From the sequence record OL656110.1: a stretch of 64,000 bases of DNA. The stretch is one strand, 5' to 3'. A model generated the notes under the pieces. The model was not told the DNA's origin. It searched no databases and saw only the letters and a list, made by a program, of their open reading frames with translations. Within the stretch, counting starts at the first letter, position 1, and each line of letters begins with the position of its first letter. Origin of the DNA: Escherichia phage vB_EcoM-RPN242. A program made the translations under genes and the position numbers. Of the stretch, positions 1 through 64,000 are shown one piece after another.

Positions 1-165
1 TGACTTGGTAAATAGGCGGACAACCCCGTCCCATTTAGAAAAGGGGTTGGGAACGAAGTTCGGGTCTTCGAATTTGAAGTAGTCATTAAGTTCTTCCCTG
101 ATAGAAAGATCTGCGATGCAACGCATGCGGACTTCGTTAACCTTAACAATCTGAATGTCTGCCAT
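1..165 (-). CDS. hypothetical late protein, N-terminal 55 codons only (gene continues beyond window start)
   Basis: ATG at 165-163 preceded by GGGAG and a CTAAATACCCC late-promoter motif; open frame MADIQIVKVNEVRMRCIADLSIREELNDYFKFEDPNFVPNPFSKWDGVVRLFTKS runs to position 1 with no stop. Absent from ORF track because truncated. Confidence 0.45.
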   Translation of the reverse strand, partial: MADIQIVKVNEVRMRCIADLSIREELNDYFKFEDPNFVPNPFSKWDGVVRLFTKS

Positions 166-186
166 ACAAAATCTCCCAAGGATTAT

Positions 187-197
187 GGGGTATTTAG
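187..197 (-). promoter_or_regulatory. T4-type late promoter motif CTAAATACCCC
   Basis: Minus-strand CTAAATACCCC; the TAA stop of ORF 194..940 lies inside the motif; followed by GGGAG and ATG at 165. Confidence 0.55.
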
Positions 198-940
198 TGA
201 TCCGGCCAGACTCCGTTTTGTTCTTTATCCATGCGATGATACAGACGAACACGCTCAAACATCTTTGTCAGAATGTCATCACGGTTGAACTCAATGACGG
301 TTGGTAGAGGGGAAGACTCGTTGGCGATCACGTTGATGAGGCGGGTGATCTTGACGCCGAACATCTGCTGGAACATGACCGAATATAAGCACAGCTGGAT
401 ACTGTAATCCTCGATCATGCCCCGCGTCTTCATGGTGTTCGATGTCTTGAAGTCGATGACAGCAGGTTTACCCTCATAAACCCCGATAAGGTCTACACGA
501 CCTGCAAGACCAAGCACCTCACTATATAATGGGATCTCCTGAGCATAGATCTTTGTCATCTTGTTCAGGTAAGGGAACAGCTGCTTGAACATGAACATGT
601 ATTCGCCAGCCGCTTCCAACACTTCTTTCATTGGGCGGTTCTTTAGATACAGTTCACACGCAAGGTGCAGCTTCTCCCCTCGGTCAGCACAGCGCATGGT
701 CTCAAGATCAGCGGCCTCTGCGCCCAGCTTCTTCCTCCAAGACTCAAGCCATTCATGATCTCCAGTGCGTCCCAGCATAGTCGTGACGGATGTCAGTTTT
801 ACACCAGACGGTGAAACGTAATGACGACCATTCTCCGTCGTAACACACTCCAGTTCCTTATGAGGAAGTTCGTATTGCTGGAATGTGTAATGACGGTTTT
901 CGAAGTCATTCAGCTTGCGTAGATCCTGGAGAGATGCCAT
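194..940 (-). CDS. hypothetical protein, 248 aa (weak PD-(D/E)xK-like D...E.K signature)
   Basis: ATG start with GAGGA upstream; segment GRVDLIGVYEGKPAVIDFKTS resembles a nuclease core but is unverified. Confidence 0.55.
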   Translation of the reverse strand: MASLQDLRKLNDFENRHYTFQQYELPHKELECVTTENGRHYVSPSGVKLTSVTTMLGRTGDHEWLESWRKKLGAEAADLETMRCADRGEKLHLACELYLKNRPMKEVLEAAGEYMFMFKQLFPYLNKMTKIYAQEIPLYSEVLGLAGRVDLIGVYEGKPAVIDFKTSNTMKTRGMIEDYSIQLCLYSVMFQQMFGVKITRLINVIANESSPLPTVIEFNRDDILTKMFERVRLYHRMDKEQNGVWPDH

Positions 941-955
941 TATGTGTGATCCTCG

Positions 956-1408
956 TTATACACCATCAATATATTTTCTCCACTCAATAGCATTTTTCAC
1001 TTCGTATCCCAGTTTGTTCAGGCGATCCAAACAAGTCTCTATGAACTTGACTTTTGCTTTTTGTTCTTGTAACAGAACAGACAACTCCACATAGTCATCG
1101 TCTGCTTTGACCCATGTATCTAGGTCAGACTTCAGGGGGCGAACCTTCAGGGGGCGATCTGCGTAGATGTTAGGGGGTAACTCCCCTGCATAGTAGCGGC
1201 GCAGATAGAGATCGATTTGGCGGAAGCGCCCGTTGAGAAATTCAAGATAACGTCCCTCGCGCAGATAATGCCGCTGTACAGCCATCCAAGAGCGCCCGAT
1301 TTTCAGTGAGATCTGGTCAAGGTTCATGTCTTCTGGGTCCACTGTGATCAGCGGCTCCAGTTCGTTCATGATGTCCTCGGTAGCCATTGTCTGTAGTTGT
1401 TCTTTCAT
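956..1408 (-). CDS. hypothetical protein, 150 aa
   Basis: ATG start; tightly packed behind downstream gene; no recognisable motif. Confidence 0.5.
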   Translation of the reverse strand: MKEQLQTMATEDIMNELEPLITVDPEDMNLDQISLKIGRSWMAVQRHYLREGRYLEFLNGRFRQIDLYLRRYYAGELPPNIYADRPLKVRPLKSDLDTWVKADDDYVELSVLLQEQKAKVKFIETCLDRLNKLGYEVKNAIEWRKYIDGV

Positions 1409-1450
1409 AAAATATCCCAGCTTGTCAATGTCATAGAATTATACCGCATT

Positions 1451-1951
1451 TCATGGATTAGAATCAATCGCCTTCCCAACAGATAGTGGAACCAGCTGTT
1501 GGAACTTGAAGGTCACTGTCGTCACCAGCTGAGGTACAGCCGCGTCTACGTCCACCAGTACGTTGTCCAAAGCAGTCGGGCGGGCTTCCTCCAGCACTAG
1601 AGTGAGGCCAATCGGTCGGTTGAGGTTATCCAGCAATTCAATGGTAATGTCCTTGCTGACAGGCAAATCCTTGCCGACGTTGCTGGTAATCCATTGGTGG
1701 ATCTGTAACCATGATTTCCAGTCCTCGTCTATAACGAAAGTAAATACGACGGGATCATAGGTTAAACGCTCTGAAGGTATAGAAACCAACACGTCACCAG
1801 GAGACGGACCATCGATGCCTTCGGAGTACACCCCTGGTATACTGAAGTCGTGGATGTTACGGGTTAGGAGTACAAGGTCTCCGATAGTCAGACGCCACTT
1901 ATCGGACGCCGCGAAATTAGGGTTTTCGTTCTTGAATTGTACGTTGGACAT
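1451..1951 (-). CDS. hypothetical (possibly structural) protein, 166 aa with the ATG at 1951
   Basis: Track ORF 1451..2254 starts at GTG; internal ATG (MSNVQFKNEN...) has AAAGGTG upstream. True start could be anywhere up to 2254. Confidence 0.4.
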   Translation of the reverse strand: MSNVQFKNENPNFAASDKWRLTIGDLVLLTRNIHDFSIPGVYSEGIDGPSPGDVLVSIPSERLTYDPVVFTFVIDEDWKSWLQIHQWITSNVGKDLPVSKDITIELLDNLNRPIGLTLVLEEARPTALDNVLVDVDAAVPQLVTTVTFKFQQLVPLSVGKAIDSNP

Positions 1952-2222
1952 AATAGCACCTTTGCTGTGGAGATATTTTGTGACCCTGATGCGCGGGATC
2001 AGTAGATTGTTGTTGGCATGCTCGATGCTCTTGTTTACGAGCTGTCGCATCTTTGTCACGCCAATAATTTCTGTTTCCGAACTCTGGAACCCAGAAGTGC
2101 GCACTGTACCTGTGACGTTGTCGGCCAGCGTTCCCACTTGTAACAAGGGTATGCTGGACATCATCGTGCAAGAGTTCCAGCCCTTCCAGAAGCTCGTACC
2201 TTTAGGTTGCTTTGATGAGAAC

Positions 2223-2630
2223 ATGAGCACCCTCAAGCCATACTGGAAGACCACAATTCCTCTCCTGCGGCATGGCGATGAAGGGAAGATTCCATACCTA
2301 TCAGCAAGTATTTATTACTCTCAGAACAACAGCATCATTATCACTTTTAATCCATCATTCCATGCCAAGCTGAAGCAACACATGGTTGGGCGACTGGATA
2401 CAACATCAGATATAATCGTGACGTTCAAGATCATGAATGACTCGGATAAACCAGTACGAATCGCAACTCAGGGTGTGTTCGTTAACAACGACGCGGTTGG
2501 AAATGGGATGAGTATCTTTGAAGTTAACCCAGGGGGAACGATCTTGATCAGACTGAGTAATGTGGGTGTGAACTCCCTGCTGTTGGATGGCATCGAACCA
2601 GTGGGAGTTCTTCCGGCGCGGGAGCACTGA
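2223..2630 (+). CDS. hypothetical protein, about 135 aa, on the opposite strand
   Basis: C-terminal two-thirds of plus ORF 1815..2630 looks protein-like (IIITFNPSF..., IVTFKIMNDSDKPVRIATQG...) while the overlapping minus frames are W/H-rich; start uncertain (2151 or 2223). Confidence 0.3.
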   Translation: MSTLKPYWKTTIPLLRHGDEGKIPYLSASIYYSQNNSIIITFNPSFHAKLKQHMVGRLDTTSDIIVTFKIMNDSDKPVRIATQGVFVNNDAVGNGMSIFEVNPGGTILIRLSNVGVNSLLLDGIEPVGVLPAREH

Positions 2631-3359
2631 TTACTTCAGCGCGTTCTTCAGATTATCGGAACCAATGCTGTTGATGACACCTCCGGCGCAGATATCTTTC
2701 GCCCACTCTGAGATCACGTTGGCAAAAGAGAAGTTAAGACACTTACCAACCATGTCTTGGATATGGGCTAACTCTGCTGCAATACCGTTCGTGATGTCCT
2801 GAGCAATAGAGGCTACTGATGCGACAGCAGTGTCGATGGCCTGAGTAACTTCAGCAGCCAGTGCCTGAATAGCATCAAGACCAGCACCGACGCCCTGAGC
2901 TACCAACTCAGCCAGCTCATTCATCTTGTTTGTGATAGTTGTGAGAACACTTTGCATGGTGTTGATCCACTGTTTGCCGAGGTTCTGAATAACCCCAAAT
3001 GCATTATTGATCAGATCACAGTTGTTCGGTTCTCGACCTATAGACTTCAGGGCGGACTTATACGACACAGATGTACCGATGCGGGAATATGCCTCGTTCA
3101 CTGACTGGTCGCCATAGTTGTTCAAAGTAGTGATGCTGTTGTTGGCTGAGTTGAACATTGCTGTAGATTCGTTGAGTTTGGCTGTAGTCAACCCACCTGC
3201 CGTCAGCGCTTCCTGAATCTGCGCATTTCCGGTGTTAGCCAGTGACGCTGTAGTCGCCTTACCACTGGTGATTAACCCCTGTGAGGCGCTGCTGAGGGAC
3301 GGGAGAGGATTGGTAAAGGCGTTGCCCTGTGATAGGGCGTCATAGATCTGTGCGTTCAT
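2631..3359 (-). CDS. late protein, Ala/Ser/Thr-rich, likely virion-associated, 242 aa
   Basis: Track start 3401 lies upstream of the late promoter; re-called to ATG at 3359 which follows GGGGGTATTTTCTT. Confidence 0.6.
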   Translation of the reverse strand: MNAQIYDALSQGNAFTNPLPSLSSASQGLITSGKATTASLANTGNAQIQEALTAGGLTTAKLNESTAMFNSANNSITTLNNYGDQSVNEAYSRIGTSVSYKSALKSIGREPNNCDLINNAFGVIQNLGKQWINTMQSVLTTITNKMNELAELVAQGVGAGLDAIQALAAEVTQAIDTAVASVASIAQDITNGIAAELAHIQDMVGKCLNFSFANVISEWAKDICAGGVINSIGSDNLKNALK

Positions 3360-3383
3360 AAGAAAATACCCCCATGGATGATG

Positions 3384-3394
3384 GGGGTATTTAG
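3384..3394 (-). promoter_or_regulatory. late promoter motif CTAAATACCCCC with inverted copy at the ribosome-binding site
   Basis: Minus strand reads CTAAATACCCCCATCATCCATGGGGGTATTTTCTT-ATG; 11-12 bp inverted repeat AATACCCCCAT / ATGGGGGTATT. Confidence 0.6.
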
Positions 3395-3608
3395 GGATCA
3401 TGGTAGTTTGTAAACGAAGTTGGACCAGAACTTACGAACAAACTTCTTGACATAAACCATTCGGTTGGCGTATTCCCCATCCTTCAGGTCATTGTAGGTC
3501 TCGATCCCTACCGCGCCCAAGAAGTACGCCGTGAAGATATAGCAGAACAGATTGATGACGACAAACATGATGTATCTCCGCTGTGTGTACTCAATTATTT
3601 ATGGTATG

Positions 3609-4031
3609 TTACAAAAGGCGCTTGGTCTTCGGCTTACCCATTAGAGTGATATCCACAGGCAGGCCAGCTTTCTTGCAACGGTTGATCATGTCCAGGGTGC
3701 CAGTGGACGAACCATCCCACATCGCAATCGGATACACTTCCAGCTTGGTCTGTCTGACGAGATCCAATGCCTTGTCTAACATGTCCTGATTGCGTTTGTT
3801 GCCCATCCCTTTCCCATACTTTTCATAATAGCTCGGAGGTATTGGCATAGGAGTGATATGAACATAATTGATTTCAGCCCAGTCACGGCAAATCTTGTCC
3901 ACACCAGAGGCTTCACCCTCAATCAGTGTATAGACCTCACGAGGATCGAGGAGTTCGTCCAGCTTGGCGAATACCTTATCCCGCTCGGTGATTGAGCGGG
4001 AACCCGTAATGAGAACGATATACTTCTTCAT
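3609..4031 (-). CDS. hypothetical protein, possible Rossmann-like SLOG/DUF2493-type fold
   Basis: MKKYIVLITGSRSIT...LIEGEASGVDKICRDWA pattern; start at 4031 or 4049. Confidence 0.45.
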   Translation of the reverse strand: MKKYIVLITGSRSITERDKVFAKLDELLDPREVYTLIEGEASGVDKICRDWAEINYVHITPMPIPPSYYEKYGKGMGNKRNQDMLDKALDLVRQTKLEVYPIAMWDGSSTGTLDMINRCKKAGLPVDITLMGKPKTKRLL

Positions 4032-4035
4032 AGAA

Positions 4036-4356
4036 TCACAGCGCCCCAAGATTGCCGATTACGTACAGGGAGCACAGAGGAGTACCTGACGAACGAGGTT
4101 CGATCGTCATCCCGCTCAGGCGGATCAGTTCCAGTAAGCCGTCAGTGGTCTGATACGCGCGTGTCGAACCGTTCGGTCGATATAGCTCCAGCTCAGTTCG
4201 CCCTTCCTTTATTGCATTTCGAATGCGAGTGAACACACTGTGGTCGCCGAACTTCTGTTTCAGAAGATCCAGCTTGGTGGTCAGGCGGCGACGTGGTTTG
4301 CGCGCACGAGGGTTCTCTTTTACGACCGCTTCTAAAATCGGGATGCTGTTAGCCAT
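4036..4356 (-). CDS. hypothetical protein, 106 aa
   Basis: ATG with AGAGGA upstream. Confidence 0.5.
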   Translation of the reverse strand: MANSIPILEAVVKENPRARKPRRRLTTKLDLLKQKFGDHSVFTRIRNAIKEGRTELELYRPNGSTRAYQTTDGLLELIRLSGMTIEPRSSGTPLCSLYVIGNLGAL

Positions 4357-4512
4357 GATAAAGTCCTCTATTTGTAGGGGATAGGGTATGCGGTTAACAT
4401 ACCCTGTTCAAAGGTTTAGAACAAATTGCTGCAATGTTACTTTGTAACGAGAGTGGTGATAGTTCCTTCATTTCAGAGTCAGTGTTGTGCTGCTTATGGA
4501 ATGAAGTATACG

Positions 4513-4545
4513 GGGTTTATTGAAGAATTAAACCCCGTATATTGA
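4513..4545. terminator. perfect 12-bp hairpin atacggggttta...taaaccccgtat in a 200-bp intergenic region
   Basis: Inverted repeat read directly; contains the recurrent TTCTTCAATAAA motif on the minus strand; sits just past the end of 4559..4795. Confidence 0.4.
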
Positions 4546-4558
4546 ATAAATTTAAAAT

Positions 4559-4795
4559 TTATTTGAAGCGATCAGGAAGGGTGTCGTGAACCTCGGCGCT
4601 CAGCACCAGAAACTTACCATCCGTCGTTGGGAAGCAATAGTCTTTCTTGATGTGACGCAAGTGTTCAGCTACAGCTGCTACGCAGTCATCTGTCACGTCG
4701 GTCTTCTCACCAACCCACATGCTGGTTTTGGTGTTCAACCTGCCCTGGAATATAGTACCAGTGAGAGGACTTGCGCCGATCTTTTTGATAATCAT
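4559..4795 (-). CDS. hypothetical protein, 78 aa
   Basis: ORF in gene-dense minus-strand block. Confidence 0.45.
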   Translation of the reverse strand: MIIKKIGASPLTGTIFQGRLNTKTSMWVGEKTDVTDDCVAAVAEHLRHIKKDYCFPTTDGKFLVLSAEVHDTLPDRFK

Positions 4796-4803
4796 GTTTA
4801 ACC

Positions 4804-5247
4804 TCAGTTGTTAACGCGGAATGCCGCCGGATACCCACCTGGATGCCCTTCTCCGGTCACGAAGACCTCGTACCGGGCACCTTTAACCAAACCAGGCAAA
4901 TTGCCTGAGTCAAGCAGATAGCGGATTTTATCCATAGTCTCCATCCAGGACTTAGCAGGTTCGGCCTCGGCCTCCCCACGGTTGATTTTGATCACACCCT
5001 CTGAATAATACTTCCCATTGTCCTTCATGTAGTACAGCTTGACATCGATAAACTGTGGGGATGGAACTTCTGTCCAACCCTCATCGTTCAAATCCTGGCG
5101 ATCATTGTCGAAACTCTGAAAATCAACATCACCGCATGCCAGGCGATAATCTTTGAATTTACGGAAACCTTCCACCTTGTCCCCAACGGAGCTACGGAAG
5201 AACTGTTTCTTGGCGGGACTAATGAAAATGAAATTCTTGTCACACAT
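4804..5247 (-). CDS. hypothetical protein, 147 aa
   Basis: Track start is TTG at 5268; ATG at 5247 has AAAGGAAGG 9 nt upstream. Confidence 0.5.
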   Translation of the reverse strand: MCDKNFIFISPAKKQFFRSSVGDKVEGFRKFKDYRLACGDVDFQSFDNDRQDLNDEGWTEVPSPQFIDVKLYYMKDNGKYYSEGVIKINRGEAEAEPAKSWMETMDKIRYLLDSGNLPGLVKGARYEVFVTGEGHPGGYPAAFRVNN

Positions 5248-5264
5248 GATATAGATCCTTCCTT

Positions 5265-5489
5265 TCAAAGAATGTTGTGTTCGTCGATATCGGACTGCGT
5301 TGCAATCTCCCAGCGGACGATGTTCTCGGTTGTGACGAAATCACGGTTCAGGTGAGAGGCTGGCACATACACCATCGTGTCGACCATGAAGTAACACTGC
5401 TCATTGTTACAAGAATCAACGTAAACCTCGATGAGGCACACCTCGGCAACACCGGCTTTCGGCTTCTTCACGATCTTTTTCAAGTACAT
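5265..5489 (-). CDS. hypothetical protein, 74 aa
   Basis: ATG start, GAGGG upstream. Confidence 0.45.
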   Translation of the reverse strand: MYLKKIVKKPKAGVAEVCLIEVYVDSCNNEQCYFMVDTMVYVPASHLNRDFVTTENIVRWEIATQSDIDEHNIL

Positions 5490-5514
5490 GGTACAACCCT
5501 CGGATAAGTAGACG

Positions 5515-5546
5515 GGGCAATAATACCTCTCGCCCCGTTATTGAAA
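5515..5546. repeat. 32-nt intergenic repeat, copy 1 (gggcaataatacctctcgccccgttattgaaa)
   Basis: Identical 32-mer recurs at 5775-5806, exactly 260 nt away; contains a hairpin. Confidence 0.7.
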
Positions 5547-5549
5547 CTG

Positions 5550-5750
5550 TTATCCTTCTTGTTCTTCCCAACCCCATTCATCTTCCCAAGACTGGCGAGG
5601 GGTCTTGCCTGCTTCGTAATCATCACGCCAGGCGTCGGCGTCGGCGGCTGAACCGCCCTGGCTTTTCGCGACTTTGCATAATACGTCGTGCCACTCACGG
5701 AAAGTGGAGTTGGCGACTGTGGTGTTTACAGAATCTTCTTTCAGGCTCAT
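5550..5750 (-). CDS. hypothetical acidic, Trp-rich protein, 66 aa
   Basis: Track start is TTG inside repeat copy 2; ATG at 5750 has GAGGAAATCACA upstream. Confidence 0.4.
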   Translation of the reverse strand: MSLKEDSVNTTVANSTFREWHDVLCKVAKSQGGSAADADAWRDDYEAGKTPRQSWEDEWGWEEQEG

Positions 5751-5774
5751 TGTGATTTCCTCGATTAATAGAGA

Positions 5775-5806
5775 GGGCAATAATACCTCTCGCCCCGTTA
5801 TTGAAA
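5775..5806. repeat. 32-nt intergenic repeat, copy 2
   Basis: Identical to 5515-5546. Confidence 0.7.
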
Positions 5807-5813
5807 TGTTCTT

Positions 5814-7286
5814 TTAGTTCAAGACATATTTGATCAGTCCACAATTCCAAATCCTGACCAACCCGGCTTCGGTTGCTAACTGGCTTTCTGTTTTGCCTTC
5901 TACGTCATACCCCATGCGAGCAAATGAACCTTTTCTGAAACCGAATTTGTGCTCACGCATAAATGTGCCAGGCTTGTGATATTTGTAGTCTGGCTTCTGT
6001 ACTTCCTCTTCTATGAATCCGTGGGATAGGTAAATGTTGGACAACCTGCTTACAACACACCTATCCCCAAAGGAATAGATTTTGGTGTCGGCAAATTTTC
6101 TTCTGAAGTGTGAAAGAAGTTTACTGAATGCCCCGTGGCAATCATTAGAGGCAAATCTGACTAATTCCAGGCCATCTTTCCTTTTAGTGAATAGCATCAC
6201 GGCTTGTATGACCCCACTCTTGTCAATTAACGATAAATGGTGGGTGGAAGAAACGGAACCTTGTATGTGGTGGTTGTCTAAAAACTCCCTCAAGCCGCTT
6301 ATATTTCCCCAAACGACTTTGTGTTGGCGAGCATATGACGCAGGCGTTTTAATGCCAAGTTTAGCTTTCAGAAGAGATTTGACCACTTCCTGTTTCTCAA
6401 CCCATTCATCTTCCCAGATGTGGATCAACTGGATACCCTGAGATTCACATATTTCAGTCTTTTCCAGGTGATAATATTTCTCTTTAAAAACTTCTGAATG
6501 CCAGTACAGGCCATTAAATTCAATCGCCAATTTGTGTTCAGGGCAATAGATATCCAGTTGTTTACCGGATAATATACTGTAATCAGAAACAGTGTTTACA
6601 ACTCCCATTGAGGTGAGAAACTCGGATATTTCCTTTTCATAAGAAGATTTCTTGTTCCTGATAGAACCATTGCTGAACAACGCACGTTTTAGTATGTTCG
6701 AGTTTTTCATAGGGTTGTCAACACCATAACGTTCTTGTAACGTTGCCAACGCCTTCTCCCTCACACCAGGTAATTGTAGTGTGGAGCAGCTTCCGTATTT
6801 GGATATATTCGAAGTCTCTATGGCTTTCCGACCAATCCCACCTTTACACATAGAAACCTGATAACATTCTTCAGAACAATATGTTCTGTAATCTTTATTA
6901 TTGATATAAAAGTTGGTTTCCTTGGAACACACCGGGCATATTTTCACGGTTCTATTGTACAGCCAAGCTGTGACTTTACAAGCCAAATCTTGTAGGGTGT
7001 TGTGGGTATTGGCGAACGCTAAAAGGTCTACATTGATGTGCTTCATAAGCAGTTCAGATTTGCATTTTTGGATATCCAATTTGTTGTTCTTGGTAAACAT
7101 ATATTTGTAGAAAAATTGGCGATATGATTCCTCGTCAGACAATTCATTCACTGCTTCAAGGAAACCTTCCGGGAGGTTCTTTAGGGTGTTCGATGCGAAG
7201 GTCTTGCAAGCATCTGAACAAAATTTCTTATCTTTCCTGGATGCTTTGAACTGTTCATGGCAGACACTACAGATTACCTGATACAT
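5814..7286 (-). CDS. putative free-standing homing-endonuclease-like protein with Vsr/DUF559-type nuclease motif and two Cys-pair zinc-finger-like elements
   Basis: LAIEFNGLYWHSE matches the Vsr-family (F/I)xDGxxWH signature; CSVCHEQF...CSDAC and CPVCSKE...CSEEC pairs; sits next to the capsid gene as segD does in T4. Track start 7382 runs through the terminator hairpin; re-called to ATG at 7286 (GGAGGAG upstream). Confidence 0.55.
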   Translation of the reverse strand: MYQVICSVCHEQFKASRKDKKFCSDACKTFASNTLKNLPEGFLEAVNELSDEESYRQFFYKYMFTKNNKLDIQKCKSELLMKHINVDLLAFANTHNTLQDLACKVTAWLYNRTVKICPVCSKETNFYINNKDYRTYCSEECYQVSMCKGGIGRKAIETSNISKYGSCSTLQLPGVREKALATLQERYGVDNPMKNSNILKRALFSNGSIRNKKSSYEKEISEFLTSMGVVNTVSDYSILSGKQLDIYCPEHKLAIEFNGLYWHSEVFKEKYYHLEKTEICESQGIQLIHIWEDEWVEKQEVVKSLLKAKLGIKTPASYARQHKVVWGNISGLREFLDNHHIQGSVSSTHHLSLIDKSGVIQAVMLFTKRKDGLELVRFASNDCHGAFSKLLSHFRRKFADTKIYSFGDRCVVSRLSNIYLSHGFIEEEVQKPDYKYHKPGTFMREHKFGFRKGSFARMGYDVEGKTESQLATEAGLVRIWNCGLIKYVLN

Positions 7287-7335
7287 AATTATTCTCCTCC
7301 ATATGGTATCTAGTATAACCTGTTCGATAATATGA

Positions 7336-7363
7336 ACAAATAAAAACCCCGCCGAAGCGGGGT
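7336..7363 (-). terminator. rho-independent terminator after the capsid gene
   Basis: Minus strand: hairpin CCCCGCTTCGGCGGGG followed by TTTTTATTTGTT. Confidence 0.7.
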
Positions 7364-7390
7364 TTGTCAGGGTTAAGGACAACTATTCGA

Positions 7391-8713
7391 TTAGAAAAGT
7401 CCCTTAATTAACCCTTTGCGGAAATACACGTTGCTGTCCTTGGCGATACCATCCGCAGTCACATAGACCTGTGGATCCTGGTTCGCTGGGATCTGAACGA
7501 ATGGGTTAGCACAAATCCCGTAGCGGGTCTTGAATGCCATACGTGGTGCGAAGGTGGTTTCACCCTGGGTGCGGTACATTTCCAGCGGTACATACGGTGC
7601 GAAGAAGATACCAGCGTCCAGCGCGGTTGCGCCTTTGTATGCCAGGGTGATGTATTCTGCTACTGCATACGGGTCGATGTAGACACGCATACCGTTAGAC
7701 AGCACACCAGCGAAGGTCTGGCCAGTCGGATCAATCGCCAGCTTGGTGTTTTCCTGCAGCGCCGGAGCATAATCCAGCATGCCGGACATCGCCAGAGCGG
7801 ATGCTACGTTCGGAGAACACAGAACACGGTTGCCTTTACCACGACGGGTATCAACACCGATGCCGTTCGCTTCAACTTCCAGCATGAAAGTCATGTACTT
7901 CCATTTTTCCAGCGCCCAACGACCGGAGATGTCAGTGGAGATATCTACGATACCATTGGTGCCGAATTTTTTGAAGCGTACTGCGCTGAAGTTCATGGTG
8001 CGGATAAACTCACGGTTCATCTCTGCCTGAATTTCAGTTACCATCACGTCGGACAGGATGCTGTCAACGTCTTCGCCGTGGATCGCCATCATGTCCTGGC
8101 GCAGTTCGTGGCTGTAGTCAGCGTACAGGCCACGAGACTTCGCAGTCACGGTTGCTTTCTGAACGGTGATACCAACACGTGCCCATGGGTTGGTGGTGGT
8201 GCCCAGCAGTTCGGCGTCGGTAGTTGACATACCTTTACCGATGGTGGTAGCAGCGCCGGAACCTTCGATCTCAGTCTGGGAGAAGCCAGATGGGTCGCCA
8301 GCCTGTGCAGTGTCGTCACCAGAGTAGCCAGAATCAGCTTCCTGCATGAACAGTTCTTTACGGGAATGTTGGGTGTTGGAGCCGCCGTCTGAAATGCCCT
8401 GGCGAGCACGCAGTGCGAAGATCTGACCGTCAGGACCAGACAACGGCTGAACGCCGAAGAAGTCCATCGCGATGTTGACCGGAGCCAGACGTTTGGCCAT
8501 GTCGATCAGGACTGGCTGCCATTTGCCCACAGAGGCGTTCACGGAGCCAGGAGCGTCAGATTCGCCCAGGTTTTTGGCGTTCCACTCAGCCTGGTTTTGC
8601 AGCAGACGGACGGCAACGTTTTCGGCAGAAAGCGGCTGGATGCTTTCAGATTCTTTCTGAAGAACTGGCAGCCACTGCTCGCGCATTTGTTCGGTAACAA
8701 GTTTCTTAGCCAT
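7391..8713 (-). CDS. major capsid protein (T4 gp23-like)
   Basis: 440 aa; follows scaffold, protease and portal in T4 order; ATG at 8713 has TAAGGAA upstream. Confidence 0.75.
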   Translation of the reverse strand: MAKKLVTEQMREQWLPVLQKESESIQPLSAENVAVRLLQNQAEWNAKNLGESDAPGSVNASVGKWQPVLIDMAKRLAPVNIAMDFFGVQPLSGPDGQIFALRARQGISDGGSNTQHSRKELFMQEADSGYSGDDTAQAGDPSGFSQTEIEGSGAATTIGKGMSTTDAELLGTTTNPWARVGITVQKATVTAKSRGLYADYSHELRQDMMAIHGEDVDSILSDVMVTEIQAEMNREFIRTMNFSAVRFKKFGTNGIVDISTDISGRWALEKWKYMTFMLEVEANGIGVDTRRGKGNRVLCSPNVASALAMSGMLDYAPALQENTKLAIDPTGQTFAGVLSNGMRVYIDPYAVAEYITLAYKGATALDAGIFFAPYVPLEMYRTQGETTFAPRMAFKTRYGICANPFVQIPANQDPQVYVTADGIAKDSNVYFRKGLIKGLF

Positions 8714-8804
8714 GATGGTCATTCCTTACATTGATATTCAGTTAAGTTGAAATTACTTAGTAGTTCAAAATCAAGCCCCCTTTCGAGGGCTGTGGCTGCT
8801 AAAA

Positions 8805-9656
8805 TTAGCCGTTGATGCCGAAGCGACGATTATAGTCGGCCAACTGACGCTTGATAGATTCTTTCAGCTCTTTGTCTGTTTCATCTTCATCGTCATCTTC
8901 ATCGCCTTCTTTCTTAGGCTTTTTGCCTTCGGCTTTAACATCTTTGTTGTCGTCATCGCCGTCTTTACCGCCGACTTTGTCCTGGAAGTCATCGTCATCG
9001 TCATCGCCTTCTTTCTTCACGGACTTACCTTCTACCAGGTTGCGGAAGGTGTGTACGCGGGAAGCGAATTCGCTTTCGGTGGTGAACTGCACAGCTTCCA
9101 GCAGATTGACAACCGTTGCTTTCTTGGTGTCGACCATACCTTCACAGATACGGGCGATCACAGAGTCACGCAGAGTCGCATTCGCGGCTTCTTTGATTTG
9201 ACGGTTTTCGCTTTCGGCAATCGCAGCACGTCGTTCTGCTTCGGTCAGGCGGGCAGTCAGCGCAGCGATCTGGCCGTTTTCGTCGGTGGCAAAGTTGATA
9301 CCAGCTTCTTTCAGAACACCAGTCAGGCCAGTCAGCAGATTTTCAGCCGCTTCACGTTTGATCTGAGCATCGATTCCAGGAGCGTTCTTGTTAGCCCACT
9401 CTTCTACAACAGCATTCAGGAAGCCATCGACTTTGGTCGCGATTTCCATCAAGTGAGACTCTTTCAGCTGAGCAATCTCAGCCTGATGAGCTTCAACCAG
9501 ACGCAGGCGCTCAATGTTGGCAGCGTTTTCGGTTTCTTGAATAGCGTTCAGGCGAGCGGCTTCTACTTTAGATTCCAGCAGACCAGACACTTTATCCAGG
9601 AAGTCGGTGCTGAGGCCGTTAACGCCCTCAAACAGTTTTTGCAATTCAGGTTTCAT
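8805..9656 (-). CDS. prohead scaffold protein (gp22-like)
   Basis: 283 aa, coiled-coil-like with a poly-acidic tract (DDDDDDFQDK...EGDEDDDEDE); positioned between protease and capsid. Confidence 0.7.
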   Translation of the reverse strand: MKPELQKLFEGVNGLSTDFLDKVSGLLESKVEAARLNAIQETENAANIERLRLVEAHQAEIAQLKESHLMEIATKVDGFLNAVVEEWANKNAPGIDAQIKREAAENLLTGLTGVLKEAGINFATDENGQIAALTARLTEAERRAAIAESENRQIKEAANATLRDSVIARICEGMVDTKKATVVNLLEAVQFTTESEFASRVHTFRNLVEGKSVKKEGDDDDDDFQDKVGGKDGDDDNKDVKAEGKKPKKEGDEDDDEDETDKELKESIKRQLADYNRRFGING

Positions 9657-9680
9657 GATTGTTTCCTTCTGAACGATTTT

Positions 9681-9690
9681 CAGTATTTAG
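9681..9690 (-). promoter_or_regulatory. late promoter motif CTAAATACTG upstream of scaffold gene
   Basis: CTAAATA about 25 nt upstream of ATG 9656; AAGGAAA ribosome-binding site. Confidence 0.45.
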
Positions 9691-9701
9691 TGAGGCTGAA
9701 T

Positions 9702-10370
9702 TCAGCCCAGATGTTTCAATGCGATATCGAGGCGGCGCAGGAAGTCGTCTTCTAACTGAATATTGGTTTTCACCAATGAATCGACCACATGCCCCTTAAT
9801 GTCCTTAGGAACCCAAATTCCTGAAGATTCATCAAGCTGCCATTCCACAGATTCGCTCACAGCCTTTACATAACAAACTTGTCCAGAAGGACGGTCGACT
9901 GCATCAACAGCAGTGAGCATAAAGCCGGGTTGAACGTCATCATAGCCGTTCACTGACTTGGTCTCACCAAGGCCACGTGTAGACACGGCCAGGTTGAAGT
10001 CTGCTTCAGCCAGAGCACGAATGATCTGACCTTTCGGTGTATTCAGGATCCGCGCTCGACCGATAGCGTTGGTGCCTTCCCAGCGCAAAGATTCGGTTTT
10101 GAGTGCAGCGTGTTCGATATCGGGGAAAGGATAATCCGGATGCTTGAGTTCACCGATTGCACGACGATCCTGGATATACTCTTTGTCGTATGCTTCGACA
10201 GCAGGGATACCCACCTTTTGGAGATCGTAGTTGCGACCATTACGGTTCACCTGGTTACACATCACGAATGGACCTTCGATGTACATGGCCTTGCCGCCAG
10301 TAGCCGTGGCCGCTTCACCAATCTGAAGATCTTTCCCTATCGCAGTGATCTCACGCAACAGTTTCATCAT
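9702..10370 (-). CDS. prohead protease (gp21-like)
   Basis: 222 aa; sits between prohead core genes and scaffold; AAGGAG upstream. Confidence 0.65.
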   Translation of the reverse strand: MMKLLREITAIGKDLQIGEAATATGGKAMYIEGPFVMCNQVNRNGRNYDLQKVGIPAVEAYDKEYIQDRRAIGELKHPDYPFPDIEHAALKTESLRWEGTNAIGRARILNTPKGQIIRALAEADFNLAVSTRGLGETKSVNGYDDVQPGFMLTAVDAVDRPSGQVCYVKAVSESVEWQLDESSGIWVPKDIKGHVVDSLVKTNIQLEDDFLRRLDIALKHLG

Positions 10371-10377
10371 TCGCTCC

Positions 10378-10683
10378 TTAACTCAGTCCCATCATACGAC
10401 GGAACTTCATTGCTTTTTTCTTACGACGCTCGATTTTGCGCTGGTATCCCATACCCATGCGTTTCTTGGCTCGGATCGCCTTGCGGTTGCCCAGCTTGCG
10501 AGTACGGCGCTCACTGGCGACCATCACCTCACAACGGGAACCATCCGCAGACAGTTTGAAACCAGGAGCACACTGAAGACGGCGACGGCGTTTGCCTTTT
10601 GCGTTCACCTTGTCAATGACTTTCTGCTCATCCATGCGGGAAGCCAGGAAATCAGCGAACGTTGCAACTTCTTCGATTTCCAT
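10378..10683 (-). CDS. highly basic small protein, likely prohead core/internal protein
   Basis: 101 aa rich in Arg/Lys (KGKRRRRL, RRKKKAMKFRR); AGAGGA upstream. Confidence 0.5.
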   Translation of the reverse strand: MEIEEVATFADFLASRMDEQKVIDKVNAKGKRRRRLQCAPGFKLSADGSRCEVMVASERRTRKLGNRKAIRAKKRMGMGYQRKIERRKKKAMKFRRMMGLS

Positions 10684-10695
10684 GATACATTCCTC

Positions 10696-10866
10696 TTACT
10701 GGTCGTCGCCGAAAGGACCCATGTCTTGGCTCAGGGAGTTCAAGACATATTCAGTACCCTGCTGGACCAGTTCTTGGGCGCGAGCGGACAGCTCCATTTC
10801 GCATTCAGCAGCAGCGGCATCAGTATCACCAGCGATGATTGCTTTTACCAGATCGATAGCGGCCAT
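10696..10866 (-). CDS. small acidic prohead core protein (gp67/68-position)
   Basis: 56 aa from ATG 10866 (MAAIDLVKAIIAGDTD...); track start is a GTG overlapping the portal gene. Confidence 0.4.
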   Translation of the reverse strand: MAAIDLVKAIIAGDTDAAAAECEMELSARAQELVQQGTEYVLNSLSQDMGPFGDDQ

Positions 10867-10903
10867 GTTCATATCCTCTAAATGTTTTCTATACTTAGTC
10901 GAA

Positions 10904-12598
10904 TTATTCTTCACCACCAGGAGGGTTAGTCGCTGGGATGACGTTAGGTCTGAATTTCAGTGGACTGACTTCCCCGCTGCCGAAGCCGCCGGACTCATCT
11001 GCCTGCACTTCAGGGTATTTGCCTTCTTTCTTCTCTTTCGCGATCTTCTCTTGCTGGTCTTTGATGTCTTCATCGGACATACGCAGCAAATTGCGTTGAG
11101 CAAAATCGATAGAGAAGAGAGTGCCGATATATGGTTCGATCTGACCGAGAGCCGCCATACGCTGTGACAAGATTTCGTTCTCTTGTTGTTCACGGATGAA
11201 GCTGTCAGAAGTGAATTCGAACTTGACGAACGGCTTGATCTTCTCATTCCAGTCAGCCTGATCTGTAATGCCTTTCAATATCAGTTGACGGCGCAGAAGT
11301 TCCAGGAAGATACCAGAAGAATAACGACGGCGCAGGCTCGCACAGAACTTGTTGAAGCGCAGTTCTTCCTGTGTGATTTCAGCAAGATTGGAACCACCGA
11401 TGTTGATGGAACCTTCCTCTTGCAGGCGGCTCTTAGGGATCATCAGAGCCTCGTAGAGCTTCTCGCGGAAGTATACCACATGATCCATTTGACCCAGTTG
11501 ATCGCCACCGCCTACGTTGGAGATCTCGGTTGCGTTCTGCCCTTCGCGACGTGGTAGCCAGTAGTCCTCAGCGATACCCATCAAATGAGTGTTACCAGCC
11601 ACCTTACCAGTGGTGCGATCATACGCCAGGCGGTTCTTGAATTTGCCCATCATGGCTTGCATGTATTCTTCGGCCGACTTCTTACCCAGCGTACCCACGT
11701 CGAGATAGAAAGCTCGCTTCTCAGGAGCACGTGTGATCGCATAGATCACCGTTGCATCTTCAGTTGTAACAAGGTTGTTCAGGGGACGGATAGCTGGGTT
11801 CAGCAGGCTTGGTACAACCCCATTCGCCAGAGGCTCTTCACCACTGTCCAGATACACTATGCTCTCATCATCAAACACCAGCTCTTGCTGTGACGGTTGG
11901 AAGTTCTGAGACGTACCGGACTGGCCAGTGAATTGGTTGCGGTTGTAGTTCGGGTTGTAGTAGTATTGAAGTTTTACGTCATTGATGACTTCGATACCGT
12001 CGCGCATCGCCTTTTGAACGATGTACACTGGGCGGATACAGCGTGAGTCCATCATGATGAGTTTGGCGATACCCGCTTTCTTGTTCTTCGGGTCCACTAC
12101 AACGTGGAATGCCTGACGGCCTTCAATATACCATTTGCGGATCTTCTGATACGCTGTGTTGTCAAAGTCAAGGAGATGCATGATCTCTTTGAATGCGTCA
12201 GTGATCTTCTCTTTGACTTCGTCTGTGATGCCATCTACCTTTTCCAGGTTGATGGTTACAGGAGTCTCTTCCTCTTCACAAGTGACGACGTCGTTGACAA
12301 TGATATCCACAGCCTTACGAATCTCAGGCTGCTGAGCCATAGACTGGTACTCTTCGACCAGCTGTTTGACGTTGAGCAACTCATTCTCAACACCAACGAA
12401 ATTGAATGTGTTCGCGCCGCCCTGGAGGATGATGGAACCATCCTGAGAATCGTCCAGCGCAACAACAGTCGCTTTTGAAAGCAACTTCTCTTCTTGGTTC
12501 GTGACCATCTTGTCGGTATCAATCGGCGCTTCTACTTTGCCGCCTCTGCCGAACAAGCCGAAGAACCCATTTCCGAATGCACCATTACCGAATGCCAT
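10904..12598 (-). CDS. portal protein (gp20-like)
   Basis: 564 aa; sits between tube and prohead core genes as in T4. Confidence 0.75.
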   Translation of the reverse strand: MAFGNGAFGNGFFGLFGRGGKVEAPIDTDKMVTNQEEKLLSKATVVALDDSQDGSIILQGGANTFNFVGVENELLNVKQLVEEYQSMAQQPEIRKAVDIIVNDVVTCEEEETPVTINLEKVDGITDEVKEKITDAFKEIMHLLDFDNTAYQKIRKWYIEGRQAFHVVVDPKNKKAGIAKLIMMDSRCIRPVYIVQKAMRDGIEVINDVKLQYYYNPNYNRNQFTGQSGTSQNFQPSQQELVFDDESIVYLDSGEEPLANGVVPSLLNPAIRPLNNLVTTEDATVIYAITRAPEKRAFYLDVGTLGKKSAEEYMQAMMGKFKNRLAYDRTTGKVAGNTHLMGIAEDYWLPRREGQNATEISNVGGGDQLGQMDHVVYFREKLYEALMIPKSRLQEEGSINIGGSNLAEITQEELRFNKFCASLRRRYSSGIFLELLRRQLILKGITDQADWNEKIKPFVKFEFTSDSFIREQQENEILSQRMAALGQIEPYIGTLFSIDFAQRNLLRMSDEDIKDQQEKIAKEKKEGKYPEVQADESGGFGSGEVSPLKFRPNVIPATNPPGGEE

Positions 12599-12663
12599 GA
12601 TTAAGTCCTCAACATTTTCTTGTAATTAGTGAGGGGGAATAAGATCCCCCAGCACTGAGGACA

Positions 12664-13197
12664 TTAGAGAGACTTGTCTGAGATGGCCTGGAAGTAACGC
12701 AGGTCAACAGTGAACTGAGTATAAGAGTCCATTGCAGACATGTCCAGTTCCAGCTGACCGAGGTTCTGAGGCCAGGCACCCTGAAGGGTCCAGGTCTTGG
12801 TGACGTTGTCATTCGCATCCAACAGTTCCATGATTACATCACGGAAATAATCATCTGGGTTAGCAGACGCACGGTTGTTGTTGCTGCCGTTGATATACTG
12901 CTGCCAGACTTCGAATGCGTTGTACGGGGCGTTGTCCACGACGTTGATGAACGTCACAGGCAGAGCCTCGAAGCGGCGGTCACCTGGGAATGGAAGTTCA
13001 CGACCACCCCATGGGACGAGTATTTCCCCGAGCTGGCCTGTTGGGGTATTTGTGGTCACCGCCAACAGCGAAACATCACGGATAGTATCGCTTCCAGCCA
13101 CGAAGGAAGGGAAGTTAACAGTCACACGCCAACGGTGTTGGCGCTGAACGCCACCCCCGCGTGACATAGCTGCTCTGAATTCATTAACTGTAGCCAT
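12664..13197 (-). CDS. tail tube protein (gp19-like)
   Basis: 177 aa; C-terminal GAWPQNLGQLELDMSAMDSYTQFTVDL resembles the T4 gp19 C-terminus. Confidence 0.75.
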   Translation of the reverse strand: MATVNEFRAAMSRGGGVQRQHRWRVTVNFPSFVAGSDTIRDVSLLAVTTNTPTGQLGEILVPWGGRELPFPGDRRFEALPVTFINVVDNAPYNAFEVWQQYINGSNNNRASANPDDYFRDVIMELLDANDNVTKTWTLQGAWPQNLGQLELDMSAMDSYTQFTVDLRYFQAISDKSL

Positions 13198-13217
13198 TAT
13201 AGATTCTCCAGAAAGAG

Positions 13218-13931
13218 TTACACAATTCTAATTAGCTGCCAACCCGTCGTGTTCAAACGCTCTGCGGTCGCAGTTTTCCTATGATACACAGACGGTGGTG
13301 GAACTGGAATACCCTTGTCGATGTAATCATAGAGTGCTGAATATTTAAGTCCCAACCTCTCCACGTATTCGCGACAATTCCCGTGGATTTCGTATTCTTC
13401 GCCGGATGGAGATACCAATTTGAATCGCTTGGCATGACCGTTGTTCTTGCCCTTTCTGATTCCAGTTTCAATGCATTTTCGACTAAATGATAATTTACCT
13501 TCTTCTTTCCATTCAACCCCGATCCGACAGCTAATGATTTCTCCTGTTTTCCACCGTGGATCATCGCAATCAACTAAACCGAGATGTTCACCAGTAGAAG
13601 TCAAAACTGCTCCGTGTTTATTGGAAAATGTGGACCCGTCTCCACCCCAGGTCTTGTTGTACCCTTTCTGAGTTGACATGTGGGTTCCGTGTTGCTTTAT
13701 AAGAATGATTTCCAATTCTTTTAGATCTTCCAGGGATTTGGTCTGGGCTAACACTTGAACAGAAAAGGACTCTTCTCCGTACTTTCTTATTGCTTGGTGA
13801 ATAAAGTAATCAGATCCCTTCTGAGCACTATTGCAGTGCTCCCACCACCTTTGCATAGGGTCTCTCGTCGTTATCCCAATATAGGCTTTCTGATTGACTA
13901 GATTTGTAATTTTGTAAACACTTCCGATCAT
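13218..13931 (-). CDS. GIY-YIG homing endonuclease, free-standing
   Basis: N-terminus VYKITNLVNQKAYIGIT...RWWEH is a GIY-YIG signature; inserted between sheath and tube. Confidence 0.8.
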   Translation of the reverse strand: MIGSVYKITNLVNQKAYIGITTRDPMQRWWEHCNSAQKGSDYFIHQAIRKYGEESFSVQVLAQTKSLEDLKELEIILIKQHGTHMSTQKGYNKTWGGDGSTFSNKHGAVLTSTGEHLGLVDCDDPRWKTGEIISCRIGVEWKEEGKLSFSRKCIETGIRKGKNNGHAKRFKLVSPSGEEYEIHGNCREYVERLGLKYSALYDYIDKGIPVPPPSVYHRKTATAERLNTTGWQLIRIV

Positions 13932-13987
13932 TTCGATGCTCTCTCAGTAAAATCGTTCCATTTTAACCCGCGAGAGACCATTGAAAT

Positions 13988-14003
13988 GCCCTCCGAAGAG
14001 GGC
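13988..14003 (-). terminator. hairpin after the sheath gene
   Basis: GCCCTCTTCGGAGGGC on the minus strand directly after the sheath stop; weak U-tract. Confidence 0.45.
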
Positions 14004-14013
14004 ATGGGGTAAA

Positions 14014-15909
14014 TTAAGAAGCGGCTACGATACCACCACCGGATTCGATCTCACTGAATTCCATGTCTGGACGCACGGAAGCAAAATCAAGATACACCCA
14101 ATTTATACTGTACTCTGGTTTCAGCCAGATACCCGCGACCATGGTGTTGGCTGCGATAACATCAGCGGTGTTGTTGTCCTCGTCACACTTCACCATCCCG
14201 TCATAGATCGCGCCCATGTTGGCCAACTGGCGGATATATGGGCGGACAGCGTTGCTGAACAACCCACGAGTGAATGCATCGTTGTTCTCACCAAGGTAGT
14301 ATTTGGCGATGGCTGCGATATTCTGCTCTGCCATAATGAACAGACCACGAACGTTGATGCGGTCGAACGCAGATGGGCGGGTCAGGCCAGTCTTGTCGCC
14401 GTACAACACGATGCCTTCGTTGGAGAAGGTGACGATGCTGTTGATCTGGTTGCGATACAGCACAGCACGCTCATCAGAAGACGCAGACCACGCCATTCGA
14501 TTATAGTTGTTGTATTTACCACGGTTGTGGAACGCCGGAGATTTGTAGATACCCGCGATTTCAATGCTTCGCGCCCAAACACCTGCGGTGCCGCCACAAG
14601 CCGGAATCCAACGCATTTTGTCGTTGTACTTGTCGTACACATACGCCCAGTTGTCATCCATGAAGAAGTAGGAGGAGTCGCGAACAAGGCTTTCACGCCA
14701 GGCCACAACATCATCCATCTCACGGCCACGGTTTCCGACGACCGTATCGCGAAGAGGAGACACGAAGGACACTGTGTCTTTACGCTCGGTGGACAGGTCG
14801 ATCAGTGCCTGCTGCTCAATCAGTTCTTCACAGAAACCGAACACTGGCTTGGCATCATACGCTTCGGCGTTGTTCAGTGCCTGGATAGCCGCAACACGGT
14901 TCCCAGTGTAATCGTCTACACCACCTTCGAGTTCAATCACACCAGCAGCCAGGGTAGTGGCGAAGGTGTACACCCAATTTGAGGTGCCGTTGATCACGTC
15001 TTTGAAGTACGCATTGGATCCATCAGATTTCTTAGAACCCTGAGCGGTCTGCACCAGTTCATACTTCTCGATGATCGTACCGGAAGCACCAACAGTTGTG
15101 ACGGCAGCGGTGGCAGTCAGACCATTCGCGTCTGGAACAATCGCAGTCGCAGCCTGAGGACCGATTGCTTTGTGAGTGACGGTGACGGTGTTGGACTTCA
15201 CGACAACAGAAGAATACACGTCAGACAGGGACGTCAGCGCGGTTCCGATCTTTGTCGCCAGAGTCGCCGGGGTGTCAGCGTCAGTGTACGCCACGGCTTC
15301 ACCAGCAACAGAGATGGAACCAGCAGCGGTGGCAGTACCGGATACAGAGATACGATCAACCTGACTAACAGCGCCAGAAGAGTCGGTAATGCGACCTACT
15401 TTGTCAACGATGGCGATATGGTACTCGCCATCCTGTGGAGCATATGCGAAGTTGTTACGGAATTCCCAGGTCGGGAACAGCGCAGCATCACAGATGTTCA
15501 CAGCAATGTCGTTACCCAGAGAGCCAGCATAGCGGCCTGTCCAGGTAATAGACGCAGATGGGGACGCAGTTTCGAAGTCTAGTTTGTTGCGGATAAGGAT
15601 TGCAGTCTGACCTTTGGTTACAGCGTTGCGTGCCGCCGGACCGACCACACGGGTCACCCATGCAACAGAGCTGTAAGACAGGAAGTCAGCAATCACCAAG
15701 AAGTCGGTGGCAGTTGCATCGTTTGGCTTGAAGAATTTCTTCACCAGACCAGTTTCGCCACCAGTGACCAACACAGGGAGTTCTGCTTCACCCCATTGGA
15801 ATTTGCCGACAGTCGCACCCTGAACAACAACGGATGGAGACGTCTGAAGCGTGGCATCACGCTCAGTCCACTGTACGGACGGCGCAACGCTGAAGCTTTG
15901 AGTTGCCAT
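14014..15909 (-). CDS. tail sheath protein (gp18-like)
   Basis: 631 aa from ATG 15909 (track start 15942 is TTG); follows terminase as in T4; conserved-looking C-terminal domain. Confidence 0.8.
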   Translation of the reverse strand: MATQSFSVAPSVQWTERDATLQTSPSVVVQGATVGKFQWGEAELPVLVTGGETGLVKKFFKPNDATATDFLVIADFLSYSSVAWVTRVVGPAARNAVTKGQTAILIRNKLDFETASPSASITWTGRYAGSLGNDIAVNICDAALFPTWEFRNNFAYAPQDGEYHIAIVDKVGRITDSSGAVSQVDRISVSGTATAAGSISVAGEAVAYTDADTPATLATKIGTALTSLSDVYSSVVVKSNTVTVTHKAIGPQAATAIVPDANGLTATAAVTTVGASGTIIEKYELVQTAQGSKKSDGSNAYFKDVINGTSNWVYTFATTLAAGVIELEGGVDDYTGNRVAAIQALNNAEAYDAKPVFGFCEELIEQQALIDLSTERKDTVSFVSPLRDTVVGNRGREMDDVVAWRESLVRDSSYFFMDDNWAYVYDKYNDKMRWIPACGGTAGVWARSIEIAGIYKSPAFHNRGKYNNYNRMAWSASSDERAVLYRNQINSIVTFSNEGIVLYGDKTGLTRPSAFDRINVRGLFIMAEQNIAAIAKYYLGENNDAFTRGLFSNAVRPYIRQLANMGAIYDGMVKCDEDNNTADVIAANTMVAGIWLKPEYSINWVYLDFASVRPDMEFSEIESGGGIVAAS

Positions 15910-15947
15910 AATCTTATTCCTTCTCTGTAGAGTTTCGCTCAATTTGA

Positions 15948-15958
15948 AAGATATTTAG
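15948..15958 (-). promoter_or_regulatory. late promoter variant CTAAATATCTT
   Basis: Between terminase stop (15962) and sheath ATG (15909); GAGAAGG ribosome-binding site. Confidence 0.5.
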
Positions 15959-15961
15959 TGA

Positions 15962-18190
15962 TCACCGTCTCAGCCATTCTTCCATAGACATACCAGAGCG
16001 TTCATCATAAACCTGAATTCCACCGAACCCTGGGATGTTCTCCACAGAGTGAGGATCTGGCGTCGTCATCATGCCCCCAAATGGTAGCATCTGTGATTCT
16101 TCCATCGCAGACAACCGTCCTCTCATATCCACAGAGATATTTGAATTGGTGAGATCACTAAACCATTCTTGTTTCACCGCCCATGCATACAACACGAGGG
16201 GCATTACACAGTCATCATGACAACCATCATCGGCTTCATACCTTGTTCCAGTCCATACGAATGTACTGAGTTCATCTATCGTGTCCTGGTCATCTATCAC
16301 CAGCATTTCACGTTCAATCAGGGCTTTCAGGTTGGCACAGCCGTTTGTGCGCACCTTCTTGTTGGTATTGATACCAGGCTCAGGACGGCGACCACCGATT
16401 CTCTTGCCTGTGCCCTTGGTATCTGTTGTAGTGAAGATGATCTCGGGATATTCAATTTCCTGGTATAGAATTGTGATTACCTGACCACCCACGTCGTTGT
16501 TGGTCTCGACTAGCATCGGGCACGTTCCATACTTCTCGCCCATATCGGCGATTGTGTACGCATACATCATTGGAGGTATCGTGTTATTTCGATACTTGGC
16601 TGCGATCTTGTGAGGATAGTCTGTGATGTCGATAATGGTCAGCACAGAATAATCCCCTTCGACACCCTTGCCTGTATCTGCGATACCCATATAGATGCGC
16701 TTAGGATCGTAGTCGTGATAAATCTTGGTGAACTCGTTCGGCTCCTGATACAGCTTCGAGGTCATCTTGTCCAGACACTTGGCAGGTATCAGTGATCCCA
16801 CAGAACCACGGAACTTAATGCCAAATTCTTGATCGAAACGTGCATCACCCAGCTTCGCCCTTTGTTTGGATTCCCAGTCTGGATCTTTGGTGTACGTTGG
16901 AACACGATACCATGGGACCTCGGTGAGTTTGAAGTCGTTGTATTGTGGGTGTTCTGGGTTCGCCTTGGTGACGATGTCGTAGAACAACCCGCGCTGACCT
17001 TTCGGCGTACTGGTCAGAATACAACGTGAAGTCTCTGCAGATGCAATCGCCGGGAATGTAGACTCCCAGAATTCAAAGTCGTTTTCAATGAACGCCACTT
17101 CGTCCACATACAGGAGCGATACAGATCGACCACGGATGGAGTCGGAAGATGTCGCATAGGCGTAGATCTTTGATCCGTTTTCGAACTCTATCAGCGTGGA
17201 ACCGAACTTCTCACAACCCTGTTGGAGGAAGAATGGCAAATCTTGATATGCTTTGCGAATACGATCTAGGATTTCAATCGCCTGCTTCTCTTTGTTCGCC
17301 AGTACTGCGATCTCTTTGTCGGAGTGGAACATCGCATACCAGAGCAGGAACGCTGCCACGACAGTCGTGTTGTGGCTGAGGAAGCCGTTGGTGTAGTAGC
17401 GCTGATCACTAGATTTCACCTGTAGGTCATACATGTGATGCGTCTCACCAGTCTGCCAAACCTCACGGATTTCTTCTGGACCTTCTGACGTCATGATGTA
17501 TGACCCAGCATTCAGGTCTTTGGCAAATATCTCCTTCATTTCCGGAGTGAAGAATATATGTTCGTCGGCCACGTTAATTCGCCGCCCAGTAACAGTCACA
17601 ATAACGAATTCCGCATATTTCTTCGTCTTATGCGCTGCGATAACCGGAACCCAGCCACTATCGGATTGCACAAAGTAACGCTTGCCGAAGCGGCTGTCCA
17701 CGAACTTGTCATGGTTGCCAATGGTATTCAGCGGCACGGCGTGATTGACGTCCTCGAAGCGACTGTGAAGCTCCCCTATGGTCAGGAGCAACTGCTCTTG
17801 GCTGAGAGTATCGTAAACTGTGACAAGCGTGTCACCTTTTACACATTTCCCAGACTGACGAGCCTGGACGACCGCATTGAATCGATAGTCCTGGAAGTCA
17901 TGGAACAACTGCTTCTGGTAATCGTGCATGTCAAAGAGGATGAAGCCTTTATCGATGGTCGTGATCTTGTAGTAGTTGGCGGCGAAGTAATGGGCGTCCA
18001 TCGCGCACTCGACGAACTCCGATTCTTGTTCGTCGGTTAGCATCAACTCCACACGAGGTGCACGCACAGACGGCTTGCGCATGAACGTTTGGTCCATACG
18101 CAGTCTGACGTCTTCTGTCTTAAACCCCGTCTTGAGCGGGGCGTATTCTACATCACGCTTCTGATACGCCATCGTCTTCACCTTCTCCAT
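15962..18190 (-). CDS. terminase large subunit (gp17-like) containing a mini-intein
   Basis: Walker A reads ARQSGK|C...HN|TTVVAAF, giving ARQSGKTT after excision (T4 gp17 has SRQLGKTT); later region aligns with gp17. Alternative start at 18172. Confidence 0.9.
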   Translation of the reverse strand: MEKVKTMAYQKRDVEYAPLKTGFKTEDVRLRMDQTFMRKPSVRAPRVELMLTDEQESEFVECAMDAHYFAANYYKITTIDKGFILFDMHDYQKQLFHDFQDYRFNAVVQARQSGKCVKGDTLVTVYDTLSQEQLLLTIGELHSRFEDVNHAVPLNTIGNHDKFVDSRFGKRYFVQSDSGWVPVIAAHKTKKYAEFVIVTVTGRRINVADEHIFFTPEMKEIFAKDLNAGSYIMTSEGPEEIREVWQTGETHHMYDLQVKSSDQRYYTNGFLSHNTTVVAAFLLWYAMFHSDKEIAVLANKEKQAIEILDRIRKAYQDLPFFLQQGCEKFGSTLIEFENGSKIYAYATSSDSIRGRSVSLLYVDEVAFIENDFEFWESTFPAIASAETSRCILTSTPKGQRGLFYDIVTKANPEHPQYNDFKLTEVPWYRVPTYTKDPDWESKQRAKLGDARFDQEFGIKFRGSVGSLIPAKCLDKMTSKLYQEPNEFTKIYHDYDPKRIYMGIADTGKGVEGDYSVLTIIDITDYPHKIAAKYRNNTIPPMMYAYTIADMGEKYGTCPMLVETNNDVGGQVITILYQEIEYPEIIFTTTDTKGTGKRIGGRRPEPGINTNKKVRTNGCANLKALIEREMLVIDDQDTIDELSTFVWTGTRYEADDGCHDDCVMPLVLYAWAVKQEWFSDLTNSNISVDMRGRLSAMEESQMLPFGGMMTTPDPHSVENIPGFGGIQVYDERSGMSMEEWLRR
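17369..17845 (-). mobile_element. mini-intein, 159 aa, no endonuclease domain, inside the terminase P-loop
   Basis: Starts with Cys after GK, ends SHN followed by Thr; C-terminal block HHMYDLQVKSSDQRYYTNGFLSHN matches intein F/G blocks; removal restores GKTT. Confidence 0.8.
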
Positions 18191-18854
18191 TCGGCTCTGC
18201 CTGAACGTCGATTACATCTTCTTCGGGATCAGGTCCTTTGGGCGCAGCTTTCGCTGCAGCACGTTCTTCAGCACGTTTACGGGCGTCTTCGATGGTCTTC
18301 AGTAGATCACGGGAAGACCTGGCCTGTTTACCGACGTTGACCGTGGTTGTGCCATCAGGGGACGTGGTGACCTCGACGGTTGTTTCGTCTCCAGGAGGTG
18401 GCTCTCTGTCGCCCGTGACCGCCTTGATAGTTTTCTGGTTCTCCATCAGGTCTTTGTTCAGGCCGCGCATGAGTTCACCCAACTCTTTGAAGACTGTGAA
18501 GGCACGGGGTGCTTCAGTCGTCGTCGCGAGTTTGGCTGCCTGTCCCATCATGAACATCGTGGCTTCCTGCATGGCATAAGTCGTGTCACGGATGCGTTTG
18601 TAGTCGGTGGTGGCATCAGTGTCTTCGAAGTCTGGAACCTTAGACTCCTTGGGCTTCAGCTCTTCTGGGTCCAATGAAGGAGGAAACACCACAGGCTCAT
18701 ACCCCGCAGGCTTTTCACCCAACCATTCGCCTGTATCCGGATCGTAATTTTTTCCGGCCATAGGCGAGGTCTTCTCCATGACTTCTTGAGCGACCTCATC
18801 CCGCGCTTGGATAGCACTGAGGGTGGATAATAGGCGTTCTGACATAGCACTCAT
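18153..18854 (-). CDS. putative terminase small subunit (gp16 position)
   Basis: 233 aa directly upstream of and overlapping the large terminase gene; ATG at 18854. Confidence 0.45.
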   Translation of the reverse strand: MSAMSERLLSTLSAIQARDEVAQEVMEKTSPMAGKNYDPDTGEWLGEKPAGYEPVVFPPSLDPEELKPKESKVPDFEDTDATTDYKRIRDTTYAMQEATMFMMGQAAKLATTTEAPRAFTVFKELGELMRGLNKDLMENQKTIKAVTGDREPPPGDETTVEVTTSPDGTTTVNVGKQARSSRDLLKTIEDARKRAEERAAAKAAPKGPDPEEDVIDVQAEPNGEGEDDGVSEA

Positions 18855-18856
18855 AA

Positions 18857-19552
18857 TCAATCTCCAGGATGATGTACACCGTCTTTGTCAACACGGAACC
18901 ACTCCGGCAGTTCCGTCCACGGTGTTTTCAAATCATTAGACATTTCGATAATTATCTCTTTGATCCCGTTAGGATCCCCGCCTCCCTCGTTGTCCACCCA
19001 ATAGTCATACCCGTAGATGAAGCCGCTCAGCTGGAACATGAAGGAGCAGTCGACGTGTGGTGAATCAGAAGCATCCCCTTCCCAGTTATCGGACATCTGG
19101 TGGCTGATCAGTTGGATCTTGATCTTCTGGTCTTGCTGTAGTGTATCGTTGTCCTTGATACCACAGTCTAGAGAGGGAGTGAATACCGAATAAACCTGCT
19201 CTAGCACCTGTAACATCTCAACCAATTTCTTGGTTCGGATATTGTACTCAAAATCGATAATCAGGGGGATTCGCTGCTTCGCCCCTGCTGTTGGTGTCGA
19301 TTGTCGATTGTGGTACGTCTTCGTCACCTGTTTGTTGATCTCAAACTGGCCAAAAGAGAATGTCGCAAATGGAAGCATGTTGGACGGCACGTTCCTGTTG
19401 AGGTCATTGCGTCTCCCGATGGCCATGTGTAATGGGACTTCCATAAGACCACGCTCTGTGTTCACCTTCAGATCAGACATAATGGTGGCAAACAGATTGA
19501 TGTATTTCATCAATGAATCATGGTAGAAGTAATTTTCAAATGGTCTGGCCAT
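18857..19552 (-). CDS. neck/tail-completion protein (gp15 position)
   Basis: 231 aa; synteny only. Confidence 0.45.
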   Translation of the reverse strand: MARPFENYFYHDSLMKYINLFATIMSDLKVNTERGLMEVPLHMAIGRRNDLNRNVPSNMLPFATFSFGQFEINKQVTKTYHNRQSTPTAGAKQRIPLIIDFEYNIRTKKLVEMLQVLEQVYSVFTPSLDCGIKDNDTLQQDQKIKIQLISHQMSDNWEGDASDSPHVDCSFMFQLSGFIYGYDYWVDNEGGGDPNGIKEIIIEMSNDLKTPWTELPEWFRVDKDGVHHPGD

Positions 19553-19554
19553 GA

Positions 19555-20205
19555 TTATTCTCCAAAGTCGATCTTCATATTGTCTGTTGCAAGCCCCTTC
19601 TCAAGATCATCTGCTAAAGCATTGTCGGTCTGCAGAGAAGAATCCTTGTACACGTCCGGTTCGTTCTCTTCGTCCAAGATGGACAGACGTTTGTCGATAT
19701 CGTCGATCTCCGGAACGCCCGTATCGAAGTTTTCGTTGCCGTACTGGAACAACGTGCACGGCAGAGAGAACGTATACCATTTGCCAAATTGCATGAAGTC
19801 TTCATCGTTGTTCGGGTTGTTGACCTTGAAGATCTTGTTCGCCAGTGGTAGATAGATCAGGTCACCTTCCTGAGGTTGTTGTTCAAACCCAACACCGTTG
19901 CCTATCACCTCGGCAAATCGGCGGCGCGAGATAGAGAACGTCACTTCGTCTTGCAATTGGATACCCCCAAACTTCTCCCACATCTGGGTGTTGAAGCCCT
20001 GATAATCCTGCATGTACGCTTCGATGTCGAACGCCTGGTCGAATCTGTGGTTAGCGTCGTTGGTGATAGGAAATTTTTCAACGATGGAACGGGGTATATA
20101 CTTGATGTCTATCCCGCGCAACTCAATCATTTCCTGTACCAAATCTTCAATCAGCTTCTGTGTGCCTTGGTGATTGGTGGCGTTGAAATATTTAGAAGTG
20201 GCCAT
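19555..20205 (-). CDS. neck protein (gp14 position)
   Basis: 216 aa; synteny only; late promoter upstream. Confidence 0.45.
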   Translation of the reverse strand: MATSKYFNATNHQGTQKLIEDLVQEMIELRGIDIKYIPRSIVEKFPITNDANHRFDQAFDIEAYMQDYQGFNTQMWEKFGGIQLQDEVTFSISRRRFAEVIGNGVGFEQQPQEGDLIYLPLANKIFKVNNPNNDEDFMQFGKWYTFSLPCTLFQYGNENFDTGVPEIDDIDKRLSILDEENEPDVYKDSSLQTDNALADDLEKGLATDNMKIDFGE

Positions 20206-20224
20206 ATCAATACCCTCAATTTTG

Positions 20225-20235
20225 AAGGTATTTAG
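20225..20235 (-). promoter_or_regulatory. late promoter CTAAATACCTT with inverted repeat to ribosome-binding site
   Basis: CTAAATACCTTCAAAATTGAGGGTATTGAT-ATG on the minus strand. Confidence 0.5.
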
Positions 20236-20264
20236 TCGAAGTTTATTCTTTTGAGGAATAGCTC

Positions 20265-20477
20265 ATGCAAGTGGAAGACATCAAAGAAGTTCGCAGCGGT
20301 CGTCGCGTCCGAATCATCTGTGTGGACGCCAAGATTGGAGGTGGTGATTACGACATCGTCGGTCTGGTGAAAGAAGTAGATGGCACAGACTTCATTGAAT
20401 GGTGGAACTCCAAAGACAAGACAGAAGACGGTCTGCTGCGTGGTAGTGGCAACGGAAACCTGGATTTGAAAATCTAA
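20265..20477 (+). CDS. small hypothetical protein, 70 aa, opposite strand inside the late operon
   Basis: ATG with GAGGAA upstream; followed immediately by a strong hairpin and T-run. Confidence 0.5.
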   Translation: MQVEDIKEVRSGRRVRIICVDAKIGGGDYDIVGLVKEVDGTDFIEWWNSKDKTEDGLLRGSGNGNLDLKI

Positions 20478-20478
20478 A

Positions 20479-20507
20479 AGAAGGGCGGGAACCCGCCCTT
20501 CTTTTAC
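20479..20507. terminator. bidirectional terminator hairpin AAGGGCGGGAACCCGCCCTT
   Basis: Lies between convergent gene ends (plus 20477, minus 20504); T-run on the plus side. Confidence 0.65.
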
Positions 20508-21256
20508 CCCATGTAGAAGTCGATAGGGTACTGCTGACCAGTACGCAATTCTTCCTCTAAACGCTCGATCTCCGCTTCAGCCTCACTGAACATACTATCG
20601 CCATCCAGCTCGATACCGCCAGGGAGACGGATGCCTCTTGCCTTCTTGAGCACTTCTGCCCAGCGGCGCTTGACCAACGCAGTTGCATATGCCTTCAGCC
20701 ACATATCATTCCATGCTTCTTCATTACCCTCAACCTCTGGGTCGATGTTCTGGAAGCATTTGAACGCCAACACCTCGTCCTTTGTCAGGGCGAATTGTGG
20801 GTAGAGTTTGCGCTGGAATTTCTTGTAAACGAAGGTGCGTTTCACGTTCAGCACACTGGTGATGTCAGACAAACGCTGTTGCATTGAAACATAGTCGACC
20901 AAGCGGATGGAAACGAGGGCGGCCTTTGGTACCAACATGGCTTGGGCCATCTGCCATTGAGGGGTTGCCCAGTTACCGATCGATTCAATCGGAGGGCCAA
21001 CGATGACTTCAACCACGTCGTCGATGTCTTTGGGGAATTCGATGTAACCGTTGGTGATAGTTTCTTCAGTCACCTGGTGAACAAAGAATGCGTCCTGACT
21101 GCCATCACGATGATACTCCCAAAACTTCTGTAGAGCATCGTCTACAGCATCCGAAACTTGCGTTGGGTCAAGGTTGATCTGAATTACAGGTGCCCCCAAT
21201 TTCTTGAGAATGTAATTCATAAATCCTTTACGATCAACAATAGAATTAACGGCCAT
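20504..21256 (-). CDS. neck protein (gp13 position)
   Basis: About 250 aa from ATG 21256 (AAGGGGAA upstream); track start 21316 is over-extended. Confidence 0.45.
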   Translation of the reverse strand: MAVNSIVDRKGFMNYILKKLGAPVIQINLDPTQVSDAVDDALQKFWEYHRDGSQDAFFVHQVTEETITNGYIEFPKDIDDVVEVIVGPPIESIGNWATPQWQMAQAMLVPKAALVSIRLVDYVSMQQRLSDITSVLNVKRTFVYKKFQRKLYPQFALTKDEVLAFKCFQNIDPEVEGNEEAWNDMWLKAYATALVKRRWAEVLKKARGIRLPGGIELDGDSMFSEAEAEIERLEEELRTGQQYPIDFYMG

Positions 21257-21584
21257 TGCCATTCCCCTTGTTGCTCTGGATATCAGCGACGGTGATACGT
21301 AAAGTGCGAACGTCATCGGATAGACTGTTGCTATTGAGTTTCAACTCAGCAACGTTCTGCTTGACGTAGTTAACGTCTGTGTTTAACACAGCAATCTTCT
21401 CATTCATATCGTTCACCTTGGTGAGGATTAGGTTGACCTTGTTGGAGTCACGCTCAACCACATCAAGGCGATTCTCAAATTTACCCATCATCCAAACAAC
21501 CGAGCCAACAGAGACTATCGTCGCCGTCAGCACCCCGGTGAGGATCGCTTTCACATCGATCACAGTGTCAGTTTGGGCTGCCAT
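21246..21584 (-). CDS. small membrane-anchored coiled-coil protein
   Basis: 112 aa from ATG 21584 (CAGGAGG upstream); hydrophobic segment ILTGVLTATIVSVGSVVWMM. Confidence 0.45.
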   Translation of the reverse strand: MAAQTDTVIDVKAILTGVLTATIVSVGSVVWMMGKFENRLDVVERDSNKVNLILTKVNDMNEKIAVLNTDVNYVKQNVAELKLNSNSLSDDVRTLRITVADIQSNKGNGNGR

Positions 21585-21816
21585 CTTGGCCTCCTGACGG
21601 GAGTTCAATCCCGAGGTGTTCCGCCATGAGTTGTACCATCGCTGTCAGTTGATCTATTTGCGCTGCCTGCGCTGCAATAGTTCTGTCCTTTTCTTCCTGA
21701 TTTCGACGAGCGTTCAATGCTGCCAAACCGGCAGCATTGTCTGTGCAGATGATAGCCCCAGGGCAAGAGCTACTTCTCATCATCGATGCATGCCCTTGTA
21801 CTTTTACACCACGCAT
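21568..21816 (-). CDS. hypothetical protein, 82 aa
   Basis: ATG with AGAGGA upstream. Confidence 0.4.
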   Translation of the reverse strand: MRGVKVQGHASMMRSSSCPGAIICTDNAAGLAALNARRNQEEKDRTIAAQAAQIDQLTAMVQLMAEHLGIELPSGGQDGSPN

Positions 21817-21865
21817 GATAATATCCTCTGTTAATGGCGGGGCAACCCCGCCTTGTTAATACTAC

Positions 21866-24800
21866 TTATGCCAGAGCAATCAAACGGAAATCTTTGAATG
21901 ACGGCGGTGCTATGCGGTTGCCTCTGACCAGCAGGCGGATCTTCAGACCAACGAAAGGATTGGTGCTGTCTACAGTCTTGTCATACTCATATTCGAAGAA
22001 TGCAGAACCGTCATTGACCAGAGGGGATGTCGGTGTCACAGTTTCCCATGCCACATTATCCATCTCCTGACCTGCGCGCAGCAGTTTAACCTGCACAGTC
22101 ATTGAAGACTGAGAAGGTAGCATCGCGCCGAAGTATTGCTTCAGAGTGGTGCAAGGGTTATCGAATCCGATATCCTTGGTCACATAGCTGAACACATCTT
22201 CAAACGGATCCACACCGTAGGTGTTGAAGATGATAGTGAAATCATCACCGTCGATCATTGGAGCCGTGTAGACATTACTCTCGTTGCGAGTCATGGTTGC
22301 ACGAACCTGGAAGTCGCCCACCTGACGATAGATACCTTCCGTCGGCAGAGACACGTCCGTATCGGATTCGAACTCAACCCAATCAGAGAATGAGTTGGAG
22401 GTCGCATCGCGATAGCGGTATTCCAGTTTCAATACAGATCCTTCTAGGGCTGAATTGGTGACGCTTGCGTAGAACATGTCTACCAAGTAGTTGCCTAGGA
22501 AAGAAGCCGCTTCACCACCAATCTGACCGTCGGAGTCGGCGTTGGAACTCAGAACGAATTTGAACGTCGTGAACGTCGCATCAGTCACAGTGTGTTGAGC
22601 GTTCAGTTGCTCAGGAGTGAAACCGCAACCACCCGTCAACCCAGACAGAGTAACACTTTCACCCGCAGTCAGGCCATGCCCCGGAGCGTACACAGTAACA
22701 GTTGAAGAACCGTTGACACATTTCACGGTGTTCAGACCCAGAGGGCGGATCTTCGGACCGACTTTAGCATCGAAGGTCACGATGTTTGAACCAGCGGAGA
22801 AGTTACAGCGATACACACGGAACTTCATATCGGCAGTCTGGTTTGGAGTCCAGGTCGTACCATTTGAAGATGTGAAGAACACGCCAGTGTACGGCTGTTT
22901 GGCAATGAACTCGTTGGTCAGCAAGTTCTTCTTACCCATCTCTGCGATGTATGCGTTGTAGTCCTGAGTGTTGGCCAAGAGAACAATCGCGAACTCAGTC
23001 TGCGCCTGCAGATACACAGGATAATCAAACTTGAACATCGTCGGCACAGAAGAGTCTGTGGAGATGGAAACTTCTGATGGATTCAGAGTCTTACGAGTGA
23101 CGACAGTCGTCGCTGGCAGACCATTGCTCATCTCACGGATTTCCAGAGTGATCGGGATATCACGGGACTTGGTAGAGAAGAACACTTCAATACCTTCGAT
23201 GTATTCGCCGCCGATATTGGTGGCAACCATGAAGGACTGGGCGATAGGATCTTTCCACTTCGCGACTTCAACCGTCTCTGTTTTGTTTTCCGTAGACTTG
23301 GTCGCAGTGTATCCCAGGACGCGAGTGTTGACATAAGTCTTCTGGATGCCCTGTTTCTTGCCGAAGGACTTATGAACAGCCTCGGCATTGGTCAGGGTAT
23401 CATCAGCAGACTTGCTATCCACAGGACTGTCAGTCAGACGGAAGACGTTGTCGCCCGTGTTAAACTTGATAGTCTCGTTCTGAGGAACCGCAAACACACC
23501 TTTGATGTTACCGTTGGCATCAGTGTTCAACGCACCACCCAGTACACCACCGTTTGGGGTACAGTACGCGCTCACATCACGCCCAGAGAAGAACGGATAC
23601 ACACGAGTAAATGGACGCAGGCCTGTGGCTTCGAAGTTGATGTTCGTTTTGCGCATGTATGGGATAACCTGCGTTTCAACGATCTGCTCGCCAGTCAGGG
23701 TAGTGGTCGTCTTGTCGGTGTACGTGTACGTGGTGACGTCACGGGTAGACACAGTCGTGCGGTAGCGATAGCCCCACCATACACCACCTGCACCATGCGG
23801 TTCCCACACACGCTCAGACACAGACACAGTACGCCATGTGCCATACACAGAACCTTCTTTGATCGCACCACGGGTGTTGATCGTTTCGTTGACCACACGT
23901 GGGGTGACATAGTAGTTCTCAAACCAGTAATCAGTAGTTGGGTTCAGCTTCAAGAAACCTTCCCAGTTGAACACCGCATACGGGTTCACGTTGATGGTCG
24001 TGGTTGCATAGTCCTGGCGGACAGAGATCTCACGGGTGTAGTTGCATACAACCATGCCATCCTGAACGTTGTTCCAACCGACTGGCGTCAGGTCAATCGC
24101 GTTCTGCTGAACAAACGGGCGTAGGCGACCATTGTCAGTGTCGATTGAACCCACCCAGTCTGCAGACAAATCGTCGATCAGACGGAAGTCTTTGAACGGG
24201 TCTGCTGCGATACCGTTCTTGAAGCGCGGGTTGCCAGTAATTGGATCGAACACCTGTTGTGACATCGCCGAGGATTCCAGCTGAGACAGTGAGGTGTAAT
24301 ATTCGACATTGGAGATACGGGTCTCCAGTTTACCGATATCGCGCATCGTGTAGCGGCGGTTGTCGATAGTACGAATCTGGATGTCGTCAATGTTGGCCGT
24401 GTATGGTGGGATCATCAATTCATACAGGCGCATGCCGTTGTCTGGGATCGCAGGGGAAGCCAGGTTGTTGGAACTCACACCACGAGCAACGTTGAACACG
24501 CCGTTGTCTGCCAGATACACAGCATCAATACGAGGCAGATAGTACTCTGCATCTAGGATGATCGCGGTGTTCGGGCGAACCATGTCCGTGTCAGACGCTC
24601 CGCTGGTGATCTTGGGACGGAAGTCCAGACTGTCGGCCAACCCATACACAGTACCAGAACTGGATGAAACATAGTTCGGGATGTCTGGGTAGTTGATGGA
24701 CGAATAGGAGTCCGCTGTGAAGAAATCACCAGAGCTGTGAGCGAAATACTGATACACCACCGTGAACGTCCCTGAAATGGCTCCTGTGGACGATATGAGG

Positions 24801-26704
24801 TTAGAAAGGTAGTATGCAGCATCACGCTGACCGCCGTCCAGAGTGAAGTTAGAGGTGACGTCAGCGCCATTTGCGTTCTTCACGCTGATCAGCTTGTAAC
24901 CATCATGGTTCCCAAGTTGTGCGCTGGCCGCCGCAGTAAACGTCACAGTCTCGGTGACTTCGGTAACAGTCTTGGTCTTGATCGTCGCTGTGGTGCGGAC
25001 CATCAATGCCAACAGGTTGATAGACTGGTTGGCGTACCCCGCGCCCAGGGAAATCTGTAGTGCTGAACCAACCGGAGTACCAGCCAGGGACAGTCCCGAA
25101 GAGATATCAAACTGAGCTGCAGTGCCATCTGCCTTCGCTGCGGAGTACAGTGAAAACTCAGGGCTGAAGCTGTAACCCAGAGGAGCAGAAATTGAGCCTG
25201 CACCAGCGGCGTTCAACGTGATCTTGTTTGACCGCAGGACAGTGTAGTTGATGTCGATGGTGCCTGTAGGTGCTAGAGTCTTCACACCAAATACAGGCAG
25301 AGGGAAGATCAGGTCAATCGCCGAACTCTGGCTGAACTGATTGGACTCCAGTTCGCAAGAGAACATCGTTGTACCGCTTTCTTCATAAGCGACTTTGGTC
25401 ACCGTGCCCATGTCCCCAGTCACAACCAGGTCGCGCATATACAGACGGAATTCAGTACCAGAGCGCTCTGCCGAAATCAACAGGGCGGTGGCCTGCACAT
25501 CGCTGGATGCGTTCAGGAACTTGTAGCGGATTGTGCGGGAGACAACCGGAACCCCTTTGGAGTTCTTGGACACCAGATAGTTTCCAGTCGAAACAGCCAC
25601 AGGGTTGTTGTTCAGGATATCAGTGTCACGGGCTTTGTCAATTATGACCAGCTCTTCGCCGAGGTTTTCGATACGACGACCACGAACGTAGGAAATGCCT
25701 GGCTTCATAACCGCCACGAATTTGCTTTCATCACCGCCTTCAGCCGGAGTGTAAACGCCGCCGTTGTTGTTCTGTTTCAGATGTTCACGCAGGTCGATCT
25801 GGTGAGTAGAGACGTTGTAGTCACCATTGGTCTCATAGGTACGCTGAGCCATGGCGTCTTCGAGGATGTTGTACGTTGACTGGGTGACCATGGACTGAAT
25901 GCGACCGTCTTTCACCTTCGCCAGTTCGACGAAGTCGGCCACTTCTTCATCATAACCGTAGCGAGACAACACGAGGTCGACGCGCAGGCGATGCGCACCA
26001 GGGGCTTTAGAGTTCGGAGTACCCTGAGCATTGGAGAACAGACTTTCATCTTCTGCTTCGGTCACGATTGTTTCTGTAACTTTGAAGCCAATGCGGTGAG
26101 ATGTAGAGTTCGATGCGTTGTCTACGATCAGAGTGGCTGGTTCAACATCCAGGAACATACCACGAACGAAATAAACACCCTTTGTCATGCGAGCGACAAT
26201 CGAACCACCAACAGTATCGGCCACACCATAGCCGACACGGATGAAGTTATCGTTCACGTCATAGGTGTTGAAATATAGATTGTCGCCAGCTTCGAAACCG
26301 TCTGAACTACCACTTTCAGTCATCTCTAAGATGGCATACATTGTATCTGGCTCAGCTGGATAACGTTCCAAGGACAGGACGCGTGCTTTCGCATTGTTGT
26401 CCTTGCCCAGAACATAGAGTTCGGAGATACCTTCCAGATCAGTGAACTCACTACCACCAGCCAGAGTGAACTTCATGGACACAGCAGTGTTGGTGATCGT
26501 TAGGCCGCCGGGGATAACCATTGAACCGTCTTTGAACAGATGGTTGCCAAGTTTCTCCAGTTGATCCTGGAAGATGGTCTGCATCTGGTTCAGTTCACGC
26601 GTCTGAACTTTGATAGGTGCCGGACGGAATAGGATGCGCGAAAAACGCTTCTCTGGATTCCAGTCATCCCAATATGGGCGGCGGTTGAGGTTCATTTCTT
26701 GCAT
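21866..26704 (-). CDS. very large virion structural protein, about 1612 aa (tail or baseplate associated)
   Basis: Single uninterrupted frame; ATG at 26704 (GGAG upstream) after a CTAAATATCTC motif; sits between tailspikes and neck genes. Confidence 0.7.
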   Translation of the reverse strand: MQEMNLNRRPYWDDWNPEKRFSRILFRPAPIKVQTRELNQMQTIFQDQLEKLGNHLFKDGSMVIPGGLTITNTAVSMKFTLAGGSEFTDLEGISELYVLGKDNNAKARVLSLERYPAEPDTMYAILEMTESGSSDGFEAGDNLYFNTYDVNDNFIRVGYGVADTVGGSIVARMTKGVYFVRGMFLDVEPATLIVDNASNSTSHRIGFKVTETIVTEAEDESLFSNAQGTPNSKAPGAHRLRVDLVLSRYGYDEEVADFVELAKVKDGRIQSMVTQSTYNILEDAMAQRTYETNGDYNVSTHQIDLREHLKQNNNGGVYTPAEGGDESKFVAVMKPGISYVRGRRIENLGEELVIIDKARDTDILNNNPVAVSTGNYLVSKNSKGVPVVSRTIRYKFLNASSDVQATALLISAERSGTEFRLYMRDLVVTGDMGTVTKVAYEESGTTMFSCELESNQFSQSSAIDLIFPLPVFGVKTLAPTGTIDINYTVLRSNKITLNAAGAGSISAPLGYSFSPEFSLYSAAKADGTAAQFDISSGLSLAGTPVGSALQISLGAGYANQSINLLALMVRTTATIKTKTVTEVTETVTFTAAASAQLGNHDGYKLISVKNANGADVTSNFTLDGGQRDAAYYLSNLISSTGAISGTFTVVYQYFAHSSGDFFTADSYSSINYPDIPNYVSSSSGTVYGLADSLDFRPKITSGASDTDMVRPNTAIILDAEYYLPRIDAVYLADNGVFNVARGVSSNNLASPAIPDNGMRLYELMIPPYTANIDDIQIRTIDNRRYTMRDIGKLETRISNVEYYTSLSQLESSAMSQQVFDPITGNPRFKNGIAADPFKDFRLIDDLSADWVGSIDTDNGRLRPFVQQNAIDLTPVGWNNVQDGMVVCNYTREISVRQDYATTTINVNPYAVFNWEGFLKLNPTTDYWFENYYVTPRVVNETINTRGAIKEGSVYGTWRTVSVSERVWEPHGAGGVWWGYRYRTTVSTRDVTTYTYTDKTTTTLTGEQIVETQVIPYMRKTNINFEATGLRPFTRVYPFFSGRDVSAYCTPNGGVLGGALNTDANGNIKGVFAVPQNETIKFNTGDNVFRLTDSPVDSKSADDTLTNAEAVHKSFGKKQGIQKTYVNTRVLGYTATKSTENKTETVEVAKWKDPIAQSFMVATNIGGEYIEGIEVFFSTKSRDIPITLEIREMSNGLPATTVVTRKTLNPSEVSISTDSSVPTMFKFDYPVYLQAQTEFAIVLLANTQDYNAYIAEMGKKNLLTNEFIAKQPYTGVFFTSSNGTTWTPNQTADMKFRVYRCNFSAGSNIVTFDAKVGPKIRPLGLNTVKCVNGSSTVTVYAPGHGLTAGESVTLSGLTGGCGFTPEQLNAQHTVTDATFTTFKFVLSSNADSDGQIGGEAASFLGNYLVDMFYASVTNSALEGSVLKLEYRYRDATSNSFSDWVEFESDTDVSLPTEGIYRQVGDFQVRATMTRNESNVYTAPMIDGDDFTIIFNTYGVDPFEDVFSYVTKDIGFDNPCTTLKQYFGAMLPSQSSMTVQVKLLRAGQEMDNVAWETVTPTSPLVNDGSAFFEYEYDKTVDSTNPFVGLKIRLLVRGNRIAPPSFKDFRLIALA

Positions 26705-26744
26705 TTTGATGCTCCATCGATAGGTGCCATTATAGAGATATTTA

Positions 26745-26755
26745 GTATACAACCA
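26745..26755 (-). promoter_or_regulatory. late promoter variant CTAAATATCTC
   Basis: About 40 nt upstream of ATG 26704. Confidence 0.5.
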
Positions 26756-27114
26756 ACCGAGGAATAGAAAGAAATAAGCCCGAAGGGGCTTTGATTATCT
26801 TTCTGTGGTTATGGTCATGGATTCAAGACCTCCGCATTCTTCAGGAACTATTGCAGGGGTGCTGGTACAGCCAGGGAATGGAGAACGCAAACAAGGCGAA
26901 CCAATGGAACCACAGTAGTAGGTTCAGATGCTAGTGTTAAGGTACAGGGTACAGACATTGCCAACAGAGATAACGTATTAGCCACTTACACACTTGGTTC
27001 GACAGACCCTTTCATGGTAGAAGGTATTCAATTGGGTATGTTTAATATCTCTGGGCAAGTAATCACCTTAACAGCAGTATCAATTAGGGTAATGCAAACA
27101 GTAAATTCTATATA

Positions 27115-27140
27115 AGAAAAGACCCCAAATGGGGTCTTAG
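27115..27140 (-). terminator. terminator hairpin AAGACCCCAAATGGGGTCTT after tailspike gene
   Basis: Minus strand: hairpin followed by TTTCTTATA. Confidence 0.6.
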
Positions 27141-27155
27141 TTTTACAGTTATAAG

Positions 27156-29381
27156 TCACGCTTCTGGCGAGGGGATAGTAAACCAATCGGACGCTGTTCC
27201 TGTTGTAGTGCCTTTATGCCTCCAGCCACTAACAGTTCTTTTTACCGTAGGGCTATCCTGCCAACCTGTTGCCGGGAGAAAGAAATTCCTCACTGGGGCG
27301 GGGTTTAACGCTCCAGTAGCTGGCGTGGCGGTTCCAGTCTGAGATGATACGAAGGTGGTTACTGTTGAGTAATCTATTACGTTATCATCATGAAACGCAT
27401 TCGTGTATAGATTTGCGGGTGCTGAGTTAACGAAGAATGCCGTAGTAACCCCGCTAACCTTGTTTCTATATACGTTGTTCCATCTACAGTTACCACCAAG
27501 GCGTATACCCTCAGAATCAGAAGCCCCCGCAATGGTGTTACTATCTATGTCACAATATTGGAAACTTTGAGCTACTAAAAACCGGCAACTATTACGCGTA
27601 ACCCTGCCGTAAGTAGACGTACCATTGGCATAGTAAACTGTTATATTGCCAGATGTTAAACAGTCTTTAATCGAGAAATTGGTCATAGGGCTAGTAAGGT
27701 ATACACTGCCAGTACCTTTCACTGTAATGTTTATATTTTTTCTAACTGTCAGGGTGTATGCGGGCGCGCTATACATACTGACTATATACCCGTTCGCCCC
27801 TGTATTTACAGGGACATTTGCATCCACTGTCACATAATCACAGTCCTTAATTAATATCGCAGCGGTTGTTTGAGCGCCAGTCTTTACGAATCTAATAGAC
27901 GGGTTTGTGATGGTAAAGTTCTGGCATTGCTCCATAAAGATAACGCCTGATACTTGATCGTCTGCCGCCAGCGAGTCTACAACAATACGCTGAGCACCAA
28001 ATGCCCCCATAACCCCATACTTTCCGCCTTTAATATAATCAGCATGGGTGTTGCAGTCGAAGCATTTTGCACCAAAATATATACCTCCGTTGTTGGCCGT
28101 AGGTTTTAGGGTGTTATGGGATGTACGGATGTTACGGCAGCCAGCATAAGATATTATTTGCGCATCCCCACCGGTCCCTCCAATGTGGGTCGTACCTGTA
28201 ACAGTACAATCTGTAGATCCGTAACCAAAAAATATATTACCATTTCCGACACGCCCGGTATGGGTAGTGTTGTGGTACACCACACCGTACGCGTTATCAT
28301 GCCTTGAACCGCCATTTCCATTATAATCAAAAACAGTACCATGGAACTCTATAAGCGAAGCCCCCACAGATTGGTACATGTAGCTAGACCCTGACGCAGA
28401 ATTTTTTAAGATTCCCCCGATGAACTTAGTAGCGTTGCCTTTTATAAGATAAATAACCGAATTGGTGGTAGTTAGGTCCCACGGTAAAGCCGTTGCTAAA
28501 TTTACGGTAGCACCTGATATGGACGAGATTAAAAAAGATTCGCCTTGGTATCCGGTTACATCCGGATTCTGTGCGTTGGCAATATACCAAGCGTCACTTG
28601 TGTCCTCAGTGCGTATTACCAACGCCCGAGTATACCCAGTTCCTGCCACCTCAGATGTTAATGTGATGGACGTTGCTCCGGAAGCCGCAGGGGAAAGCAA
28701 GCTGAATTGGCTCTCGCTGACGAAATTAAGAGCATTAGCGGTCAATGATGTCAACCCAGCACCGTGACCGAAAGTAAAAATCGTACCTTTTGGTATGTTG
28801 ACTTGTGAATGGGAAATTGTCATGCCCGGAGGAACAAAAACATTCCCCGAGTTAATGGCTAACTGTAAACTAGATGCCTCATCAGACCCATCACCGACAA
28901 CCCCAAAAGCACGCACGTCCCGTAAATTAGGATCTGTCTGCGGCTTCCAGTCAGCGTTACCAACTGGGTTAGTTCCTGCGACAATAGTTACAGGTAAGGA
29001 ACCTAAGTAGGTGTAACCTATGCCATTATAAAATAGTAATTCATTTCTAGTATTCACAACTAAACCAGTAGCAAACGAGTCGGATAGGTTCACGAACTCT
29101 CTACGTGTAGCAGCCAGTTCCCCCAAATCAACTGTGCCTGCGGAATGAACCAGGACTGCATGTTTATTGAGGCTTACGGCAGTGGTTCCTACTGGAAGTA
29201 CAGGTAATGAGTAAGCACGTTGGGTAGACTTGTCATAGATTACTTTGTAGCCACCCAAGTCCACTCCCACAGCAAAGTAGACTACTTCATTTTGCTTAAC
29301 ACCAAACTTACGAGCAATGGCTTGCTTATTGGTAAGAATACCAGTAGAGCCTTTACCGCCTTGTGAGAACATTTCGTTCAT
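27156..29381 (-). CDS. tailspike protein (741 aa)
   Basis: N-terminal module (KQAIARKFGVKQNEVVYF...YKVIYDKSTQRAYSLP...VDLGELA) is shared with the other tailspike genes. Confidence 0.7.
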   Translation of the reverse strand: MNEMFSQGGKGSTGILTNKQAIARKFGVKQNEVVYFAVGVDLGGYKVIYDKSTQRAYSLPVLPVGTTAVSLNKHAVLVHSAGTVDLGELAATRREFVNLSDSFATGLVVNTRNELLFYNGIGYTYLGSLPVTIVAGTNPVGNADWKPQTDPNLRDVRAFGVVGDGSDEASSLQLAINSGNVFVPPGMTISHSQVNIPKGTIFTFGHGAGLTSLTANALNFVSESQFSLLSPAASGATSITLTSEVAGTGYTRALVIRTEDTSDAWYIANAQNPDVTGYQGESFLISSISGATVNLATALPWDLTTTNSVIYLIKGNATKFIGGILKNSASGSSYMYQSVGASLIEFHGTVFDYNGNGGSRHDNAYGVVYHNTTHTGRVGNGNIFFGYGSTDCTVTGTTHIGGTGGDAQIISYAGCRNIRTSHNTLKPTANNGGIYFGAKCFDCNTHADYIKGGKYGVMGAFGAQRIVVDSLAADDQVSGVIFMEQCQNFTITNPSIRFVKTGAQTTAAILIKDCDYVTVDANVPVNTGANGYIVSMYSAPAYTLTVRKNINITVKGTGSVYLTSPMTNFSIKDCLTSGNITVYYANGTSTYGRVTRNSCRFLVAQSFQYCDIDSNTIAGASDSEGIRLGGNCRWNNVYRNKVSGVTTAFFVNSAPANLYTNAFHDDNVIDYSTVTTFVSSQTGTATPATGALNPAPVRNFFLPATGWQDSPTVKRTVSGWRHKGTTTGTASDWFTIPSPEA

Positions 29382-29669
29382 AATGACCTCTTTGTTTTTC
29401 TAAGTAAGCCTCCCAACGTGGGGAGGCATGTAAGTAAAGTTATTTACCGATTCTCAATTCAGCTAACCAACCTAGAATTTGTTTATTGATTCTAGACGGG
29501 TAAGCAGCCTCTAACCATGCACATCGGTCTGGTATTAAACCTCACCTTGAACCAGCAGGAGTAACAAATTCTTTCCATCCTTTCTGTAGAACTCAGGTAT
29601 ACGCTTCTTTAATACCATTATTACCAACAATACTTGCATACACAACAGACACTAAACTCTATATAAGAA

Positions 29670-29688
29670 AAGGTCCCGAATGGGACCT
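29670..29688 (-). terminator. terminator hairpin AGGTCCCGAATGGGACCT
   Basis: Just past gene end 29700; minus strand followed by TTTCTTATAT. Confidence 0.55.
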
Positions 29689-29699
29689 TTATAATAAAA

Positions 29700-32108
29700 T
29701 TAAGGGCTAACCCGATACCACCCGTCGTAGCTAATATACAAACGTTTACCGGACACAACTGCATCAATGCGAAGCGTTTTTTCACCTTCAGTAAAGAACG
29801 CTCCTCCAGTGTTCCCGATGTTCATTCGAAAGCTGGCTGGAATATTTCCAGAGGTAAAACCGATGTCCCCGTTGTTCACCCCTGTTACTGCTATGTATGC
29901 GTAATCCCGCGCGACAGGAAATCCTGTCACAGATATGAACTGACTGGTGCCGGAACTCCATTCAATTGTCACATCAAACACACCGAATATATGAGCAAAA
30001 TCTCCGACATAATTTATGTTATGTACGGTATACTCGCCGTATGATATCACCGCATTGGTGCCTGATTGAACTGTAATTTCAGGCGAACCGGGGTCATTCG
30101 CTAAGAAAGTACGGTCTGGTCTGATTTTGGCGGATGAATTCGCCACCGTTCTGGTAACGTTGTTGAGCCAACCGGCCTCCACCGGATCCCCATTTCGCGT
30201 AGACCTTACAATGTTGTTACGCAATATTGCGTTAAAAAACGTAATATCGGAGATGTAAATATTATGGTGCTGCCCGGCTACGGCCCCGCCAAACAACATC
30301 CCATTAGAGTTGTACTCATAAGATACGTTGTTCTCAATGATGCTGTTGCGCGCCACTCCATTTAATTCTAGCCATGATATGTTAGACGGGCCTGTGTAAT
30401 CAGAACCAAGTCTAATACTGGTGTTATTGGTGAATGAGCTATGGTCGAAATTATCCAATCTCCAGTTAATACCCAGAGTGCCTTCTTGACCATTCCCAGT
30501 TACCGTTACCCCTAGCAGGTTCTGTAATATATAGCCATAACACACTCTTGTCCTGTCCGGATAATAGTCGTTCCTGTTAGTGTGATCACAGGCATTAGCC
30601 TCTATAACAGAGTATTTAAGATCCCGATAGCAATGCCCATAATCACGGCAACTATTACTATAGTTAGTAGATATTACGCATGAAGTGCCGTTGTTTATAA
30701 ATATCCCACCGAGACATGCGGTAACGCGGTTGTTTCCTACTCGCGACGCAAATACAACAGGGAGAATTAGCCCATACTTGCAATCGTAAATATAGACGTC
30801 TTCTATCGTGGCGTCGGATACCACGCCTGCATTTACGATACCAAATTCTACCGCGTGGTTTTCCGTTGTAGTTTTTGTCCCATGCAGAGTAACCCCTGTG
30901 ATGACACCGGACCATCTTGAACTACTAGAATCCCCTAAACAAATAACCGCATTCATATCTGTAGGCAGGGTTCCGGTATATCCTCCAGATAGTGCAGGCG
31001 CCGTCACCAGAACTGTAACGGTAGTGGATGTCGTTTTCGTTATAGTAACTGATTCGCGACTTCTCCCTATTACTGATACATTCGATGGTAGAGCAAGAGT
31101 ACTGCTTATTTTATAGTTACCATCCGGGAAATAAACCACGCCTTTTGTGGTGCTGGCATAAGCTATAGCTGCTTTTATAGCTACCGTATCATCAGTAGCT
31201 CCGTCACCAACAGCACCAAAATCTTTAACGTTATAGTAGTCTTTAAAATGGCTATCAATGGTTCGCTTAATTGCAGAAGAAACACCAGATAAGCCAGAAT
31301 TTACTAATGTTCCCCCATCAGTAACCATAGCCGTTTTATATACCTGCAACTCATTCTCCACTGGAGTTACATCATTGGGTGCAGGGAGCAGGTCAACAAC
31401 AATCCCACCAGGATTGTATGTTAGTTGGTCACCATTAACGGAAGAAATATATACGTTAGTAGGCAATGTAGGCAACCCATATGCCTTCTGCTCACTAACA
31501 GAATAAATAATCTTCTTACCATTGAGGGACTGAGTAGTATCGGTGCTAAGAATTACTTCACTATCTTTAACGTTAGTAGCACGAGCGATTTCTTGAATAC
31601 TTCGGTCAAACAACGGACTGATATTCGGTTGTTTAACAGACATTTCAGCGACTACCCAAACGCCTGCTGTCAGCGCAGTTTGTAAAGACACTTTCCCTGT
31701 CGTGCTGTCATAGGAATATTCAATTTCGGGTGTTTTGTACTCACCACCGATATAAAGAGATTGGACTCCATAAGATGTGTAATCAGGAGTGAACTCGGTT
31801 TCACCTCCTATAGCCTGAAACTTATAGATTCGAATCCCAGTTTTATAATCTTCTGGAGACAGAATCTTATCAAACAGACAGAACACAACGTCACCTTTGG
31901 ATAATGCGCGTCCGAGATTTAACGTATTTCCATCGATTTCAAAGTTGTCTAACGGAACTTGCATACCACCGTTGATTGTGACTATACCAGTGACAGGGTA
32001 GAAAGGGAGGGAGATAAACTTCTCTCCGCCCGTTGCTGTGTAAGTGTATGGAATCTGGTGCGGAGCTGTTACGACCGCTCCAAAGATGCTCTCGACGTTT
32101 CTGGTCAT
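29700..32108 (-). CDS. tailspike protein (about 802 aa)
   Basis: ATG at 32108 follows GGGGTATTTTCAA; shares the module IARATNVKDSEVIL...KKIIYSVSEQKAYGLP with the others. Confidence 0.7.
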   Translation of the reverse strand: MTRNVESIFGAVVTAPHQIPYTYTATGGEKFISLPFYPVTGIVTINGGMQVPLDNFEIDGNTLNLGRALSKGDVVFCLFDKILSPEDYKTGIRIYKFQAIGGETEFTPDYTSYGVQSLYIGGEYKTPEIEYSYDSTTGKVSLQTALTAGVWVVAEMSVKQPNISPLFDRSIQEIARATNVKDSEVILSTDTTQSLNGKKIIYSVSEQKAYGLPTLPTNVYISSVNGDQLTYNPGGIVVDLLPAPNDVTPVENELQVYKTAMVTDGGTLVNSGLSGVSSAIKRTIDSHFKDYYNVKDFGAVGDGATDDTVAIKAAIAYASTTKGVVYFPDGNYKISSTLALPSNVSVIGRSRESVTITKTTSTTVTVLVTAPALSGGYTGTLPTDMNAVICLGDSSSSRWSGVITGVTLHGTKTTTENHAVEFGIVNAGVVSDATIEDVYIYDCKYGLILPVVFASRVGNNRVTACLGGIFINNGTSCVISTNYSNSCRDYGHCYRDLKYSVIEANACDHTNRNDYYPDRTRVCYGYILQNLLGVTVTGNGQEGTLGINWRLDNFDHSSFTNNTSIRLGSDYTGPSNISWLELNGVARNSIIENNVSYEYNSNGMLFGGAVAGQHHNIYISDITFFNAILRNNIVRSTRNGDPVEAGWLNNVTRTVANSSAKIRPDRTFLANDPGSPEITVQSGTNAVISYGEYTVHNINYVGDFAHIFGVFDVTIEWSSGTSQFISVTGFPVARDYAYIAVTGVNNGDIGFTSGNIPASFRMNIGNTGGAFFTEGEKTLRIDAVVSGKRLYISYDGWYRVSP

Positions 32109-32140
32109 TTGAAAATACCCCATAAAGGATTTGCCAATAT

Positions 32141-32151
32141 GGGGTATTTAG
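32141..32151 (-). promoter_or_regulatory. late promoter CTAAATACCCC with inverted repeat
   Basis: CTAAATACCCCATATTGGCAAATCCTTTATGGGGTATTTTCAA-ATG; 12-bp arms. Confidence 0.6.
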
Positions 32152-32185
32152 TCTGAACTAATAAATTTATAAACAAATGTATAGA

Positions 32186-32220
32186 GAAACCCCGCCGAAG
32201 CGGGGCTAGTTTTTATTTGT
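32186..32220. terminator. hairpin CCCCGCCGAAGCGGGG with T-run on the plus side
   Basis: Same hairpin core as at 7347 and 34851; located just past the end of 32227..34776. Confidence 0.55.
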
Positions 32221-32226
32221 GGTGTG

Positions 32227-34776
32227 TCAATTGAGTTTTGATATCTCTACAGTTATACCGAATACGTTATTCGGTCTACTTGTGGTTGTAGCTATAGTTA
32301 GCTCAAAGAAATGCGCGTTTATATCTGGTGACTGTGTGTATCCCGCAGAATTAGTTAATGTTACATTGAGTGATATGTCCGAATCTGTTACGCCGTTTAT
32401 GCGAATTTCATTCACAGGTCCTGATAGCGACGCGGCGGAAGTTGCACCTATCTTATGATTTACCAGGTACGTCTTCTCAATATAAGCAACGGATCCCCCA
32501 TTATTATATGAAGAGCACGACTTAACTTTTACCAGTAGGTTTTGCGATTCTAATGTTCCATAGTTATCAAAAATCTTTAAAACTTTGTTAGCAGATGCAC
32601 CAGAAATGCTTCCACAGTTCACTTCCCATAATGTAGTTCTATTCGCATTCGGTGCGTTCTCATACATGTAGAAACTACCATCTGGAATTACCCTGTTGTT
32701 TATTAATGTTTTCAGATTTCCGCAGTTACCTATTAGTCTCACGTGGGCATTGATGTTTGTTAATGTTACTGTTTTTATTTTTGATTCTGTGTTTGCGCAC
32801 CTAATAGAACCACCCATGCAGTTAATATTTTCGTAATAGACATTACCAGCTTGCCACGGTAACGCGAAAATATCGTCCGCCCGGTTTTTATAATTGAGCG
32901 CAACATTAGCAGCAATCCAGTCTCGGTGCATAGAAGAATCACCAGTAAATGTGACGATACCTATTTGAGGGTCTTCTGCTGGGGTTGTGCCCAAACTGGC
33001 AACTATATTGATATCTGTCAGCTCACCACCAAGACATCTTATATTTGGCATATCATATTCTTCGGTGGCAAATACGTTACGCCATTTAGCATCAAAACCA
33101 GCGTGCGAGTCCATCGTGGCGAAGTTATTATAACCGAAGCACTTTTTAACCTCGAACTTGTTGAACCATGTTGTTGGGGAGGCAGCATGTCTACAGAATG
33201 ATGCTGTGATGCTATCAACAACTGTATCGTAAGTGCCCGCCGCAGGGCTGATAGGATACTGACACCTATTAGCAACTACATTGCCAATCCTTGGCATATA
33301 GCAAGCTATTAATAAGTACGAGGAACCACCACTGGTTTCCACGTCACCAGAAAAGACTGGCATATAAAAACCACGGAACCATGAAGATGAAACCCCAAAT
33401 GATGCGGTGCCTATATTAACAAAAGATGAGTTATCACGGTTGTTAAAGTGCTCCATCTTGAAGTTATTGAAAATCAACCTTACCGGTTTGTACCTGTTAA
33501 CCTTAACGTTGTTTGCTACTAGATGATCGAATAGCGCTGGCCTATCAACTTTCATATTAGAACCAGATTCACGCTCTGCAATAAACAACTCCCTTGAGTT
33601 AAAATTCCACTGAGTCTCGTACGTCTTGTTGTCCTCTATATAAATCAAATCACCCTCTACAGCCCCAGCCACCCGCGCAACTGTGGAGCCGCTTACCATA
33701 TCAGCTAGAAGTGAAGACTGAATCTCGGTTGATGACAGGTGCATTTCCACCCCATCAGAGGCCCCGAACAGCTTTATGCCAGACCAATCAACAACTAAGT
33801 TTTTATCAATCGACAATAGTTCTATATTACTGGTTACAGTAACCTCACCGACTGACCTGAAGTATCCACGGCACCCGGATGTGTAAGCTACAGTCAGGAA
33901 TTCAGATATAGTCTGGCCTGATACAGACCCTCCAGCGGTTATGCCGAAATCATCTCCGCAAATCGCGCTTATAGGGGTAAATGATGTTAATGCCGGCTGG
34001 GAAGCAGACCTGACCCACATTGTACCGCCGGTTGAGCATACCGAATCTACAGGTAACTCTGCCTCCGTGGACGCAATCATCTCGTAAAAAGAGGAGAAAT
34101 GTTTGTATATTCCAGCAACTTTGTAACCACCAGTTATAGGATTAGTCCCAGCGACAACTATACCAGCAGGACCGGAGAACGCCTTACCAGTGCGTTCTTG
34201 TAGTAGCACATCGTTGGCGTTCACTAGTGTACCGCCCGACTCAAAGCTACCATCTACTAGATTATAGCCTGCTGTTGCATAGCTACGGCGCAACGCCTCA
34301 CGGGTCTGTGTACTTGTGAACTGATTGGAGCACCTAATATAACCACTCCCTGGAAGAGTAGGGTCTGTGCCAGCAGGAACTACTTTAGGTAATGCCCCAT
34401 CCCAACGGTACTTCCCATCTGTAAAGACAACTAATTCATTCTTGGTATTAACTGTTACACCGGTATCAAATGACCCAGACAATGTGACGTACTCTTCACG
34501 AGATACAGCCAATTCCCCGAGATCTACAGAACCTGCTGAATGTACCAGGATTGCCTGTTCGTTCAGACTTATCGCAGTCGTTCCTGAAACAATACCTGAA
34601 GGAAGAGAATAAGCCCGTTGGGTAGACTCATCATAAATTACTTTAAATCCACTGAGATCAATACCAGCAGTGAAATAAATGACTTCGTCTTCTTTGACAC
34701 CGAAATTTCGAGCGATAGATTGTTTGTTAACTTCTATGGAAGTGGAGCCGCGTGGTTGATTGAATTGAGAAATCAT
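32227..34776 (-). CDS. tailspike protein (849 aa)
   Basis: Shared N-terminal module; contains a 160-bp segment nearly identical to one in the next gene. Confidence 0.7.
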   Translation of the reverse strand: MISQFNQPRGSTSIEVNKQSIARNFGVKEDEVIYFTAGIDLSGFKVIYDESTQRAYSLPSGIVSGTTAISLNEQAILVHSAGSVDLGELAVSREEYVTLSGSFDTGVTVNTKNELVVFTDGKYRWDGALPKVVPAGTDPTLPGSGYIRCSNQFTSTQTREALRRSYATAGYNLVDGSFESGGTLVNANDVLLQERTGKAFSGPAGIVVAGTNPITGGYKVAGIYKHFSSFYEMIASTEAELPVDSVCSTGGTMWVRSASQPALTSFTPISAICGDDFGITAGGSVSGQTISEFLTVAYTSGCRGYFRSVGEVTVTSNIELLSIDKNLVVDWSGIKLFGASDGVEMHLSSTEIQSSLLADMVSGSTVARVAGAVEGDLIYIEDNKTYETQWNFNSRELFIAERESGSNMKVDRPALFDHLVANNVKVNRYKPVRLIFNNFKMEHFNNRDNSSFVNIGTASFGVSSSWFRGFYMPVFSGDVETSGGSSYLLIACYMPRIGNVVANRCQYPISPAAGTYDTVVDSITASFCRHAASPTTWFNKFEVKKCFGYNNFATMDSHAGFDAKWRNVFATEEYDMPNIRCLGGELTDINIVASLGTTPAEDPQIGIVTFTGDSSMHRDWIAANVALNYKNRADDIFALPWQAGNVYYENINCMGGSIRCANTESKIKTVTLTNINAHVRLIGNCGNLKTLINNRVIPDGSFYMYENAPNANRTTLWEVNCGSISGASANKVLKIFDNYGTLESQNLLVKVKSCSSYNNGGSVAYIEKTYLVNHKIGATSAASLSGPVNEIRINGVTDSDISLNVTLTNSAGYTQSPDINAHFFELTIATTTSRPNNVFGITVEISKLN

Positions 34777-34802
34777 GATAATACCCCAAGAATGACCAAT
34801 AT

Positions 34803-34813
34803 GGGGTATTTAG
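34803..34813 (-). promoter_or_regulatory. late promoter CTAAATACCCC with inverted repeat
   Basis: CTAAATACCCCATATTGGTCATTCTTGGGGTATTATC-ATG. Confidence 0.6.
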
Positions 34814-34848
34814 TCTGAACTAATAAATTTATGAACAAAGTTATAATA

Positions 34849-34872
34849 AGAACCCCGCCGAAGCGGGGTTTA
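34849..34872. terminator. hairpin CCCCGCCGAAGCGGGG
   Basis: Third copy of this hairpin core; just past gene end 34876. Confidence 0.55.
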
Positions 34873-34875
34873 TTG

Positions 34876-37800
34876 TTATGATGCATTTGCTGATTTGTTT
34901 AAATACCATCCGTAGTTCGTTTTTATTAACTCTACAATCTCCCCGTTTGTCTTGTATTTTGTCTTCCCGGTTTCTGTATTATACATAATTCTGTCGGTGA
35001 CAGAGACGCCGGACGCTTGTTTTGAAAGCGTCACAACAGTGTTGCCGGATAACGGAAGTATTGATATCCTTTGTCCGATATATCCACCAGTGATTGACGT
35101 TATCACTGATCCATTACTTCCAGCGTCGAGATAAAATACGTCGCAAGAGTTGGCATCTAATGTAGTTGTTTCAGTTGTTAGCGTTTTCGTTGGCGACGAA
35201 ATACCAAGCACAAATGATGAACCGTTCCATGTATATTCTTTGCCGTCAGCAAGACCAATCACTCGCTCGTTGATTCTTAAATCGGGTGCAAAAGTCTTTC
35301 TAATGTCAACAATTTTAATAGTGCCACAAAACGGGACAGGGATAATCACGTTACCTGCAAGCCTGTTAATAGTGTAAATTGAATTGCTGATCGTCCACTG
35401 TCTACCGTTCCACATACTCATAAATGAACCAGAAGATAGAAGCACGGTTGAACTGTAACCTGCTTCCAAAGCATTTGTGTCTGTTATCATGCCGCGATCA
35501 ATAGGATTGCTAAAATCGTCAGAGCAGTCGAATACTCTAATGTTTGCACGTCCTTCATAATTACCTGATTGACCAACAGGTGCGATAACAAAGAGATAAT
35601 CCTTATCAAAACCATAATCAGGGCCAACGCGTAAGAACGACGCCATACAGTTAGTGGTAGGGAACTGTCCTTTTACAACCCACTTTCCACTAGAATCTTG
35701 CATCAATAGCTTTTGAATGGCTATTTTGTACGGCTTAGTGGTCGTATCTGCTGCGCGCTCAATGGCAAACGGTGTTCCGTCATAAAAATTTCCGAAACCA
35801 ATTTCACCGCCAGATGTACCGAGAGTATCGGTATCCGTGTCTTTCCTGACATCTTCACCGTAGGTGTAGTTACCGCTATCATCAACTGTGATATACCCCT
35901 CAACTATTCCGGTAGATAGTTGAGTTAAATAATAATAAGGAATTGCAGGCTTGCCATTTATGTACCCGACTTGTGTAGGTGCAATTGATGAGAAGTAAGC
36001 ACCAGATGGTTTAACCAATGGCGTAATATCAACAGGGGTGCTCCATGTATTGCCACCATCCTTTGATATGACATATTCAATAGTTGATGTTGTGTCAGGG
36101 TTAGTTCCTTGTTGTGCATGCCCCCACCCAGTAATCCCCTTCATTGATGTAAAGAAACAATACAAATATCCATCAAGATTATTTAGGAATAGTACCGTTT
36201 CAGAAGTGGCATATCCTGGCCCTTTGTTAACAACAGTTCCAGTGGTCCAGTTCACACCGTTATCATCAGATATTAGGTAATCAATGTGCATAGGTGTGCC
36301 GTCCTGTCCTGGGTCAATATTAGCACCATCCTTCACTGTGTAGATACATACCACCCGCCCACTTGGAAGTGACACCGCTTTTGGTGCAAAGTTAAATACA
36401 TTCTCCACATAAGTTTGCAACTGTAAGCGCAAATTATTGTTAAAGCTTCTTGAGTATTTATTCCCAAAAGCGAAATTAAATCTATTTTTTGCAATTGATT
36501 GCCTTTTGTAAAGCTCAAAATCTTTATCCTTGACTGCTCCGTTAACTAAATCAACTCCGTCATCATCAGCCAGGTCACTTCTTAAACTTACATCACCAAC
36601 ACTTAACCATTTTCCTGCACCAGTACCACCAGCACTCCCTGGGGTTGAGCCAGCAGAAACCTCTTTAGGCAATTCCCCATCCCAGCGATACTTCCCATCT
36701 GTAAAGACAACTAATTCATTCTTGGTATTAACTGTTACACCGGTATCAAATGACCCGGACAATGTGACGTACTCTTCACGAGATACAGCCAATTCCCCGA
36801 GATCTACAGAACCCGCTGAATGCACAAGTACAGCGGAAGGACTAAGACTGACAGCAGTAGTACCAGGGGCAATATCAGCAGGCAAGGGATAAGCCCTTTG
36901 CGTCTCCTTGTCATAAATAACTTTATACCCACTTAACGCAGCACCAACACTAAAATAAACGACCTCTGTATCTTTAACATTGGTTACACGAGCAACTTCC
37001 CGCAAAGTATAATCAATTTGATTGTAGATGTTTGGTGTTCCATTGATAATTACAACAACTTCATCCTCTGGTTCCAGTTCTTGCGCAAGAGTGATTTTAC
37101 TGGTTGATGGATCGAATGTGAATCCCAGATTTTTATACTGGCGACTTCCGTTTATATCAATGGCCGGAACATCGTCAACAACGACGTCCAACGTGATTTC
37201 GGTTTCACCGCCAATCGCTGAACCCCCATTATAGACCCAGGTAATCGTAGAAGAACCAGAACCACCGACATTACCCAATTGAATAGGAGTATATTCAATC
37301 ACCTGAAGTTCTGTGCTGGCTGGCAAAGAAGGACTGAAAGTGATTACATTCCCATCTAGTGAATATTTGGATTCCGCAAGACGTTTTCCGTCAGCATACA
37401 CGTCCACGATTGTTGGTGGAGTATTGAGAGCGACAGAACTTGTTTCAGACGCCAAAATTTTTGTAAAGATTTCACGACTGTAGACACGGCCTTGGCCAAG
37501 ACCGACGCCGGATGTAATAATCCAACCTTGTTCAGGTCCAGACCAAGTGAACGTTGCTGATACGTTATCAGTTGTTATAGCCATGTCTTCAGTGGAGCCA
37601 TACAAATTATTTCCAGAAGGAGACACGGTCAATGGGTAAGTGGCAAATTTCCCATAAGCATCACAAATAGTAACGGAATCCCCAATACGCGTAGGGGAAG
37701 GGAGAACCACTGTAGATGCCCCTGTGGTATTATTAATGAGATAGCCTCGCCCTTCAGTGAGCGTTGCCGTAGAGGCATGCGGAAGGACTTCCCAGCGGAT

Positions 37801-38037
37801 ACCACCGCCACCCAGCGGCAACCATCCACCATTTTCATAGAAGCCCTCAAATTCGTCGGAGTCGGCATTGTAGCGAACGGAAGACGGGAGTCCTGCGCTG
37901 GCATTACCCTCGGGTAAAGTCAGGACAGCATCTGGTCCATGCTCAATCGTACCCGTGTTGAGGAGACCAGCCAAAGTAGACTGCTCTTCAGCCGCCAGAC
38001 CGAGAGGGAAAACAGGCTGTGTTGGTTTATTAGCCAT
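34876..38037 (-). CDS. long tailspike protein (about 1053 aa) with extended N-terminal domain
   Basis: ATG 38037 follows GGGGTATTTGAA; internal copy of the shared module (VARVTNVKDTEVVYF...YKVIYDKETQRAYPLP...VDLGELAVSREEYVTLSGSFDTGVTVNTKNELVVFTDGKYRWDG). Confidence 0.7.
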   Translation of the reverse strand: MANKPTQPVFPLGLAAEEQSTLAGLLNTGTIEHGPDAVLTLPEGNASAGLPSSVRYNADSDEFEGFYENGGWLPLGGGGIRWEVLPHASTATLTEGRGYLINNTTGASTVVLPSPTRIGDSVTICDAYGKFATYPLTVSPSGNNLYGSTEDMAITTDNVSATFTWSGPEQGWIITSGVGLGQGRVYSREIFTKILASETSSVALNTPPTIVDVYADGKRLAESKYSLDGNVITFSPSLPASTELQVIEYTPIQLGNVGGSGSSTITWVYNGGSAIGGETEITLDVVVDDVPAIDINGSRQYKNLGFTFDPSTSKITLAQELEPEDEVVVIINGTPNIYNQIDYTLREVARVTNVKDTEVVYFSVGAALSGYKVIYDKETQRAYPLPADIAPGTTAVSLSPSAVLVHSAGSVDLGELAVSREEYVTLSGSFDTGVTVNTKNELVVFTDGKYRWDGELPKEVSAGSTPGSAGGTGAGKWLSVGDVSLRSDLADDDGVDLVNGAVKDKDFELYKRQSIAKNRFNFAFGNKYSRSFNNNLRLQLQTYVENVFNFAPKAVSLPSGRVVCIYTVKDGANIDPGQDGTPMHIDYLISDDNGVNWTTGTVVNKGPGYATSETVLFLNNLDGYLYCFFTSMKGITGWGHAQQGTNPDTTSTIEYVISKDGGNTWSTPVDITPLVKPSGAYFSSIAPTQVGYINGKPAIPYYYLTQLSTGIVEGYITVDDSGNYTYGEDVRKDTDTDTLGTSGGEIGFGNFYDGTPFAIERAADTTTKPYKIAIQKLLMQDSSGKWVVKGQFPTTNCMASFLRVGPDYGFDKDYLFVIAPVGQSGNYEGRANIRVFDCSDDFSNPIDRGMITDTNALEAGYSSTVLLSSGSFMSMWNGRQWTISNSIYTINRLAGNVIIPVPFCGTIKIVDIRKTFAPDLRINERVIGLADGKEYTWNGSSFVLGISSPTKTLTTETTTLDANSCDVFYLDAGSNGSVITSITGGYIGQRISILPLSGNTVVTLSKQASGVSVTDRIMYNTETGKTKYKTNGEIVELIKTNYGWYLNKSANAS

Positions 38038-38070
38038 TTCAAATACCCCTAAATGTGTTCGTTTCATCTA

Positions 38071-38081
38071 GGGGTATTTAG
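38071..38081 (-). promoter_or_regulatory. late promoter CTAAATACCCC with inverted repeat
   Basis: CTAAATACCCCTAGATGAAACGAACACATTTAGGGGTATTTGAA-ATG. Confidence 0.6.
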
Positions 38082-38089
38082 TTTTCACT

Positions 38090-39280
38090 TTAGAAAGAAG
38101 CTACAATAGAATAATCGACCGAACAAGCAGTCGTCGTGTTCGCATTAACAACGGAAATTCTCAATTTACCACCCACCACAGCTCCTGTGAACGTCACTGT
38201 ACCGCTCGTACTTTTCTGAACCAACAACTCCGACTTGATAGTTCCGTCGCGAGTTATGGTTACTCGATATGTATCAACAACGTTACCTGTCCCCCATTGC
38301 GCGGTCACCAGTATTTGACAAAGGTTCACCAAATCAAAATCTGGAAGAGCCGTCGTCCCAGAAGCCGAAACCGTGTAAGAAGACAAATTCGTTTTGGTAC
38401 GATAAACGGCGTTCCCTAAACTATTGTCGACAGAGGTCATCTTGGCATTATACGTTGATACATTAACTTTATCACTGGAAAGAGAACTGATGCTGTTATC
38501 CAACGATGCCATCTTAGTGTTGTACGTGCTGACCTCGACTTTATTACCCAGAGACGTATTGATATTGGAGATACTCAAATCCAACGATGCCATCTTAGTG
38601 TTGTAAGTCGATGTGTTGACTTTCCCGTTCAACGACGTGTTGATGTTATTAATCTGGGACTCTAGACTCAGCATATCTGCGTCATACGCTGTCGTTGTCA
38701 CATATCCATTAAATCGGTTATCTGCAAACAACGCATCAAAAAATGCAGTCATTGTCCAATAACGCACTCCAGAATCTGTTTGTACTGGAATTGAAGTCGG
38801 CATCGTTGATCCGGTATACGCAGACAATCTGGTGAAATCCAAATTGAATTTGTAATATCCGGATGCCAACAACTCCCCAGCCAAACCAGAACCAGGTGGG
38901 GTAGTGTCTTCACTGACACCATGCTTTCTCAGCATGCTCAGGTTAACACCATCTGTCGCTACCATAGGTTCATCCGCGATAGACAGTTTCTTTCCAGTCG
39001 GAACAGTCAGGCCGCCGTTGGCTGTCAACAACGCAGCAAAAGTCTTGTTCCCGTTGATCGTTTGTTCACCACCGTCGGTGCGAATCACTTTGTTTTCCAG
39101 TGTGTCGTAGATAATATCCACAGAACGCTTCAGCTCGTATGTCAAATGAGCTGAAGGAGGGAACAACGGATCATCAACAGCGAAATCGTTGACAACATCA
39201 GTCTTGCTTATTTTATCGTCAACAGAAGAAAGGATTGCATCAATCTGCTGACCTGTGTATCGACTCAGAAAATCGGCCAT
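38090..39280 (-). CDS. tail fibre protein with tandem 26-27-aa repeats
   Basis: 396 aa; repeats NINTSL..KV..STYNTKMASLD; AGGAG ribosome-binding site. Confidence 0.6.
   Translation of the reverse strand: MADFLSRYTGQQIDAILSSVDDKISKTDVVNDFAVDDPLFPPSAHLTYELKRSVDIIYDTLENKVIRTDGGEQTINGNKTFAALLTANGGLTVPTGKKLSIADEPMVATDGVNLSMLRKHGVSEDTTPPGSGLAGELLASGYYKFNLDFTRLSAYTGSTMPTSIPVQTDSGVRYWTMTAFFDALFADNRFNGYVTTTAYDADMLSLESQINNINTSLNGKVNTSTYNTKMASLDLSISNINTSLGNKVEVSTYNTKMASLDNSISSLSSDKVNVSTYNAKMTSVDNSLGNAVYRTKTNLSSYTVSASGTTALPDFDLVNLCQILVTAQWGTGNVVDTYRVTITRDGTIKSELLVQKSTSGTVTFTGAVVGGKLRISVVNANTTTACSVDYSIVASF
38400..38640. repeat. in-frame tandem repeats of about 78 nt inside the tail fibre gene
   Basis: tccaacgatgccatcttagtgttgta recurs about 78-79 nt apart. 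Confidence 0.6.
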
Positions 39281-39282
39281 TT

Positions 39283-40137
39283 TTAACTCCTTGAACTTTC
39301 TAGGAATACAGTAAACCCAGCAGGATGGAAATGCTGACGGAAGACGCGATCAAACACACCTTCAAAATCAGATACGTTGCCAGGAACTCTTATCACATAC
39401 GTGAATTCATCATAGTAGTAATCGTCACGCATTCCTGTCGCGCCGTCACATTCAAAGTTGTCATCCAGGCCACCAATTGCTTCCTTGGGATAATACACAC
39501 TCACTGGGCAACCAAAGTAAATCCAGAAGAACAATTCAATCGCTTTCTTCGTCCCGCGAATGCGATAAATGTGTTTAAGTAACTTCAACCAGCGTACATG
39601 GTCCAGTGTCCGGCGTTCAGTTCCCTCGACATACACAGAGAGTGTGTCTCCGTCTGAAGTCACCAAACTGTCCGAACCAACTGGCACAAACTTCCCGAAC
39701 TCCAGGAAGGACTTATCAACCGTTCTCTGGAATCCAAAATCAGCATACCAATCGTCGATGCGTTCGTTCTTGTCTTCCATTGAGATTAATGCTCGACCGT
39801 CCACGTCCAGCAAATCTTCGAAGTCTAGCGCCATCATGTTCTCAAACGTGCGCGTCAGGAACTTGTCTTCCAAGAAGTCTTTGGCCTCAGTACCTGGCGT
39901 CTTGCGCTTCTTGATGTCAATCAACTGCTCAATAGGAGACTGATCCGTATTTGGATTCACCCAACCACCAGTGTCTGCCAGATACGCCAAGATCTCCTCT
40001 TCGGTGAATCCCTGCTGGCGATACAACCAGTTGAAGAACGTATCCATAAACTCGATGAATACTGGGAATTCATTCTGGTAAAACAATGGGGTTTCATATT
40101 TCACCCCATTGTGCCCGTTATTAAGATCTTTGGACAT
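39283..40137 (-). CDS. baseplate-associated protein
   Basis: 284 aa; start overlaps the upstream gene by 17 nt, suggesting translational coupling; synteny only. Confidence 0.45.
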   Translation of the reverse strand: MSKDLNNGHNGVKYETPLFYQNEFPVFIEFMDTFFNWLYRQQGFTEEEILAYLADTGGWVNPNTDQSPIEQLIDIKKRKTPGTEAKDFLEDKFLTRTFENMMALDFEDLLDVDGRALISMEDKNERIDDWYADFGFQRTVDKSFLEFGKFVPVGSDSLVTSDGDTLSVYVEGTERRTLDHVRWLKLLKHIYRIRGTKKAIELFFWIYFGCPVSVYYPKEAIGGLDDNFECDGATGMRDDYYYDEFTYVIRVPGNVSDFEGVFDRVFRQHFHPAGFTVFLESSRS

Positions 40138-41899
40138 AACGCACCTCCGGCTCCACAGTTACAGCACCGATGCGGAGCACCTGATTCTGTGTGGCCTGAA
40201 TGTTCTGGTCAAGACCGTCTGGAGACACAATTATTGTCACACCCTCAGTGTTGTAGTTGGATACTATGATACGCTGGAGTTCAACAACGCCAGTCACATA
40301 ATCAACCGTCCCAACAGCTTGTACCAGATATTCCTTGGTCGTGTCTGTTGTACTCACCTTGTACATATTCAGGACACCACTGACGTCGCGTATGTAGTAA
40401 GTGAATTCGACCTCGGCCGGAAGCGGCTTAAACCCACTGATACGCACAGAACCAGACGCAATCGAGCGCCCAAACTCGAATGTGAAGCTGTCCAGTACCC
40501 CATAGTCTGGCTTGAAATGGCGCTTATACTTCACAGAAGTGATGTTTGACACTATCGATCTGTCTATGTCGGTGATGGCCGACTGTAACTGCTCTTTATC
40601 GAACAGTTCGTCGAATCCTTCTAGGTTCCCCAAGCCCCAGTTGACAACACCGTTCTTCACGACTGTCTTCAACTGCTCTTCGGTATAGGACGTGGAAGTC
40701 GGATCCCAGAACACGCGGGTGGTGACATCAACATAAGTCAGTTCAGCGTCGACAATCTTGGGTGTGATCGTGCCCACATTGTACTTGTCTAACGTCGCCA
40801 CGATATCTGCCTTCTCAGCGTCCGAGAGCGCCTCACCAACAGAAGGTATCACAGCAATGTAAACGTATCCGGAGTCGGGCGGAGAGAGCGTGTCGCCGCC
40901 ATATGCTTTGGCGCGGGAGACGTTGGAGAACAGACGCTCGGTCAACATAGCATAATCGACTTCGGCTACCGCCGCACCCTCAGCCTGATAAGCCAGCGGA
41001 GCAAGGCGCTTGATGTCCTCAATGCTCTCTGGGTCCGCACCGCCGGAAGAACGTTCTGACACCAGCTCAACATCTACAAGGTTGAATCCCCCGATGGAAG
41101 ACGCGGAGGACAAGGCAGTGATGTCATTGCCGTCTGCACCAGCTGTCTCCAGATACTGGAGGTACACGACGTTCCCGTCTTCTACTCGCTTACAGATATA
41201 CCCATCACCGAATTCGAACGTGTACATCCCGTCCAACCCCAGCTCAACGAAGTAGAGTTGCGCATACTGGCTCAAATCGAACGGGCTGACATATCGTGAA
41301 AAGGTAGACAGCACGTCAGATGTCTCAGATTCCTGCACCTGCACCACCATATGGTCGATGTCCACGGAAGAAGATGGGATCACATAGGTGGAGATCGCGC
41401 TACCTTCCACATCATAGGACTTGTACAGCCAGTTACCCTGTATGAGTTTGATGTTCTCGAACTTGTAAGAGCCGTCTACAAGAGAGGCGCTCACAGGTTG
41501 GTCAACCGTGAAGTTATAGGATTTGCCATCCTTCACCCCAATGAACATCGCGCGGCGATCCATTACAATCGTGTCTGGAGCCGTGCTGGCGTCATATGGA
41601 GTGACTGTGACGTTTGCGTACAGGTACGCGGCCTGGTAGTTGTGAGGGGTGTAAGATAAGAACCCCGCCGCCAGACCGACATTAGAACGCTGTTGAGCAG
41701 AGTGAAGATGGCTTTCGCCATTCAGCATGTTCTGCATGAACCCGATAGAGTTGGCATCCGAGGCCAAGATACGCACGATTGCACTGAGACCAGAACCTTC
41801 AAAGTCATAATCCTTGAAAGTTGGATCAGCTTTCATGCGCTTCTTGATAAGATACTCGAAAGCCCTGACATCGAGTGAAGGGACTGTTTGCGTGGCCAT
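40121..41899 (-). CDS. baseplate wedge protein (gp6-like)
   Basis: About 592 aa from ATG 41899 (track start 41950 is TTG); first gene of the late module. Confidence 0.55.
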   Translation of the reverse strand: MATQTVPSLDVRAFEYLIKKRMKADPTFKDYDFEGSGLSAIVRILASDANSIGFMQNMLNGESHLHSAQQRSNVGLAAGFLSYTPHNYQAAYLYANVTVTPYDASTAPDTIVMDRRAMFIGVKDGKSYNFTVDQPVSASLVDGSYKFENIKLIQGNWLYKSYDVEGSAISTYVIPSSSVDIDHMVVQVQESETSDVLSTFSRYVSPFDLSQYAQLYFVELGLDGMYTFEFGDGYICKRVEDGNVVYLQYLETAGADGNDITALSSASSIGGFNLVDVELVSERSSGGADPESIEDIKRLAPLAYQAEGAAVAEVDYAMLTERLFSNVSRAKAYGGDTLSPPDSGYVYIAVIPSVGEALSDAEKADIVATLDKYNVGTITPKIVDAELTYVDVTTRVFWDPTSTSYTEEQLKTVVKNGVVNWGLGNLEGFDELFDKEQLQSAITDIDRSIVSNITSVKYKRHFKPDYGVLDSFTFEFGRSIASGSVRISGFKPLPAEVEFTYYIRDVSGVLNMYKVSTTDTTKEYLVQAVGTVDYVTGVVELQRIIVSNYNTEGVTIIVSPDGLDQNIQATQNQVLRIGAVTVEPEVRYVQRS

Positions 41900-41935
41900 G
41901 ATAATCTCCATCACCTGAGTTTGAATATGGTGTTG

Positions 41936-41946
41936 AAGATATTTAG
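41936..41946 (-). promoter_or_regulatory. late promoter variant CTAAATATCTTC
   Basis: About 40 nt upstream of ATG 41899. Confidence 0.5.
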
Positions 41947-42265
41947 CCAACGGGAATCAAAACGGCTCGCGCGCGTTTAATTTATTCGAATATAACTCGC
42001 GAGGGGGCTGACGCCCTCGCTCGTAACACCGCCCTGTGCGGGCAGCACCATTCCACAGCCATGGAGGCTGCTTCTCGTTGTTCGTTGACACTCACAACTC
42101 GAAGGGCACTGCGTTAGGATACAGTTTCTTGATGTTGTAGAAAAGTAGTTTTTACCTATTAATAATCACTGTCATTATTTTATTGGTCATTCCTGTGTTT
42201 ATATTCAATAAACATACTCCCAATATAATAACGGAGACATTTAATCAATCCAGTGAGGCTCCGGA

Positions 42266-42835
42266 ATGCACATTAACACAGCAATCATGAAACACATTAT
42301 TCCTTTGTTAGCAAAATACGAAGGGGAACGCGCCACGAATATCCCTTTTGAAACAATCACCGATGAAGTGAAACGCCTGACAGGTAAAAGTATCAATTTC
42401 CGTCGCGTTATTGAATCTGCGTTAGAGTTGGCCCGTTCTGATTTACGAAATCCAACATTTTCATTTAATATTGACATAACTTCTTCACTTCGACAAGAAT
42501 TGGAAGAATCATCACAAGCACGGCGCAATCGCTTCCGTCATTTATATGTTCGTAACGAATTCTCTGAAGGTCGTGTTGGTATGAAACTGGAGTCTATTCG
42601 TTCTGACATTTGCTTCACTGTCAACTACGTTTTAGAGCCAGAAAGTGGGCGCATTTATTTTGGCGCGATTATCGGTTTCTATGGGAACTCTATTAATGGT
42701 TGGGCTGAACGCGTTGGATTAAAAGAAACCCAGAACACTCATTCCACACCTTCTACCCATTATATGACGCATGAAGCTGCTGGTGAATATGTTTACATTC
42801 TGCGTCGTATTGTGAAGTTAGAAGTGTTAAAATAA
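42266..42835 (+). CDS. hypothetical protein, 189 aa
   Basis: First plus-strand gene after the divergent region; GTGAGG upstream. Confidence 0.55.
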   Translation: MHINTAIMKHIIPLLAKYEGERATNIPFETITDEVKRLTGKSINFRRVIESALELARSDLRNPTFSFNIDITSSLRQELEESSQARRNRFRHLYVRNEFSEGRVGMKLESIRSDICFTVNYVLEPESGRIYFGAIIGFYGNSINGWAERVGLKETQNTHSTPSTHYMTHEAAGEYVYILRRIVKLEVLK

Positions 42836-42892
42836 CGCTTTATTCAATAAATAATTGCAGTAAAGTTAGTTGCATGGAAGGGAGGGAACACT

Positions 42893-43039
42893 ATGTTTTA
42901 CATGATGTTACTCCTCATCCTCCTGATCGGGATTACCTTTACTCTCCTGGGTCTACCCGATCAGTCCGGTAAACAGTCGCCCACTTCGGCGCATCCGGTT
43001 TTGTGTGAAGGTTCGTCCGCACTGCTGTGGGCAGTGTAG
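42893..43039 (+). CDS. small hydrophobic membrane protein, 48 aa
   Basis: Strong ribosome-binding site GGAAGGGAGGG; MFYMMLLLILLIGITFTLLGLP... Below the track length cut-off. Confidence 0.4.
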   Translation: MFYMMLLLILLIGITFTLLGLPDQSGKQSPTSAHPVLCEGSSALLWAV

Positions 43040-44864
43040 CTCAAAGAGGAGAGGACTTTTCAAATTAGCTGGGCTGCAGTAAAGTATTAAGCGTGAGGCG
43101 AACAACGCATCGAGTTAGGCATCTAAAGCCGACCTCGCTAATCCCAGTCTCAGGGGCATGCGTGAATAGAGGCGTGATATCCACCTTGCATGGTGTCAGT
43201 GGACGCACTTGACCGTCGGAGAACGAAACTCCCTGTTGTAGCGTGATTAGCTCAGAATCAGAGAGCACCCCGTTGGCAAGTCGACACCAACACAAGGGGA
43301 GGTCGGGGGCGCTAATCTCCATCACGCCGACAACATTATGAGTCTTCCATAGAGGGTTCATAATGTTGCGTCAAAGGGCAACAAGGTTCCTGTTGGTTGA
43401 ATTAACTTGATTCATAGTTCCTACTGATCTTCCCGGATTCGAAGGATCACCAACAGGCGAGGCCGGATGCGTAAGTTCCGGTAAATCGATGGTAACGCCC
43501 TCGCCAACAAAAATAAAAGGTTTTATCAATAACGGGTTACAAAGTATAGTTAACCCACTGAAGCGAAAAGCTGTTTGGGCATTAGACAAACACTTCGATG
43601 TGAACCCAGGACATGGTGTCTTGTGCTCAAACAGGTTTTCGTTTTCGTTGTGCGTGACTTTGCGGGTTTTTAGAAACTGACCAAGCAAATAACTGCTAAT
43701 GATTCCGAAGTTCTGATGGCGGCGTAACAGCCTATAAGTCAGTGAGGTCTTCCGATTCCTCATCACCAAATTCGGCGCACTAAAATAGACGGGAGGGTGT
43801 GATTAATAATCTCCCGTCGACAATGCCGTTATATCTGACTGTCCAAAGGGGATAAGCTCCTGAGTAAGCAGAGGTGGGTTGCCTAAGTCAGATGGGATGT
43901 AAGGTCAGCGCTGGCCAAGCATTTGGGTTCGACTCCTAAAAACGGCTCCACATCTTTGAGGATATTCTCACGAGTATCTTGAAAGATGTGAGCGAAGTCT
44001 TGCCATCAGCCCTGATCCCTGGCAGGTGAAGGGCACACAAATCGAAGTGTCTTGACAATTTATCTTAAACCCAAAGGTTGATCTAGAAATTGGGCGGCCA
44101 ATCCGGTGGACGATAACAGCATATTGGGCCATACTGTTGAGTCAGGGCACTTCGATTTGTGAACTTGAGAGAGCATTGGGTGAAATAGACCATGCCTTGC
44201 AGATTGCGATGTCTACACATTCCGGACACTGGTGGACACCAAGAAGAACTCAGTAGCAGACGAGCCATCAGGGTTAGCTACCCGGCGCGGCGAGGACTGG
44301 GAGGCCGAACTAAGGGGAAACCCGAGACAGGCGTAGTATTCTCAAGTTCACAAAATGAAGAGCATTAAAGAACTCGCAAAGGACCTGAAATTGGTATCCC
44401 TGGCTTGTACCACTGAGTGTTCTTCATCTTTGGGTGATTCTATGTTGCCGGGCTATCAACCCATGCTTGCTGGAGCAACCAGCGGCTCTGAATCAACCAG
44501 CCAGCCTCGTTTGGTCCGAGCGTTAGAGGACAAGTTGCTTCTACATGGAAGTTGCGAGTTGCGACATTGGTTGCAACTTTGATGGCTCTGGATTTTATAA
44601 ACCATGTCTATGGGTGACGCGGGATCTTTAGTACCAGAGCTATCAAAGTTGTGTCCAACCCGATCTTACAAGCCCGTATCCCGGTCTGGTTAAGACTTGT
44701 AAGTGGAAAGCCCTGGAAAAATAAACGCCTGTGGCGAGGCTATGGTGCAAGCCAAAGACTCACAGAAGCGCATGCCGTGAGGCAGCACAAAGAGGCATGC
44801 ATGAACTGATCATGCACAAACGGGATAAAGGGTTGACAGTCCTTGGTCGGACACACAATAATTT

Positions 44865-44941
44865 GGTCCTGTAGCTCAGTGGTAAGTAGCAGTGAACTCA
44901 TAATTCATTGGTCGTTGGTTCAAATCCAACCAGGATCACCA
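44865..44941 (+). tRNA. tRNA with CAU anticodon (Met or Ile2)
   Basis: Hand-folded cloverleaf: acceptor GGTCCTG/CAGGATC, anticodon loop CTCATAA, T-arm GTTGG-TTCAAAT-CCAAC, encoded CCA. Confidence 0.75.
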
Positions 44942-45193
44942 TGTTAAGGGGTGTGAAACATGACACTCCGACAAACACAGTAAGCGTTGCAGTCAGCTGT
45001 GTATAAAATGGGGTGACTCCGCATCGGAAACGATGCCCCAACTTCCAGAAATGGTCGGGCGCAAAGCCTGTAAAGTTCCAGGAGATCGAACCAGAAGGCA
45101 CTGGTCGCCAGTTAACCAATCGGCGCTGAGAAGCGCGGGGAGTTGGGCTACGGCAGATCAAATGCTCAATCGGGTGTGAAGCCCGTCCAAATT

Positions 45194-45282
45194 GGAAGGT
45201 TGCCCGAGATGTTTAAGGGACTCGACTGCTAATCGAGTGGGGCTTTTAGCCCCCGAAGGTTCGAATCCTTCACCTTCCGCCA
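45194..45282 (+). tRNA. tRNA-Ser (GCU) with long variable arm
   Basis: Acceptor GGAAGGT/ACCTTCC, anticodon stem CTCGA/TCGAG with loop CTGCTAA, variable arm GGGGCTTTTAGCCCC, T-arm GAAGG-TTCGAAT-CCTTC, CCA. Confidence 0.75.
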
Positions 45283-45498
45283 AATTACGGGCGTGACTTC
45301 CTGAAGAGTTAGAAGATGTGCATGTCGACTCTCTCGTAATCGGGTGTTTAGGAAGTTAAGAAAATCGCGGCGAGGATAGTGAAATGCAAATAGCTTTCTC
45401 TACGTCGACGACTTCAGGTTCGACTCCTGACGCGCTCTCCCATAGGGTAGTACCAGTGCAAGCGTGTAGTCTTTCAACCCATCCCATCGATGTGGTGT

Positions 45499-45528
45499 AG
45501 CCGGATATCCTATCCGGCTTTCTTTTTA
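45499..45528 (+). terminator. rho-independent terminator after the tRNA region
   Basis: Hairpin GCCGGATATCCTATCCGGC followed by TTTCTTTTTA. Confidence 0.7.
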
Positions 45529-45651
45529 TCCCTGTCTTATTATCTTCTTATCGACCCAAGCATGTCCTCCTTTATCATAGTTTGTTCAATGATACAAAGG
45601 GGGTTTAAAATTTAACCGTTAACCCCCTATCATAGATTTGAGGATACACCA

Positions 45652-46320
45652 ATGCGTAATGTTTCTATCTGGGAATTGAACGAAGTGATTTCCCATGACA
45701 CCCCTCCAATTGTCAGACTCTTCCGATACAAGGGTGTCAAGCGTACTCTGAATGAGTTCCTGTCGCCTGTTTACGTCTACCGTGATGGCGGGTTCTTCCG
45801 CCGCGATAAAAACATCCCGAACCTTGGTATGACGTTTGATTTGAGTATCAAAGGCCAGGTTGTATTGATGGGTTATGATAGCCTGGAACAATCTGAGAAA
45901 GGCCAGGGCGCTCCACTTATGGTCTTCGGTTCGTTTGAACAAGCCGTGCACTGGCTGATCAGAAACGGATATGATTTCTATGGCGAAGAAAGCGCCAATT
46001 GGCGTCGTCGCAAGGTCAAGTCTGTTGATTTCTACGCAGAGCGCAAGAAATACCTGGATATCGCTCATCAGTATGAGCAGTCTAAGAAATCCGTTCTAAT
46101 CAAACCATGCGTTACGGTCGGTGAAGAAGTGGGTGTCGTGGATAATTCCGATTTGAATCAGGCAATTAAATCTTTGAATCCAACTCCTCCGGTCAGTCGT
46201 GTTCTGAATGATCAGGGTGCTCCGGCCAAGCATGACAGTTCTATTCCGGTCCCCCAATCGGAGAAACCAGCGGAGCACAAATCGTTCTTCCGTCGCTTGC
46301 TGGACTTCCTGACCAAGTAA
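45652..46320 (+). CDS. hypothetical protein, 222 aa
   Basis: ATG with GAGGA upstream. Confidence 0.55.
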   Translation: MRNVSIWELNEVISHDTPPIVRLFRYKGVKRTLNEFLSPVYVYRDGGFFRRDKNIPNLGMTFDLSIKGQVVLMGYDSLEQSEKGQGAPLMVFGSFEQAVHWLIRNGYDFYGEESANWRRRKVKSVDFYAERKKYLDIAHQYEQSKKSVLIKPCVTVGEEVGVVDNSDLNQAIKSLNPTPPVSRVLNDQGAPAKHDSSIPVPQSEKPAEHKSFFRRLLDFLTK

Positions 46321-46389
46321 GACGAGATTCTCCTTTTCTATACTCCTGTAGATACGCTATGATAAGCCAATGTCTACAGGAGAAATAGA

Positions 46390-47664
46390 ATGAACAAATT
46401 CGCTGCACAACCCCTCGCTCCATATATCCCGTTCCGCACGTATATCCCGTTCCACACGTTAGGGAAAGGTCCATATAAAACGATTTTTGATGTCCTCTCT
46501 CTTCATCGTGAACATATTCACTGGGAAGACTACCTCTACAAACACACTCCGTGTGAACTCGTCGCCAACCCCGAAACTAACCAGCAGGTCTGGTTCAAGC
46601 GTGAAGATTACTTCGCGCCGCTATCTTGTTATATGAATGGCAAGCAGGGCATCAATGGCAGTAAGTTGCGCCAGGCCATCTGGTTGATGGTTGAGCACCT
46701 GAAGACCGGAGGCTCCCCTGACATCATCCATGGTACTGTCGTTGGTAGTCCGCAGTCCCCTATGGCGACGGCAGTCTCTCGGCACTTCGGCGGCAAGACA
46801 ACCACTGTACTCGGAGCGACCAAACCCACCACCTGTATGAACCACGACATGGTGGCAATGTCAGCCTGGTTTGGTAGTGAGTTCAACTTCGTCGGCTCGG
46901 GTTACAACAGCACGATCCAGCCGCGCTGTAAGAAGTTGATCGAACAACAGAATCCAAAGGCGTATTATCTGGAATATGGTATCACCCTCGACCACACAGC
47001 GCATTCTCCTGAGCGCATCGCTGGCTTCCATATGCTGGGTGGCGAGCAGGTTGCCAACATCCCTGACCATATTACCGATCTGATTATCCCAGCCGGATCC
47101 TGCAACTCTTGCACAAGCATCCTGACCGGGCTGGCAATGCATCCGAAGCCTAATCTGAAGCGTGTGTATCTGATTGGCATCGGTCCTAACCGCCTTGACT
47201 TTATCGAGAGCCGTCTGCGCATCATCGGCAAACATGCCAATCTGCCGCACATTGTCGACTTCACCCGTCGCTATCACGACAACCCAGACTATGTACACGG
47301 CAAGAAGGAGCTTCAGCATGCCTCTAAGAGCGTTTCGCTGGCTGGCCTCCTAAGTGGTATCAGGCAGAAGGAAGAGCCAGAGGTCGTGCTTCCTCGCTTT
47401 GAGGTACACCATTGGGATCTTCATACCACTAATTGGGTTCGTTACAATGATCTGATGGAATATCAGTGGGGTGATATTGAGTTGCATCCTCGCTATGAAG
47501 GCAAGGTCATGACCTGGGTTCAACAACACAAGCCCGAGTTGCTCAACGAGAACACCCTGTTCTGGATTGTGGGTAGCAAGCCATACATCGAGCCGATGAA
47601 GGCAGCATGCCCTGAGCTGGCTATCCCTGAAACAGTTCCTGTAAACGACTTCACCCCTTCCTGA
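46390..47664 (+). CDS. putative PLP-dependent enzyme (fold-type II, ACC-deaminase/D-cysteine-desulfhydrase-like)
   Basis: 424 aa; GINGSKLRQ resembles the GGNKxRK PLP-lysine loop and GSPQSP the Gly-rich phosphate loop; AGGAG upstream. Confidence 0.45.
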   Translation: MNKFAAQPLAPYIPFRTYIPFHTLGKGPYKTIFDVLSLHREHIHWEDYLYKHTPCELVANPETNQQVWFKREDYFAPLSCYMNGKQGINGSKLRQAIWLMVEHLKTGGSPDIIHGTVVGSPQSPMATAVSRHFGGKTTTVLGATKPTTCMNHDMVAMSAWFGSEFNFVGSGYNSTIQPRCKKLIEQQNPKAYYLEYGITLDHTAHSPERIAGFHMLGGEQVANIPDHITDLIIPAGSCNSCTSILTGLAMHPKPNLKRVYLIGIGPNRLDFIESRLRIIGKHANLPHIVDFTRRYHDNPDYVHGKKELQHASKSVSLAGLLSGIRQKEEPEVVLPRFEVHHWDLHTTNWVRYNDLMEYQWGDIELHPRYEGKVMTWVQQHKPELLNENTLFWIVGSKPYIEPMKAACPELAIPETVPVNDFTPS

Positions 47665-47670
47665 TCCATC

Positions 47671-47681
47671 CTAAATACCCC
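47671..47681 (+). promoter_or_regulatory. late promoter CTAAATACCCC with inverted repeat, plus strand
   Basis: CTAAATACCCCATGCAAACCAGTGTGGGGTATTT-ATG. Confidence 0.6.
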
Positions 47682-47704
47682 ATGCAAACCAGTGTGGGGT
47701 ATTT

Positions 47705-48169
47705 ATGAAAACCTTTCTTGAATATCTTAAAGAGGCGTCTGAGGCTGAACCCAAGTTCGATAACATGCGCCTCTTTCACGGCTCCAACGTAGGATTCGAT
47801 GTCTTCGACTTTGAGCGCTTCGGTCAGACTGACTGTGGTACGATGGGACCTGGGTTCTATCTGACAGGCAACGAAGAAGAGGCACAGCGCTATGCAGAGA
47901 ACGCCGTCCGCTACCGCCAGAGTGGTGAACCCCATGTTCTGGTGTTTAACGTCAGTGTTAAGAAGCCCCTCGAACTCGACTCTAACAATGTCTCGGCCTG
48001 GGAAGACGCTATGCGTGAACTTGGTATCGAACCGGGTAAGATCCATGAGAACGCCGCCGAGCTAATTGCTCAGGGCTATGACTCCACCATCGTGCTGGAC
48101 CGCTTTGGGTTGCCTATGGTGCGTGAGATCGTCCTGTACAAACCAGGCCTGGCAGTGCGGGAAGCCTAA
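47705..48169 (+). CDS. late-expressed hypothetical protein, 154 aa, with an HGS motif
   Basis: RLFHGSN...GFYLTGN suggests a nucleotide-modifying fold but is unverified; driven by a late promoter. Confidence 0.55.
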   Translation: MKTFLEYLKEASEAEPKFDNMRLFHGSNVGFDVFDFERFGQTDCGTMGPGFYLTGNEEEAQRYAENAVRYRQSGEPHVLVFNVSVKKPLELDSNNVSAWEDAMRELGIEPGKIHENAAELIAQGYDSTIVLDRFGLPMVREIVLYKPGLAVREA

Positions 48170-48177
48170 ATACCCCC
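48166..48177 (+). promoter_or_regulatory. late promoter CTAAATACCCCC
   Basis: The TAA stop of the upstream gene is embedded in the motif; GAGGAA then ATG at 48206. Confidence 0.55.
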
Positions 48178-48205
48178 ATATGGCTAACCCACTGAGGAAC
48201 CTAAC

Positions 48206-48664
48206 ATGCCAACCTCCAAATTGTTTGAATCAGAATACACCAATGACATCCCTGTATGGACTGGTGTTCAAGACGGTATCACGATTGAGCTGTTTGATCG
48301 TGAAGAGACAGGCGCGGAAGAGATCTATGCAGGCGTTGAAGGCACTGATGTTGTCCGCGCCGCCGTAGCACTTGCCACCTTCCTGGAAGATGCACCGATT
48401 GATGGTGTGCCGTTCGAGGCGCACGTAGATCCTCAGGATCCGACCTCTATCATCATTACAGTGAATGGGGTGCCATACACTTCATACAGCATCGAGACGG
48501 ACGAAGAAGGCAGTGGAGCGCTGTATATTGCCACCGACCTGCAGCTGGAAGACGATGAGATGGATTATCTGATTCAGAACGGGGTGCTGCCACCGTTTAC
48601 CGATGAAGAACTGGACACGGAACTGGCCGCCGTCGGGGACGACGAAGACTTCTGGGAAGAATAA
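48206..48664 (+). CDS. highly acidic late protein, 152 aa
   Basis: Asp/Glu-rich throughout (EEGSGALYIATDLQLEDDEMDYL...DEELDTELAAVGDDEDFWEE). Confidence 0.55.
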   Translation: MPTSKLFESEYTNDIPVWTGVQDGITIELFDREETGAEEIYAGVEGTDVVRAAVALATFLEDAPIDGVPFEAHVDPQDPTSIIITVNGVPYTSYSIETDEEGSGALYIATDLQLEDDEMDYLIQNGVLPPFTDEELDTELAAVGDDEDFWEE

Positions 48665-48666
48665 GA

Positions 48667-48695
48667 AAAGGGGCTTAACGCCCCTTTCTTTATTT
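48667..48695. terminator. bidirectional terminator GGGGCTTAACGCCCC
   Basis: Between convergent gene ends 48664 (plus) and 48690 (minus); T-run on plus, A-run upstream. Confidence 0.65.
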
Positions 48696-49241
48696 CACCT
48701 TGCGAGTTGGATATTGGTTAAAGAGTTTGCCTAGCTTAGACACGTTGATGATCGTTTGGGTCTTCCAGCGCTGGATCCCTTCCGGGGTAGTCACGGTCAG
48801 GATTGAATGCCCCCAAATGTGGGAACCGTCCAGCACAGCCGCGCTGTGGCTACCAATCTTATCTTCCAGTTTGCAAATGAAAGATTCATACTGATGGGCA
48901 GCGTTGCAACGGGCTTCCTTGATGAACAGACGCTGGCGCTCTGGATCGGCCTTGACGATGTTCGGTGCACCCACTTGATAAGAACGGTTTGGCGGGTTAT
49001 TGTCGGTAGTCAGGCTCATATACAAAGACTGCTTTGCCTTCATGCGATGGTAATCGTGGTGACCCATTCTGATGCCAACAGTTGATGGCCAAGGAGCGCA
49101 CTTCTGAAGATCCCAGCCGTTGGTGGCTAGATCGTCCATCACGTTCTTGATGATTTTGTTCGCGTACTGCTCGGCAGCTTCTTCGGCTTGCGACAACAGA
49201 GGCTCAACAGCGATACGGACAGCAGTTTTTGGTATTGTCAT
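48690..49241 (-). CDS. hypothetical protein, about 183 aa
   Basis: ATG at 49241 with GAAGGG upstream; track start 49295 over-extended. Confidence 0.5.
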   Translation of the reverse strand: MTIPKTAVRIAVEPLLSQAEEAAEQYANKIIKNVMDDLATNGWDLQKCAPWPSTVGIRMGHHDYHRMKAKQSLYMSLTTDNNPPNRSYQVGAPNIVKADPERQRLFIKEARCNAAHQYESFICKLEDKIGSHSAAVLDGSHIWGHSILTVTTPEGIQRWKTQTIINVSKLGKLFNQYPTRKVK

Positions 49242-49287
49242 GATATAGCCCTTCAGTTCAAAGTAAGCCCCCGGAGGGGCTTTGTAA

Positions 49288-49596
49288 TTAGACAAAGATG
49301 AATTTAGAATCTTTGAATGTCAAGCGGGAGCAAACTTCTTCAACCGCGTCAACCACCATAAAATCGTTGAATGCTTTGTGTAGGGCTTTCAGGAAGGAAG
49401 CCGGAACCAGCCCACACGCTGGGTTGTCAAACAAAGCCGAAGAGACGACAGAGTTGAAAGTTGAGTCTGGAGTACAAGACTGGGCAATCATAAGCGCTTC
49501 TGCGTTTCTCACTGCGTGGAACTTAAAGGTAGCAACAACGGTTTCTTTGTTAGATTTAGCCAGTTGTGCTTCAAATTGTTCTTTTGTGATTGCCAT
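49288..49596 (-). CDS. hypothetical protein, about 102 aa
   Basis: ATG at 49596 with GAGAAGGAAA upstream. Confidence 0.45.
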   Translation of the reverse strand: MAITKEQFEAQLAKSNKETVVATFKFHAVRNAEALMIAQSCTPDSTFNSVVSSALFDNPACGLVPASFLKALHKAFNDFMVVDAVEEVCSRLTFKDSKFIFV

Positions 49597-49691
49597 GATG
49601 TATTTCCTTCTCTTCAGATTGTTGTTTGTTCGTACTACAATTAGAAGTATACGCCAGTTATTGAAGAAGTAAACTTTATTCAATAAATATT

Positions 49692-49904
49692 TTAATAAAT
49701 TTTGAACTCCGCTCCTTTATACACCGCCGACCCTCGTTCTATGAGACCGTCTGGGACAATCACCTTTGTCGGCCAACCACCATCGGGAGCCTTAACAGTC
49801 AGGCGCGTCTTATGATCGCCCAGCTGTGTTTGTTCATAGATCCTTCCGCGTACTATCGTCGCCCCGCCCTGGGTGACGAGCAATCTCTTGTTTACCACAT
49901 TCAT
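49692..49904 (-). CDS. hypothetical protein, 70 aa
   Basis: ATG start but weak ribosome-binding site. Confidence 0.35.
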   Translation of the reverse strand: MNVVNKRLLVTQGGATIVRGRIYEQTQLGDHKTRLTVKAPDGGWPTKVIVPDGLIERGSAVYKGAEFKIY

Positions 49905-49946
49905 TCCCTAAACACCAAAAGAAAGGGGAGTTTCCTCCCCTTGAAC

Positions 49947-50519
49947 TTATTTCTTCAGATCAGGCCACGCACCAGAGGTCGCAGTAGACCCAGCTGGGGG
50001 AGCAGACTCAAGATCGGGAGAACCCGACTGAGTAACAACAGTGGGATCTTTCTGTACGACCCGAACCCCAAATTGCTTGAGAGCATCCATAGCTTGGGCT
50101 TTTCGCCTGTTGCTTTTGTAGTGGTTGTAGCCTTTGATACCGAATGATGCACTAATTGCTGTCAATAACGAATAGGTATACCATTCAGGTGCGGTATCTA
50201 GTGCCTGAAGGCCACCGATTACTGCTTTGATGAAATCCCCTTTATGATACTCACCAGGGAACAGAATCAGTTCCACAACCGGAGCAGTCATGACGAGGAT
50301 GGCGGGTATGGCCAACACGATAGTCCAGAATTCGTCTTTCCAAGACCCGCCGACTTCGGTAATCTTAGACAGCTCCCAATCTGAGGAGGACTTGATGGCC
50401 TCCAGCTTGACGTCGTGTTTGGCCTGTACAACTTCCCGCTTATATTGGATCAAATCAGTCCCGAGGTTCCAGAGTTGCTTGAGCGCCCCTGGGATCATAC
50501 CAACGAGGGGGATTGCCAT
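49947..50519 (-). CDS. membrane protein, possibly holin-like
   Basis: About 190 aa from ATG 50519 (AAGGAG upstream); two to three hydrophobic segments and a charged C-terminus. Confidence 0.5.
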   Translation of the reverse strand: MAIPLVGMIPGALKQLWNLGTDLIQYKREVVQAKHDVKLEAIKSSSDWELSKITEVGGSWKDEFWTIVLAIPAILVMTAPVVELILFPGEYHKGDFIKAVIGGLQALDTAPEWYTYSLLTAISASFGIKGYNHYKSNRRKAQAMDALKQFGVRVVQKDPTVVTQSGSPDLESAPPAGSTATSGAWPDLKK

Positions 50520-50598
50520 AATAAACTCCTTGGTCAATGAATGGCTCTATGGTTAAATATGCCCACGTGCTAACGGCACGGATAACCTGGAGAATTAC

Positions 50599-52016
50599 AT
50601 GACCGTCTTCTATACGAACGTTGCCCGCCGGGGCAATGACCTGTTGATTCGAATCGCAGATGACATGGGTAATCGCCGTCTGTTGAAAAAGAAATTCGAA
50701 CCCACTCTCTATTTACCCACGGCTGATTATTCAAATGTTGAAAAGGTCGGCCTGCTCAACGAACCCCTGGTCTCCAAGAAGTTCCCTGACATGCGCACTG
50801 CTGACAACTACCTTGAAGAGTACAAGGAAGTCCAGGGTGCAGCCATTTACGGGCAGACCGATTATGCATACCAGTTCATCGCCCATAGCTTTCCTGGAAA
50901 GATTGAGCCGGATTACTCCAACATCCATATTGCTAACCTCGATATCGAAGTGTTCTCCGCCGGGTGGAAAGATGGAAAGATGACCAAAGGTCCATTCCCT
51001 CACCCAACCATTGAGCAGCAGACGTTCAAAGGGAATGAGGCGCGCATTCGCCGCTTCCATCAGCAGGTACTGGCCAACCATGACTTCATCCGTGAGCACT
51101 TTCCCAGTTCCTTTATCAGCAACAACGTCACTGATCAGTTCCCTATCATTGACAGCAACGGTAAGATCACCCAAGACATGAATGCGGCGTTCCCCATTAC
51201 CCTGATCCAGCTTCAGGACATGGCGACCAATAAGTTCATGGTGTGGGGTATGCCGTGCGCGAAGGATCGTGCGAAGTTCAGATACGATCCAGAAGACGCG
51301 GAGATCGGTGGACTTGAGGTGGAGTACAAGGAGTTTGTCACCGAGCAGGATCTGCTGCGATCTTTCCTTGACTTCTGGTCACAGCGTCAGTTCGACGGCT
51401 GGACAGGCTGGAACATTGAGACGTTTGATAGCCCTTATCTTGTTGAGCGCATGAATCAGGTTCTGGGTGAGGCTGAAACGTCGCGCCTCAGTCCTTGGGG
51501 TATCATTAAGAAGCGTATCATTCGCGATAAGAAGGGCGATATCACGACGTATCAGTTCGTGGGTTGCCCTATGCTCGATTATATGCAGATCTACAAGAAA
51601 CACACGTACACCACCCGTGAACGCTACTCTCTTGACTGGATTGCGTATTGTGAGCTGGGTGAGAAGAAGATGGACTACAGTGAGAGCAAGTCGCTCTTTG
51701 ATCTGTACTTCAACGACTACTGCAAACACACCCGATATGGTATCAAAGACGTTAAGCTGGTATGGCGACTTGAACAGAAGCTGCGCCTGCTCCAGCTGAT
51801 GTTCGTCCTGGCCTACCGCACCAAGTCCAACTATGAGGACGGCCTGGGTACTGTGGCTCCGTGGCTGGCCATGTGCTATTATCGCCTGTATGAGAAGGGG
51901 ATAGTGCCTAAGATCCAGCGTGTATACGATGGTCCGACCGACTTTGAGGGTGCATACGTCATGGATGTGACACCAGGAATCTACTTCTGGGTCTTCTCTG
52001 AGGACTTGAACTCCCT
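50599..52016 (+). CDS. DNA polymerase, family B, exon 1 (N-terminal and exonuclease region up to motif A)
   Basis: N-terminus MTVFYTNVARRGNDLLIRI... resembles T4 gp43; frame ends at ...SEDLNSL, the first half of motif A. Confidence 0.85.
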
Positions 52017-53199
52017 TAAGTTAGCAGCATAGGGGCTTTGGTTGGCGACAACCATCGAATAACTCTCTTAATTGCTGGGAAGTCTCTTTAGAGATAATCA
52101 GCAGCCAAGGTCGGCCACGAAGACCTAAATACTCTGTAACCACGGTGAAGGAGTAAGGTCATGAAGGAAATCAAGAGTCTGTTCTATCGAAATGATTTGG
52201 TAATTGAAGAATCTAAGATAGAAGAATATTTGAAGTTCTGTAAGGAACACAGTTATGATGGTGATGGATACAGTGAACGCCATCATATACTGCCTCAGGC
52301 GCATTATCCTGAGTTCTCTAAAGAAGAATGGAACATTGTAAACCTGTTATATAAAGATCATGTAGAGGCTCATCGCCTGTTGCATGAAGCATTACCAGAA
52401 GATAAATCAGCGTTCTTCGCCTACTTCATGATGAAATCCCATAACGGGGAACTAAGTGAGGAATTGAGAAGAAAGAATGTTGAAATGCTGACGGGAGAGG
52501 GAAATCCTTCGAAGAGGGAAGATGTCAGAAGAAAGATATCCAAATCTAAGAAGGGTGTTAGAAGAGCAGATATGAAGGGTAAGGCTTATTTCGGCGCTGA
52601 TAAAGAAACAGCTGAAAGAATTAAAGCCAATTCCAGTCTTGTTCACAAAGGCACTGTCCCCGTAAGACTCCTGGATGGTAGTGTTATCAAAGTTTCAACG
52701 CAAGACCCGAGATATTTGAGTGGTGAGTTGAAATGTATAATAGGTGCAAAGAAAGGTCAGGTGGGACCAAACACCGACCCAAAAGCGAAGAAGAAATTTA
52801 AAGATTCTTTAGAGAAAAGGAAGGAAATGTTTGCCAGAATGAGTGGGGAAGAAATAACCACTCATTGCTTGACACAACAGGATTTAGGTAAGAAGACTGT
52901 AGAGTGGGGCAAGTTGGCAAGAAACTTCAAACGACTCTTTGGTTACGCTGGGTTAAACCCAGATGATTTCCTTGAAGTAGTGGGTGACAAGGTTCAACGA
53001 CTATCGAAAGCAAGACCGACGACTAAGCGTCTGATCTGAAGCGAGTAGAGTAGGGGCAAGCGCCTCGAAATGGAGAGAATCTCTAGACAGTTCTGGAGAT
53101 TGTGATATAGTCTGGCCTGTATGGTGACATACAGCAGTGTTCGGTAAACTGAATGACGAACACGGGGGATGAAATAGCGAGCATCCCTGAACATAAGCG
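52017..53199 (+). mobile_element. group I intron carrying an HNH homing endonuclease gene
   Basis: R-like element GTTCAACGACTA at 52992-53003 and S-like GATATAGTC at 53104-53112; 5' exon ends in U, intron ends in G; splicing gives DLNSL|YPHIIQQYNLGPETI. Confidence 0.7.
52161..53039 (+). CDS. HNH homing endonuclease (intron-encoded)
   Basis: ERHHILPQ...NIVNLLYKDHVEAHRLLHE is an HNH motif; GGAG upstream; 3' end overlaps the intron core. Confidence 0.8.
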   Translation: MKEIKSLFYRNDLVIEESKIEEYLKFCKEHSYDGDGYSERHHILPQAHYPEFSKEEWNIVNLLYKDHVEAHRLLHEALPEDKSAFFAYFMMKSHNGELSEELRRKNVEMLTGEGNPSKREDVRRKISKSKKGVRRADMKGKAYFGADKETAERIKANSSLVHKGTVPVRLLDGSVIKVSTQDPRYLSGELKCIIGAKKGQVGPNTDPKAKKKFKDSLEKRKEMFARMSGEEITTHCLTQQDLGKKTVEWGKLARNFKRLFGYAGLNPDDFLEVVGDKVQRLSKARPTTKRLI

Positions 53200-54781
53200 A
53201 TATCCACACATCATTCAGCAATACAACCTCGGTCCAGAGACTATCGTTGGCGACAAACACCAGCGCCGCGAGATTATTGAGGCTATGTGTGAAGAGCTGG
53301 CTGCTCAGATGAATAACATGGCAACGCCGATGCACAAACGTCGGTTGATGAAAGCCCTTCACGACAAGCTGTTGCGTGCGGTTGACGAACGCCTGCAGGT
53401 TGTTGATGAGTTGGTTGCCCTGGGTGAGTTCCACTTTGAAACCCTGCGCCGCTACAACGTGTCGTTCACGCCGAACGTTCAATTCTTCAGCAACGAGAAG
53501 ATGTCGTTCCTGTCTGAAATCATGCGTGGTATCTACAGCGACCGTAAAGTAGAGAAGGCCAAGGGTCTGAAGTATGAGCAGTGGGCTGGCTGGTGTAAAG
53601 AGATGTCGAAGGGCGACTTCCATCTTGAGTCTGCCATGAAGTCTCGCTACTATGACCCAGAGTGGTATGAAGAGCACAAGAACATTGATCTTGATGCCCT
53701 GACCGAAGTGATGAAGAAGTGGGAAGACCTGGGCGTCGCTCAAGATACCCTACAGCAAGGTCTGAAGATCTTGATGAACGCAGGTTATGGCGCTATCTCA
53801 AACGTCTGGTTCAAAGAGTACTTCAACCTCAACATTGCCGAAGCCATCACCACATCCGGTCAGCTGATCAACAAGTGGAACAAGCGTTACACTGATGACT
53901 ATCTGAACAAGCTGTGTGGTACAACAGGCCAGGACTTCGTCATCGCAGGGGATACCGACTCCAACTACATCTGTATTGAGCGTCTTGTCAAGCAGTTGTG
54001 GCCTGATGTTACTGACCATCATGCTATGGTTGATAATATCGACCAATGGATCAAAGACAACTACCAGCCGAAGACCAATGAGTGGGCACAGCTTCTGTGT
54101 AACACCATGAACGGATTTGAACAGCGCATGGTGTGGGAGCGTGAGGTCATTGCGTCAGCCGCTGTCTGGCGAGCCAAGAAGATGTATGCCATGGCCGTGT
54201 ACGACAGTGAGGGTATCAAGTATGAGAAGCCGAAGATCAAGTTCAAAGGTCTGGAAGCCCGCAAGTCCACCACGCCGGAATGGTGTCGTGAGCGCCTTGT
54301 CAAGTGCTATGAGAAGATCCTACTCGGCACCGAAGAGGAAGTACAGACGCTCATCTCCCAGTACAAAGAGGAGTATATGAAACTCTCTGTAGACGATATC
54401 GCCAAGGCGTCAGGCGTGTCCGACATAGAGAAGTGTGTGGCTGCTGACGGATCGTTTATATCTGGTGCTCATTTTGCTGCCAAGGCGTGTGTGGGCTACA
54501 ACCGTCTGGTTGAGAAGAACGAAGATCTGGGTCTACCGATGATCGAGTCGGGTGATAAGGTACAGATGGTGTTGTTGAAGCCGGGCAACCCGTTTGGGCA
54601 GAACTACTTTGCATATCCTGAGTTCTTCCCAGAGGAGCTTGGTCTGGGCAAATGGGTGGATTATCAGGCGGCCTTTGAGAAGTCCTTCATTGATCCGATT
54701 CAGTCTATCCTCGACGTGGTCGGCTGGTCACACAAGCGCCGTGTGAACCTTCTTGCCATGATGCAAAAGAAGAAAGGTTGA
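53200..54781 (+). CDS. DNA polymerase, family B, exon 2 (motif A second half, motif C, thumb)
   Basis: Begins ...YPHIIQQYNLGPETI; contains VIAGDTDSNYI (motif C). The track's ATG at 53153 lies inside the intron. Confidence 0.85.
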
Positions 54782-54843
54782 TTCAATAAACCAAAGGGGG
54801 ATATAATTCCCCCTGTTAACCCTTTGACAAACAGGTGATTGAA

Positions 54844-55185
54844 ATGAAACTCAATAAGATTCTTCTGGTGTGCGCTCTGGCTTTCTCTACCACTGCGTGT
54901 TCCACCCTTCTGGACGTTGCGTCTACTGTAGACCTTGACGCGCCGACGTTCACCAATGAGCAGGCCGTGTCCAAGATGGAAGACACCATCAAGGCGCATG
55001 CAGCACTGGACAACACTACCCCAGGTCCGCTCCAAACTGTCTGCAACTATGACGATTCCATCCAGGAAGACGAAACTTACCACTGCATCACCTACGTGAA
55101 GCAGGCCTCCGTCGTTCTGTATGCAGATTGTACCGAAGAACAGTGTGTTGCTACAGGCTACGATAAAGTTGAGGAAGACAAATGA
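54844..55185 (+). CDS. putative lipoprotein, about 113 aa
   Basis: MKLNKILLVCALAFSTTAC signal peptide with lipobox-like TTAC; AGGTGA upstream; track start is a GTG at 54835. Confidence 0.5.
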   Translation: MKLNKILLVCALAFSTTACSTLLDVASTVDLDAPTFTNEQAVSKMEDTIKAHAALDNTTPGPLQTVCNYDDSIQEDETYHCITYVKQASVVLYADCTEEQCVATGYDKVEEDK

Positions 55186-55961
55186 ACAACCTGGTTTGTA
55201 TCTATGATATGAAATCAAAGGTCGGTGGCCTGTATCGCGTCCTCGTGGATGTTGACCTGACGTTGGTCGACAGCCTCTCCCCTTGGGTGCAGTGGTTTAA
55301 CGAAGAGAACATCGCCGCCGCTGCTACCGCTACGGGGGAACATAAGTCATACCAGTTCCAGCCGATTACCAAAGAGTGTTATATGTCCCATGCTGGCGAC
55401 CTGGCTATTCTGATGCGTGAACGTGCGCATCCGGCGTGGCTATACCATGAAGTCCAATTGGGGATGCACAAACAACGTGTGCCAAGCGGTAACGATCCTA
55501 TGGACTGGTGGCGTCGCCCTGACTTGTACGCCAAGATGAACCCACTTCCTGGTGCTTACGAGTTCCTGGTAAATCTGAAGAAGATTCTGCTCGAAGACTT
55601 TGACAATGTTGAATTCATCGCAGTGTCCAAGTGTGAGCCGGAACACGAGCGCAGCAAGCGCCAGTTTGTCTACGACAAGTTCCCTGGTATCTTCAACGGG
55701 TTTGTCAGCACCGACGAAAAGCATCTGCTGGCTGGCGATGTCCTGATTGATGACAATCCGAAGTATGTCGAGCCATGCGGTCTGAACAACATCTTCGTCA
55801 TCTTTGTTCCTCAGGGTAATTATGAAAAACTGGATCTTTCGAATTCGGAAGACATGCTTTATATTAAACCAGTAGAAGGCCAGAACCACTTCGACTTCCT
55901 GAACCACAATATTGTCGAAGTGGTTAACCGCCTGATTAGTCATTATCAATACGTCCGATAG
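55182..55961 (+). CDS. HAD-superfamily hydrolase-like protein (possible nucleotidase)
   Basis: LVDVDLTLVDS resembles HAD motif I (DxDxT/V); ATGA overlap with the upstream stop. Confidence 0.45.
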   Translation: MNNLVCIYDMKSKVGGLYRVLVDVDLTLVDSLSPWVQWFNEENIAAAATATGEHKSYQFQPITKECYMSHAGDLAILMRERAHPAWLYHEVQLGMHKQRVPSGNDPMDWWRRPDLYAKMNPLPGAYEFLVNLKKILLEDFDNVEFIAVSKCEPEHERSKRQFVYDKFPGIFNGFVSTDEKHLLAGDVLIDDNPKYVEPCGLNNIFVIFVPQGNYEKLDLSNSEDMLYIKPVEGQNHFDFLNHNIVEVVNRLISHYQYVR

Positions 55962-55970
55962 GAGGACATC

Positions 55971-56276
55971 GTGCAAGAACAATCCAAGTTTGGGGAAACC
56001 CCAGACAAGCGTTCCGGTGATAGCGACATGGATAGCGTGATTAACCATGTGAACAACTTCATTCGCCAGCAGGAGACTCCAACTCCTATCGGTGCAGCCA
56101 AGGCTCTTCATGATGTACTGGTGAAGATCGGCCAGCGCTCTGAAGCGGATGAAATCTTCTATAACTTCGACGACCAGTATAAAGTTAAGTTTGAAGAGAA
56201 TGGCTGCCCACAGGTTGCTGTGTTCTGGGCACCTTGGCTGGGCGGCGTGAGCTGGCGTATTGAGGATGCTGTGTAA
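55971..56276 (+). CDS. hypothetical protein, 101 aa
   Basis: GTG start with strong AGGAGG 6 nt upstream. Confidence 0.5.
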   Translation: MQEQSKFGETPDKRSGDSDMDSVINHVNNFIRQQETPTPIGAAKALHDVLVKIGQRSEADEIFYNFDDQYKVKFEENGCPQVAVFWAPWLGGVSWRIEDAV

Positions 56277-56962
56277 TGCTGTCGCTTTACCTGATCACGA
56301 ATCTCGTCAATCATAAATTCTATATCGGTGTCACCTCAGAACCGGATAGGCGGTTGGCTGAGCATAAGTGTGGTCAGGGGAGCATTGCATTACAACGAGC
56401 GTTCAAGAAATACGGTGAAGACCAGTTCAAGTTTGAAGTTCTGTTCCGAGGGAAAGATTCGGTTATCCTTCAGATAGAGTCTGAACTGGTCTGCCAGGAG
56501 ATCCTTGACTCTGGGTGGTGCTACAACATGGTCGTCGGGGGTGGGAAGCCTCCATTGGCCACGCCTAATTCATCCGCAAAGAGTGCTGCAACCCGCAAAC
56601 GTTTGATCGCTGAGGGTAAGATCAAGCCACCTCCCCGCATATCGGCTGAGTCACAAAGAAAGGGTGGTGAAACCAGAAGGAAACTGATTTCCGAGGGAGT
56701 GATAAAGAAGCCATTACCTCCACCTTCAAAAGCCCAGAGGCGAGCAGGTGAGACAAGGAAACAGTTGCATGCTCTTGGCCTGATAGACATTGGTCCTGGC
56801 CGCGATGAAACGATTTACAAATGGCAGCACAAAGATGGTCGCATTGTTGAGTTAAGAAGATGCGATATGGAACTTCAATATGGCCTCCCTTCTGGTAATA
56901 TAACGAATCTCTTGAAAGGTAGGGCTAAAACATGTCTCGGTTGGAGAATAATGAATGGCTAA
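56276..56962 (+). CDS. GIY-YIG homing endonuclease with C-terminal NUMOD-like repeats
   Basis: LYLITNLVNHKFYIGVT...RRLAEH; three repeats of TRK.L...G.I; paralogous to 13218..13931. Confidence 0.8.
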   Translation: MLSLYLITNLVNHKFYIGVTSEPDRRLAEHKCGQGSIALQRAFKKYGEDQFKFEVLFRGKDSVILQIESELVCQEILDSGWCYNMVVGGGKPPLATPNSSAKSAATRKRLIAEGKIKPPPRISAESQRKGGETRRKLISEGVIKKPLPPPSKAQRRAGETRKQLHALGLIDIGPGRDETIYKWQHKDGRIVELRRCDMELQYGLPSGNITNLLKGRAKTCLGWRIMNG

Positions 56963-57860
56963 AATAATTGTAGTGAAGGGAACAAGTGGCGTGGGTAAGG
57001 GTACGAGAGTGGTCCAGTTCATCGAATGGCTGCGCACTAAGCTGGAGCCTACCGAACTGACCTACACCGTTGGTGACAAGACTCGCCCGTTTGGCTTGAA
57101 GTTCGGAGAGCTGAAGTTAATCTTCGTTGGACAGTACACCGTGTCTAACAAATCCGGCCTGGCTTCCTGGACTTCAATGGATGCAATCCATGCTGCTACA
57201 GGCTCAGGCGATATTGCTCGTGATCTAATCAAGTGCTGGTTGGTTCAGGGATACACTCTGGTGTGCGAGGGAGAACCTCTCATGCTATCGGACAAATGGC
57301 GTCCTGAATGGATGTTCAAGAACTATCCGATTGAATCATTGGCGCTGCTGTACTTTGCGTACCCCGACCGCTATCAGTACGATGCTCGTATCCGTGGTCG
57401 CTCTGGTAAAGAAGCAGGGAACTCCGGCTGGTCGCGCAACGAATCTTACTACAAGGAGTTTGAGAAGTCGAAGGCCGAAATGTTGGCACTGGGGTGGAAC
57501 GTTTTGGCAGACGTGTACAGTGGGCAGGATGTTGAGTATACAAAACCTTCTCAGAATGAGTGGGAAATGGATCCACGTAGCGAACTGGCAGTCATGCCGT
57601 TTGATGCCCCTCTTTGGGTTGTCGGGGATGCTATCGCTTATCAGATGGATATCGGCGCGGTTAACCTTGACATCAAAGATTTTTATGCCTACTGTGAAAC
57701 CAATCCAATGACCCGTGAGGTCGGCGGTGATGATCCTTTGGCGCACAGAGTGCCTGAGAAGCCGCAGAAGGCATCCAAAACTAAAACCAAGGCGAGCGCC
57801 CAGCCAGAAGCAACGAAGGCAGCGTCGCGCTCTCTCCTTGACCTGATGAAGAAGGGGTGA
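56955..57860 (+). CDS. P-loop kinase, candidate 5-hydroxymethyl-dU DNA kinase
   Basis: KGTSGVGKGT P-loop (NMP-kinase-like GxxGxGKGT); 301 aa without a HAD motif, so not a T4 Pnk-type kinase/phosphatase. Confidence 0.5.
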   Translation: MAKIIVVKGTSGVGKGTRVVQFIEWLRTKLEPTELTYTVGDKTRPFGLKFGELKLIFVGQYTVSNKSGLASWTSMDAIHAATGSGDIARDLIKCWLVQGYTLVCEGEPLMLSDKWRPEWMFKNYPIESLALLYFAYPDRYQYDARIRGRSGKEAGNSGWSRNESYYKEFEKSKAEMLALGWNVLADVYSGQDVEYTKPSQNEWEMDPRSELAVMPFDAPLWVVGDAIAYQMDIGAVNLDIKDFYAYCETNPMTREVGGDDPLAHRVPEKPQKASKTKTKASAQPEATKAASRSLLDLMKKG

Positions 57861-57862
57861 TC

Positions 57863-58060
57863 ATGAAACGGTTGTCTAATTATCTGTTGTTCATTGGTCT
57901 GGTTATGGCAGCCGTTTCAATGTGTACTGCCCTAGCCTATCATTTCACCCCTCTGGACTTAACAACCTCAGAGAAGTTGAACGTGACTGTGATGTACTGT
58001 ATTGGCGCGGTGATGTCTATCGGCGCTGCTGGTTACAAAATATTCAAGGAACCAAAATGA
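57863..58060 (+). CDS. small two-helix membrane protein, 65 aa
   Basis: ATG at 57863 with AAGGGGTG upstream; two hydrophobic segments. Confidence 0.45.
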   Translation: MKRLSNYLLFIGLVMAAVSMCTALAYHFTPLDLTTSEKLNVTVMYCIGAVMSIGAAGYKIFKEPK

Positions 58061-58434
58061 AAATTCAAATCCCTCGCGATGCTGTGGCTGTTGCGATCGA
58101 CTACACCGGAAACGCCAAGCACATTACTGCCGTGCGCCTGATTCCTGAAAAGAACTGCGTCATCCCTCAGTTCCAGCTGAATGCCAATCCGTCGTCCAAA
58201 GACTTCGGAAAGTGGTTGCAGGCTGCTCCGTTCCGTACCCAGACGAACGCTCAGATGTTCATCTCGGGTAAGACCCACACTGCAGCCCGTCTGTGGTTCG
58301 TGACCGCTGACCGTCGCTTTGTCGATATGTGGGAACGTCCGATGGGGTTCGTGAAGCCGGAAGATATTCAGCTGGCTCCTGAGCCTGAAGCTGTGGCTCC
58401 TGAAGAGGAAGCGAAAGATGCATCATTTATCTAA
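58057..58434 (+). CDS. hypothetical protein, about 125 aa
   Basis: ATGA overlap with the upstream stop; track ORF 57922..58434 is over-extended. Confidence 0.45.
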   Translation: MKIQIPRDAVAVAIDYTGNAKHITAVRLIPEKNCVIPQFQLNANPSSKDFGKWLQAAPFRTQTNAQMFISGKTHTAARLWFVTADRRFVDMWERPMGFVKPEDIQLAPEPEAVAPEEEAKDASFI

Positions 58435-59644
58435 AATGCCGACGGGCTATACGCCTCCGGCTGAATGGAAGTACCCGATTGACCTGGCTGTTGATTATCG
58501 CAAGCCTGAGAATCGCATGTACTTGCTCAAGGCTTGGGTGGAGGCGCTGTCCTACACAGAAGAGCACAACCAGCAGATGCGTCTGATGGACTATGCGATC
58601 GAAGTCACTGAAGGCATCAGCCTCGAACAGAAAGTCGAGCGCAAGATCTGGATGGCATTCCTGTGGGGTTGTTGCTATAACGCCGTCGGGCCGTGGACGA
58701 TCTACAGTGAGTTCCCTGTGCCGCCTCAGTCTAAGGAAGAGATGCAGCGCTTCTCTGATTGGTATAATCTGAACTTTGAACGCATGCGATTCGATACCGA
58801 CTGTCGCTACCGCAAGTCCAAGATGATCCCGTGTGTTCAGTCCTATATTGACTGGCTGGCTGGCCGTACTCAATATGACGCTTTCCGTGGGATGTTGGTG
58901 TGCATCGATAAGACAGAACAATTCACCCAGCTGTGGGACACGGCGATGTCCTGGAAATACTTCGGTCGCCTGAGCGCCTGGAACTTCCTGGAAGCCCTGA
59001 ACATGGTATTCGGAAACGAATACACCATTGACGTCCCTGGCTTCATGCTGCGTGATCGTGATGGAAGCGAGTCCAACCGTAATGGCGCGGCGTTCTTGTC
59101 CAACCGTGACGATTGGGTGACTAAACACGGGAAGAAAAAGATCAACGGTTGTCCTATCACGGATGAAGAGTGTGACATCCTTGAGGCTGACCTTGAGCAG
59201 GCGTTCCAGGATTGTGTGGCTGAGTTCGGGCACCTGACGTTCATCAACCGTCTGAACTTTGAAACCTCCGGTGCTTGTTGGCTGAAGAAATTCTTCCGAC
59301 TGAAGAATACCCGTTACATCGGGTGGGACGCAGAGCGTACCTGGGATGAGATAGACTACATGGAACGCGTCTGGCCTGAATACTCCTGCGCAGCGCTCTG
59401 GGAAGCCCGTTCGCTCTGGCTGCCAGATACCCTGTTGTGCGAAAAGGCTCCTGCAGGGCACGTTCCAGGCGTCCAGAAGTGGAAGATGCCTGTGTTCTTT
59501 GAGACTGGTGTTCCTCTGCACATCTGGCATCTGCAAAAGGGTACGCGTTGGGAGCCTGACCAGGTGTATCGAGAATTGGGTAAACCGAAGATTGATAAAC
59601 CGAAGTCCAACAGCGTCAACCTCATGGCACTCTTGAAACGCTGA
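58418..59644 (+). CDS. hypothetical 408-aa protein, candidate base-modifying transferase by context
   Basis: GAGGAAG upstream; no motif recognised by eye; assignment rests on neighbourhood with the kinase only. Confidence 0.5.
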   Translation: MHHLSKMPTGYTPPAEWKYPIDLAVDYRKPENRMYLLKAWVEALSYTEEHNQQMRLMDYAIEVTEGISLEQKVERKIWMAFLWGCCYNAVGPWTIYSEFPVPPQSKEEMQRFSDWYNLNFERMRFDTDCRYRKSKMIPCVQSYIDWLAGRTQYDAFRGMLVCIDKTEQFTQLWDTAMSWKYFGRLSAWNFLEALNMVFGNEYTIDVPGFMLRDRDGSESNRNGAAFLSNRDDWVTKHGKKKINGCPITDEECDILEADLEQAFQDCVAEFGHLTFINRLNFETSGACWLKKFFRLKNTRYIGWDAERTWDEIDYMERVWPEYSCAALWEARSLWLPDTLLCEKAPAGHVPGVQKWKMPVFFETGVPLHIWHLQKGTRWEPDQVYRELGKPKIDKPKSNSVNLMALLKR

Positions 59645-59680
59645 TATAAATATCCTCGCCTATAAAGTGAGGATATTATC

Positions 59681-59848
59681 ATGTTACAAGATCTGCTGGT
59701 TTATGCGCTTCCTGGCGTGGTTGTCGGCTTCGTAGCTGGCGCTCTGGTATTCCGCAAACACGCGCAAGACGGTGAAGTGATTGTTCAGAAGGGTAAAGAC
59801 ATCCTGGAACAAATCGAAGCCAAACTGGAAGAGCTGAAGAAAAAGTAA
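59681..59848 (+). CDS. small membrane protein, 55 aa
   Basis: MLQDLLVYALPGVVVGFVAGALVFRK...; ribosome-binding site GAGGA lies inside an 8-bp inverted repeat ATATCCTC/GAGGATAT. Confidence 0.4.
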   Translation: MLQDLLVYALPGVVVGFVAGALVFRKHAQDGEVIVQKGKDILEQIEAKLEELKKK

Positions 59849-59875
59849 TCTGATTGCGATTGCGTTCTTCAATAA

Positions 59876-59916
59876 AGGGGAATGGGTTAATATTAGCCCG
59901 TTCCCCTTTCTTTTTG
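59876..59916 (+). terminator. rho-independent terminator
   Basis: AGGGGAATGGG...CCCGTTCCCCT followed by TTCTTTTTG; preceded by the TTCTTCAATAAA motif. Confidence 0.7.
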
Positions 59917-59930
59917 CAAGGAAATACATC

Positions 59931-60143
59931 ATGGCAATGCAACGAATTGAAGATATGTCCCTACTGGATATGGAAGCGACTTTTGGTGATTACTTTGAGT
60001 CCACTCCGAAACAAAAAGACCCTCTGGTTGGCCGTCTGGTGGTTTCTGAAGCGTTCGCACAGAAAGTTCGCGAAGGTCTTCCACCTGAATATGGGTGCTT
60101 CCGTAATGGCGCTTCCGTTATCGTCATGGGTGAATCTAAATGA
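59931..60143 (+). CDS. hypothetical protein, 70 aa
   Basis: AAGGAAA upstream. Confidence 0.5.
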   Translation: MAMQRIEDMSLLDMEATFGDYFESTPKQKDPLVGRLVVSEAFAQKVREGLPPEYGCFRNGASVIVMGESK

Positions 60144-60526
60144 CACAGTCCGAATACAAACAGTACCTGTACGATCTGTTCATGAAAGAAACGGATGGTA
60201 CACTCCACCCTAAGAAAGCCACTATCGTCTTGCTGTATTCACAAGGTGCCCTGTCATTCTCCTATCTTTTCAAAGAATTGGATCTGATGGGCATTGAATA
60301 TAAAAAGCACATTACGCCAGAACGCACTCTGAAGCGCGCAATCGCTCACTGCGTCCACTCGGTGGCGACTGTTATGTTCCGCCATCACATTACATTCGAT
60401 GAAGCTCTTGACCCACAGTATCACGAAGAGCGTTGGGATCTGTTGTTAAAGAACGGTGCCAAGCCTGAGCACAAAGATCAACTCCTTGGGATGACCAAGG
60501 CGCAACTCGTGGATGGTGTGTTATGA
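60140..60526 (+). CDS. hypothetical protein, 128 aa
   Basis: ATGA overlap with the upstream stop. Confidence 0.5.
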   Translation: MTQSEYKQYLYDLFMKETDGTLHPKKATIVLLYSQGALSFSYLFKELDLMGIEYKKHITPERTLKRAIAHCVHSVATVMFRHHITFDEALDPQYHEERWDLLLKNGAKPEHKDQLLGMTKAQLVDGVL

Positions 60527-61635
60527 TCTATCTCCTGTTTGGTGTGCCATTGATACTGGCCATCCTGTTTGTGGTCTACCACCGCAAGACCCATGAGCCG
60601 AAAGAGACTCTGATTGCGACGGCGATTGTGGTGGTGCTATCCTGTCTGATTCAGGTCGGGGCTTATGCTGCGTTCTCCCTCGGCAGTTCAGGGGACGTTG
60701 AGATACTGAACGGGTACGTCACTGCAAAGGAACGGAATAAGGTGAGCTGTGAGCATTCATATGAATGTATGTGCTATTACACAACATCTTGTACAGGTTC
60801 AGGAAATAACCGATCTTGTACACAAACGCGTCATTGCAGCACATGCTATGAGCACTCTTATGACGTTGATTGGGATGTATTAACAACCGTCGGTGATCTG
60901 AGCATTGACCGTATTGATCGTCAGGGTACTACAGAGCCTCCGCGTTGGACACAAGTTAAAATCGGGGAACCTGCGGCACGTGAACATTCATATATGAATT
61001 ATGTGCTGGGTAACAAAGACTCTCTGTTCTCTCGTTCAGACCAGCAGTTTGCTGAGCGCTTCAAAGACAAGATTCCGAAGTATCCCGAAGTCTATGACTA
61101 CTATCGTGTCACTCGTGTACTGAATGTGTCTGGTCTGGCGTTACCGACCACATACTGGAACGATTATCTGAACAATACTCTGAAAACATTAGGTGCTTCA
61201 CGTCAGGTCAATATCGTCTGGGTTGTGACTTCCGGCCAGCCAGTTGAATACTTCCAGGGCTTGGTCTATGCTTGGGATGGTGGTAAAAAGAACGACGTTA
61301 TCGTCGTGACCGACATCAGCAAAGACCTGAAGATCAACTGGGGTAAGAGCACTTCGTTCGCTGATGGTATGCATAACCGTGAACTCCACTCTCGCAATGG
61401 TATGGCTCTCACAGGACACGACATGGGTGTCGGTGTCATGGCTGATGTTGTCGCTAACATCACCAAAGGCTACAACCGCGTTGAGATGAAGGAAATGGAG
61501 TACCTGAAGTGGCGGGAACTCAAGACCTGGGAAGTTGTGATTGTTGTTCTGCTAGGCTGTCTGCCGTTCACCGCAATTTTCATATTACAGCGAATGGAGT
61601 ACAATGGTGGTCGTCGTTATCCGTTTAATTTTTAA
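60523..61635 (+). CDS. Cys-rich integral membrane protein, 370 aa
   Basis: N- and C-terminal hydrophobic segments; Cys cluster CEHSYECMCYYTTSCTGSGNNRSCTQTRHCSTCYEHSY. Confidence 0.55.
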   Translation: MIYLLFGVPLILAILFVVYHRKTHEPKETLIATAIVVVLSCLIQVGAYAAFSLGSSGDVEILNGYVTAKERNKVSCEHSYECMCYYTTSCTGSGNNRSCTQTRHCSTCYEHSYDVDWDVLTTVGDLSIDRIDRQGTTEPPRWTQVKIGEPAAREHSYMNYVLGNKDSLFSRSDQQFAERFKDKIPKYPEVYDYYRVTRVLNVSGLALPTTYWNDYLNNTLKTLGASRQVNIVWVVTSGQPVEYFQGLVYAWDGGKKNDVIVVTDISKDLKINWGKSTSFADGMHNRELHSRNGMALTGHDMGVGVMADVVANITKGYNRVEMKEMEYLKWRELKTWEVVIVVLLGCLPFTAIFILQRMEYNGGRRYPFNF

Positions 61636-61653
61636 TCAAAAGAGGAAGTAAGA

Positions 61654-62223
61654 ATGTCTCAATCTAAGGGTATCGCAACAGGTTGGATAGTTGGTTTGGC
61701 TTTGCTGGGTATAGTGATTCTCGGCATCAGTACAGTCATCAGCTACTTCAACGACTTCAACCGCACTGAGCAGCAGGTCAAGAAGTTCAACAAAGACTCC
61801 GAGAACTACCTGAGCAACTACACGCTCAAAGTTCAGGAGACGGCGCAGATTCCTGACATGTATAAAGACGGCCTGAAGGAAGTGATCAAAGGCACGTTCG
61901 AAGGGCGTTATGGCGCTGATGGTTCCAAGGCCGTCATGCAGTGGATCCAGGAGCAGAATATTCAGTTCGATTCCAGCCTGTACAAAGAGATCCAGGTGGT
62001 GATCAGTTCTGGGCGTGATGAATTCCGCATCAGCCAGACCAAGAAGCTGGATATCTGCACAATATACGAAACCAAGCTGGCTCAGTTCCCTGGTTCGTTG
62101 ATTGCTGGCATGTTCGGCTACCCGCGCATCGACCTTGACAAGACCTGCCAAGTGGTGAGTGATACCCGTACCCAGGCCGCGTTCGACGCTGGTATTCAGA
62201 AACCGATTAACTTCAAAGGCTGA
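61654..62223 (+). CDS. LemA-family-like membrane protein
   Basis: N-terminal hydrophobic segment; C-terminal YETKLAQFPGSLIAGMFGYPRID resembles the LemA C-terminal motif; AAGAGGAAG upstream. Confidence 0.45.
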   Translation: MSQSKGIATGWIVGLALLGIVILGISTVISYFNDFNRTEQQVKKFNKDSENYLSNYTLKVQETAQIPDMYKDGLKEVIKGTFEGRYGADGSKAVMQWIQEQNIQFDSSLYKEIQVVISSGRDEFRISQTKKLDICTIYETKLAQFPGSLIAGMFGYPRIDLDKTCQVVSDTRTQAAFDAGIQKPINFKG

Positions 62224-62227
62224 TGTC

Positions 62228-62641
62228 ATGAGCGTGAAACTCACTGAATCCCTGACACTGGACCAACAGCAGGCTCTGTTGGATGAGGTGGTGATCTCTG
62301 CTATCAAGCAAGGGATTATCAAAGACGACATGTTGATTGACCGCCCCGAGATGATCCATCATCTGGTGGTGTGCCTGGGTGAGGCCAGCAACCCTCGCAA
62401 GAAGATCGTGCTGTTTACTGATGGTGTGATCCTTCCGAGCGGGAAATGTGCGTTCTTGGATGTGGTTGAACATCCGAACACGAAAGGCAAAGAGGTCAAG
62501 ACTTCTGTTCCGGTGACTCCATACACTGAGGGTGTTGACCAGCTGTCTTGGTTTGAGACAATCAACACCATTTATGTGATGACACCGGACGGTAAACCAG
62601 TTCGGGATCTACGAGGCGGCAAAGTAGAATCTGAAGACTAA
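62228..62641 (+). CDS. hypothetical protein, 137 aa
   Basis: ATG at 62228 just past the upstream stop; track ORF starts earlier in-frame. Confidence 0.45.
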   Translation: MSVKLTESLTLDQQQALLDEVVISAIKQGIIKDDMLIDRPEMIHHLVVCLGEASNPRKKIVLFTDGVILPSGKCAFLDVVEHPNTKGKEVKTSVPVTPYTEGVDQLSWFETINTIYVMTPDGKPVRDLRGGKVESED

Positions 62642-62658
62642 TCGTTCTTCAATAAAAG

Positions 62659-62690
62659 GGGATAGGGTATTATTGCTCTATCCCTTTTTC
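62659..62690 (+). terminator. rho-independent terminator
   Basis: GGGATAG...CTATCCC followed by TTTTT; preceded by TTCTTCAATAAA. Confidence 0.6.
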
Positions 62691-62751
62691 GTGGACAGGA
62701 ACATGACAGACAAGCCAAGAAGATGAAGAACAAACGCCGGAGCAAACGCTG

Positions 62752-63207
62752 ATGACTACCAAACCAACTTATGAAGAACTGGCGCAGACCGTTCTGACCT
62801 TTGACAGTACCCTGAAGAATCTTTACAAGGTGCTGGGAAATAACCCGACTTCAGAGTCAGGAGAAACAGTTAATCTTCTGTTACTGATGAACCCTCTGTG
62901 GGATATTGATACCACTGTTACTGCCCTGAAAGATCCTGGGGCACAGGAGCCGGAGCCAGCCCCTATATCCACTGGGATTCAGAAATACCTGGAGAACTTT
63001 GACGAGTACTCCTTCACCGATCTGCTCCTGCGTGATATGATCAACACAGAACGCCGTCGCCAGGGGAAGAACTGTCCTGTGGTCCAGTCTGATGAAGAAA
63101 TCGAGCAGAGTGTTCGAGAAGATCTGAACAGCACCTACTCGCCGATCGATCTGGCTGTAATGATTGTTCAGGCACTGTCCTATGCTGCCAAGGGGGAAAC
63201 AAAATGA
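62752..63207 (+). CDS. hypothetical acidic protein, 151 aa
   Basis: ORF with GGAG upstream. Confidence 0.5.
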   Translation: MTTKPTYEELAQTVLTFDSTLKNLYKVLGNNPTSESGETVNLLLLMNPLWDIDTTVTALKDPGAQEPEPAPISTGIQKYLENFDEYSFTDLLLRDMINTERRRQGKNCPVVQSDEEIEQSVREDLNSTYSPIDLAVMIVQALSYAAKGETK

Positions 63208-63404
63208 AGAAATCATCTGCGGCTGTTGCTGCTATGCTAGCGCTGTCAGAAATGGAAATCGTCGCCGCGCATCGTGGTGATGACATGTGGGGGCGTCGTT
63301 ACACTCAGGGTGGCACACCCGGCGAACCAGGACATGGTCGTCCATCTGCAACCCGCAAGAAGAAGGCGAAGACCTATGGAAAGAACAAGCGCAAACGTAA
63401 GTGA
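63204..63404 (+). CDS. small protein with a strongly basic C-terminal tail
   Basis: 66 aa ending RKKKAKTYGKNKRKRK; ATGA overlap. Confidence 0.45.
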   Translation: MKKSSAAVAAMLALSEMEIVAAHRGDDMWGRRYTQGGTPGEPGHGRPSATRKKKAKTYGKNKRKRK

Positions 63405-63545
63405 GGAGTGCCTGTAGAAAGATCCTTCAGGCACTCCAAAGTTGGCCAGATCATGGGTGATGTTTGATGACCGACGAGATAATCTTCCTTCGAGCAGAGG
63501 TCGCTCGATTAAGTAAAACCGAACCCAAAAAGTAGAGGATATGTT

Positions 63546-63893
63546 ATGAGTTCTATTGAACAGCTGATCACCCCACAGTATGTGTACTCCAACATTGTTG
63601 AGCACCTGCGCTCACAGTTGAACGTGGGAACCCTGAACAGCACTGACCTGAAAGATCTACAAATCGTTAAAGTCGAAGTGGCGGCCTTTGGTTCTCGCTA
63701 TCACTTCAATGTGGAATACACGCGTGTAGAAGAGCAGCAGTCCTCTATCATCGCGCTGGCTACTCCAGTCAACCCACGCAAAGAGCCTGTGTCGGTCACC
63801 CGCACCATCATCGGCTATCTGGAAGAGAAGTTGGAACCTGGTGCCCAGCGCCCAACATTCGACTTCCAGGCGCGATTTGCCACCGAAGATTGA
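63546..63893 (+). CDS. hypothetical protein, 115 aa
   Basis: AGAGGA upstream; followed by a terminator. Confidence 0.5.
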   Translation: MSSIEQLITPQYVYSNIVEHLRSQLNVGTLNSTDLKDLQIVKVEVAAFGSRYHFNVEYTRVEEQQSSIIALATPVNPRKEPVSVTRTIIGYLEEKLEPGAQRPTFDFQARFATED

Positions 63894-63901
63894 TCTGAAC
63901 A

Positions 63902-63926
63902 AAGCCCTCAGTCGAGGGCTTTTTCA
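63902..63926 (+). terminator. rho-independent terminator
   Basis: AGCCCTCAGTCGAGGGCT followed by TTTTT. Confidence 0.65.
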
Positions 63927-64000
63927 ATTGAAGCCCACCACAGGTATCATACTCACTCAACCAATATGTTTCCCTTTGACATTGATAGGATTTCTATACT

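What the first reader, a model, noticed from the sequence alone, without database searches (positions are those of the whole stretch)
26753..27116. Unusually long untranslated gaps upstream of two late genes
Gaps of about 360 nt (26753-27116) and about 290 nt (29382-29668) separate a terminator from the next start codon in an otherwise tightly packed module. Both end with nearly the same sequence before the hairpin (aaattctatataagaaaag versus aaactctatataagaaaag). The first contains a coding-like but stop-interrupted frame on the plus strand, and the tailspike gene starting at 29381 lacks a CTAAATA motif. These may be remnants of deleted or exchanged spike modules or long structured leaders.
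Basis: seen in the sequence. Interest (0 to 1): 0.4.

Follow-up and report, generated by a model that had tools for sequence, protein, structure and literature searches.

The report
Recombination scars between phage tailspike genes
The two long gaps in this phage's tailspike gene cluster are leftovers of spike-gene swaps with unrelated N4-like phages, including a dead piece of a neighbouring gene from the donor that still serves as a site for further swaps; this is an ordinary phenomenon.

Summary
The window is an Ackermannviridae (Agtrevirus-like) phage, 98.8% identical to Escherichia phage PC3. Its late genes TSP4, TSP3, TSP2, TSP1 and vriC lie on the minus strand.

Both gaps are composite recombination scars, not structured leaders.

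Gap 1 holds vriC's own CTAAATA promoter and hairpin, the last ~14 codons of a displaced TSP1, and the last ~92 codons (plus strand, 26841-27115) of a ~208-aa Gamaleyavirus gene, phrog_17779. That piece is 96.5% identical in protein to its podophage homologue but has no start codon and carries a frameshift. It arrived with the donor terminator and the TSP1 cassette; phage nithesis matches 26841-29402 at 93.7%.

Gap 2 holds the same type of terminator, the last 7 codons of the same podophage gene (the shared 19-mer), about 60 codons of an older spike's C-terminal chaperone tail with two TGA stops, then a hairpin and the ribosome-binding site.

Copies in related phages differ mainly at third codon positions. 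PC3 carries a nithesis-identical patch whose crossover lies inside the fragment. The scar is therefore still used as a homology arm.

TSP1 normally has no late promoter of its own. Novelty and interest are modest.

The parts
26739..26745 (-). CTAAATA late-promoter motif of vriC, whose ATG is at 26704. This is native Ackermannviridae sequence.
   Evidence: 15 matches against 4.9 expected, positioned upstream of vriC, TSP2, TSP3 and TSP4. The motif is invariant in 8 Ackermannviridae loci.
26776..26791 (-). Native intrinsic-terminator hairpin (AAGCCCCTTCGGGCTT followed by a T-rich tail) that ended the original TSP1 transcript.
   Evidence: -9 kcal/mol. It is conserved in all relatives, including vB_CECAV_050, where it directly follows the intact TSP1 stop codon.
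26795..26839 (-). Last ~14 codons plus stop (...ESMTITTER*) of the displaced resident TSP1 gene, which was CECAV_050-like.
   Evidence: Alignment A1. In CECAV_050 this is the real 3' end of TSP1. LHE287 keeps about 240 nt of it.
26841..27115 (+). Dead 3' fragment (about 92 codons plus TAA) of the Gamaleyavirus gene phrog_17779. It has a 1-nt deletion near 26857 and no usable start codon.
   Evidence: 87-90% nt identity to about 20 G7C-like podophages. tblastn gives 96.5% aa identity over 85 aa, E 6e-50. Translations are. phrog_17779 matches at E 2e-116. The full-length gene occurs only in ~70-kb Schitoviridae.
27119..27138 (-). G7C-type intrinsic terminator that came in with the TSP1 cassette. 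In the donor it is shared by the two convergent genes.
   Evidence: -14.8 kcal/mol. The same hairpin is found in nithesis, Bp4, PC3, A221, SKML-39 and CAU_YEP3, with compensatory stem changes.
27156..29381 (-). TSP1 tailspike gene (741 aa), exchanged as a cassette with G7C-like podophages.
   Evidence: Phage nithesis matches window 26841-29402 at 93.7%. Context is and mosaic patterns.
29382..29402 (-). Conserved TAGAAAAACAAAGAGG ribosome-binding region upstream of TSP1, shared by Ackermannviridae and Gamaleyavirus. It is the 5' limit of homology with nithesis.
29408..29427 (-). Hairpin between the old spike's stop codon and the TSP1 ribosome-binding site. A hairpin at this position, with differing stem sequences, is present in all relatives.
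   Evidence: ten loci; -14.4 kcal/mol.
29440..29619 (-). Pseudogene remnant: the last ~60 codons plus stop of an earlier spike gene of the S74 intramolecular-chaperone type. It has two in-frame TGA stops at 29593-29595 and 29542-29544.
   Evidence: tblastn hits the extreme C-termini of spike and fibre proteins (SD2 at E 2e-4; EK8 and Kayfunavirus weaker). phrog_1171 tail spike matches at positions 899-951 of 954, E 2.4e-4. The three homologues carry PF13884 just upstream of the aligned part.
29646..29666 (+). Last 6 codons plus stop (QTLNSI*) of phrog_17779. This is the shared '19-mer' and marks a Gamaleyavirus origin for the TSP2 cassette end.
   Evidence: The scrap is absent from the Kagunavirus-like contig that carries the same receptor-binding domain and terminator.
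29669..29690 (-). G7C-type intrinsic terminator imported with the TSP2 receptor-binding domain. It now sits between TSP2 and the promoterless TSP1.
   Evidence: -14.3 kcal/mol, z = -4.5.
29700..32123 (-). TSP2 tailspike gene. The N-terminal ~358 aa are family-conserved. The C-terminal receptor-binding half is foreign.
   Evidence: N-terminus shared with many Ackermannviridae; C-terminal half found only in PC3/PH4 among phage records; 90-92% aa identity in metagenomic siphophage-like and T7-like contigs.

Best explanation
Both gaps are non-coding scar tissue left by replacement of tailspike cassettes through recombination with G7C-like N4 podophages (Gamaleyavirus, Schitoviridae).

Each gap has the same four layers, read in the direction of transcription on the minus strand:
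1. The intrinsic terminator that travelled with the imported spike.
2. A hitchhiking 3' piece of the donor's convergent neighbour gene, phrog_17779: 92 codons in gap 1 and 7 codons in gap 2.
3. The stranded 3' end of the spike gene that was displaced: about 14 codons in gap 1 and about 60 codons with two stops in gap 2.
4. The resident downstream signals: hairpin plus CTAAATA promoter for vriC in gap 1, and hairpin plus ribosome-binding site for TSP1 in gap 2.

The pieces do not encode anything now. What they still do is inferred.
- The terminators end the spike transcripts. TSP1 has no promoter of its own, so it must be expressed by read-through from the TSP2 promoter.
- The ~275-nt podophage fragment plus terminator provides a downstream homology arm. 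The conserved anchor-domain and ribosome-binding region is the upstream arm. Together they let further spike exchange occur between the two phage families.

Shown here: the homologies, the junctions, the pseudogene state, and the mosaic patch in PC3. Inferred: terminator activity, read-through, and the direction and timing of individual events.
For: Identity of the window and gene order.

Gap 1 fragment:
- Window 26841-27145 is 87-90% identical to the 3' end of a ~208-aa plus-strand gene that lies convergent to the tailspike gene in nithesis, Bp4, pSb-1 and UE-S5.
- It is 96.5% identical in protein over 85 aa, E 6e-50.
- Phage nithesis matches 26841-29402 as one block: fragment, terminator, TSP1 and ribosome-binding site.
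- Full-length copies occur only in ~70-kb Schitoviridae. All Ackermannviridae copies cover 38% or less of the protein.

Decay of the fragment:
- The window copy has a frameshift and no start codon.
- fGh-Ecl02 has a stop plus a frameshift. SKML-39 has a frameshift. CAU_YEP3 and YX22 retain only 35 codons.

Old TSP1 remnant:
- vB_CECAV_050 has the compact 95-nt vriC-TSP1 spacer, and its real TSP1 3' end matches 26795-26839.
- LHE287 retains about 240 nt of that gene. The junctions in the window, fGh-Ecl02, CAU_YEP3 and YX22 are nested deletions of such a state.

Ongoing use as a homology arm:
- Differences between Ackermannviridae copies are concentrated at third codon positions. Counts at positions 1, 2 and 3 are 4, 2, 22; 5, 0, 23; and 5, 2, 34, with binomial p from 1e-6 to 1e-10. 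The copies therefore diverged as a working gene in podophages.
- PC3 matches nithesis at all but 5 of the variable sites from 27064 to 27978. It matches the window at 22 of the 23 variable sites from 26857 to 27055, all 22 of which differ from nithesis, and again from 28064 onward. One crossover therefore lies inside the fragment.

Gap 2:
- The terminator plus QTLNSI* scrap matches the Gamaleyavirus gene end.
- The same receptor-binding domain and terminator occur in a Kagunavirus-like contig without the scrap.
- The minus-frame pseudo-peptide matches spike C-termini.

No RNA structure signal.

TSP1 lacks CTAAATA in 8 of 9 relatives, and is usually about 50 nt downstream of TSP2.

Literature: PMC10408124 (section 20) independently proposes a conserved terminator motif downstream of receptor-binding protein genes in Gamaleya-, Kutter- and Justusliebigviruses as a recombination hotspot.
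Against: - The spike-remnant assignment in gap 2 rests on weak scores: E about 2e-4 by two methods. The Pfam scan was negative, and the 5.8-billion-protein word search found no close intact relative.
- No sequenced Ackermannviridae TSP2 matches the gap 2 remnant, so the 'resident' spike may itself have been foreign.
- The Gamaleyavirus donor of the TSP2 domain was not found in the phage records, IMG/VR or the metagenome pattern scans. That origin therefore rests on a 21-27-nt scrap.
- Identical deletion junctions in the window and SKML-39, despite 11% divergence, require either gene conversion almost up to the junction or recurrent repeat-mediated deletion.
- No transcription data exist, so terminator strength and TSP1 read-through are untested.
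Confidence: 0.85

Rival explanations
1. The gaps are long structured 5' leaders or cis-regulatory RNAs that control vriC and TSP1 expression.
For: Each gap contains strong local hairpins. Gap 1 folds slightly better than shuffles, z = -1.85.
Against: - Gap 2 has z = -0.13.
- Rfam gives no match above the gathering score; the only hit is a hairpin-type Histone3 match at 19.7 bits against 34.
- The vriC promoter motif sits only about 35 nt from the ATG, so most of gap 1 lies upstream of the promoter.
- Relatives function with a 95-nt vriC-TSP1 spacer and a ~50-nt TSP2-TSP1 spacer.
- The sequence is explained base by base by gene remnants, and relatives carry different deletions of it.
Confidence: 0.04
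2. The phrog_17779 piece in gap 1 is still a functional small gene, expressed as a truncated C-terminal domain from the plus strand.
For: The frame is open for about 86 codons and the protein sequence is 96.5% conserved. fGh-Ecl02 annotators called a 47-aa ORF here.
Against: - There is no ATG, GTG or TTG at the start of the open frame. The only internal ATG would give about 33 aa, and the ORF listing reports no plus-strand ORF of at least 40 aa ending at 27115.
- A frameshift lies at about 26857.
- Relatives have stops, frameshifts and deletions down to 35 codons.
- The high protein conservation is explained by divergence within functional donor genes.
Confidence: 0.03
3. The scars are kept by selection as dedicated acceptor sites ('landing pads') for capturing spikes from podophages, rather than being neutral leftovers that happen to recombine.
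For: - The fragment persists next to at least five unrelated TSP1 receptor-binding domains: window/PC3/A221, SKML-39, fGh-Ecl02, LHE287, and CAU_YEP3/YX22.
- There is evidence of repeated gene conversion and a crossover inside the fragment.
- A minimal 35-codon piece next to the terminator is retained even in the most deleted copies, and in some Gamaleyaviruses themselves.
Against: - Most Ackermannviridae lack the fragment. Only about 8-9 genomes carry it.
- Nested deletions show erosion.
- Persistence of the terminator-proximal part is also expected simply because deletions that reach the terminator or spike gene are harmful.
- No fitness or frequency data exist.
Confidence: 0.2
4. The gap 2 body (29440-29619) is not a spike remnant but unrelated filler DNA, and the weak protein similarities are chance.
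For: E-values are only about 2e-4. Pfam is negative. No close homologue was found among 5.8 billion proteins. At the nucleotide level only PC3 and PH4 match.
Against: - Two different methods hit the same thing: the extreme C-terminus of tail spike families.
- The pseudo-ORF's stop codon coincides with the family C-terminus, at phrog_1171 positions 899-951 of 954.
- Both in-frame stops are TGA, at positions where homologues have Trp (TGG) or Arg (CGA), one transition away.
- The remnant is followed by the hairpin plus ribosome-binding motif that follows the upstream spike gene in every relative.
Confidence: 0.12

Closest known systems
Conserved up- and downstream DNA motifs around receptor-binding domains, proposed as cross-genus recombination hotspots (PMC10408124, section 20; 'motif three' is a ~20-nt predicted terminator 0-19 nt after the stop codon in Gamaleya-, Kutter- and Justusliebigviruses)
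   Same: A predicted terminator lies 9 and 17 nt after the TSP2 and TSP1 stop codons. It is shared between Gamaleyavirus and Ackermannviridae, and it is associated with exchange of receptor-binding domains across families.
   Different: Here the shared downstream sequence is not just about 20 nt. It is about 300 nt, because it includes a dead piece of a podophage gene. That piece gives the direction of transfer and serves as a real homology arm, with a mapped crossover in PC3. I could not compare the published motif sequence, because it is given only in figure images.
Tailspike module exchange between Ackermannviridae (CBA120, Det7) and podophages (G7C gp63.1/gp66, P22-like), known at the protein level (PMC8432352; Plattner 2019 and Walter 2008, as cited there)
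   Same: The N-terminal anchor domains are conserved and the receptor-binding parts are swapped. G7C-like phages and Ackermannviridae share spikes.
   Different: Those studies compare proteins. This finding concerns the non-coding debris the swaps leave behind, and shows whole-cassette transfer at 93.7% nucleotide identity, including flanking non-spike DNA.
Gene remnants and pseudogenes at mosaic junctions of phage genomes (general knowledge of phage mosaicism)
   Same: Truncated, frame-broken pieces of genes mark illegitimate joins. They erode by nested deletions.
   Different: The remnant here shows third-codon-biased divergence between copies. This means it is repeatedly overwritten from functional donors rather than merely decaying in place.
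phrog_17779, a ~208-aa protein of unknown function in Gamaleyavirus, Triduovirus and other Schitoviridae (variously annotated 'tail needle knob', 'protease' or 'hypothetical')
   Same: The gap 1 translation is 96.5% identical to residues 124-208.
   Different: Only the C-terminal 44% is present. It has no start codon and carries a frameshift, so it is a fragment and not a functioning member of the family.

Membership tests
phrog_17779 (Gamaleyavirus ~208-aa gene convergent to the tailspike gene) | Significant sequence homology to family members | tested here: met
   tblastn gives 96.5% identity over 85 aa, E 6e-50. Nucleotide identity is 87-90%. The donor protein matches phrog_17779 at E 2e-116.
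phrog_17779 (Gamaleyavirus ~208-aa gene convergent to the tailspike gene) | Complete open reading frame with a start codon (about 208 aa) | tested here: not met
   Only residues ~118-208 are present. There is a 1-nt deletion near 26857, no start codon, and no plus-strand ORF of at least 40 aa ending at 27115. It is a gene fragment, not a gene.
Rho-independent (intrinsic) terminator | G+C-rich stem-loop followed by a T/U-rich tract on the transcribed (minus) strand, just after a stop codon | tested here: met
   Sites on the minus strand: 29690-29669 (9 bp), 27138-27119 (8 bp) and 26791-26776 (6 bp). Energies are -14.3, -14.8 and -9 kcal/mol.
Rho-independent (intrinsic) terminator | Termination of transcription in infected cells | not testable with these tools
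   This needs Term-seq, RNA-seq or Northern data.
Tailspike with C-terminal intramolecular chaperone domain (Peptidase_S74 / endosialidase chaperone type) | Homology of the gap 2 minus-strand pseudo-peptide to the C-terminal tail of such spikes | tested here: inconclusive
   tblastn gives E 2e-4 (SD2) and 4e-3 (EK8). phrog_1171 matches at E 2.4e-4, positions 899-951 of 954. SD2, EK8 and the UE-S5b K5 lyase all carry PF13884 upstream of the aligned part. The scores are weak, and the large protein search found nothing.
Tailspike with C-terminal intramolecular chaperone domain (Peptidase_S74 / endosialidase chaperone type) | Presence of the PF13884 core and an intact reading frame | tested here: not met
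   There is no Pfam hit. Two in-frame TGA stops are present, and only about 60 terminal codons remain. It is a remnant only.
Structured cis-regulatory RNA or long leader | Match to a curated RNA family, or folding energy clearly below shuffled controls | tested here: not met
   Rfam gives only a sub-threshold hairpin hit. z = -0.13 for gap 2 and -1.85 for gap 1.
Ackermannviridae late transcription unit (CTAAATA-type promoter immediately upstream of the gene) | CTAAATA motif within about 40 nt upstream of the start codon | tested here: not met
   The motif is absent within 400 nt upstream of TSP1 in the window and in 7 of 8 relatives. It is present for vriC, TSP2, TSP3 and TSP4. TSP1 is therefore best read as the second gene of the TSP2 transcription unit.
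'Motif three' downstream receptor-binding-protein terminator of PMC10408124 | About 20 nt, starting 0-19 nt after the stop codon, predicted to be a terminator, shared by Gamaleya- and Kutterviruses | tested here: inconclusive
   Position (9 and 17 nt after the stop codons), terminator prediction and cross-family sharing all fit. The published motif sequence is available only as an image, so identity could not be checked.

The most novel reading that the evidence does not exclude
The dead podophage gene fragment next to the spike terminator is not just debris. It may be a maintained 'acceptor site' that gives these myophages a ~300-nt homology arm to G7C-like podophages. Paired with the conserved anchor-domain and ribosome-binding arm, it would let them capture ready-made tailspikes from an unrelated phage family during co-infection. 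The PC3 patch and the third-codon-biased divergence between copies would be footprints of that traffic.
Probability: 0.2. Interest if true: 0.55.

Novelty: new member of a known kind. Interest (0 to 1): 0.32.

Why it matters
- It explains, base by base, why a tightly packed tailspike cluster has two long 'empty' stretches, so these need not be chased as regulatory RNAs or missed genes.
- It shows direction. Schitoviridae DNA, including a non-spike gene piece, entered Ackermannviridae.
- It locates real crossover points, which is useful for understanding and predicting host-range shifts in phages with several spikes.
- It flags that in this phage TSP1 sits behind an imported terminator with no promoter of its own. 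This could lower its dosage in the branched spike complex.
- For annotation, ORFs called in this region in related records (for example a 47-aa 'protease-like' protein in fGh-Ecl02) are probably pseudogene pieces.

Tried and rejected
- Structured-leader or riboswitch idea. Whole-gap folds and Rfam were negative.
- Gap 2 as a longer copy of the same phrog_17779 fragment. tblastn with four family members found nothing in gap 2 beyond the last 7 codons.
- Multiple independent insertions to explain the different left junctions in fGh-Ecl02, CAU_YEP3 and YX22. I dropped this after LHE287 showed a longer ancestral state from which all of them derive by nested deletions. YX22 does carry a second copy, at the TSP2/TSP3 spacer.
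- Search for the Gamaleyavirus donor of the TSP2 receptor-binding domain. Phage records gave only PC3 and PH4. The big protein search gave a Kagunavirus-like contig and a T7-like contig. Exact-pattern scans of IMG/VR and metagenomes found nothing new.
- Search for an intact close relative of the gap 2 pseudo-peptide among 5.8 billion proteins. No candidates were found. Pfam on the pseudo-peptide was also negative.
- Function of phrog_17779. There was no Pfam or NCBIfam hit. The only PDB hit was a weak match of residues 6-44 to a phage decoration protein, E 0.0035. Its function remains unknown.
- A sigma-70-type promoter for TSP1 in gap 2. None was found on the minus strand.
Full report
**What the window is.** The region around the finding is 98.8% identical to Escherichia phages PC3 and PH4 (Ackermannviridae, Aglimvirinae) over 4.5 kb. 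The late genes lie on the minus strand in this order:
- TSP4, 34876-38067
- TSP3, 32227-34776
- TSP2, 29700-32123
- TSP1, 27156-29381
- vriC, whose annotated start in PC3 maps to the ATG at 26704

**Check of the observation.**
- The TSP2-TSP1 spacer is 318 nt.
- The TSP1-vriC spacer is 451 nt.
- The other inter-spike spacers are about 100 nt.
- The two 19-mers, at 27103-27121 and 29654-29672, differ at one base. They are the only matches in 64 kb even with 3 mismatches allowed, against 0.03 expected.
- Each 19-mer abuts a strong hairpin that scores as an intrinsic terminator on the minus strand.
- CTAAATA occurs 15 times against 4.9 expected. It sits directly upstream of vriC, TSP2, TSP3 and TSP4, but not TSP1.
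- The plus-strand frame in gap 1 is open for about 86 codons up to the TAA at 27113-27115.

**Gap 1: the main piece comes from a podophage.**
- A sensitive nucleotide search with gap 1 hit about 20 Gamaleyavirus genomes (G7C-like N4 podophages of ~72 kb) at 87-90% identity over window 26841-27145.
- In those phages the matching DNA is the 3' end of a ~208-aa gene. That gene lies on the opposite strand to the tailspike gene and converges on it, so the two share one hairpin.
- The gap 1 translation is 96.5% identical to residues 124-208 of the nithesis protein, E 6e-50.
- The family is phrog_17779 and its function is unknown. It has no Pfam or NCBIfam model. The only structural hit is a weak N-terminal resemblance to a decoration protein.
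- Full-length copies occur only in ~70-kb Schitoviridae. Every Ackermannviridae copy covers 38% or less of the protein.
- Phage nithesis matches window 26841-29402 at 93.7% as one block: the fragment, the terminator, the whole TSP1 gene and its ribosome-binding site.

The TSP1 cassette was therefore exchanged with a G7C-like podophage, and the end of the donor's neighbouring gene came along with it. In the window the fragment has a 1-nt deletion near 26857 and no start codon. It is a dead gene piece.

**Gap 1: the remainder is native.**
- Alignment of eight Ackermannviridae loci shows that 26705-26839 is family sequence. It holds the vriC ribosome-binding site, the CTAAATA motif, a terminator hairpin at 26776-26791, and the last ~14 codons plus stop of a TSP1 gene.
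- In Salmonella phage vB_CECAV_050 those codons are the real end of TSP1, and the vriC-TSP1 spacer is only 95 nt.
- Phage LHE287 keeps about 240 nt of that old TSP1 gene ahead of the podophage fragment.
- The junctions in the window, PC3, A221 and SKML-39, in fGh-Ecl02, and in CAU_YEP3 and YX22 all derive from such a state by nested deletions. The window-type deletion lies between two copies of a short direct repeat, GACCTCYGC(C)ATT.
- Relatives show further decay. fGh-Ecl02 has a stop and a frameshift, SKML-39 has a frameshift, and CAU_YEP3 and YX22 retain only 35 codons.

**The scar is still recombining.** Two results show this.
- First, differences between Ackermannviridae copies fall mostly on third codon positions of the dead frame. 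Counts at positions 1, 2 and 3 are 4, 2, 22 for window against SKML-39; 5, 0, 23 against fGh-Ecl02; and 5, 2, 34 against LHE287. Binomial p ranges from 1e-6 to 1e-10. Neutral decay in place cannot produce that pattern. The copies diverged as working genes, that is, inside podophages, and were re-imported.
- Second, a site-by-site comparison shows a mosaic patch in PC3. From 26857 to 27055, PC3 equals the window and A221 at 22 of 23 variable sites, and all 22 of those sites differ from nithesis. From 27064 to 27978, PC3 matches nithesis at all but 5 of the variable sites. From 28064 onward, PC3 is window-like again.

One crossover of this ~900-nt patch therefore lies between 27055 and 27064, inside the fragment. 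The fragment plus terminator acts as a downstream homology arm.

The upstream arm is the anchor-domain coding region and the motif TAGAAAAACAA(A/T)GAGG before the ATG. Both families share these.

A221 and the window are about 99% identical from gap 1 through about 28500. They diverge by 13-22% in the anchor region, which places another breakpoint at the anchor/receptor-binding boundary.

**Gap 2.** At the nucleotide level only PC3 and PH4 match it. Read on the minus strand from the TSP2 stop codon, it contains four elements:
1. A terminator at 29669-29690.
2. The reverse complement of CAG ACA CTA AAC TCT ATA TAA at 29646-29666. This encodes QTLNSI*, against QTVNSI* at the end of phrog_17779.
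3. A reading frame, ...NGIKEAYT*VLQKGWKEFVTPAGSR*GLIPDRCAWLEAAYPSRINKQILGWLAELRIGK*, with two TGA stops.
4. A hairpin at 29408-29427 and the conserved ribosome-binding motif.

The pseudo-peptide matches the extreme C-termini of spike and fibre proteins.
- It matches phage SD2 at E 2e-4, and EK8 and Kayfunavirus 'endosialidase' proteins more weakly.
- It matches phrog_1171 'tail spike protein' at positions 899-951 of 954, E 2.4e-4.
- SD2, EK8 and the UE-S5b K5 lyase all carry the Peptidase_S74 chaperone core just upstream of the aligned stretch.
- The two stops sit where homologues have Arg and Trp, each one transition away from TGA.

I read this as the stranded 3' end of an earlier spike gene in the TSP2 slot. 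Confidence is about 0.8, because the scores are weak and a 5.8-billion-protein search found no close intact relative.

**Origin of the TSP2 cassette.**
- The first ~358 residues of TSP2 are shared with many Ackermannviridae TSP2 proteins.
- Among phage records, the receptor-binding half matches only PC3 and PH4.
- In metagenomes the same domain is 90-92% identical in protein in a 42.6-kb siphophage-like contig and in a T7-like contig.
- The siphophage contig shares 91% nucleotide identity down to and including the terminator, but not the QTLNSI* scrap.

The terminator therefore travels with the domain across phage types. The scrap says the immediate donor was a Gamaleyavirus, or a phage that had acquired the cassette from one. 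That donor was not found.

**Expression consequences (inferred).**
- The vriC promoter motif is only about 35 nt from the ATG, so gap 1 is not a leader.
- TSP1 has no CTAAATA within 400 nt in the window or in 7 of 8 relatives. It normally lies about 50 nt after TSP2, separated only by a hairpin. TSP1 is therefore normally co-transcribed with TSP2.
- In this phage and in PC3/PH4, the imported terminator and the old remnant now lie between TSP2 and TSP1. TSP1 must depend on read-through.
- Whole-gap RNA folding gives z = -0.13 (gap 2) and -1.85 (gap 1), and Rfam gives nothing above threshold. The structured-leader idea is not supported.

**Comparison with what is known.**
- Exchange of spikes between Ackermannviridae and G7C-like phages is known at the protein level. 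Homologous recombination through conserved N-termini and flanks has been proposed and reproduced experimentally within the family (PMC8432352, PMC11414711).
- PMC10408124 reports a conserved ~20-nt predicted terminator just downstream of receptor-binding protein genes in Gamaleya-, Kutter- and Justusliebigviruses, and proposes it as a recombination hotspot. The hairpins here fit that description. I could not compare sequences because the motif is shown only as an image.
- None of the papers I read mentions gene remnants in these spacers.

What this analysis adds is modest. It gives the anatomy of the gaps, identifies a hitchhiking podophage gene piece that fixes the direction of transfer, and shows that this piece still takes part in recombination.

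**Verdict.** This is an ordinary kind of feature, recombination scars and pseudogene remnants, resolved well enough that it need not be pursued as a regulatory element or a missed gene. It is a new member of a known kind, with interest of about 0.3.

Noticed in passing
window 29408-29427 and 29382-29402; equivalent positions in L002-L005 and L010-L014: A hairpin sits just upstream of the TSP1 ribosome-binding site in all ten Ackermannviridae and Gamaleyavirus loci examined. Stem sequences differ but pairing is preserved (for example CCCCTC/GAGGGG, CCCCGC/GCGGGG, CCACCCC/GGGGTGG, GCCTCCC/GGGAGGC). It is followed by the nearly invariant TTT(A/C)CTAGAAAAACAA(A/T)GAGG. It could be a leaky terminator, an attenuator or an mRNA-stability element between the two spike genes.
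   Followed up: partly
window 32190-32205 and 34855-34870: The hairpins after TSP3 and TSP4 are identical (CCCCGCCGAAGCGGGG). The same stem is found downstream of phrog_17779 in Gamaleyavirus UE-S5b (which has a different loop), and the identical hairpin in one YX22 scar, with near-identical ones in the other YX22 scar and in LHE287. This is a second terminator type shared across the two families, and is perhaps the published 'motif three'.
   Followed up: partly
window about 28900-29000 (TSP1 codons about 130-160): TSP1 in the window and in PC3 lacks 72 nt (24 codons, in frame) compared with A221 and nithesis, near the boundary between the anchor domain and the receptor-binding domain. The window and A221 are about 99% identical 3' of about 28500 but 13-22% divergent 5' of it, so a recombination breakpoint lies here.
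   Followed up: partly
L013 (Escherichia phage YX22) 6002-6223 and 1121-1225: YX22 carries two separate phrog_17779 fragments. One is in the vriC-TSP1 spacer (35 codons). A longer one (74 codons) lies between two other spike genes. The same kind of scar therefore occurs at more than one slot of the spike cluster.
   Followed up: partly
L015 (ERZ507891 NODE_348, 42.6 kb) 5001-7028 and L016 (ERZ27239232 k141_320698) 499-2769: The TSP2 receptor-binding domain of this phage is 90-92% identical in protein to spikes in a siphophage-like contig (tape-measure gene upstream; DNA polymerase A and SNF2 helicase genes downstream) and in a T7-like contig (T7 tail-fibre N-terminus, with a holin gene downstream). 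One domain is thus circulating among at least three virion types.
   Followed up: partly
phage records ECBP1, EC1-UPM, vB_EcoP_PE007, vB_EcoM_PD205, vB_EcoP-ZQ2: Several Gamaleyaviruses themselves retain only the last ~35 codons of phrog_17779 next to the terminator. The gene is therefore dispensable in its native family too, and the terminator-proximal stub is what persists.
   Followed up: no
L007 (Salmonella phage vB_SalP_TR2) 3780-3890 and 4138-4776: The N-terminal ~40 residues of phrog_17779 are duplicated in the adjacent 'putative head protein' gene. They weakly resemble a phage capsid decoration protein in the PDB (9d82_J, E 0.0035). The C-terminal ~150 residues occur fused to collagen-like proteins in Aeromonas phages. 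This hints at a small virion-surface fibre or decoration protein.
   Followed up: no
L010 (Salmonella phage SKML-39), 53 nt upstream of the TSP1 ATG: SKML-39 is the only relative examined with a CTAAATA motif before TSP1. The motif overlaps the TSP2 stop codon, so it may have gained a separate TSP1 promoter.
   Followed up: no

Follow-up and report, generated by a model that had tools for sequence, protein, structure and literature searches.

Described systems close to the locus studied here include the four-tailspike clusters of Kuttervirus CBA120, for which structures are available (PDB 4oj5, 6w4q, 5w6f/6nw9, 5w6h and 7rej), and of Agtrevirus AV101, which encodes four O-antigen-specific TSPs. 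The architecture of such branched complexes has been described (PMC11414711). Sørensen et al. (2021, 2023) noticed a short stretch of nucleotide identity just upstream of the receptor domain of tsp1, tsp3 and tsp4 and proposed recombination there, and a recombination site has been placed at the distal TD1 motif GTTAVSL (PMC8432352; Sørensen et al. 2021, 2023). In this published work the TD site was inferred from alignments, with the exchange reproduced by engineering; tsp4/tsp5 recombination has been shown experimentally in the literature. Finally, a cluster identical to that of phages PC3 and PH4 has been reported in the phage examined here, RPN242. Both the four-tailspike cluster and the TD-junction recombination site are thus already known, and what we report is correct but ordinary: the locus supports known ideas and opens none that are new. 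Its value is that of a natural, datable exchange at the TD junction, in which two genomes of ~97% identity are set apart by one conversion tract.

We analysed a stretch of 64,000 nucleotides (the window) from Escherichia phage vB_EcoM-RPN242 (OL656110.1). Judged from its sequence, the locus is a standard four-gene tailspike (host-recognition) cluster, TSP1 to TSP4, of an Agtrevirus-type Ackermannviridae phage. The four ORFs all lie on the minus strand and span positions 27156-38037: tsp1 at 27156-29381 (741 aa), tsp2 at 29700-32108 (802 aa), tsp3 at 32227-34776 (849 aa) and tsp4 at 34876-38037 (1053 aa). The longest possible ORFs of tsp2 and tsp4 cover 29700-32123 (807 aa) and 34876-38067 (1063 aa). 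Starts at ATG 32108 and ATG 38037 are favoured by a conserved GGGGTATTT-N3-6-ATG context; these are the methionines to which residue 1 of CBA120 TSP2 and TSP4, respectively, aligns, and the two proteins were therefore set at 802 and 1053 aa. The sizes that a first-pass annotation of the four consecutive large ORFs had given for these two were borne out by this ribosome-binding context and alignment. Downstream of the cluster lies a DUF4815/VriC-like ORF of 1628 aa and upstream lie Baseplate_wedge and gp6-like genes, the position between VriC-like and baseplate-wedge genes that characterizes tailspike clusters of Ackermannviridae. These flanks, together with the matches to CBA120 TSP1-4 structures and the annotation of the counterparts in relatives as tail spikes, support the reading of this as a tailspike locus. 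An Rfam search of the tsp locus returned no match.

The closest relatives of the cluster are Agtrevirus (Aglimvirinae) and not Kuttervirus CBA120. PC3 and PH4 (ON184125/ON184126; Aglimvirinae, Agtrevirus group) share the same four genes, their order, receptor domains, intergenic cassettes and a 318-nt spacer, and their tsp loci are 97-98.5% identical to the window at the nucleotide level. The TSP4 receptor domain of PC3 is 100% identical in amino acids, as is, in nucleotides, its spacer between tsp2 and tsp1, for which we found no relative beyond PC3/PH4 and no convincing ORF. PC3 differs in tsp3, which is without the tsp4-type tract described below and is there 82% identical to its own tsp4. 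In AV101 the cluster likewise lies between VriC and baseplate genes, but the receptor domains are others and the TD blocks are 66-79% mutually identical. CBA120 is alike in gene order and in its anchor/XD/TD architecture, whereas it belongs to another subfamily (Cvivirinae) and all four of its receptor domains are unrelated in sequence; TSP4 of the window has a probable propeller in place of a beta-helix, and the TD blocks of CBA120 are 66-78% identical to one another.

The initial annotation had also pointed to CBA120 TSP1-4 for comparison, and the N-terminal regions of TSP1-TSP4 indeed matched the solved structures of their CBA120 counterparts with E values from 1e-53 to 1e-195 (phmmer). In TSP4, residues 1-338 (37024-38037, minus strand) matched the N-terminal anchor and the gp10-like XD1-XD3 branching domains (7rej/7rfo, E = 1e-195), followed by a TD1-TD2 tandem-repeat module at 36541-37008 (minus strand; 5w6h residues 5-159, E = 3e-66; Pfam Tail_spike_N E = 1.8e-21), which holds GTTAVSL and one copy of the repeat discussed below. 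TSP2 residues 1-252 aligned to residues 1-253 of 6w4q (CBA120 TSP2) at E = 2.9e-127, with XD domains present; the XD and divergent TD portion occupies 31353-32108. TSP3 aligned to residues 1-143 of 5w6f/6nw9 at E = 1.3e-71. TD1/TD2 was present in TSP1 (28917-29381), TSP3 (34348-34776) and TSP4, with matches to 4oj5, 5w6f and 5w6h, respectively; Pfam Tail_spike_N was found in TSP3 and TSP4, and each of the three TD1/TD2 proteins contains GTTAVSL or GTTAISL. The module VK..EV.YF..G..L.GYKVIYD..TQRAY.LP...VDLGELA, which had been assigned to all four genes as a shared N-terminal element, was carried by TSP1, TSP3 and TSP4, with identities to TSP1 of 57% for TSP3 and 51% for TSP4. The TSP2 copy, by contrast, is divergent (32% identity, VKDSEVILS...KKIIYSVSEQKAYGLP) and is without VDLGELA. 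The N-terminal placement held for TSP1 and TSP3, but in TSP2 and TSP4 the XD domains come first. Within the module, the upstream half is specific to spike position, TSP3 orthologues being 91-99% identical even in comparison with CBA120, whereas the repeat block itself is mosaic.

By homology to CBA120, TSP4 would anchor the complex to the baseplate and would be joined to TSP2 through the XD2 domains; TD1 of TSP1 would dock on XD3 of TSP4, and TD1 of TSP3 on XD3 of TSP2. Each spike carries a different C-terminal domain, predicted to recognise polysaccharide and to be of enzyme type, and with four different receptor domains one virion could thus use several O- or K-antigens.

The four receptor-binding domains are mutually dissimilar, and each is common to a different set of phages, in agreement with the divergent C-terminal receptor-binding regions proposed at the outset. 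The data support their assignment as divergent receptor-binding domains of polysaccharide-enzyme fold: in place of non-enzymatic fibre folds, which would have spoken against a tailspike locus, we found beta-helix, PF12708, K1-lyase-profile and BNR/GH33-like signatures. Three of the domains (TSP1, TSP2 and, at the profile level, TSP3) read as beta-helices and one (TSP4) probably as a sialidase-like propeller; the beta-helix fold expected by the first-pass annotation was found for TSP1, for TSP2 by PF12708 and for TSP3 by profile, but not for TSP4. The TSP1 domain (27159-28916) is a right-handed beta-helix, and the pectate-lyase-like beta-helix domain of TSP2 matches PF12708 at 30648-31235 with E = 1.8e-19. 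For the TSP3 domain (32230-34347), a link to K1-lyase-type beta-helices is supported at the profile level, through remote homologues: a profile of these homologues, built after a representative-library search, matched a K1 depolymerase (9k4a, 3e-13) and a K1 lyase (7w1c, 2e-12). Pfam (searched up to E = 10), PHROGs and NCBIfam gave no match for the receptor domains of TSP1 or TSP3, and the AF2 model of the TSP3 domain was poor (pLDDT 45, with 17 homologues in the alignment) and was left out of the fold search.

In TSP4, homologue and profile matches point away from a beta-helix and towards a BNR/sialidase-like propeller for the receptor-binding domain at 34879-36540 (minus strand); it comprises a putative BNR/Asp-box GH33-sialidase-like beta-propeller and a C-terminal domain. 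PF13088 was carried by 20 of the 20 homologues of this domain, and the family profile matched GH33 sialidases at 5e-13 to 1e-11, across only ~100 residues. The domain alone scored 28.5 bits against BNR_2, under the Pfam cut-off of 31.4. Some Arg, Tyr, Glu and Asp residues do not vary across the family.

We then considered the repeat shared by tsp3 and tsp4, for which an identity of about 95% had been announced. Positions 34386-34548 in tsp3 and 36666-36828 in tsp4 (both minus strand) were 95.1% identical, with 8 mismatches in 163 nt, and the longer segments 34361-34548 and 36641-36828 were 93% identical across 188 nt. The core, at 34409-34533 in tsp3 and 36689-36813 in tsp4, contains a single mismatch in 125 nt (99.2%) and includes a 68-nt exact run. 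It corresponds to TSP3 residues ~82-122, from the end of TD1 to the start of TD2, and the tract thus sits at the TD1/TD2 junction, directly after the GTTAVSL motif. The repeat is the same phenomenon, in the same place, as the nucleotide identity of Sørensen et al. A weak third copy (~61%) occurs in TSP1. Identity in the paralogous sequence that flanks the repeat was only ~64%, and third-codon identity between tsp3 and tsp4 was 87-100% within the block versus 13-60% outside; such a sharply bounded block of near-identity, synonymous sites included, within diverged paralogues is the pattern left by gene conversion. Moreover, among 18 within-genome pairs from 8 genomes, only the tsp3/tsp4 pair of the window exceeded 85% identity in the block, the corresponding pairs of other genomes reaching 57-84%.

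Comparison with PC3 was informative about the origin of this block. Between 34200 and 34800, 28 of the 31 mismatches between the window and PC3 fell inside 34414-34555 (binomial P = 6e-15). Over the 125-nt core, PC3 tsp3 differs from the window at 20 nucleotides yet at only 2 amino acids in the patch, which points to a conversion tract running from tsp4 to tsp3. At these sites PC3 TSP3 retains bases common to the TSP3 of AV101, CBA120 and YX22, and the window has TSP4-type bases; the tract is accordingly absent from the PC3 orthologue, which has position-specific sequence in its place. In the repeat, the window's tsp4 has the same sequence type as its orthologues in PC3, LHE287 and A221. Synonymous identity within the block and these TSP3-type bases in PC3 thus bear out the earlier suggestion of recent recombination or gene conversion, and they support the view that the 160-bp repeat is a real and recent gene-conversion patch. 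On grounds of parsimony, tsp4 was likely the donor and tsp3 the recipient, with PC3 as the ancestral state and the window as the derived one. A short ectopic tract of ~125-140 nt would have been copied after the split of the window lineage from PC3/PH4, within a stretch that is common to TSP1, TSP3 and TSP4 and may be dispensable for position-specific docking. The same stretch would be the site at which receptor-binding modules swap from one spike position to another and among phage families; breakpoints of module exchange were mapped to 28918-28921 and 36684, within TD2 or at its end. Taken together, we give a probability of about 0.88 to a branched, Agtrevirus-type four-tailspike receptor-binding complex in which the repeat represents a tsp4-to-tsp3 conversion tract.

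A conserved TD domain kept by purifying selection could by itself account for the near-identity of the two copies, without recent DNA exchange, and the peptide is indeed the same in TSP3 and TSP4 for ~50 residues and conserved in PC3 TSP3 too. This explanation is hardly credible, however, in view of the sharp rise in third-codon identity at the block, the nearly unchanged peptide that PC3 encodes with 20 of 125 different nucleotides and the much lower identity of the same pairs in other genomes; a selection-only origin was rejected on the basis of the synonymous sites. We judge it very improbable as well that assembly or polishing produced the patch as an artefact, through tsp4 reads misplaced on tsp3 over a repeat shorter than the read. 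No second sequence with a window-type tsp3 junction was found by exact pattern in IMG/VR, in JGI metagenomes or by gene-index and exact-protein look-up, as would be expected of an artefact, but the tract is in frame and has clean tsp3-specific flanks, differing from tsp4 at 34477 and then again from 34408 onwards. Furthermore, a tsp3 of the PC3 type would be only ~82% identical to tsp4 in the tract, which makes mis-mapping unlikely.

More weight, although still well short of an even chance, goes to histories in which the block was exchanged between phages, with the tsp4 or tsp3 of a co-infecting Agtrevirus as the source, or in which PC3 is the derived genome and regained a TSP3-type patch. Exchange between phages is compatible with the 96-97% identity of the LHE287 and PC3 tsp4 genes to the tract core, with the mosaic TD blocks of relatives and with recombination at the TD site having already been proposed and engineered. 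Against both histories, the window's own tsp4 is the nearest donor, with 1 difference in 125 nt versus 4-8 for other tsp4 genes. Derivation of PC3 faces a further difficulty, since PC3 tsp3 is a two-part mosaic, TSP3-type down to ~34474 and then of the type accompanying the receptor-binding module: a single module acquisition fits this structure, while the reverse history requires a donor bearing the same odd mosaic. Within the preferred reading, conversion from tsp4 to tsp3, we entertain as a speculative extension, somewhat less probable again than exchange between phages, that the TD1/TD2 junction does more than supply passive homology: repeated short tracts would homogenise it among paralogous spike genes and maintain it as a shared landing pad, so that receptor modules stay interchangeable from one spike position to another and with unrelated phage families (Schitoviridae, T7-like and P22-like). 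If true, this would imply selection on DNA for evolvability.

As for expression, the claim that three of the genes have late promoters was confirmed by a motif scan, which placed the late-promoter-type motif CTAAATACCCC before tsp4 (38071-38081), tsp3 (34803-34813) and tsp2 (32141-32151), all on the minus strand. The window contains 8 such sites with at most 1 mismatch (7 exact) versus 0.48 expected, and CTAAATACCCC has been named as an Ackermannviridae regulatory motif (PMC7283392). Upstream of tsp1, where a terminator and the 318-nt spacer come first, the best match to the motif had at least 4 mismatches. Sigma-70 promoter-like sites were not enriched over shuffles in our scan (24 versus 26.6 expected). 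Hairpins on the minus strand follow all four genes, as had been claimed for their terminators: those after tsp4 (34851-34870), tsp2 (29669-29690) and tsp1 (27119-27138) passed the coding-strand scan, but the GC-rich hairpin after tsp3 (32190-32205), with the same stem as that after tsp4, has a weak T tract. A terminator-plus-promoter cassette at 34796-34879 (minus strand) recurs at 32134-32216 as two segments of 94% and 86% identity (families D4 and D7). Thus, tsp4, tsp3 and tsp2 would each be served by their own late-type motif and hairpin, and tsp1 by a hairpin without a motif. A further, similarly speculative possibility is base pairing between the motif and the ribosome-binding region in tsp2, tsp3 and tsp4, which would confine translation to transcripts initiated at the gene's own promoter.

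Finally, two receptor domains of the window recur in the gp66/gp63.1 two-spike system of Gamaleyavirus (G7C-like Schitoviridae), as seen in phage nithesis (PV252060). Its tail protein has the TSP4 receptor domain (95.8% identity in nucleotides, 98.7% in amino acids), and its tailspike has the TSP1 receptor domain (95.5% in nucleotides), a TSP1-like TD region (86%), together with the downstream flank. Nithesis is nonetheless a 72-kb podovirus with two spikes and other N-terminal attachment regions. A myovirus of 150 kb and a podovirus of 72 kb here share two receptor-binding modules with hardly any change. The hairpin after tsp1 is also present in nithesis, there between convergent genes. The convergent downstream gene is intact in nithesis, whereas the window has a frameshifted 3' remnant of this Gamaleyavirus gene at 26841-27115 on the plus strand. 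By this comparison, the remnant came along with the TSP1 receptor-binding module, and as a pseudogene it indicates the direction of transfer between myovirus and podovirus.

The four tailspike genes (tsp1 to tsp4, encoding TSP1 to TSP4) all lie on the minus strand and are transcribed from high to low coordinates. Their open reading frames span 27156-29381 (tsp1, 741 aa), 29700-32123 (tsp2), 32227-34776 (tsp3, 849 aa), and 34876-38067 (tsp4). In three of the four genes, GGGGTATTT was observed 3 to 6 nt 5' of the ATG. Since this element precedes the ATGs at 32108 and 38037, we set these as the real starts of tsp2 and tsp4; the corresponding methionines aligned with residue 1 of TSP2 and TSP4 of CBA120, a Kuttervirus with solved tailspike structures. 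This gives lengths of 802 and 1053 aa for the two proteins, and the sizes listed in the first-pass annotation (741, about 802, 849, and about 1053 aa) agree with the corrected starts.

That annotation had proposed a tailspike locus and a comparison with CBA120 TSP1-4, and the N-terminal parts of all four proteins indeed matched solved CBA120 spikes: TSP1 residues 1-155 matched 4oj5 (E = 7.5e-53), TSP2 residues 1-252 matched 6w4q (E = 2.9e-127), TSP3 residues 1-143 matched 5w6f/6nw9 (E = 1.3e-71), and TSP4 residues 1-338 matched the anchor/XD fragment 7rej (E = 1e-195), with the 156 residues that follow matching 5w6h (E = 3e-66). Baseplate-wedge genes (PF23786 and gp6-like) were found upstream of the cluster and a 1628-aa DUF4815 ORF, annotated as VriC in relatives, downstream, the flanked arrangement published for Ackermannviridae (PMC10791037). 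The entire locus was collinear with that of the sister phage PC3 at 97-98.5% identity in local BLAST, and the remainder of the window was 96-98% identical to the Aglimvirinae phages A221, PC3/PH4, ZQ1, and YX22. The initial database search had returned only 51% coverage against PC3, an effect of record layout, because PC3 tsp4 crosses the start of its circular record. The locus thus nearly duplicates a cluster that is already deposited and annotated and whose kind has been studied well. Just 5' of tsp4, a 396-aa ORF (38090-39280) had no Pfam match; within it, at 38417-38608, a 39-nt unit occurs in three direct copies (64-87% identical, spaced by 72 and 81 nt), which probably reflect an internal protein repeat.

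The related module reported for the N termini of all four proteins is the TD1-TD2 domain pair. Its motif was common to TSP1, TSP3 (57% module identity to TSP1), and TSP4 (51%), but the TSP2 copy was divergent (32%) and lacked VDLGELA, in agreement with the published oddity of the TSP2 TD1 domain, which differs from other TD1 domains (PMC8432352). The position is N-terminal in TSP1 and TSP3 only, being internal in TSP2 and TSP4. In the CBA120 work, TSP4 serves as the virion anchor of the complex, XD2 domains join TSP2 to TSP4, and XD3 of TSP4 and XD3 of TSP2 are the docking sites for TD1 of TSP1 and of TSP3, respectively (summarized in PMC11414711). Every domain needed by this architecture was found in the four proteins, which, by homology, would assemble as in CBA120. 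Within 34549-34699, the half of the module that lies upstream, TSP3 orthologues, CBA120 included, were 91-99% identical, whereas TSP3 and TSP4 were only 64% identical; such a position-specific, very conserved half fits a docking role. The block after GTTAISL/GTTAVSL was mosaic among orthologues and moves together with the receptor-binding domain.

It is in this block that tsp3 and tsp4 share a repeat. A repeat search gave 93% identity between 34361-34548 and 36641-36828; the identity was 95.1% for 34386-34548 versus 36666-36828, matching the value of about 95% noted initially, and reached 99.2% in the core (34409-34533), with one mismatch and a 68-nt exact run. A codon-level profile revealed an abrupt step between the two genes, from nucleotide and third-position identities of 51-73% and 13-60% upstream of the block to 96-100% and 87-100% inside it. 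In the segment 34200-34800, the window and PC3 differ at 31 positions, 28 of which fell within 34414-34555 (P = 6e-15), where PC3 tsp3 carries the bases of AV101, YX22, and CBA120 tsp3 and the window carries those of the tsp4 type. Selection at the protein level could also keep two copies alike. However, the TSP3 peptides of the window and PC3 are only two residues apart in this interval despite the 28 clustered nucleotide differences, and protein-level selection is therefore excluded as the cause of the nucleotide identity. The closest match to the tract was the window's own tsp4, with 1 difference compared to 4-8 for other tsp4 genes. Among 18 within-genome tsp pairs from eight genomes, no other pair exceeded 84% in the block, and searches of IMG/VR and JGI metagenomes and an exact-protein look-up turned up the tract in no further genome. 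The third-position step and the PC3 comparison thus bear out the recent recombination or gene conversion suggested in the first pass. The simplest history would be a conversion tract of 125-140 nt acquired after the split from PC3, with parsimony favoring the direction tsp4 to tsp3.

Breakpoints of exchange with other phages were located at the end of TD2, at 28918-28921 in tsp1 and 36684 in tsp4, and the homologue P0001 has the TSP3 module in common only from the WDG motif onward. The start of the block, at the GTTAVSL motif of distal TD1, is just where Sørensen et al. proposed recombination for Kuttervirus (PMC8432352), and tsp genes with such homology were seen to recombine experimentally (PMC11414711). 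The first-pass reading of the repeat is thus correct, and the phenomenon that the repeat exemplifies is already known and published.

Exchange also extends to other phage families. In nithesis, a Gamaleyavirus (Schitoviridae) phage with two spikes, a gp66-like protein carries the TSP4 receptor domain (95.8% nt, 98.7% aa) and a gp63.1-like spike carries that of TSP1 (95.5% nt), the latter match running 315 nt past the tsp1 stop codon. There, the sequence equivalent to the tsp1 flank closes a convergent gene, of which it forms the 3' end; this gene is intact and is also kept by pSb-1, Bp4, and further N4-like phages, whereas the window holds only a remnant (26841-27115, plus strand), 5'-truncated and frameshifted, comprising the last 80-90 codons at 95% nt identity to nithesis; the same remnant is present, unannotated, in A221, PH4, and SKML-39. 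An intact gene in nithesis versus a frameshifted remnant here points to transfer of the TSP1 module and its flank from a Gamaleyavirus-type genome to an Agtrevirus recipient. The TSP4 and TSP1 receptor modules were also found behind T7-type and P22-type N-terminal domains and in prophages, that of TSP4 additionally behind one further tail-fibre type, and the TSP3 module in the 148-149-kb phages KKP_3264 and AV126.

The C-terminal regions, described initially as divergent receptor-binding domains, resembled enzymes rather than non-enzymatic fibre folds in TSP2, TSP3, and TSP4. TSP2 matched PF12708 (pectate-lyase-like; E = 1.8e-19). The TSP3 domain had only six full-length homologues and a poor AF2 model (pLDDT 45), and a search of 1.84 billion representatives yielded 70 remote relatives. 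PF12708 was present in 11 of the 41 relatives scanned, and their profile matched the K1 depolymerase 9k4a (3e-13 over 255 residues) and the K1 lyase 7w1c (2e-12), with a CRH...DSH motif within the match and in the window's TSP3. TSP3 therefore probably folds as a beta-helix of the lyase type. For TSP4, a beta-helix was rejected: all 20 homologues carried BNR_2, and the family profile matched GH33 sialidases (5e-13 to 1e-11 over about 100 residues). The TSP4 domain alone scored 28.5 bits, whereas Pfam sets its cut-off at 31.4. Kuttervirus genomes already have annotated spikes of a sialidase-like kind, distant at about 30% identity. Downstream of TD2, an 80-residue segment of TSP3 (aa 160-225, about 34100-34300; REALRRSYA.AGYNLVDGSFE.GGTLVNANDVLLQERTGKAF) was matched at 75-90% identity by hundreds of otherwise unrelated metagenome spike/fibre proteins, whose C-terminal domains are diverse (SGNH, beta-helix, and P22 head-binding types among them), and resembles a further junction module in wide circulation.

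The CBA120-type motif CTAAATACCCC precedes tsp4, tsp3, and tsp2, in keeping with the own late promoters suggested for three spike genes; before tsp1 none was found, the best match having 4 mismatches. With one mismatch allowed, the window contains 8 sites (7 exact) versus 0.48 expected. This motif is listed among Ackermannviridae regulatory motifs (PMC7283392). A hairpin, a candidate for the terminator ascribed to each gene, lies 3' of all four (with a weak T tract for tsp3), and a terminator-plus-promoter cassette is duplicated at 32134-32216 and 34796-34879. At five of the seven exact sites, (C)TAAATACCCC is followed 11-21 nt on by its complement GGGGTATTT, itself 3-6 nt before the start codon: on the minus strand 5' of tsp4 (38034-38082), tsp3 (34773-34814), and tsp2 (32105-32152), and elsewhere at 3344-3395 (minus) and 47670-47711 (plus). 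The eighth, one-mismatch site is the reverse complement of one GGGGTATTT partner sequence. The predicted hairpins (-12 to -21 kcal/mol) would bury the ribosome-binding region and might form only in read-through transcripts; the T4 lysozyme gene, with its early and late transcripts, offers a parallel.

A non-coding spacer of 318 nt (29382-29699) separates the stop codon of tsp2 from the start codon of tsp1. Besides the terminator at 29669-29690, it contains another hairpin, GCCTCCCCACGTTGGGAGGC (about 29410-29429); neither a late motif nor a convincing ORF was found in it. The PC3/PH4 spacer is 100% identical, and no further phage record gave a match; in the other relatives compared, the tsp2-tsp1 gap is within about 50 nt. 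Just 3' of tsp1 and tsp2, 27095-27151 and 29646-29702 are 75% identical over 57 nt and have a hairpin plus CTCTATATAAGAAAAG in common. They may form an intergenic cassette of a second shared type, which, if true, could support whole-gene swaps.

Follow-up and report, generated by a model that had tools for sequence, protein, structure and literature searches.

The window analysed here is a 64,000-nucleotide stretch of Escherichia phage vB_EcoM-RPN242 (OL656110.1), an Ackermannviridae phage; Escherichia phage A221 and the window are 97% identical. The ATG of gp6 at 41899 on the minus strand and the start of a 189-aa ORF at 42266 on the plus strand delimit a 365-base gap, 41900-42265. The phrog_219 gene to its left is annotated as gp6 in the records of relatives. 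The AlphaFold2 model of the 189-aa ORF to its right has a pLDDT of 90, and a structure search gave no significant fold match. The order gp6, gap, phrog_3788 ORF and tRNAs is syntenic family-wide, Vibrio phages included, and the tRNAs at 44865 and 45194 are the sole ARAGORN matches. The plus-strand block is rich in terminator-like hairpins. GC content is 59-62% over 41950-42099 and drops to 25% over 42150-42249. The features of the gap and its two flanking genes are as follows.

40121..41899, minus strand: the late baseplate-wedge gene gp6, from the ORF list and a match to PHROG phrog_219 ('baseplate wedge subunit', E 1e-186).
41899 and 41909-41906, minus strand: the gp6 start signals, ATG and the Shine-Dalgarno sequence GGAG respectively.
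41940..41946, minus strand: CTAAATA, resembling a T4-type late promoter, about 40 nt upstream of the gp6 ATG.
41960..41978, no strand assigned: the CTCGCGCGCG box (41966-41975) with its AAACG/CGTTT flanks, from alignments.
41976..41995, no strand assigned: an AT-rich stretch (10% GC) that separates the box hairpin from the CGCGCG box.
41993..42026, minus strand: the box hairpin, with the conserved box CCTAYTCGCTTCGCTCRTAA in most relatives.
42027..42047, minus strand: hairpin H1, with the core stem GCCC/GGGC at 42031-34 and 42040-43.
42048..42070, minus strand: P1, two overlapping helices (P1a and P1b) that both covary.
42071..42104, minus strand: the P2 rod, from RNAalifold and pair counts.
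42116..42153, minus strand: P_L, a sigma-70-like promoter candidate with a predicted start at about 42110.
42155..42165, no strand assigned: the invariant block CCTATTAATAA, placed by alignment between two divergent promoters.
42204..42229, plus strand: a rightward promoter candidate, with TTCAATAAA at 42204-42212, 11 nt, and TATAAT at 42224-42229.
42266..42835, plus strand: the 189-aa ORF, a PHROG match to phrog_3788.

Two short ORFs inside the gap were rejected as genes. The 44-aa minus-strand ORF with a GTG start (41957-42091) has no PHROG match and is disrupted in other genera by frame-shifting indels, and the 18-codon plus-strand ORF from 42061 has no ATG in Taipeivirus and no stop codon in Agtrevirus. 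In an identity profile, the gap and the 189-aa ORF form a cassette of about 900 bp that is ~95% Kuttervirus-like in an Agtrevirus-like backbone; judged by this profile, segment 41900-42800 of the window has clearly been swapped with a Kuttervirus-like donor. Two allele classes occur within Kuttervirus.

A sequence-only reading had singled out GC-rich inverted repeats in the gap, next to AT-rich sequence and a copy of TTCAATAAA, and all of these are present. The first repeat, GCGAGGG/CCCTCGC, occupies 41999-42005 and 42014-42020 around an 8-nt loop; the second, AAACG/CGTTT, lies at 41960-41964 and 41974-41978, its 5-nt arms surrounding CTCGCGCGCG. Perfect 7-bp hairpins with a 3-10-nt loop appear in 13.6% of shuffles of the gap's 365 bases and average 0.43 per 365 nt over the window, so the palindromes alone are not beyond chance. 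As a functional core, GCGAGGG/CCCTCGC could not be upheld, and it is better described as a lineage-restricted extension of a conserved mini-hairpin box: this lineage and Kuttervirus have an 18-nt insert in place of the 3-nt loop of the box, and the GCGAGGG/CCCTCGC stem arises from it. The stem is missing from the aligned Limestonevirus, Taipeivirus and Yersinia-phage sequences. In the viable laboratory mutant selz_497L, 11 nt of its 5' arm are deleted; since this phage lives without half of the hairpin, the box hairpin copy at the gp6 locus is not essential. AAACG/CGTTT likewise fails as a core, being at chance level with arms that elsewhere are not conserved as an inverted repeat, and it overlaps the conserved CGCGCG box. 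The further proposal that the hairpins are not terminators does stand. A terminator scan flags the 41999-42020 hairpin on the minus strand, where the tail GAGTTATATT is weak, and the gap holds no conserved U-run and no intrinsic terminator (hairpin plus U-run) that is consistent across genera. The palindrome that draws the eye matters least here; what gives the region its significance is that it is conserved and covaries, not that it contains the palindromes first noticed.

On the gp6 side, positions 41900-41947 are nearly invariant across genera in the alignment. CTAAATA is present in 15 copies versus 4.9 expected, 12 of them on the minus strand in the late module, and most of the minus-strand copies lie directly upstream of late-gene starts. 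The gp6 copy has the traits of a T4-type late promoter, namely a TATAAATA-like -10, no -35 and a co-oriented position near late genes, and the LIMEstone1 record has the -10 of a 'putative late promoter' annotated at the matching position. Homologues of gp55, gp33 and gp45 can be recognized from the annotations of the near-identical genome PQ306799.1, which include a late sigma transcription factor, a late promoter transcriptional regulator and a DNA polymerase processivity factor; CBA120 is likewise stated to have late-transcription proteins of the gp55/gp33/gp45 type (PMC3184105). A gp55-type late promoter at CTAAATA would drive gp6 leftward. Farther from gp6, the CGCGCG core of CTCGCGCGCG, of which this is the sole exact copy in the window, is kept in all genera in two alignments, Serratia and Erwinia phages included. 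The CTCGCGCG box was rejected as a fixed-distance promoter element, as its spacing to the nearest TAnnnT and to CTAAATA shifts by at least 10 nt between genera.

On the other side of the gap, the rightward promoter candidate has a predicted start at about 42236, and the Shine-Dalgarno sequence GAGG of the 189-aa ORF follows at 42255-42258. The TTCAATAAA copy noticed earlier turns out to belong to an enriched, phage-specific, promoter-like motif. Exact copies of TTCAATAAA number seven in the window (0.6 expected), and the wider pattern TTCAAT-N13-15-TAnnAT is found 14 times per genome (1.1 expected), mostly in intergenic positions and oriented with the downstream gene; the N14 spacing from TTCAAT to TAnnAT is present in five of the seven exact copies and in most of the 14 wider matches. 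The position of the TTCAATAAA promoter is conserved in most genera compared, and the LIMEstone1 record has the -10 of a 'putative promoter' annotated at this site. The TTCAATAAA-N11-TATAAT promoter would drive the 189-aa ORF and the tRNA/early block rightward, with its box about 30 bp before the start, a geometry like that of T4 middle promoters. In T4, the MotA box lies near -30, 11-13 bp from a sigma-70 -10; here TTCAATAAA ends 11 nt upstream of a TAnnAT -10, and there is no canonical -35. However, TTCAATAAA is unrelated to the MotA box (a/t)(a/t)TGCTT(t/c)A, and homologues of MotA and AsiA have been reported to be absent from ViI-like phages (PMC3184105).

At other sites in the genome, a terminator-like stem-loop coincides with the TTCAAT-type promoter and holds its -10 in the loop, and one such motif (42843) marks the right border of the exchanged cassette. 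These copies resemble the promoter-early stem-loop (PeSL) cassettes that T4-type phages are said to carry (reportedly from Arbiol et al., 2010), whereas the promoter copy of the gap itself is without a strong stem-loop and the hairpin cluster is not a PeSL. Upstream of the rightward promoter, positions 42166-42200, which follow CCTATTAATAA, are a non-conserved spacer whose length changes in steps of about 10 nt between genera, giving distances of 28, 37-38 or 48 nt from CCTATTAATAA to TTCAATAA depending on the genus.

Between the late and rightward promoters lies a run of short hairpins, 41993-42104, which is nearly invariant among at least seven lineages compared. The core, 42017-42165, is 87-89% identical across genera versus 55-80% in the flanking coding DNA. 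Searches of IMG/VR, a metagenome scan and a protein database supplied few new lineages for comparison; the two divergent Logan contigs that were used also keep the core. Single-stranded linker sequences in the cluster are as invariant as the stems. An nhmmer search of the genome finds modules of the hairpin unit at three loci only, the gaps upstream of gp6 (locus A), gp5 (locus B) and the gp45 clamp gene (locus C); loci B and C span about 360 bp each and are each conserved in about 270 phage records.

The cluster can be described from its late-promoter end. In most relatives, the minus strand of the box reads UUAC.GA.GC-GAA-GC.GA.GUAG and contains GCGAAGC. Its pyrimidine/purine position covaries (C..G or T..A), and an anchored list of boxes indicates that the loop has been expanded three times independently. 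H1 has its stem lengthened to 7-10 bp by G.U pairs on the minus strand, where its fold energy is -12.9 kcal/mol versus -7.2 kcal/mol on the plus strand, and two of its four core pairs show compensatory changes from C-G to U-A, at loci A and B alike. In P1, the helix P1a (CCAT/ATGG, 42048-51 with 42061-64) has one compensatory pair and P1b (CAGCC/GGCTG, 42056-60 with 42066-70) has two, and 100% of cells are paired in both. The two helices would either coexist as a pseudoknot on the minus strand or represent alternative folds. As an H-type pseudoknot, P1 would have minus-strand loops of 1 nt and 4 nt, lengths that seem to fit the loop rules for this type, a 1-nt loop over a 4-bp stem being borderline. 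The leader of T4 gene 32 carries a pseudoknot upstream of the ssb gene, and P1a/P1b share its H-type layout, its 1-nt first loop and the A/U-rich sequence that follows on the minus strand. Unlike that leader, P1 does not precede an ssb gene, has no sequence similarity to it, and suggests a pseudoknot through two overlapping covarying helices only.

P2 is a rod that reads CUUC.GA.GUUGU.GA.GU-GUCA-AC.GA.ACAAC.GA.GAAG on the minus strand, with internal loops that are all tandem G.A on this strand and U.C on the other. Compensatory changes occur in its CUUC/GAAG stem and in an inner pair, and 100% of cells pair on the minus strand, including four U.G cells whose plus-strand counterparts are C x A. 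Several P2 variants keep their pairing only through G.T wobbles, which in one lineage make up two of five pairs.

Pair counts for H1 and P1 were made on 13 distinct sequences from loci A and B. They show 99.4% of cells paired and compensatory double changes in 5 of 13 pairs, and the compensation is strictly from Watson-Crick to Watson-Crick pairs. The covariation score is 0.329 versus 0.109 in shuffles, none of 500 shuffles reaches 0.329, and the covariation is significant against slid controls as well. With no structure imposed, RNAalifold recovers P2, P1b and H1 from 11 minus-strand sequences, with six compensatory pairs. A long-range pairing of GCC(C/T) with GGGC at 42104-42107, proposed by RNAalifold on the plus strand, was discarded; it is unsupported at locus B, and the local H1 covaries instead. 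Over the cluster, reading the plus strand instead of the minus strand would turn five G.U cells into C x A, module energies are lower on the minus strand, and the z-score of the whole region is -2.63 on the minus strand versus -0.83 on the plus strand. The cluster folds best on the minus strand.

No known RNA family accounts for these modules. Rfam 15, run on both strands of 41000-46500, matched two tRNAs only, the best score in the gap being anti-hemB at E 9.6, and in ten related loci (among them locus B, locus C and four locus A copies from other genera) it gave no match to the clusters; matches to RsmY and the rnk leader in the gaps of related loci lie downstream of the cluster and below gathering. 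With ARAGORN and a permissive Rfam search both negative in the gap, a tRNA or known RNA there was rejected. The hairpin-rich element has no described counterpart.

Directly upstream of the cluster lies P_L, composed of an A-tract (42153-42149), the -35 TTTTCT (42144-42139), a 17-nt spacer (42138-42122) and the -10 TATCCT (42121-42116). The layout of A-tract, TTTTC(T/A), 17 nt and TA(T/C)NNT is present at locus A in every genus, Serratia and Erwinia phages included, and in four locus B and four locus C sequences; at loci A and B the spacer is constant in length (17 nt) and variable in sequence. In the 152-kb genome, the composite pattern has no match outside the three loci, a test that is circular, as the pattern was derived from them. 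The -35 is weak, with 3-4 of 6 matches, and a canonical sigma-70 scan of the genome gives scattered matches of 10-11/12, many of them intragenic and none in the core. The -10 can be read on the plus strand too, owing to its palindromic form TATNNTA/TANNATA. The A/T element at 42138-42156, which has G.T wobbles on the plus strand only, was reinterpreted as the -35/A-tract region; a reading as a plus-strand hairpin is the alternative. The candidate promoters of the gap presumably fire.

The three loci are spaced 44, 42 and 66 kb apart around the genome (45.7, 89.7 and 131.9 kb in the coordinates of PQ306799), and at each an AT-rich stretch follows the box. Locus B has a canonical terminator upstream of its cluster. 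The gp45 locus has a copy of P2, the interior of which reads GCGTTAGC on the minus strand, along with a predicted P_L start at or inside the P2 5' arm and 19-nt tandem repeats (iterons). Promoter, hairpin modules, box and AT-rich stretch thus appear to constitute a paralogous unit in three copies per genome. Sequestration of the ribosome-binding sites of gp6, gp5 and gp45, of the kind known for T4 lysozyme and soc, was rejected as a role, the duplex energies between leader and initiation region being no better than those of shuffles at all three loci.

With promoter-like signals on both strands and a conserved non-coding element, the gap bears out the earlier suggestion of a regulatory hub and, as far as its motifs and conservation indicate, is the main conserved control region at the switch in transcription direction, with promoter-like signals pointing both ways. 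The observations are the motifs and their enrichment, the conservation, the compensatory changes, the minus-strand preference and the paralogous loci. The reading that we favour, giving it somewhat less than an even chance, is that of a control region with three outward promoters and a leftward structured non-coding transcript, paralogous at the three loci. P_L would start this transcript near 42110. Over its first ~115 nt it would fold successively into P2 (the rod with tandem G.A loops), P1 (a pseudoknot or switch), H1 and the box hairpin, and the AT-rich stretch would come next.

We infer that what folds is RNA and not single-stranded DNA. Those hairpins whose compensation is strictly Watson-Crick and which carry G.A pairs would fold equally well as single-stranded DNA, and an unlikely explanation is that DNA hairpins on an exposed minus strand mark a site for a primase or helicase loader, with no need for RNA. 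Exposure would occur on the lagging-strand template or the displaced strand of an open complex, the very stable mini-hairpins of GCGAAGC type and the G.A-rich rods would resist coating by SSB, and the model would be the complementary-strand origins of phages G4 and St-1 or the ssiA signal of RSF1010. Mini-hairpin DNA of the type GCGNAGC/GCGNNAGC is reported at sites of replication and transcription initiation, including the complementary-strand origins of G4, St-1 and alpha3, RSF1010 ssiA and the promoters of the N4 virion RNA polymerase (PMC13037366). In most relatives the box is GCGAAGC or GCGTAGC on the minus strand, the P2 interior of locus C is the St-1/alpha3 mini-hairpin, the motif is one of several hairpins lined up on a single strand of an initiation-type region, and the three dispersed loci adjoin AT-rich DNA. 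However, in the window's own locus A and in Kuttervirus the GNA loop of GCGAAGC has been destroyed by the 18-nt insert, other variants have non-GNA loops (AAC, TTT, TTCA), and the hairpins sit in longer G.A-rich rods. Those P2 variants that pair only through G.T wobbles would be weak in DNA and good in RNA, and a conserved promoter-like architecture lies directly upstream of the cluster. Ackermannviridae also differ from these systems in having double-stranded genomes and their own T4-type primase, and in having no N4-type virion RNA polymerase. We know of no T4-type primase that needs hairpin signals.

If the molecule is RNA, it could instead be transcribed from the other strand. We consider it improbable that the cluster is the 5' leader of a rightward early transcript that starts just upstream of the box and runs into the 189-aa ORF, acting in cis as an antitermination or stabilizing RNA in the manner of HK022 put RNA or a 5' stabilizer hairpin. 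In several genera, loci A and C do have the -10-like sequences TATATT/TAATAT at 8-13 nt before the box, and a plus-strand reading of the TAnnAT at 42115-42120 is possible as well. Early transcription must also cross the many terminator-like hairpins of the plus-strand block, and antitermination has been proposed for ViI-like phages, which are without MotA and AsiA (PMC3184105). Against this, the G.A and G.U of the minus strand correspond to U.C/C.U loops and C x A mismatches on the plus strand, whose modules are weaker and whose z-score is only -0.83. A start upstream of the box has no conserved -35, and the RNA made from it at locus B would enter late genes in antisense orientation.

The invariant linkers raise the question of whether the conserved blocks are duplex DNA sites for a repressor, an activator or an IHF/HU-like bender, with the hairpins as palindromic operators through which phage or host proteins would coordinate the two divergent promoters. 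The ~10-bp steps in the distance between CCTATTAATAA and TTCAATAA suggest face-of-helix constraints, P2 at locus C immediately adjoins the -10 hexamer, a typical operator position, and the phage encodes histone-like DNA-binding proteins. However, the asymmetric loops, the bulges and the box loop insertions from 3 to 18 nt would not be tolerated by dimeric operators, and the compensatory changes keep pairing rather than half-site identity, which leaves this explanation with a small chance.

A set of insulators or terminators against stray leftward transcription into gp6, gp5 and gp45 before the late promoters are active is very improbable: all three clusters do lie upstream of the proximal promoter of a leftward gene, and a simple scan calls the GCGAGGG hairpin terminator-like on the minus strand, but no hairpin is followed by a conserved U-run, locus B already has its canonical terminator upstream of the cluster, and in T4, gp45 is not a late-only gene. 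Just as little credit can be given to ordinary promoter DNA with incidental hairpins and conservation from recent cassette recombination, for although 41900-42800 was exchanged with a Kuttervirus-like donor and one 7-bp palindrome could arise by chance, genera outside the exchange and the two Logan contigs keep the core as well, the covariation is significant against shuffles and slid controls, and the modules recur at two further loci.

For the favoured reading, a control region with a leftward structured transcript, the elements would act in cis, each at its own locus. Their most likely function, put forward tentatively and by analogy, is that the transcripts prime or open DNA for origin-dependent replication, like T4 ori(34) and ori(uvsY) or the RNA II primer of ColE1. 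Hints of an origin are the AT-rich stretch, the spaced loci, the GC-skew minimum, the tandem repeats of locus C and the reported occurrence of GCGNAGC mini-hairpins where phage replication and transcription begin (PMC13037366). The global cumulative GC-skew minimum lies about 330 bp from locus A, an extreme that the switch in transcription direction explains equally well. No consistent terminator follows the box, and the product could be a discrete small RNA or a long leader. It is possible, if somewhat doubtful, that the element serves instead as a structured leader on early or middle transcripts reading into gp6, gp5 and gp45.

T4 ori(uvsY) and ori(34) work without RNA structure, a MotA-dependent middle promoter being followed at once by a DNA unwinding element; the promoter of ori(34) lies upstream of a late structural gene, and T4 origins are several, redundant and individually dispensable. 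The loci described here would be alike in placing a non-late promoter upstream of a gene, with a non-coding transcript and easily unwound AT-rich DNA after it, and in having several redundant copies per genome, each dispensable by itself. They differ in that the candidate promoter is sigma-70-like with an A-tract, and that ~115 nt of conserved hairpins stand between its predicted start and the AT-rich stretch at 41976-41995. ColE1 RNA II is a structured primer RNA of ~550 nt with an antisense partner, RNA I. The element would share with it a promoter-driven, structured non-coding RNA whose folding governs the downstream DNA, and the phage encodes an RNase H; unlike RNA II, the element spans ~115-170 nt, has no sequence or structure similarity to it and has no antisense RNA I partner.

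A bolder form of the replication proposal, which we regard as rather doubtful, is that of three roughly evenly spaced origins of a kind not described for T4-like phages, at which a host-type promoter makes a structured primer RNA. This RNA, made up of the G.A-rich rod, the pseudoknot and the GCGAAGC-type hairpin, would open or prime the adjacent AT-rich DNA. The scheme would join the principle of T4 ori(34) to a structured primer of the ColE1 kind, with the divergence point serving as the principal origin.

Ackermannviridae (ViI, CBA120, the LIMEstone phages, Det7 and relatives) are common in biocontrol, diagnostics and engineering, yet neither their transcription signals nor their replication origins have been defined in the time since the first genome papers. 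Kutter et al. (2011) explicitly called the sequence of the late promoter, the early promoters and the divergence-point promoters unknown, and the literature searched yielded no transcript-start, RNA-seq or origin study of the family. Candidates can now be offered: the late consensus CTAAATA, the TTCAATAA-N-TAnnAT class with its activator-dependent geometry, and a sigma-70-like type tied to the hairpin element. If it is an origin or a regulatory RNA, the element would represent a new family absent from Rfam and would provide an engineering handle, with safe insertion sites, copy control and payload timing.

The authors of the selz study consider packaging probably T4-like, i.e. headful (PMC9825161), and a packaging signal in the gap, a further earlier suggestion, finds no support. 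Several GenBank records begin near the gp6 gap, which probably reflects convention.

The DNA around the gap (2.5 kb) shares 97% identity with Escherichia phage A221 and has matches in 272 phage records, almost all from Ackermannviridae. The order of gp6 (leftward), a gap of 350-420 bp, a 189-aa ORF (rightward) and small ORFs with tRNAs is shared by Kuttervirus, Agtrevirus, Limestonevirus, Taipeivirus, one Yersinia phage, Miltonvirus and Nezavisimistyvirus, and Vibrio Ackermannviridae keep this gene order with a gap of about 800-900 bp. Judged by sequence comparison, the real feature is a conserved control region with three putative promoters, together with a structured, apparently non-coding minus-strand element present three times per genome. 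As far as we could find, this feature has no earlier description.

Features of the gap and its borders (window coordinates)
ATG at 41899, minus strand: start of gp6, a T4 gp6-like baseplate wedge gene (phrog_219, E 1e-186)
41900-42265: the non-coding gap (locus A)
41940-41946, minus strand: CTAAATA, late promoter-like, some 40 nt ahead of the gp6 start codon
41960-41964 and 41974-41978: inverted repeat AAACG/CGTTT
41993-42026: box hairpin, with the 7-bp inverted repeat GCGAGGG/CCCTCGC (41999-42005 and 42014-42020, 8-nt loop)
42027-42047: hairpin H1
42048-42070: P1, consisting of P1a and P1b
42071-42104: P2 rod
42116-42153, minus strand: P_L, a leftward sigma-70-like promoter candidate (A-tract 42153 to 42149; TTTTCT 42144 to 42139; 17-nt spacer; TATCCT 42121 to 42116)
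42204-42229, rightward: promoter candidate TTCAATAAA-N11-TATAAT, kept in most genera compared
Right of the gap, plus strand: 189-aa ORF of no known function (phrog_3788)

The sequence-only reading had pointed to two GC-rich inverted repeats beside AT-rich sequence and to a copy of TTCAATAAA, and had proposed a regulatory hub or a replication or packaging signal. Both repeats are present, the left half of the gap is 59-62% GC and the right half 25%, and TTCAATAAA (at 42204 in the gap) occurs seven times in the window against 0.6 expected. The palindromes alone are unremarkable, since 13.6% of shuffled versions of the region contain a perfect 7-bp hairpin (window mean 0.43 per 365 nt), and the case rests on comparison across phages. 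They are the least conserved part of the region, and an alignment of 11 phages shows no GCGAGGG hairpin in the Limestonevirus, Taipeivirus and Yersinia-phage sequences. The idea of a regulatory hub is supported; the packaging signal found no support.

In that alignment, which spans five lineages, a core at about 42017-42165 is nearly invariant, with 87-89% identity versus 55-80% in the adjacent coding DNA. This conservation is independent of a cassette exchange that is evident in the identity profile. The window is about 95% identical to Agtrevirus ChubbyThor across gp6 as far as about 41880; between 41900 and about 42800 it is about 95% identical to Kuttervirus EP75 and just 55-75% to ChubbyThor; beyond that point it matches both alike. 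The switch implies that the gap and the 189-aa ORF were exchanged as a cassette. On either side of the swapped segment, in gp6 and from about 42800 onward, the sequence is 90-100% ChubbyThor-like. One breakpoint of this mosaic (41900-42850) lies in the invariant block of the gp6 start and late promoter, and the other near a second TTCAATAAA at 42843. Two allele classes of the 189-aa ORF exist within Kuttervirus.

For H1-P1, 13 distinct sequences from locus A and locus B (a paralogous gap upstream of gp5) have 99.4% of cells in standard pairs and compensatory double changes in 5 of the 13 pairs. The covariation score is 0.329 versus 0.109 in shuffles, none of 500 of which reached it, and pairing collapses to 25-44% in controls with shifted partner columns. 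Covariation is also seen in P2 and its extension. Two divergent Logan contigs contribute additional pair types, and in one of them the inside of P2 copies the box exactly and the outer stem is changed to GTTT/AAAC. The evidence favors the minus strand (the sense strand for gp6) as the folding strand. On this strand the internal loops of the P2 rod and box are all tandem G.A (U.C on the plus strand), and five cells are G.U that would be C x A on the other. Minus-strand folding energies are lower than plus-strand energies for H1 (-12.9 versus -7.2 kcal/mol), P1b (-9.8 versus -7.8) and P2 (-12.3 versus -7.4), as is the whole-region z-score (-2.63 versus -0.83), and RNAalifold recovered P2, P1b and H1 from minus-strand sequences with no structure imposed. 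P1a and P1b overlap and both covary; on the minus strand their layout is that of an H-type pseudoknot (5 bp, 1-nt loop, 4 bp, 4-nt loop), but they may instead be two competing folds. An Rfam search returned no family matching loci A, B or C (the last a paralogous gap upstream of the gp45 clamp gene).

The box, CCTAYTCGCTTCGCTCRTAA, is the most widely conserved piece, and its range extends even to Vibrio phages. Its minus-strand reading, UUAC.GA.GC-GAA-GC.GA.GUAG, is a small hairpin that has tandem G.A pairs around a GAA loop and shows covariation between its Y and R positions. At least three independent enlargements of the loop have occurred; in the lineage of the window and Kuttervirus, the 3-nt loop is replaced by an 18-nt insert, and the stem, made longer by it, is the GCGAGGG/CCCTCGC palindrome. 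The genome-reduced, serially passaged Kuttervirus mutant selz_497L (PMC9825161) has lost 11 nt, comprising the 5' arm of the palindrome and half of the box, and still grows, so the palindrome is dispensable, at least at this one of the three loci. This deletion (ACTCGCGAGGG, L074 1595-1610, MZ375358.1) occurs in the smallest of the reduced selz mutants and is absent from MZ375357.1, another reduced selz-derived record. The minus-strand box contains GCGAAGC or GCGTAGC, and one P2 variant contains GCGTTAGC; motifs of these types are described as "extraordinarily stable mini-hairpin DNA" at phage G4/St-1 origins, RSF1010 ssiA and N4 promoters (PMC13037366). Five unrelated, GC-rich viral contigs from IMG/VR (L056/L059, L058, L063, L065 and L066) carry exact copies of the 18-nt box CCTAYTCGCTTCGCTCRT as well; about ten matches would be expected by chance for such a pattern, but all five preserve the Y/R pairing as C..G or T..A.

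The conservation pattern of P_L looks like that of a sigma-70-type promoter: the spacer is constant in length and variable in sequence between loci A and B, and about six variable bases follow TATCCT before the invariant structured part begins. The pattern A-tract/TTTTC(T/A)/17 nt/TA(T/C)NNT is present at locus A in every genus, including Serratia and Erwinia phages, and at loci B and C. It has no further occurrence in the 152-kb genome of the near-identical phage PQ306799.1, a circular test in that the pattern was derived from those loci. The weak points of P_L are a poor -35, a palindromic -10 that is readable on the opposite strand too and, at locus C, a predicted start lying at the base of P2.

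Of the outward-facing candidates, CTAAATA occurs 15 times versus 4.9 expected, with 12 copies within the minus-strand late module, mostly just 5' of gene starts. It fits a candidate T4-type late promoter; the LIMEstone1 record annotates a putative late -10 at the equivalent place before gp6, and gp55, gp33 and gp45 homologues are annotated in PQ306799.1. The rightward candidate belongs to a class, TTCAAT-N13-15-TAnnAT, with 14 genomic copies versus 1.1 expected, mostly intergenic and co-oriented with the downstream gene. As in T4 MotA-dependent middle promoters, the upstream box of the gap's copy ends 11 nt before the -10, but the box sequence is unrelated. Several other copies have the -10 inside the loop of a terminator-like hairpin, an arrangement that recalls the PeSL cassettes of T4-type phages. 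Copies with a 14-nt spacer (window 4516 on the minus strand, 42843, 49679, 54782, 59868 and 62648, and elsewhere in the genome) often lie right behind a stop codon, with the hexamer often in the loop of a GC-rich hairpin, e.g. ggggaTATAATtcccc. The distance from the invariant block CCTATTAATAA to the TTCAATAA promoter varies by increments of about 10 nt, a hint that helical register is maintained between the two divergent promoters. For ViI-like phages, the late promoter sequence and early promoters were reported as unidentified (Kutter et al. 2011), and no transcript mapping published since then was found in the literature searched.

BLAST and nhmmer searches across the remaining genome place core parts at exactly two other sites, both non-coding gaps of about 360 bp and each kept in about 270 phage records. 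Locus B, upstream of the gp5 baseplate hub/lysozyme gene, lies between the preceding operon's terminator and the gp5 late promoter and has the box, H1 and P1. Locus C, a divergent gap adjoining gp45, has the box and P2; before it come 19-nt tandem repeats that look iteron-like and lie beside replication genes. These repeats (PQ306799.1 89600-89670; L051 39600-39670), just left of the window start, comprise 2.5 copies of CTTTATTAAAGATAATAA; other genera have 1.5 copies. Immediately upstream of the repeats are a CGCG box and the hairpin AAATGCC-TTCG-GGCATTT. The homologous Vibrio gap (L022 1528-2430, L023 1580-2375; 800-900 bp) contains a pair of direct repeats, each about 200 bp, along with long AT-rich runs of TAATAATA. 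The box TTCGCTTCGCT is presented there by hairpins between GGGG and CCCC arms, and a CGCGCGA(A/G)G box is reversed in orientation relative to enteric phages.

The three loci share only the candidate P_L, the box hairpin and, following the box, an AT-rich stretch. Given so few common parts, downstream genes (gp6, gp5 and gp45) without shared function, and spacings of 44, 42 and 66 kb on the circular map, they resemble three copies of an autonomous element more than they resemble gene-specific regulation. The nearest precedents are T4 ori(34) and ori(uvsY), where a transcript from a non-late promoter primes replication at adjoining, easily unwound DNA; for a structured primer, ColE1 RNA II provides the precedent. 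This autonomous look, these precedents and the locus C repeats lead us to favor, tentatively, P_L transcripts that would serve as origin-type primers at all three loci, and a replication origin at the gap is a live possibility. In PQ306799.1 the gap is the main point of transcription divergence (leftward arm about 108 kb, rightward arm about 45 kb), and the V-shaped cumulative GC skew reaches its global minimum at 131,543, which is about 330 bp away from the gap, and peaks at 23,605, adjoining the convergence point of both arms; this pattern is compatible with an origin and fits transcription-linked skew equally well.

A cis-acting leader ranks second, slightly less probable than the primer. 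Because no consistent terminator follows the box 3' across the compared sequences, the P_L product may be either a discrete RNA or a long leader crossing the late promoter into gp6. One particular leader model, in which the ribosome-binding site would be sequestered, was rejected after testing. A pure single-stranded-DNA signal, a plus-strand leader, duplex operators and an insulator all rank below the primer and the cis-acting leader.

Elsewhere in the window, ARAGORN detects only tRNA-Met and tRNA-Ser at 44865-45282, where the PQ306799.1 annotation has five tRNAs (Met, Trp, Asn, Tyr and Ser). Near-consensus sigma-70 promoters are few in the genome, and one of them, TTGACA-18-AATAAT (11/12 matches), lies directly 5' of tRNA-Met (window 44833 region; PQ306799.1 134806). 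A permuted tmRNA gives a weak, sub-threshold match at 43577-43727 (E 0.057). Finally, the DNA polymerase region at 50599-54781 is apparently broken into two ORFs (477 and 542 aa) separated by a third of 292 aa (52161-53039), versus a single 3-kb gene in PQ306799.1, which suggests an intron or homing-endonuclease insertion of the kind described for LIMEstone1.
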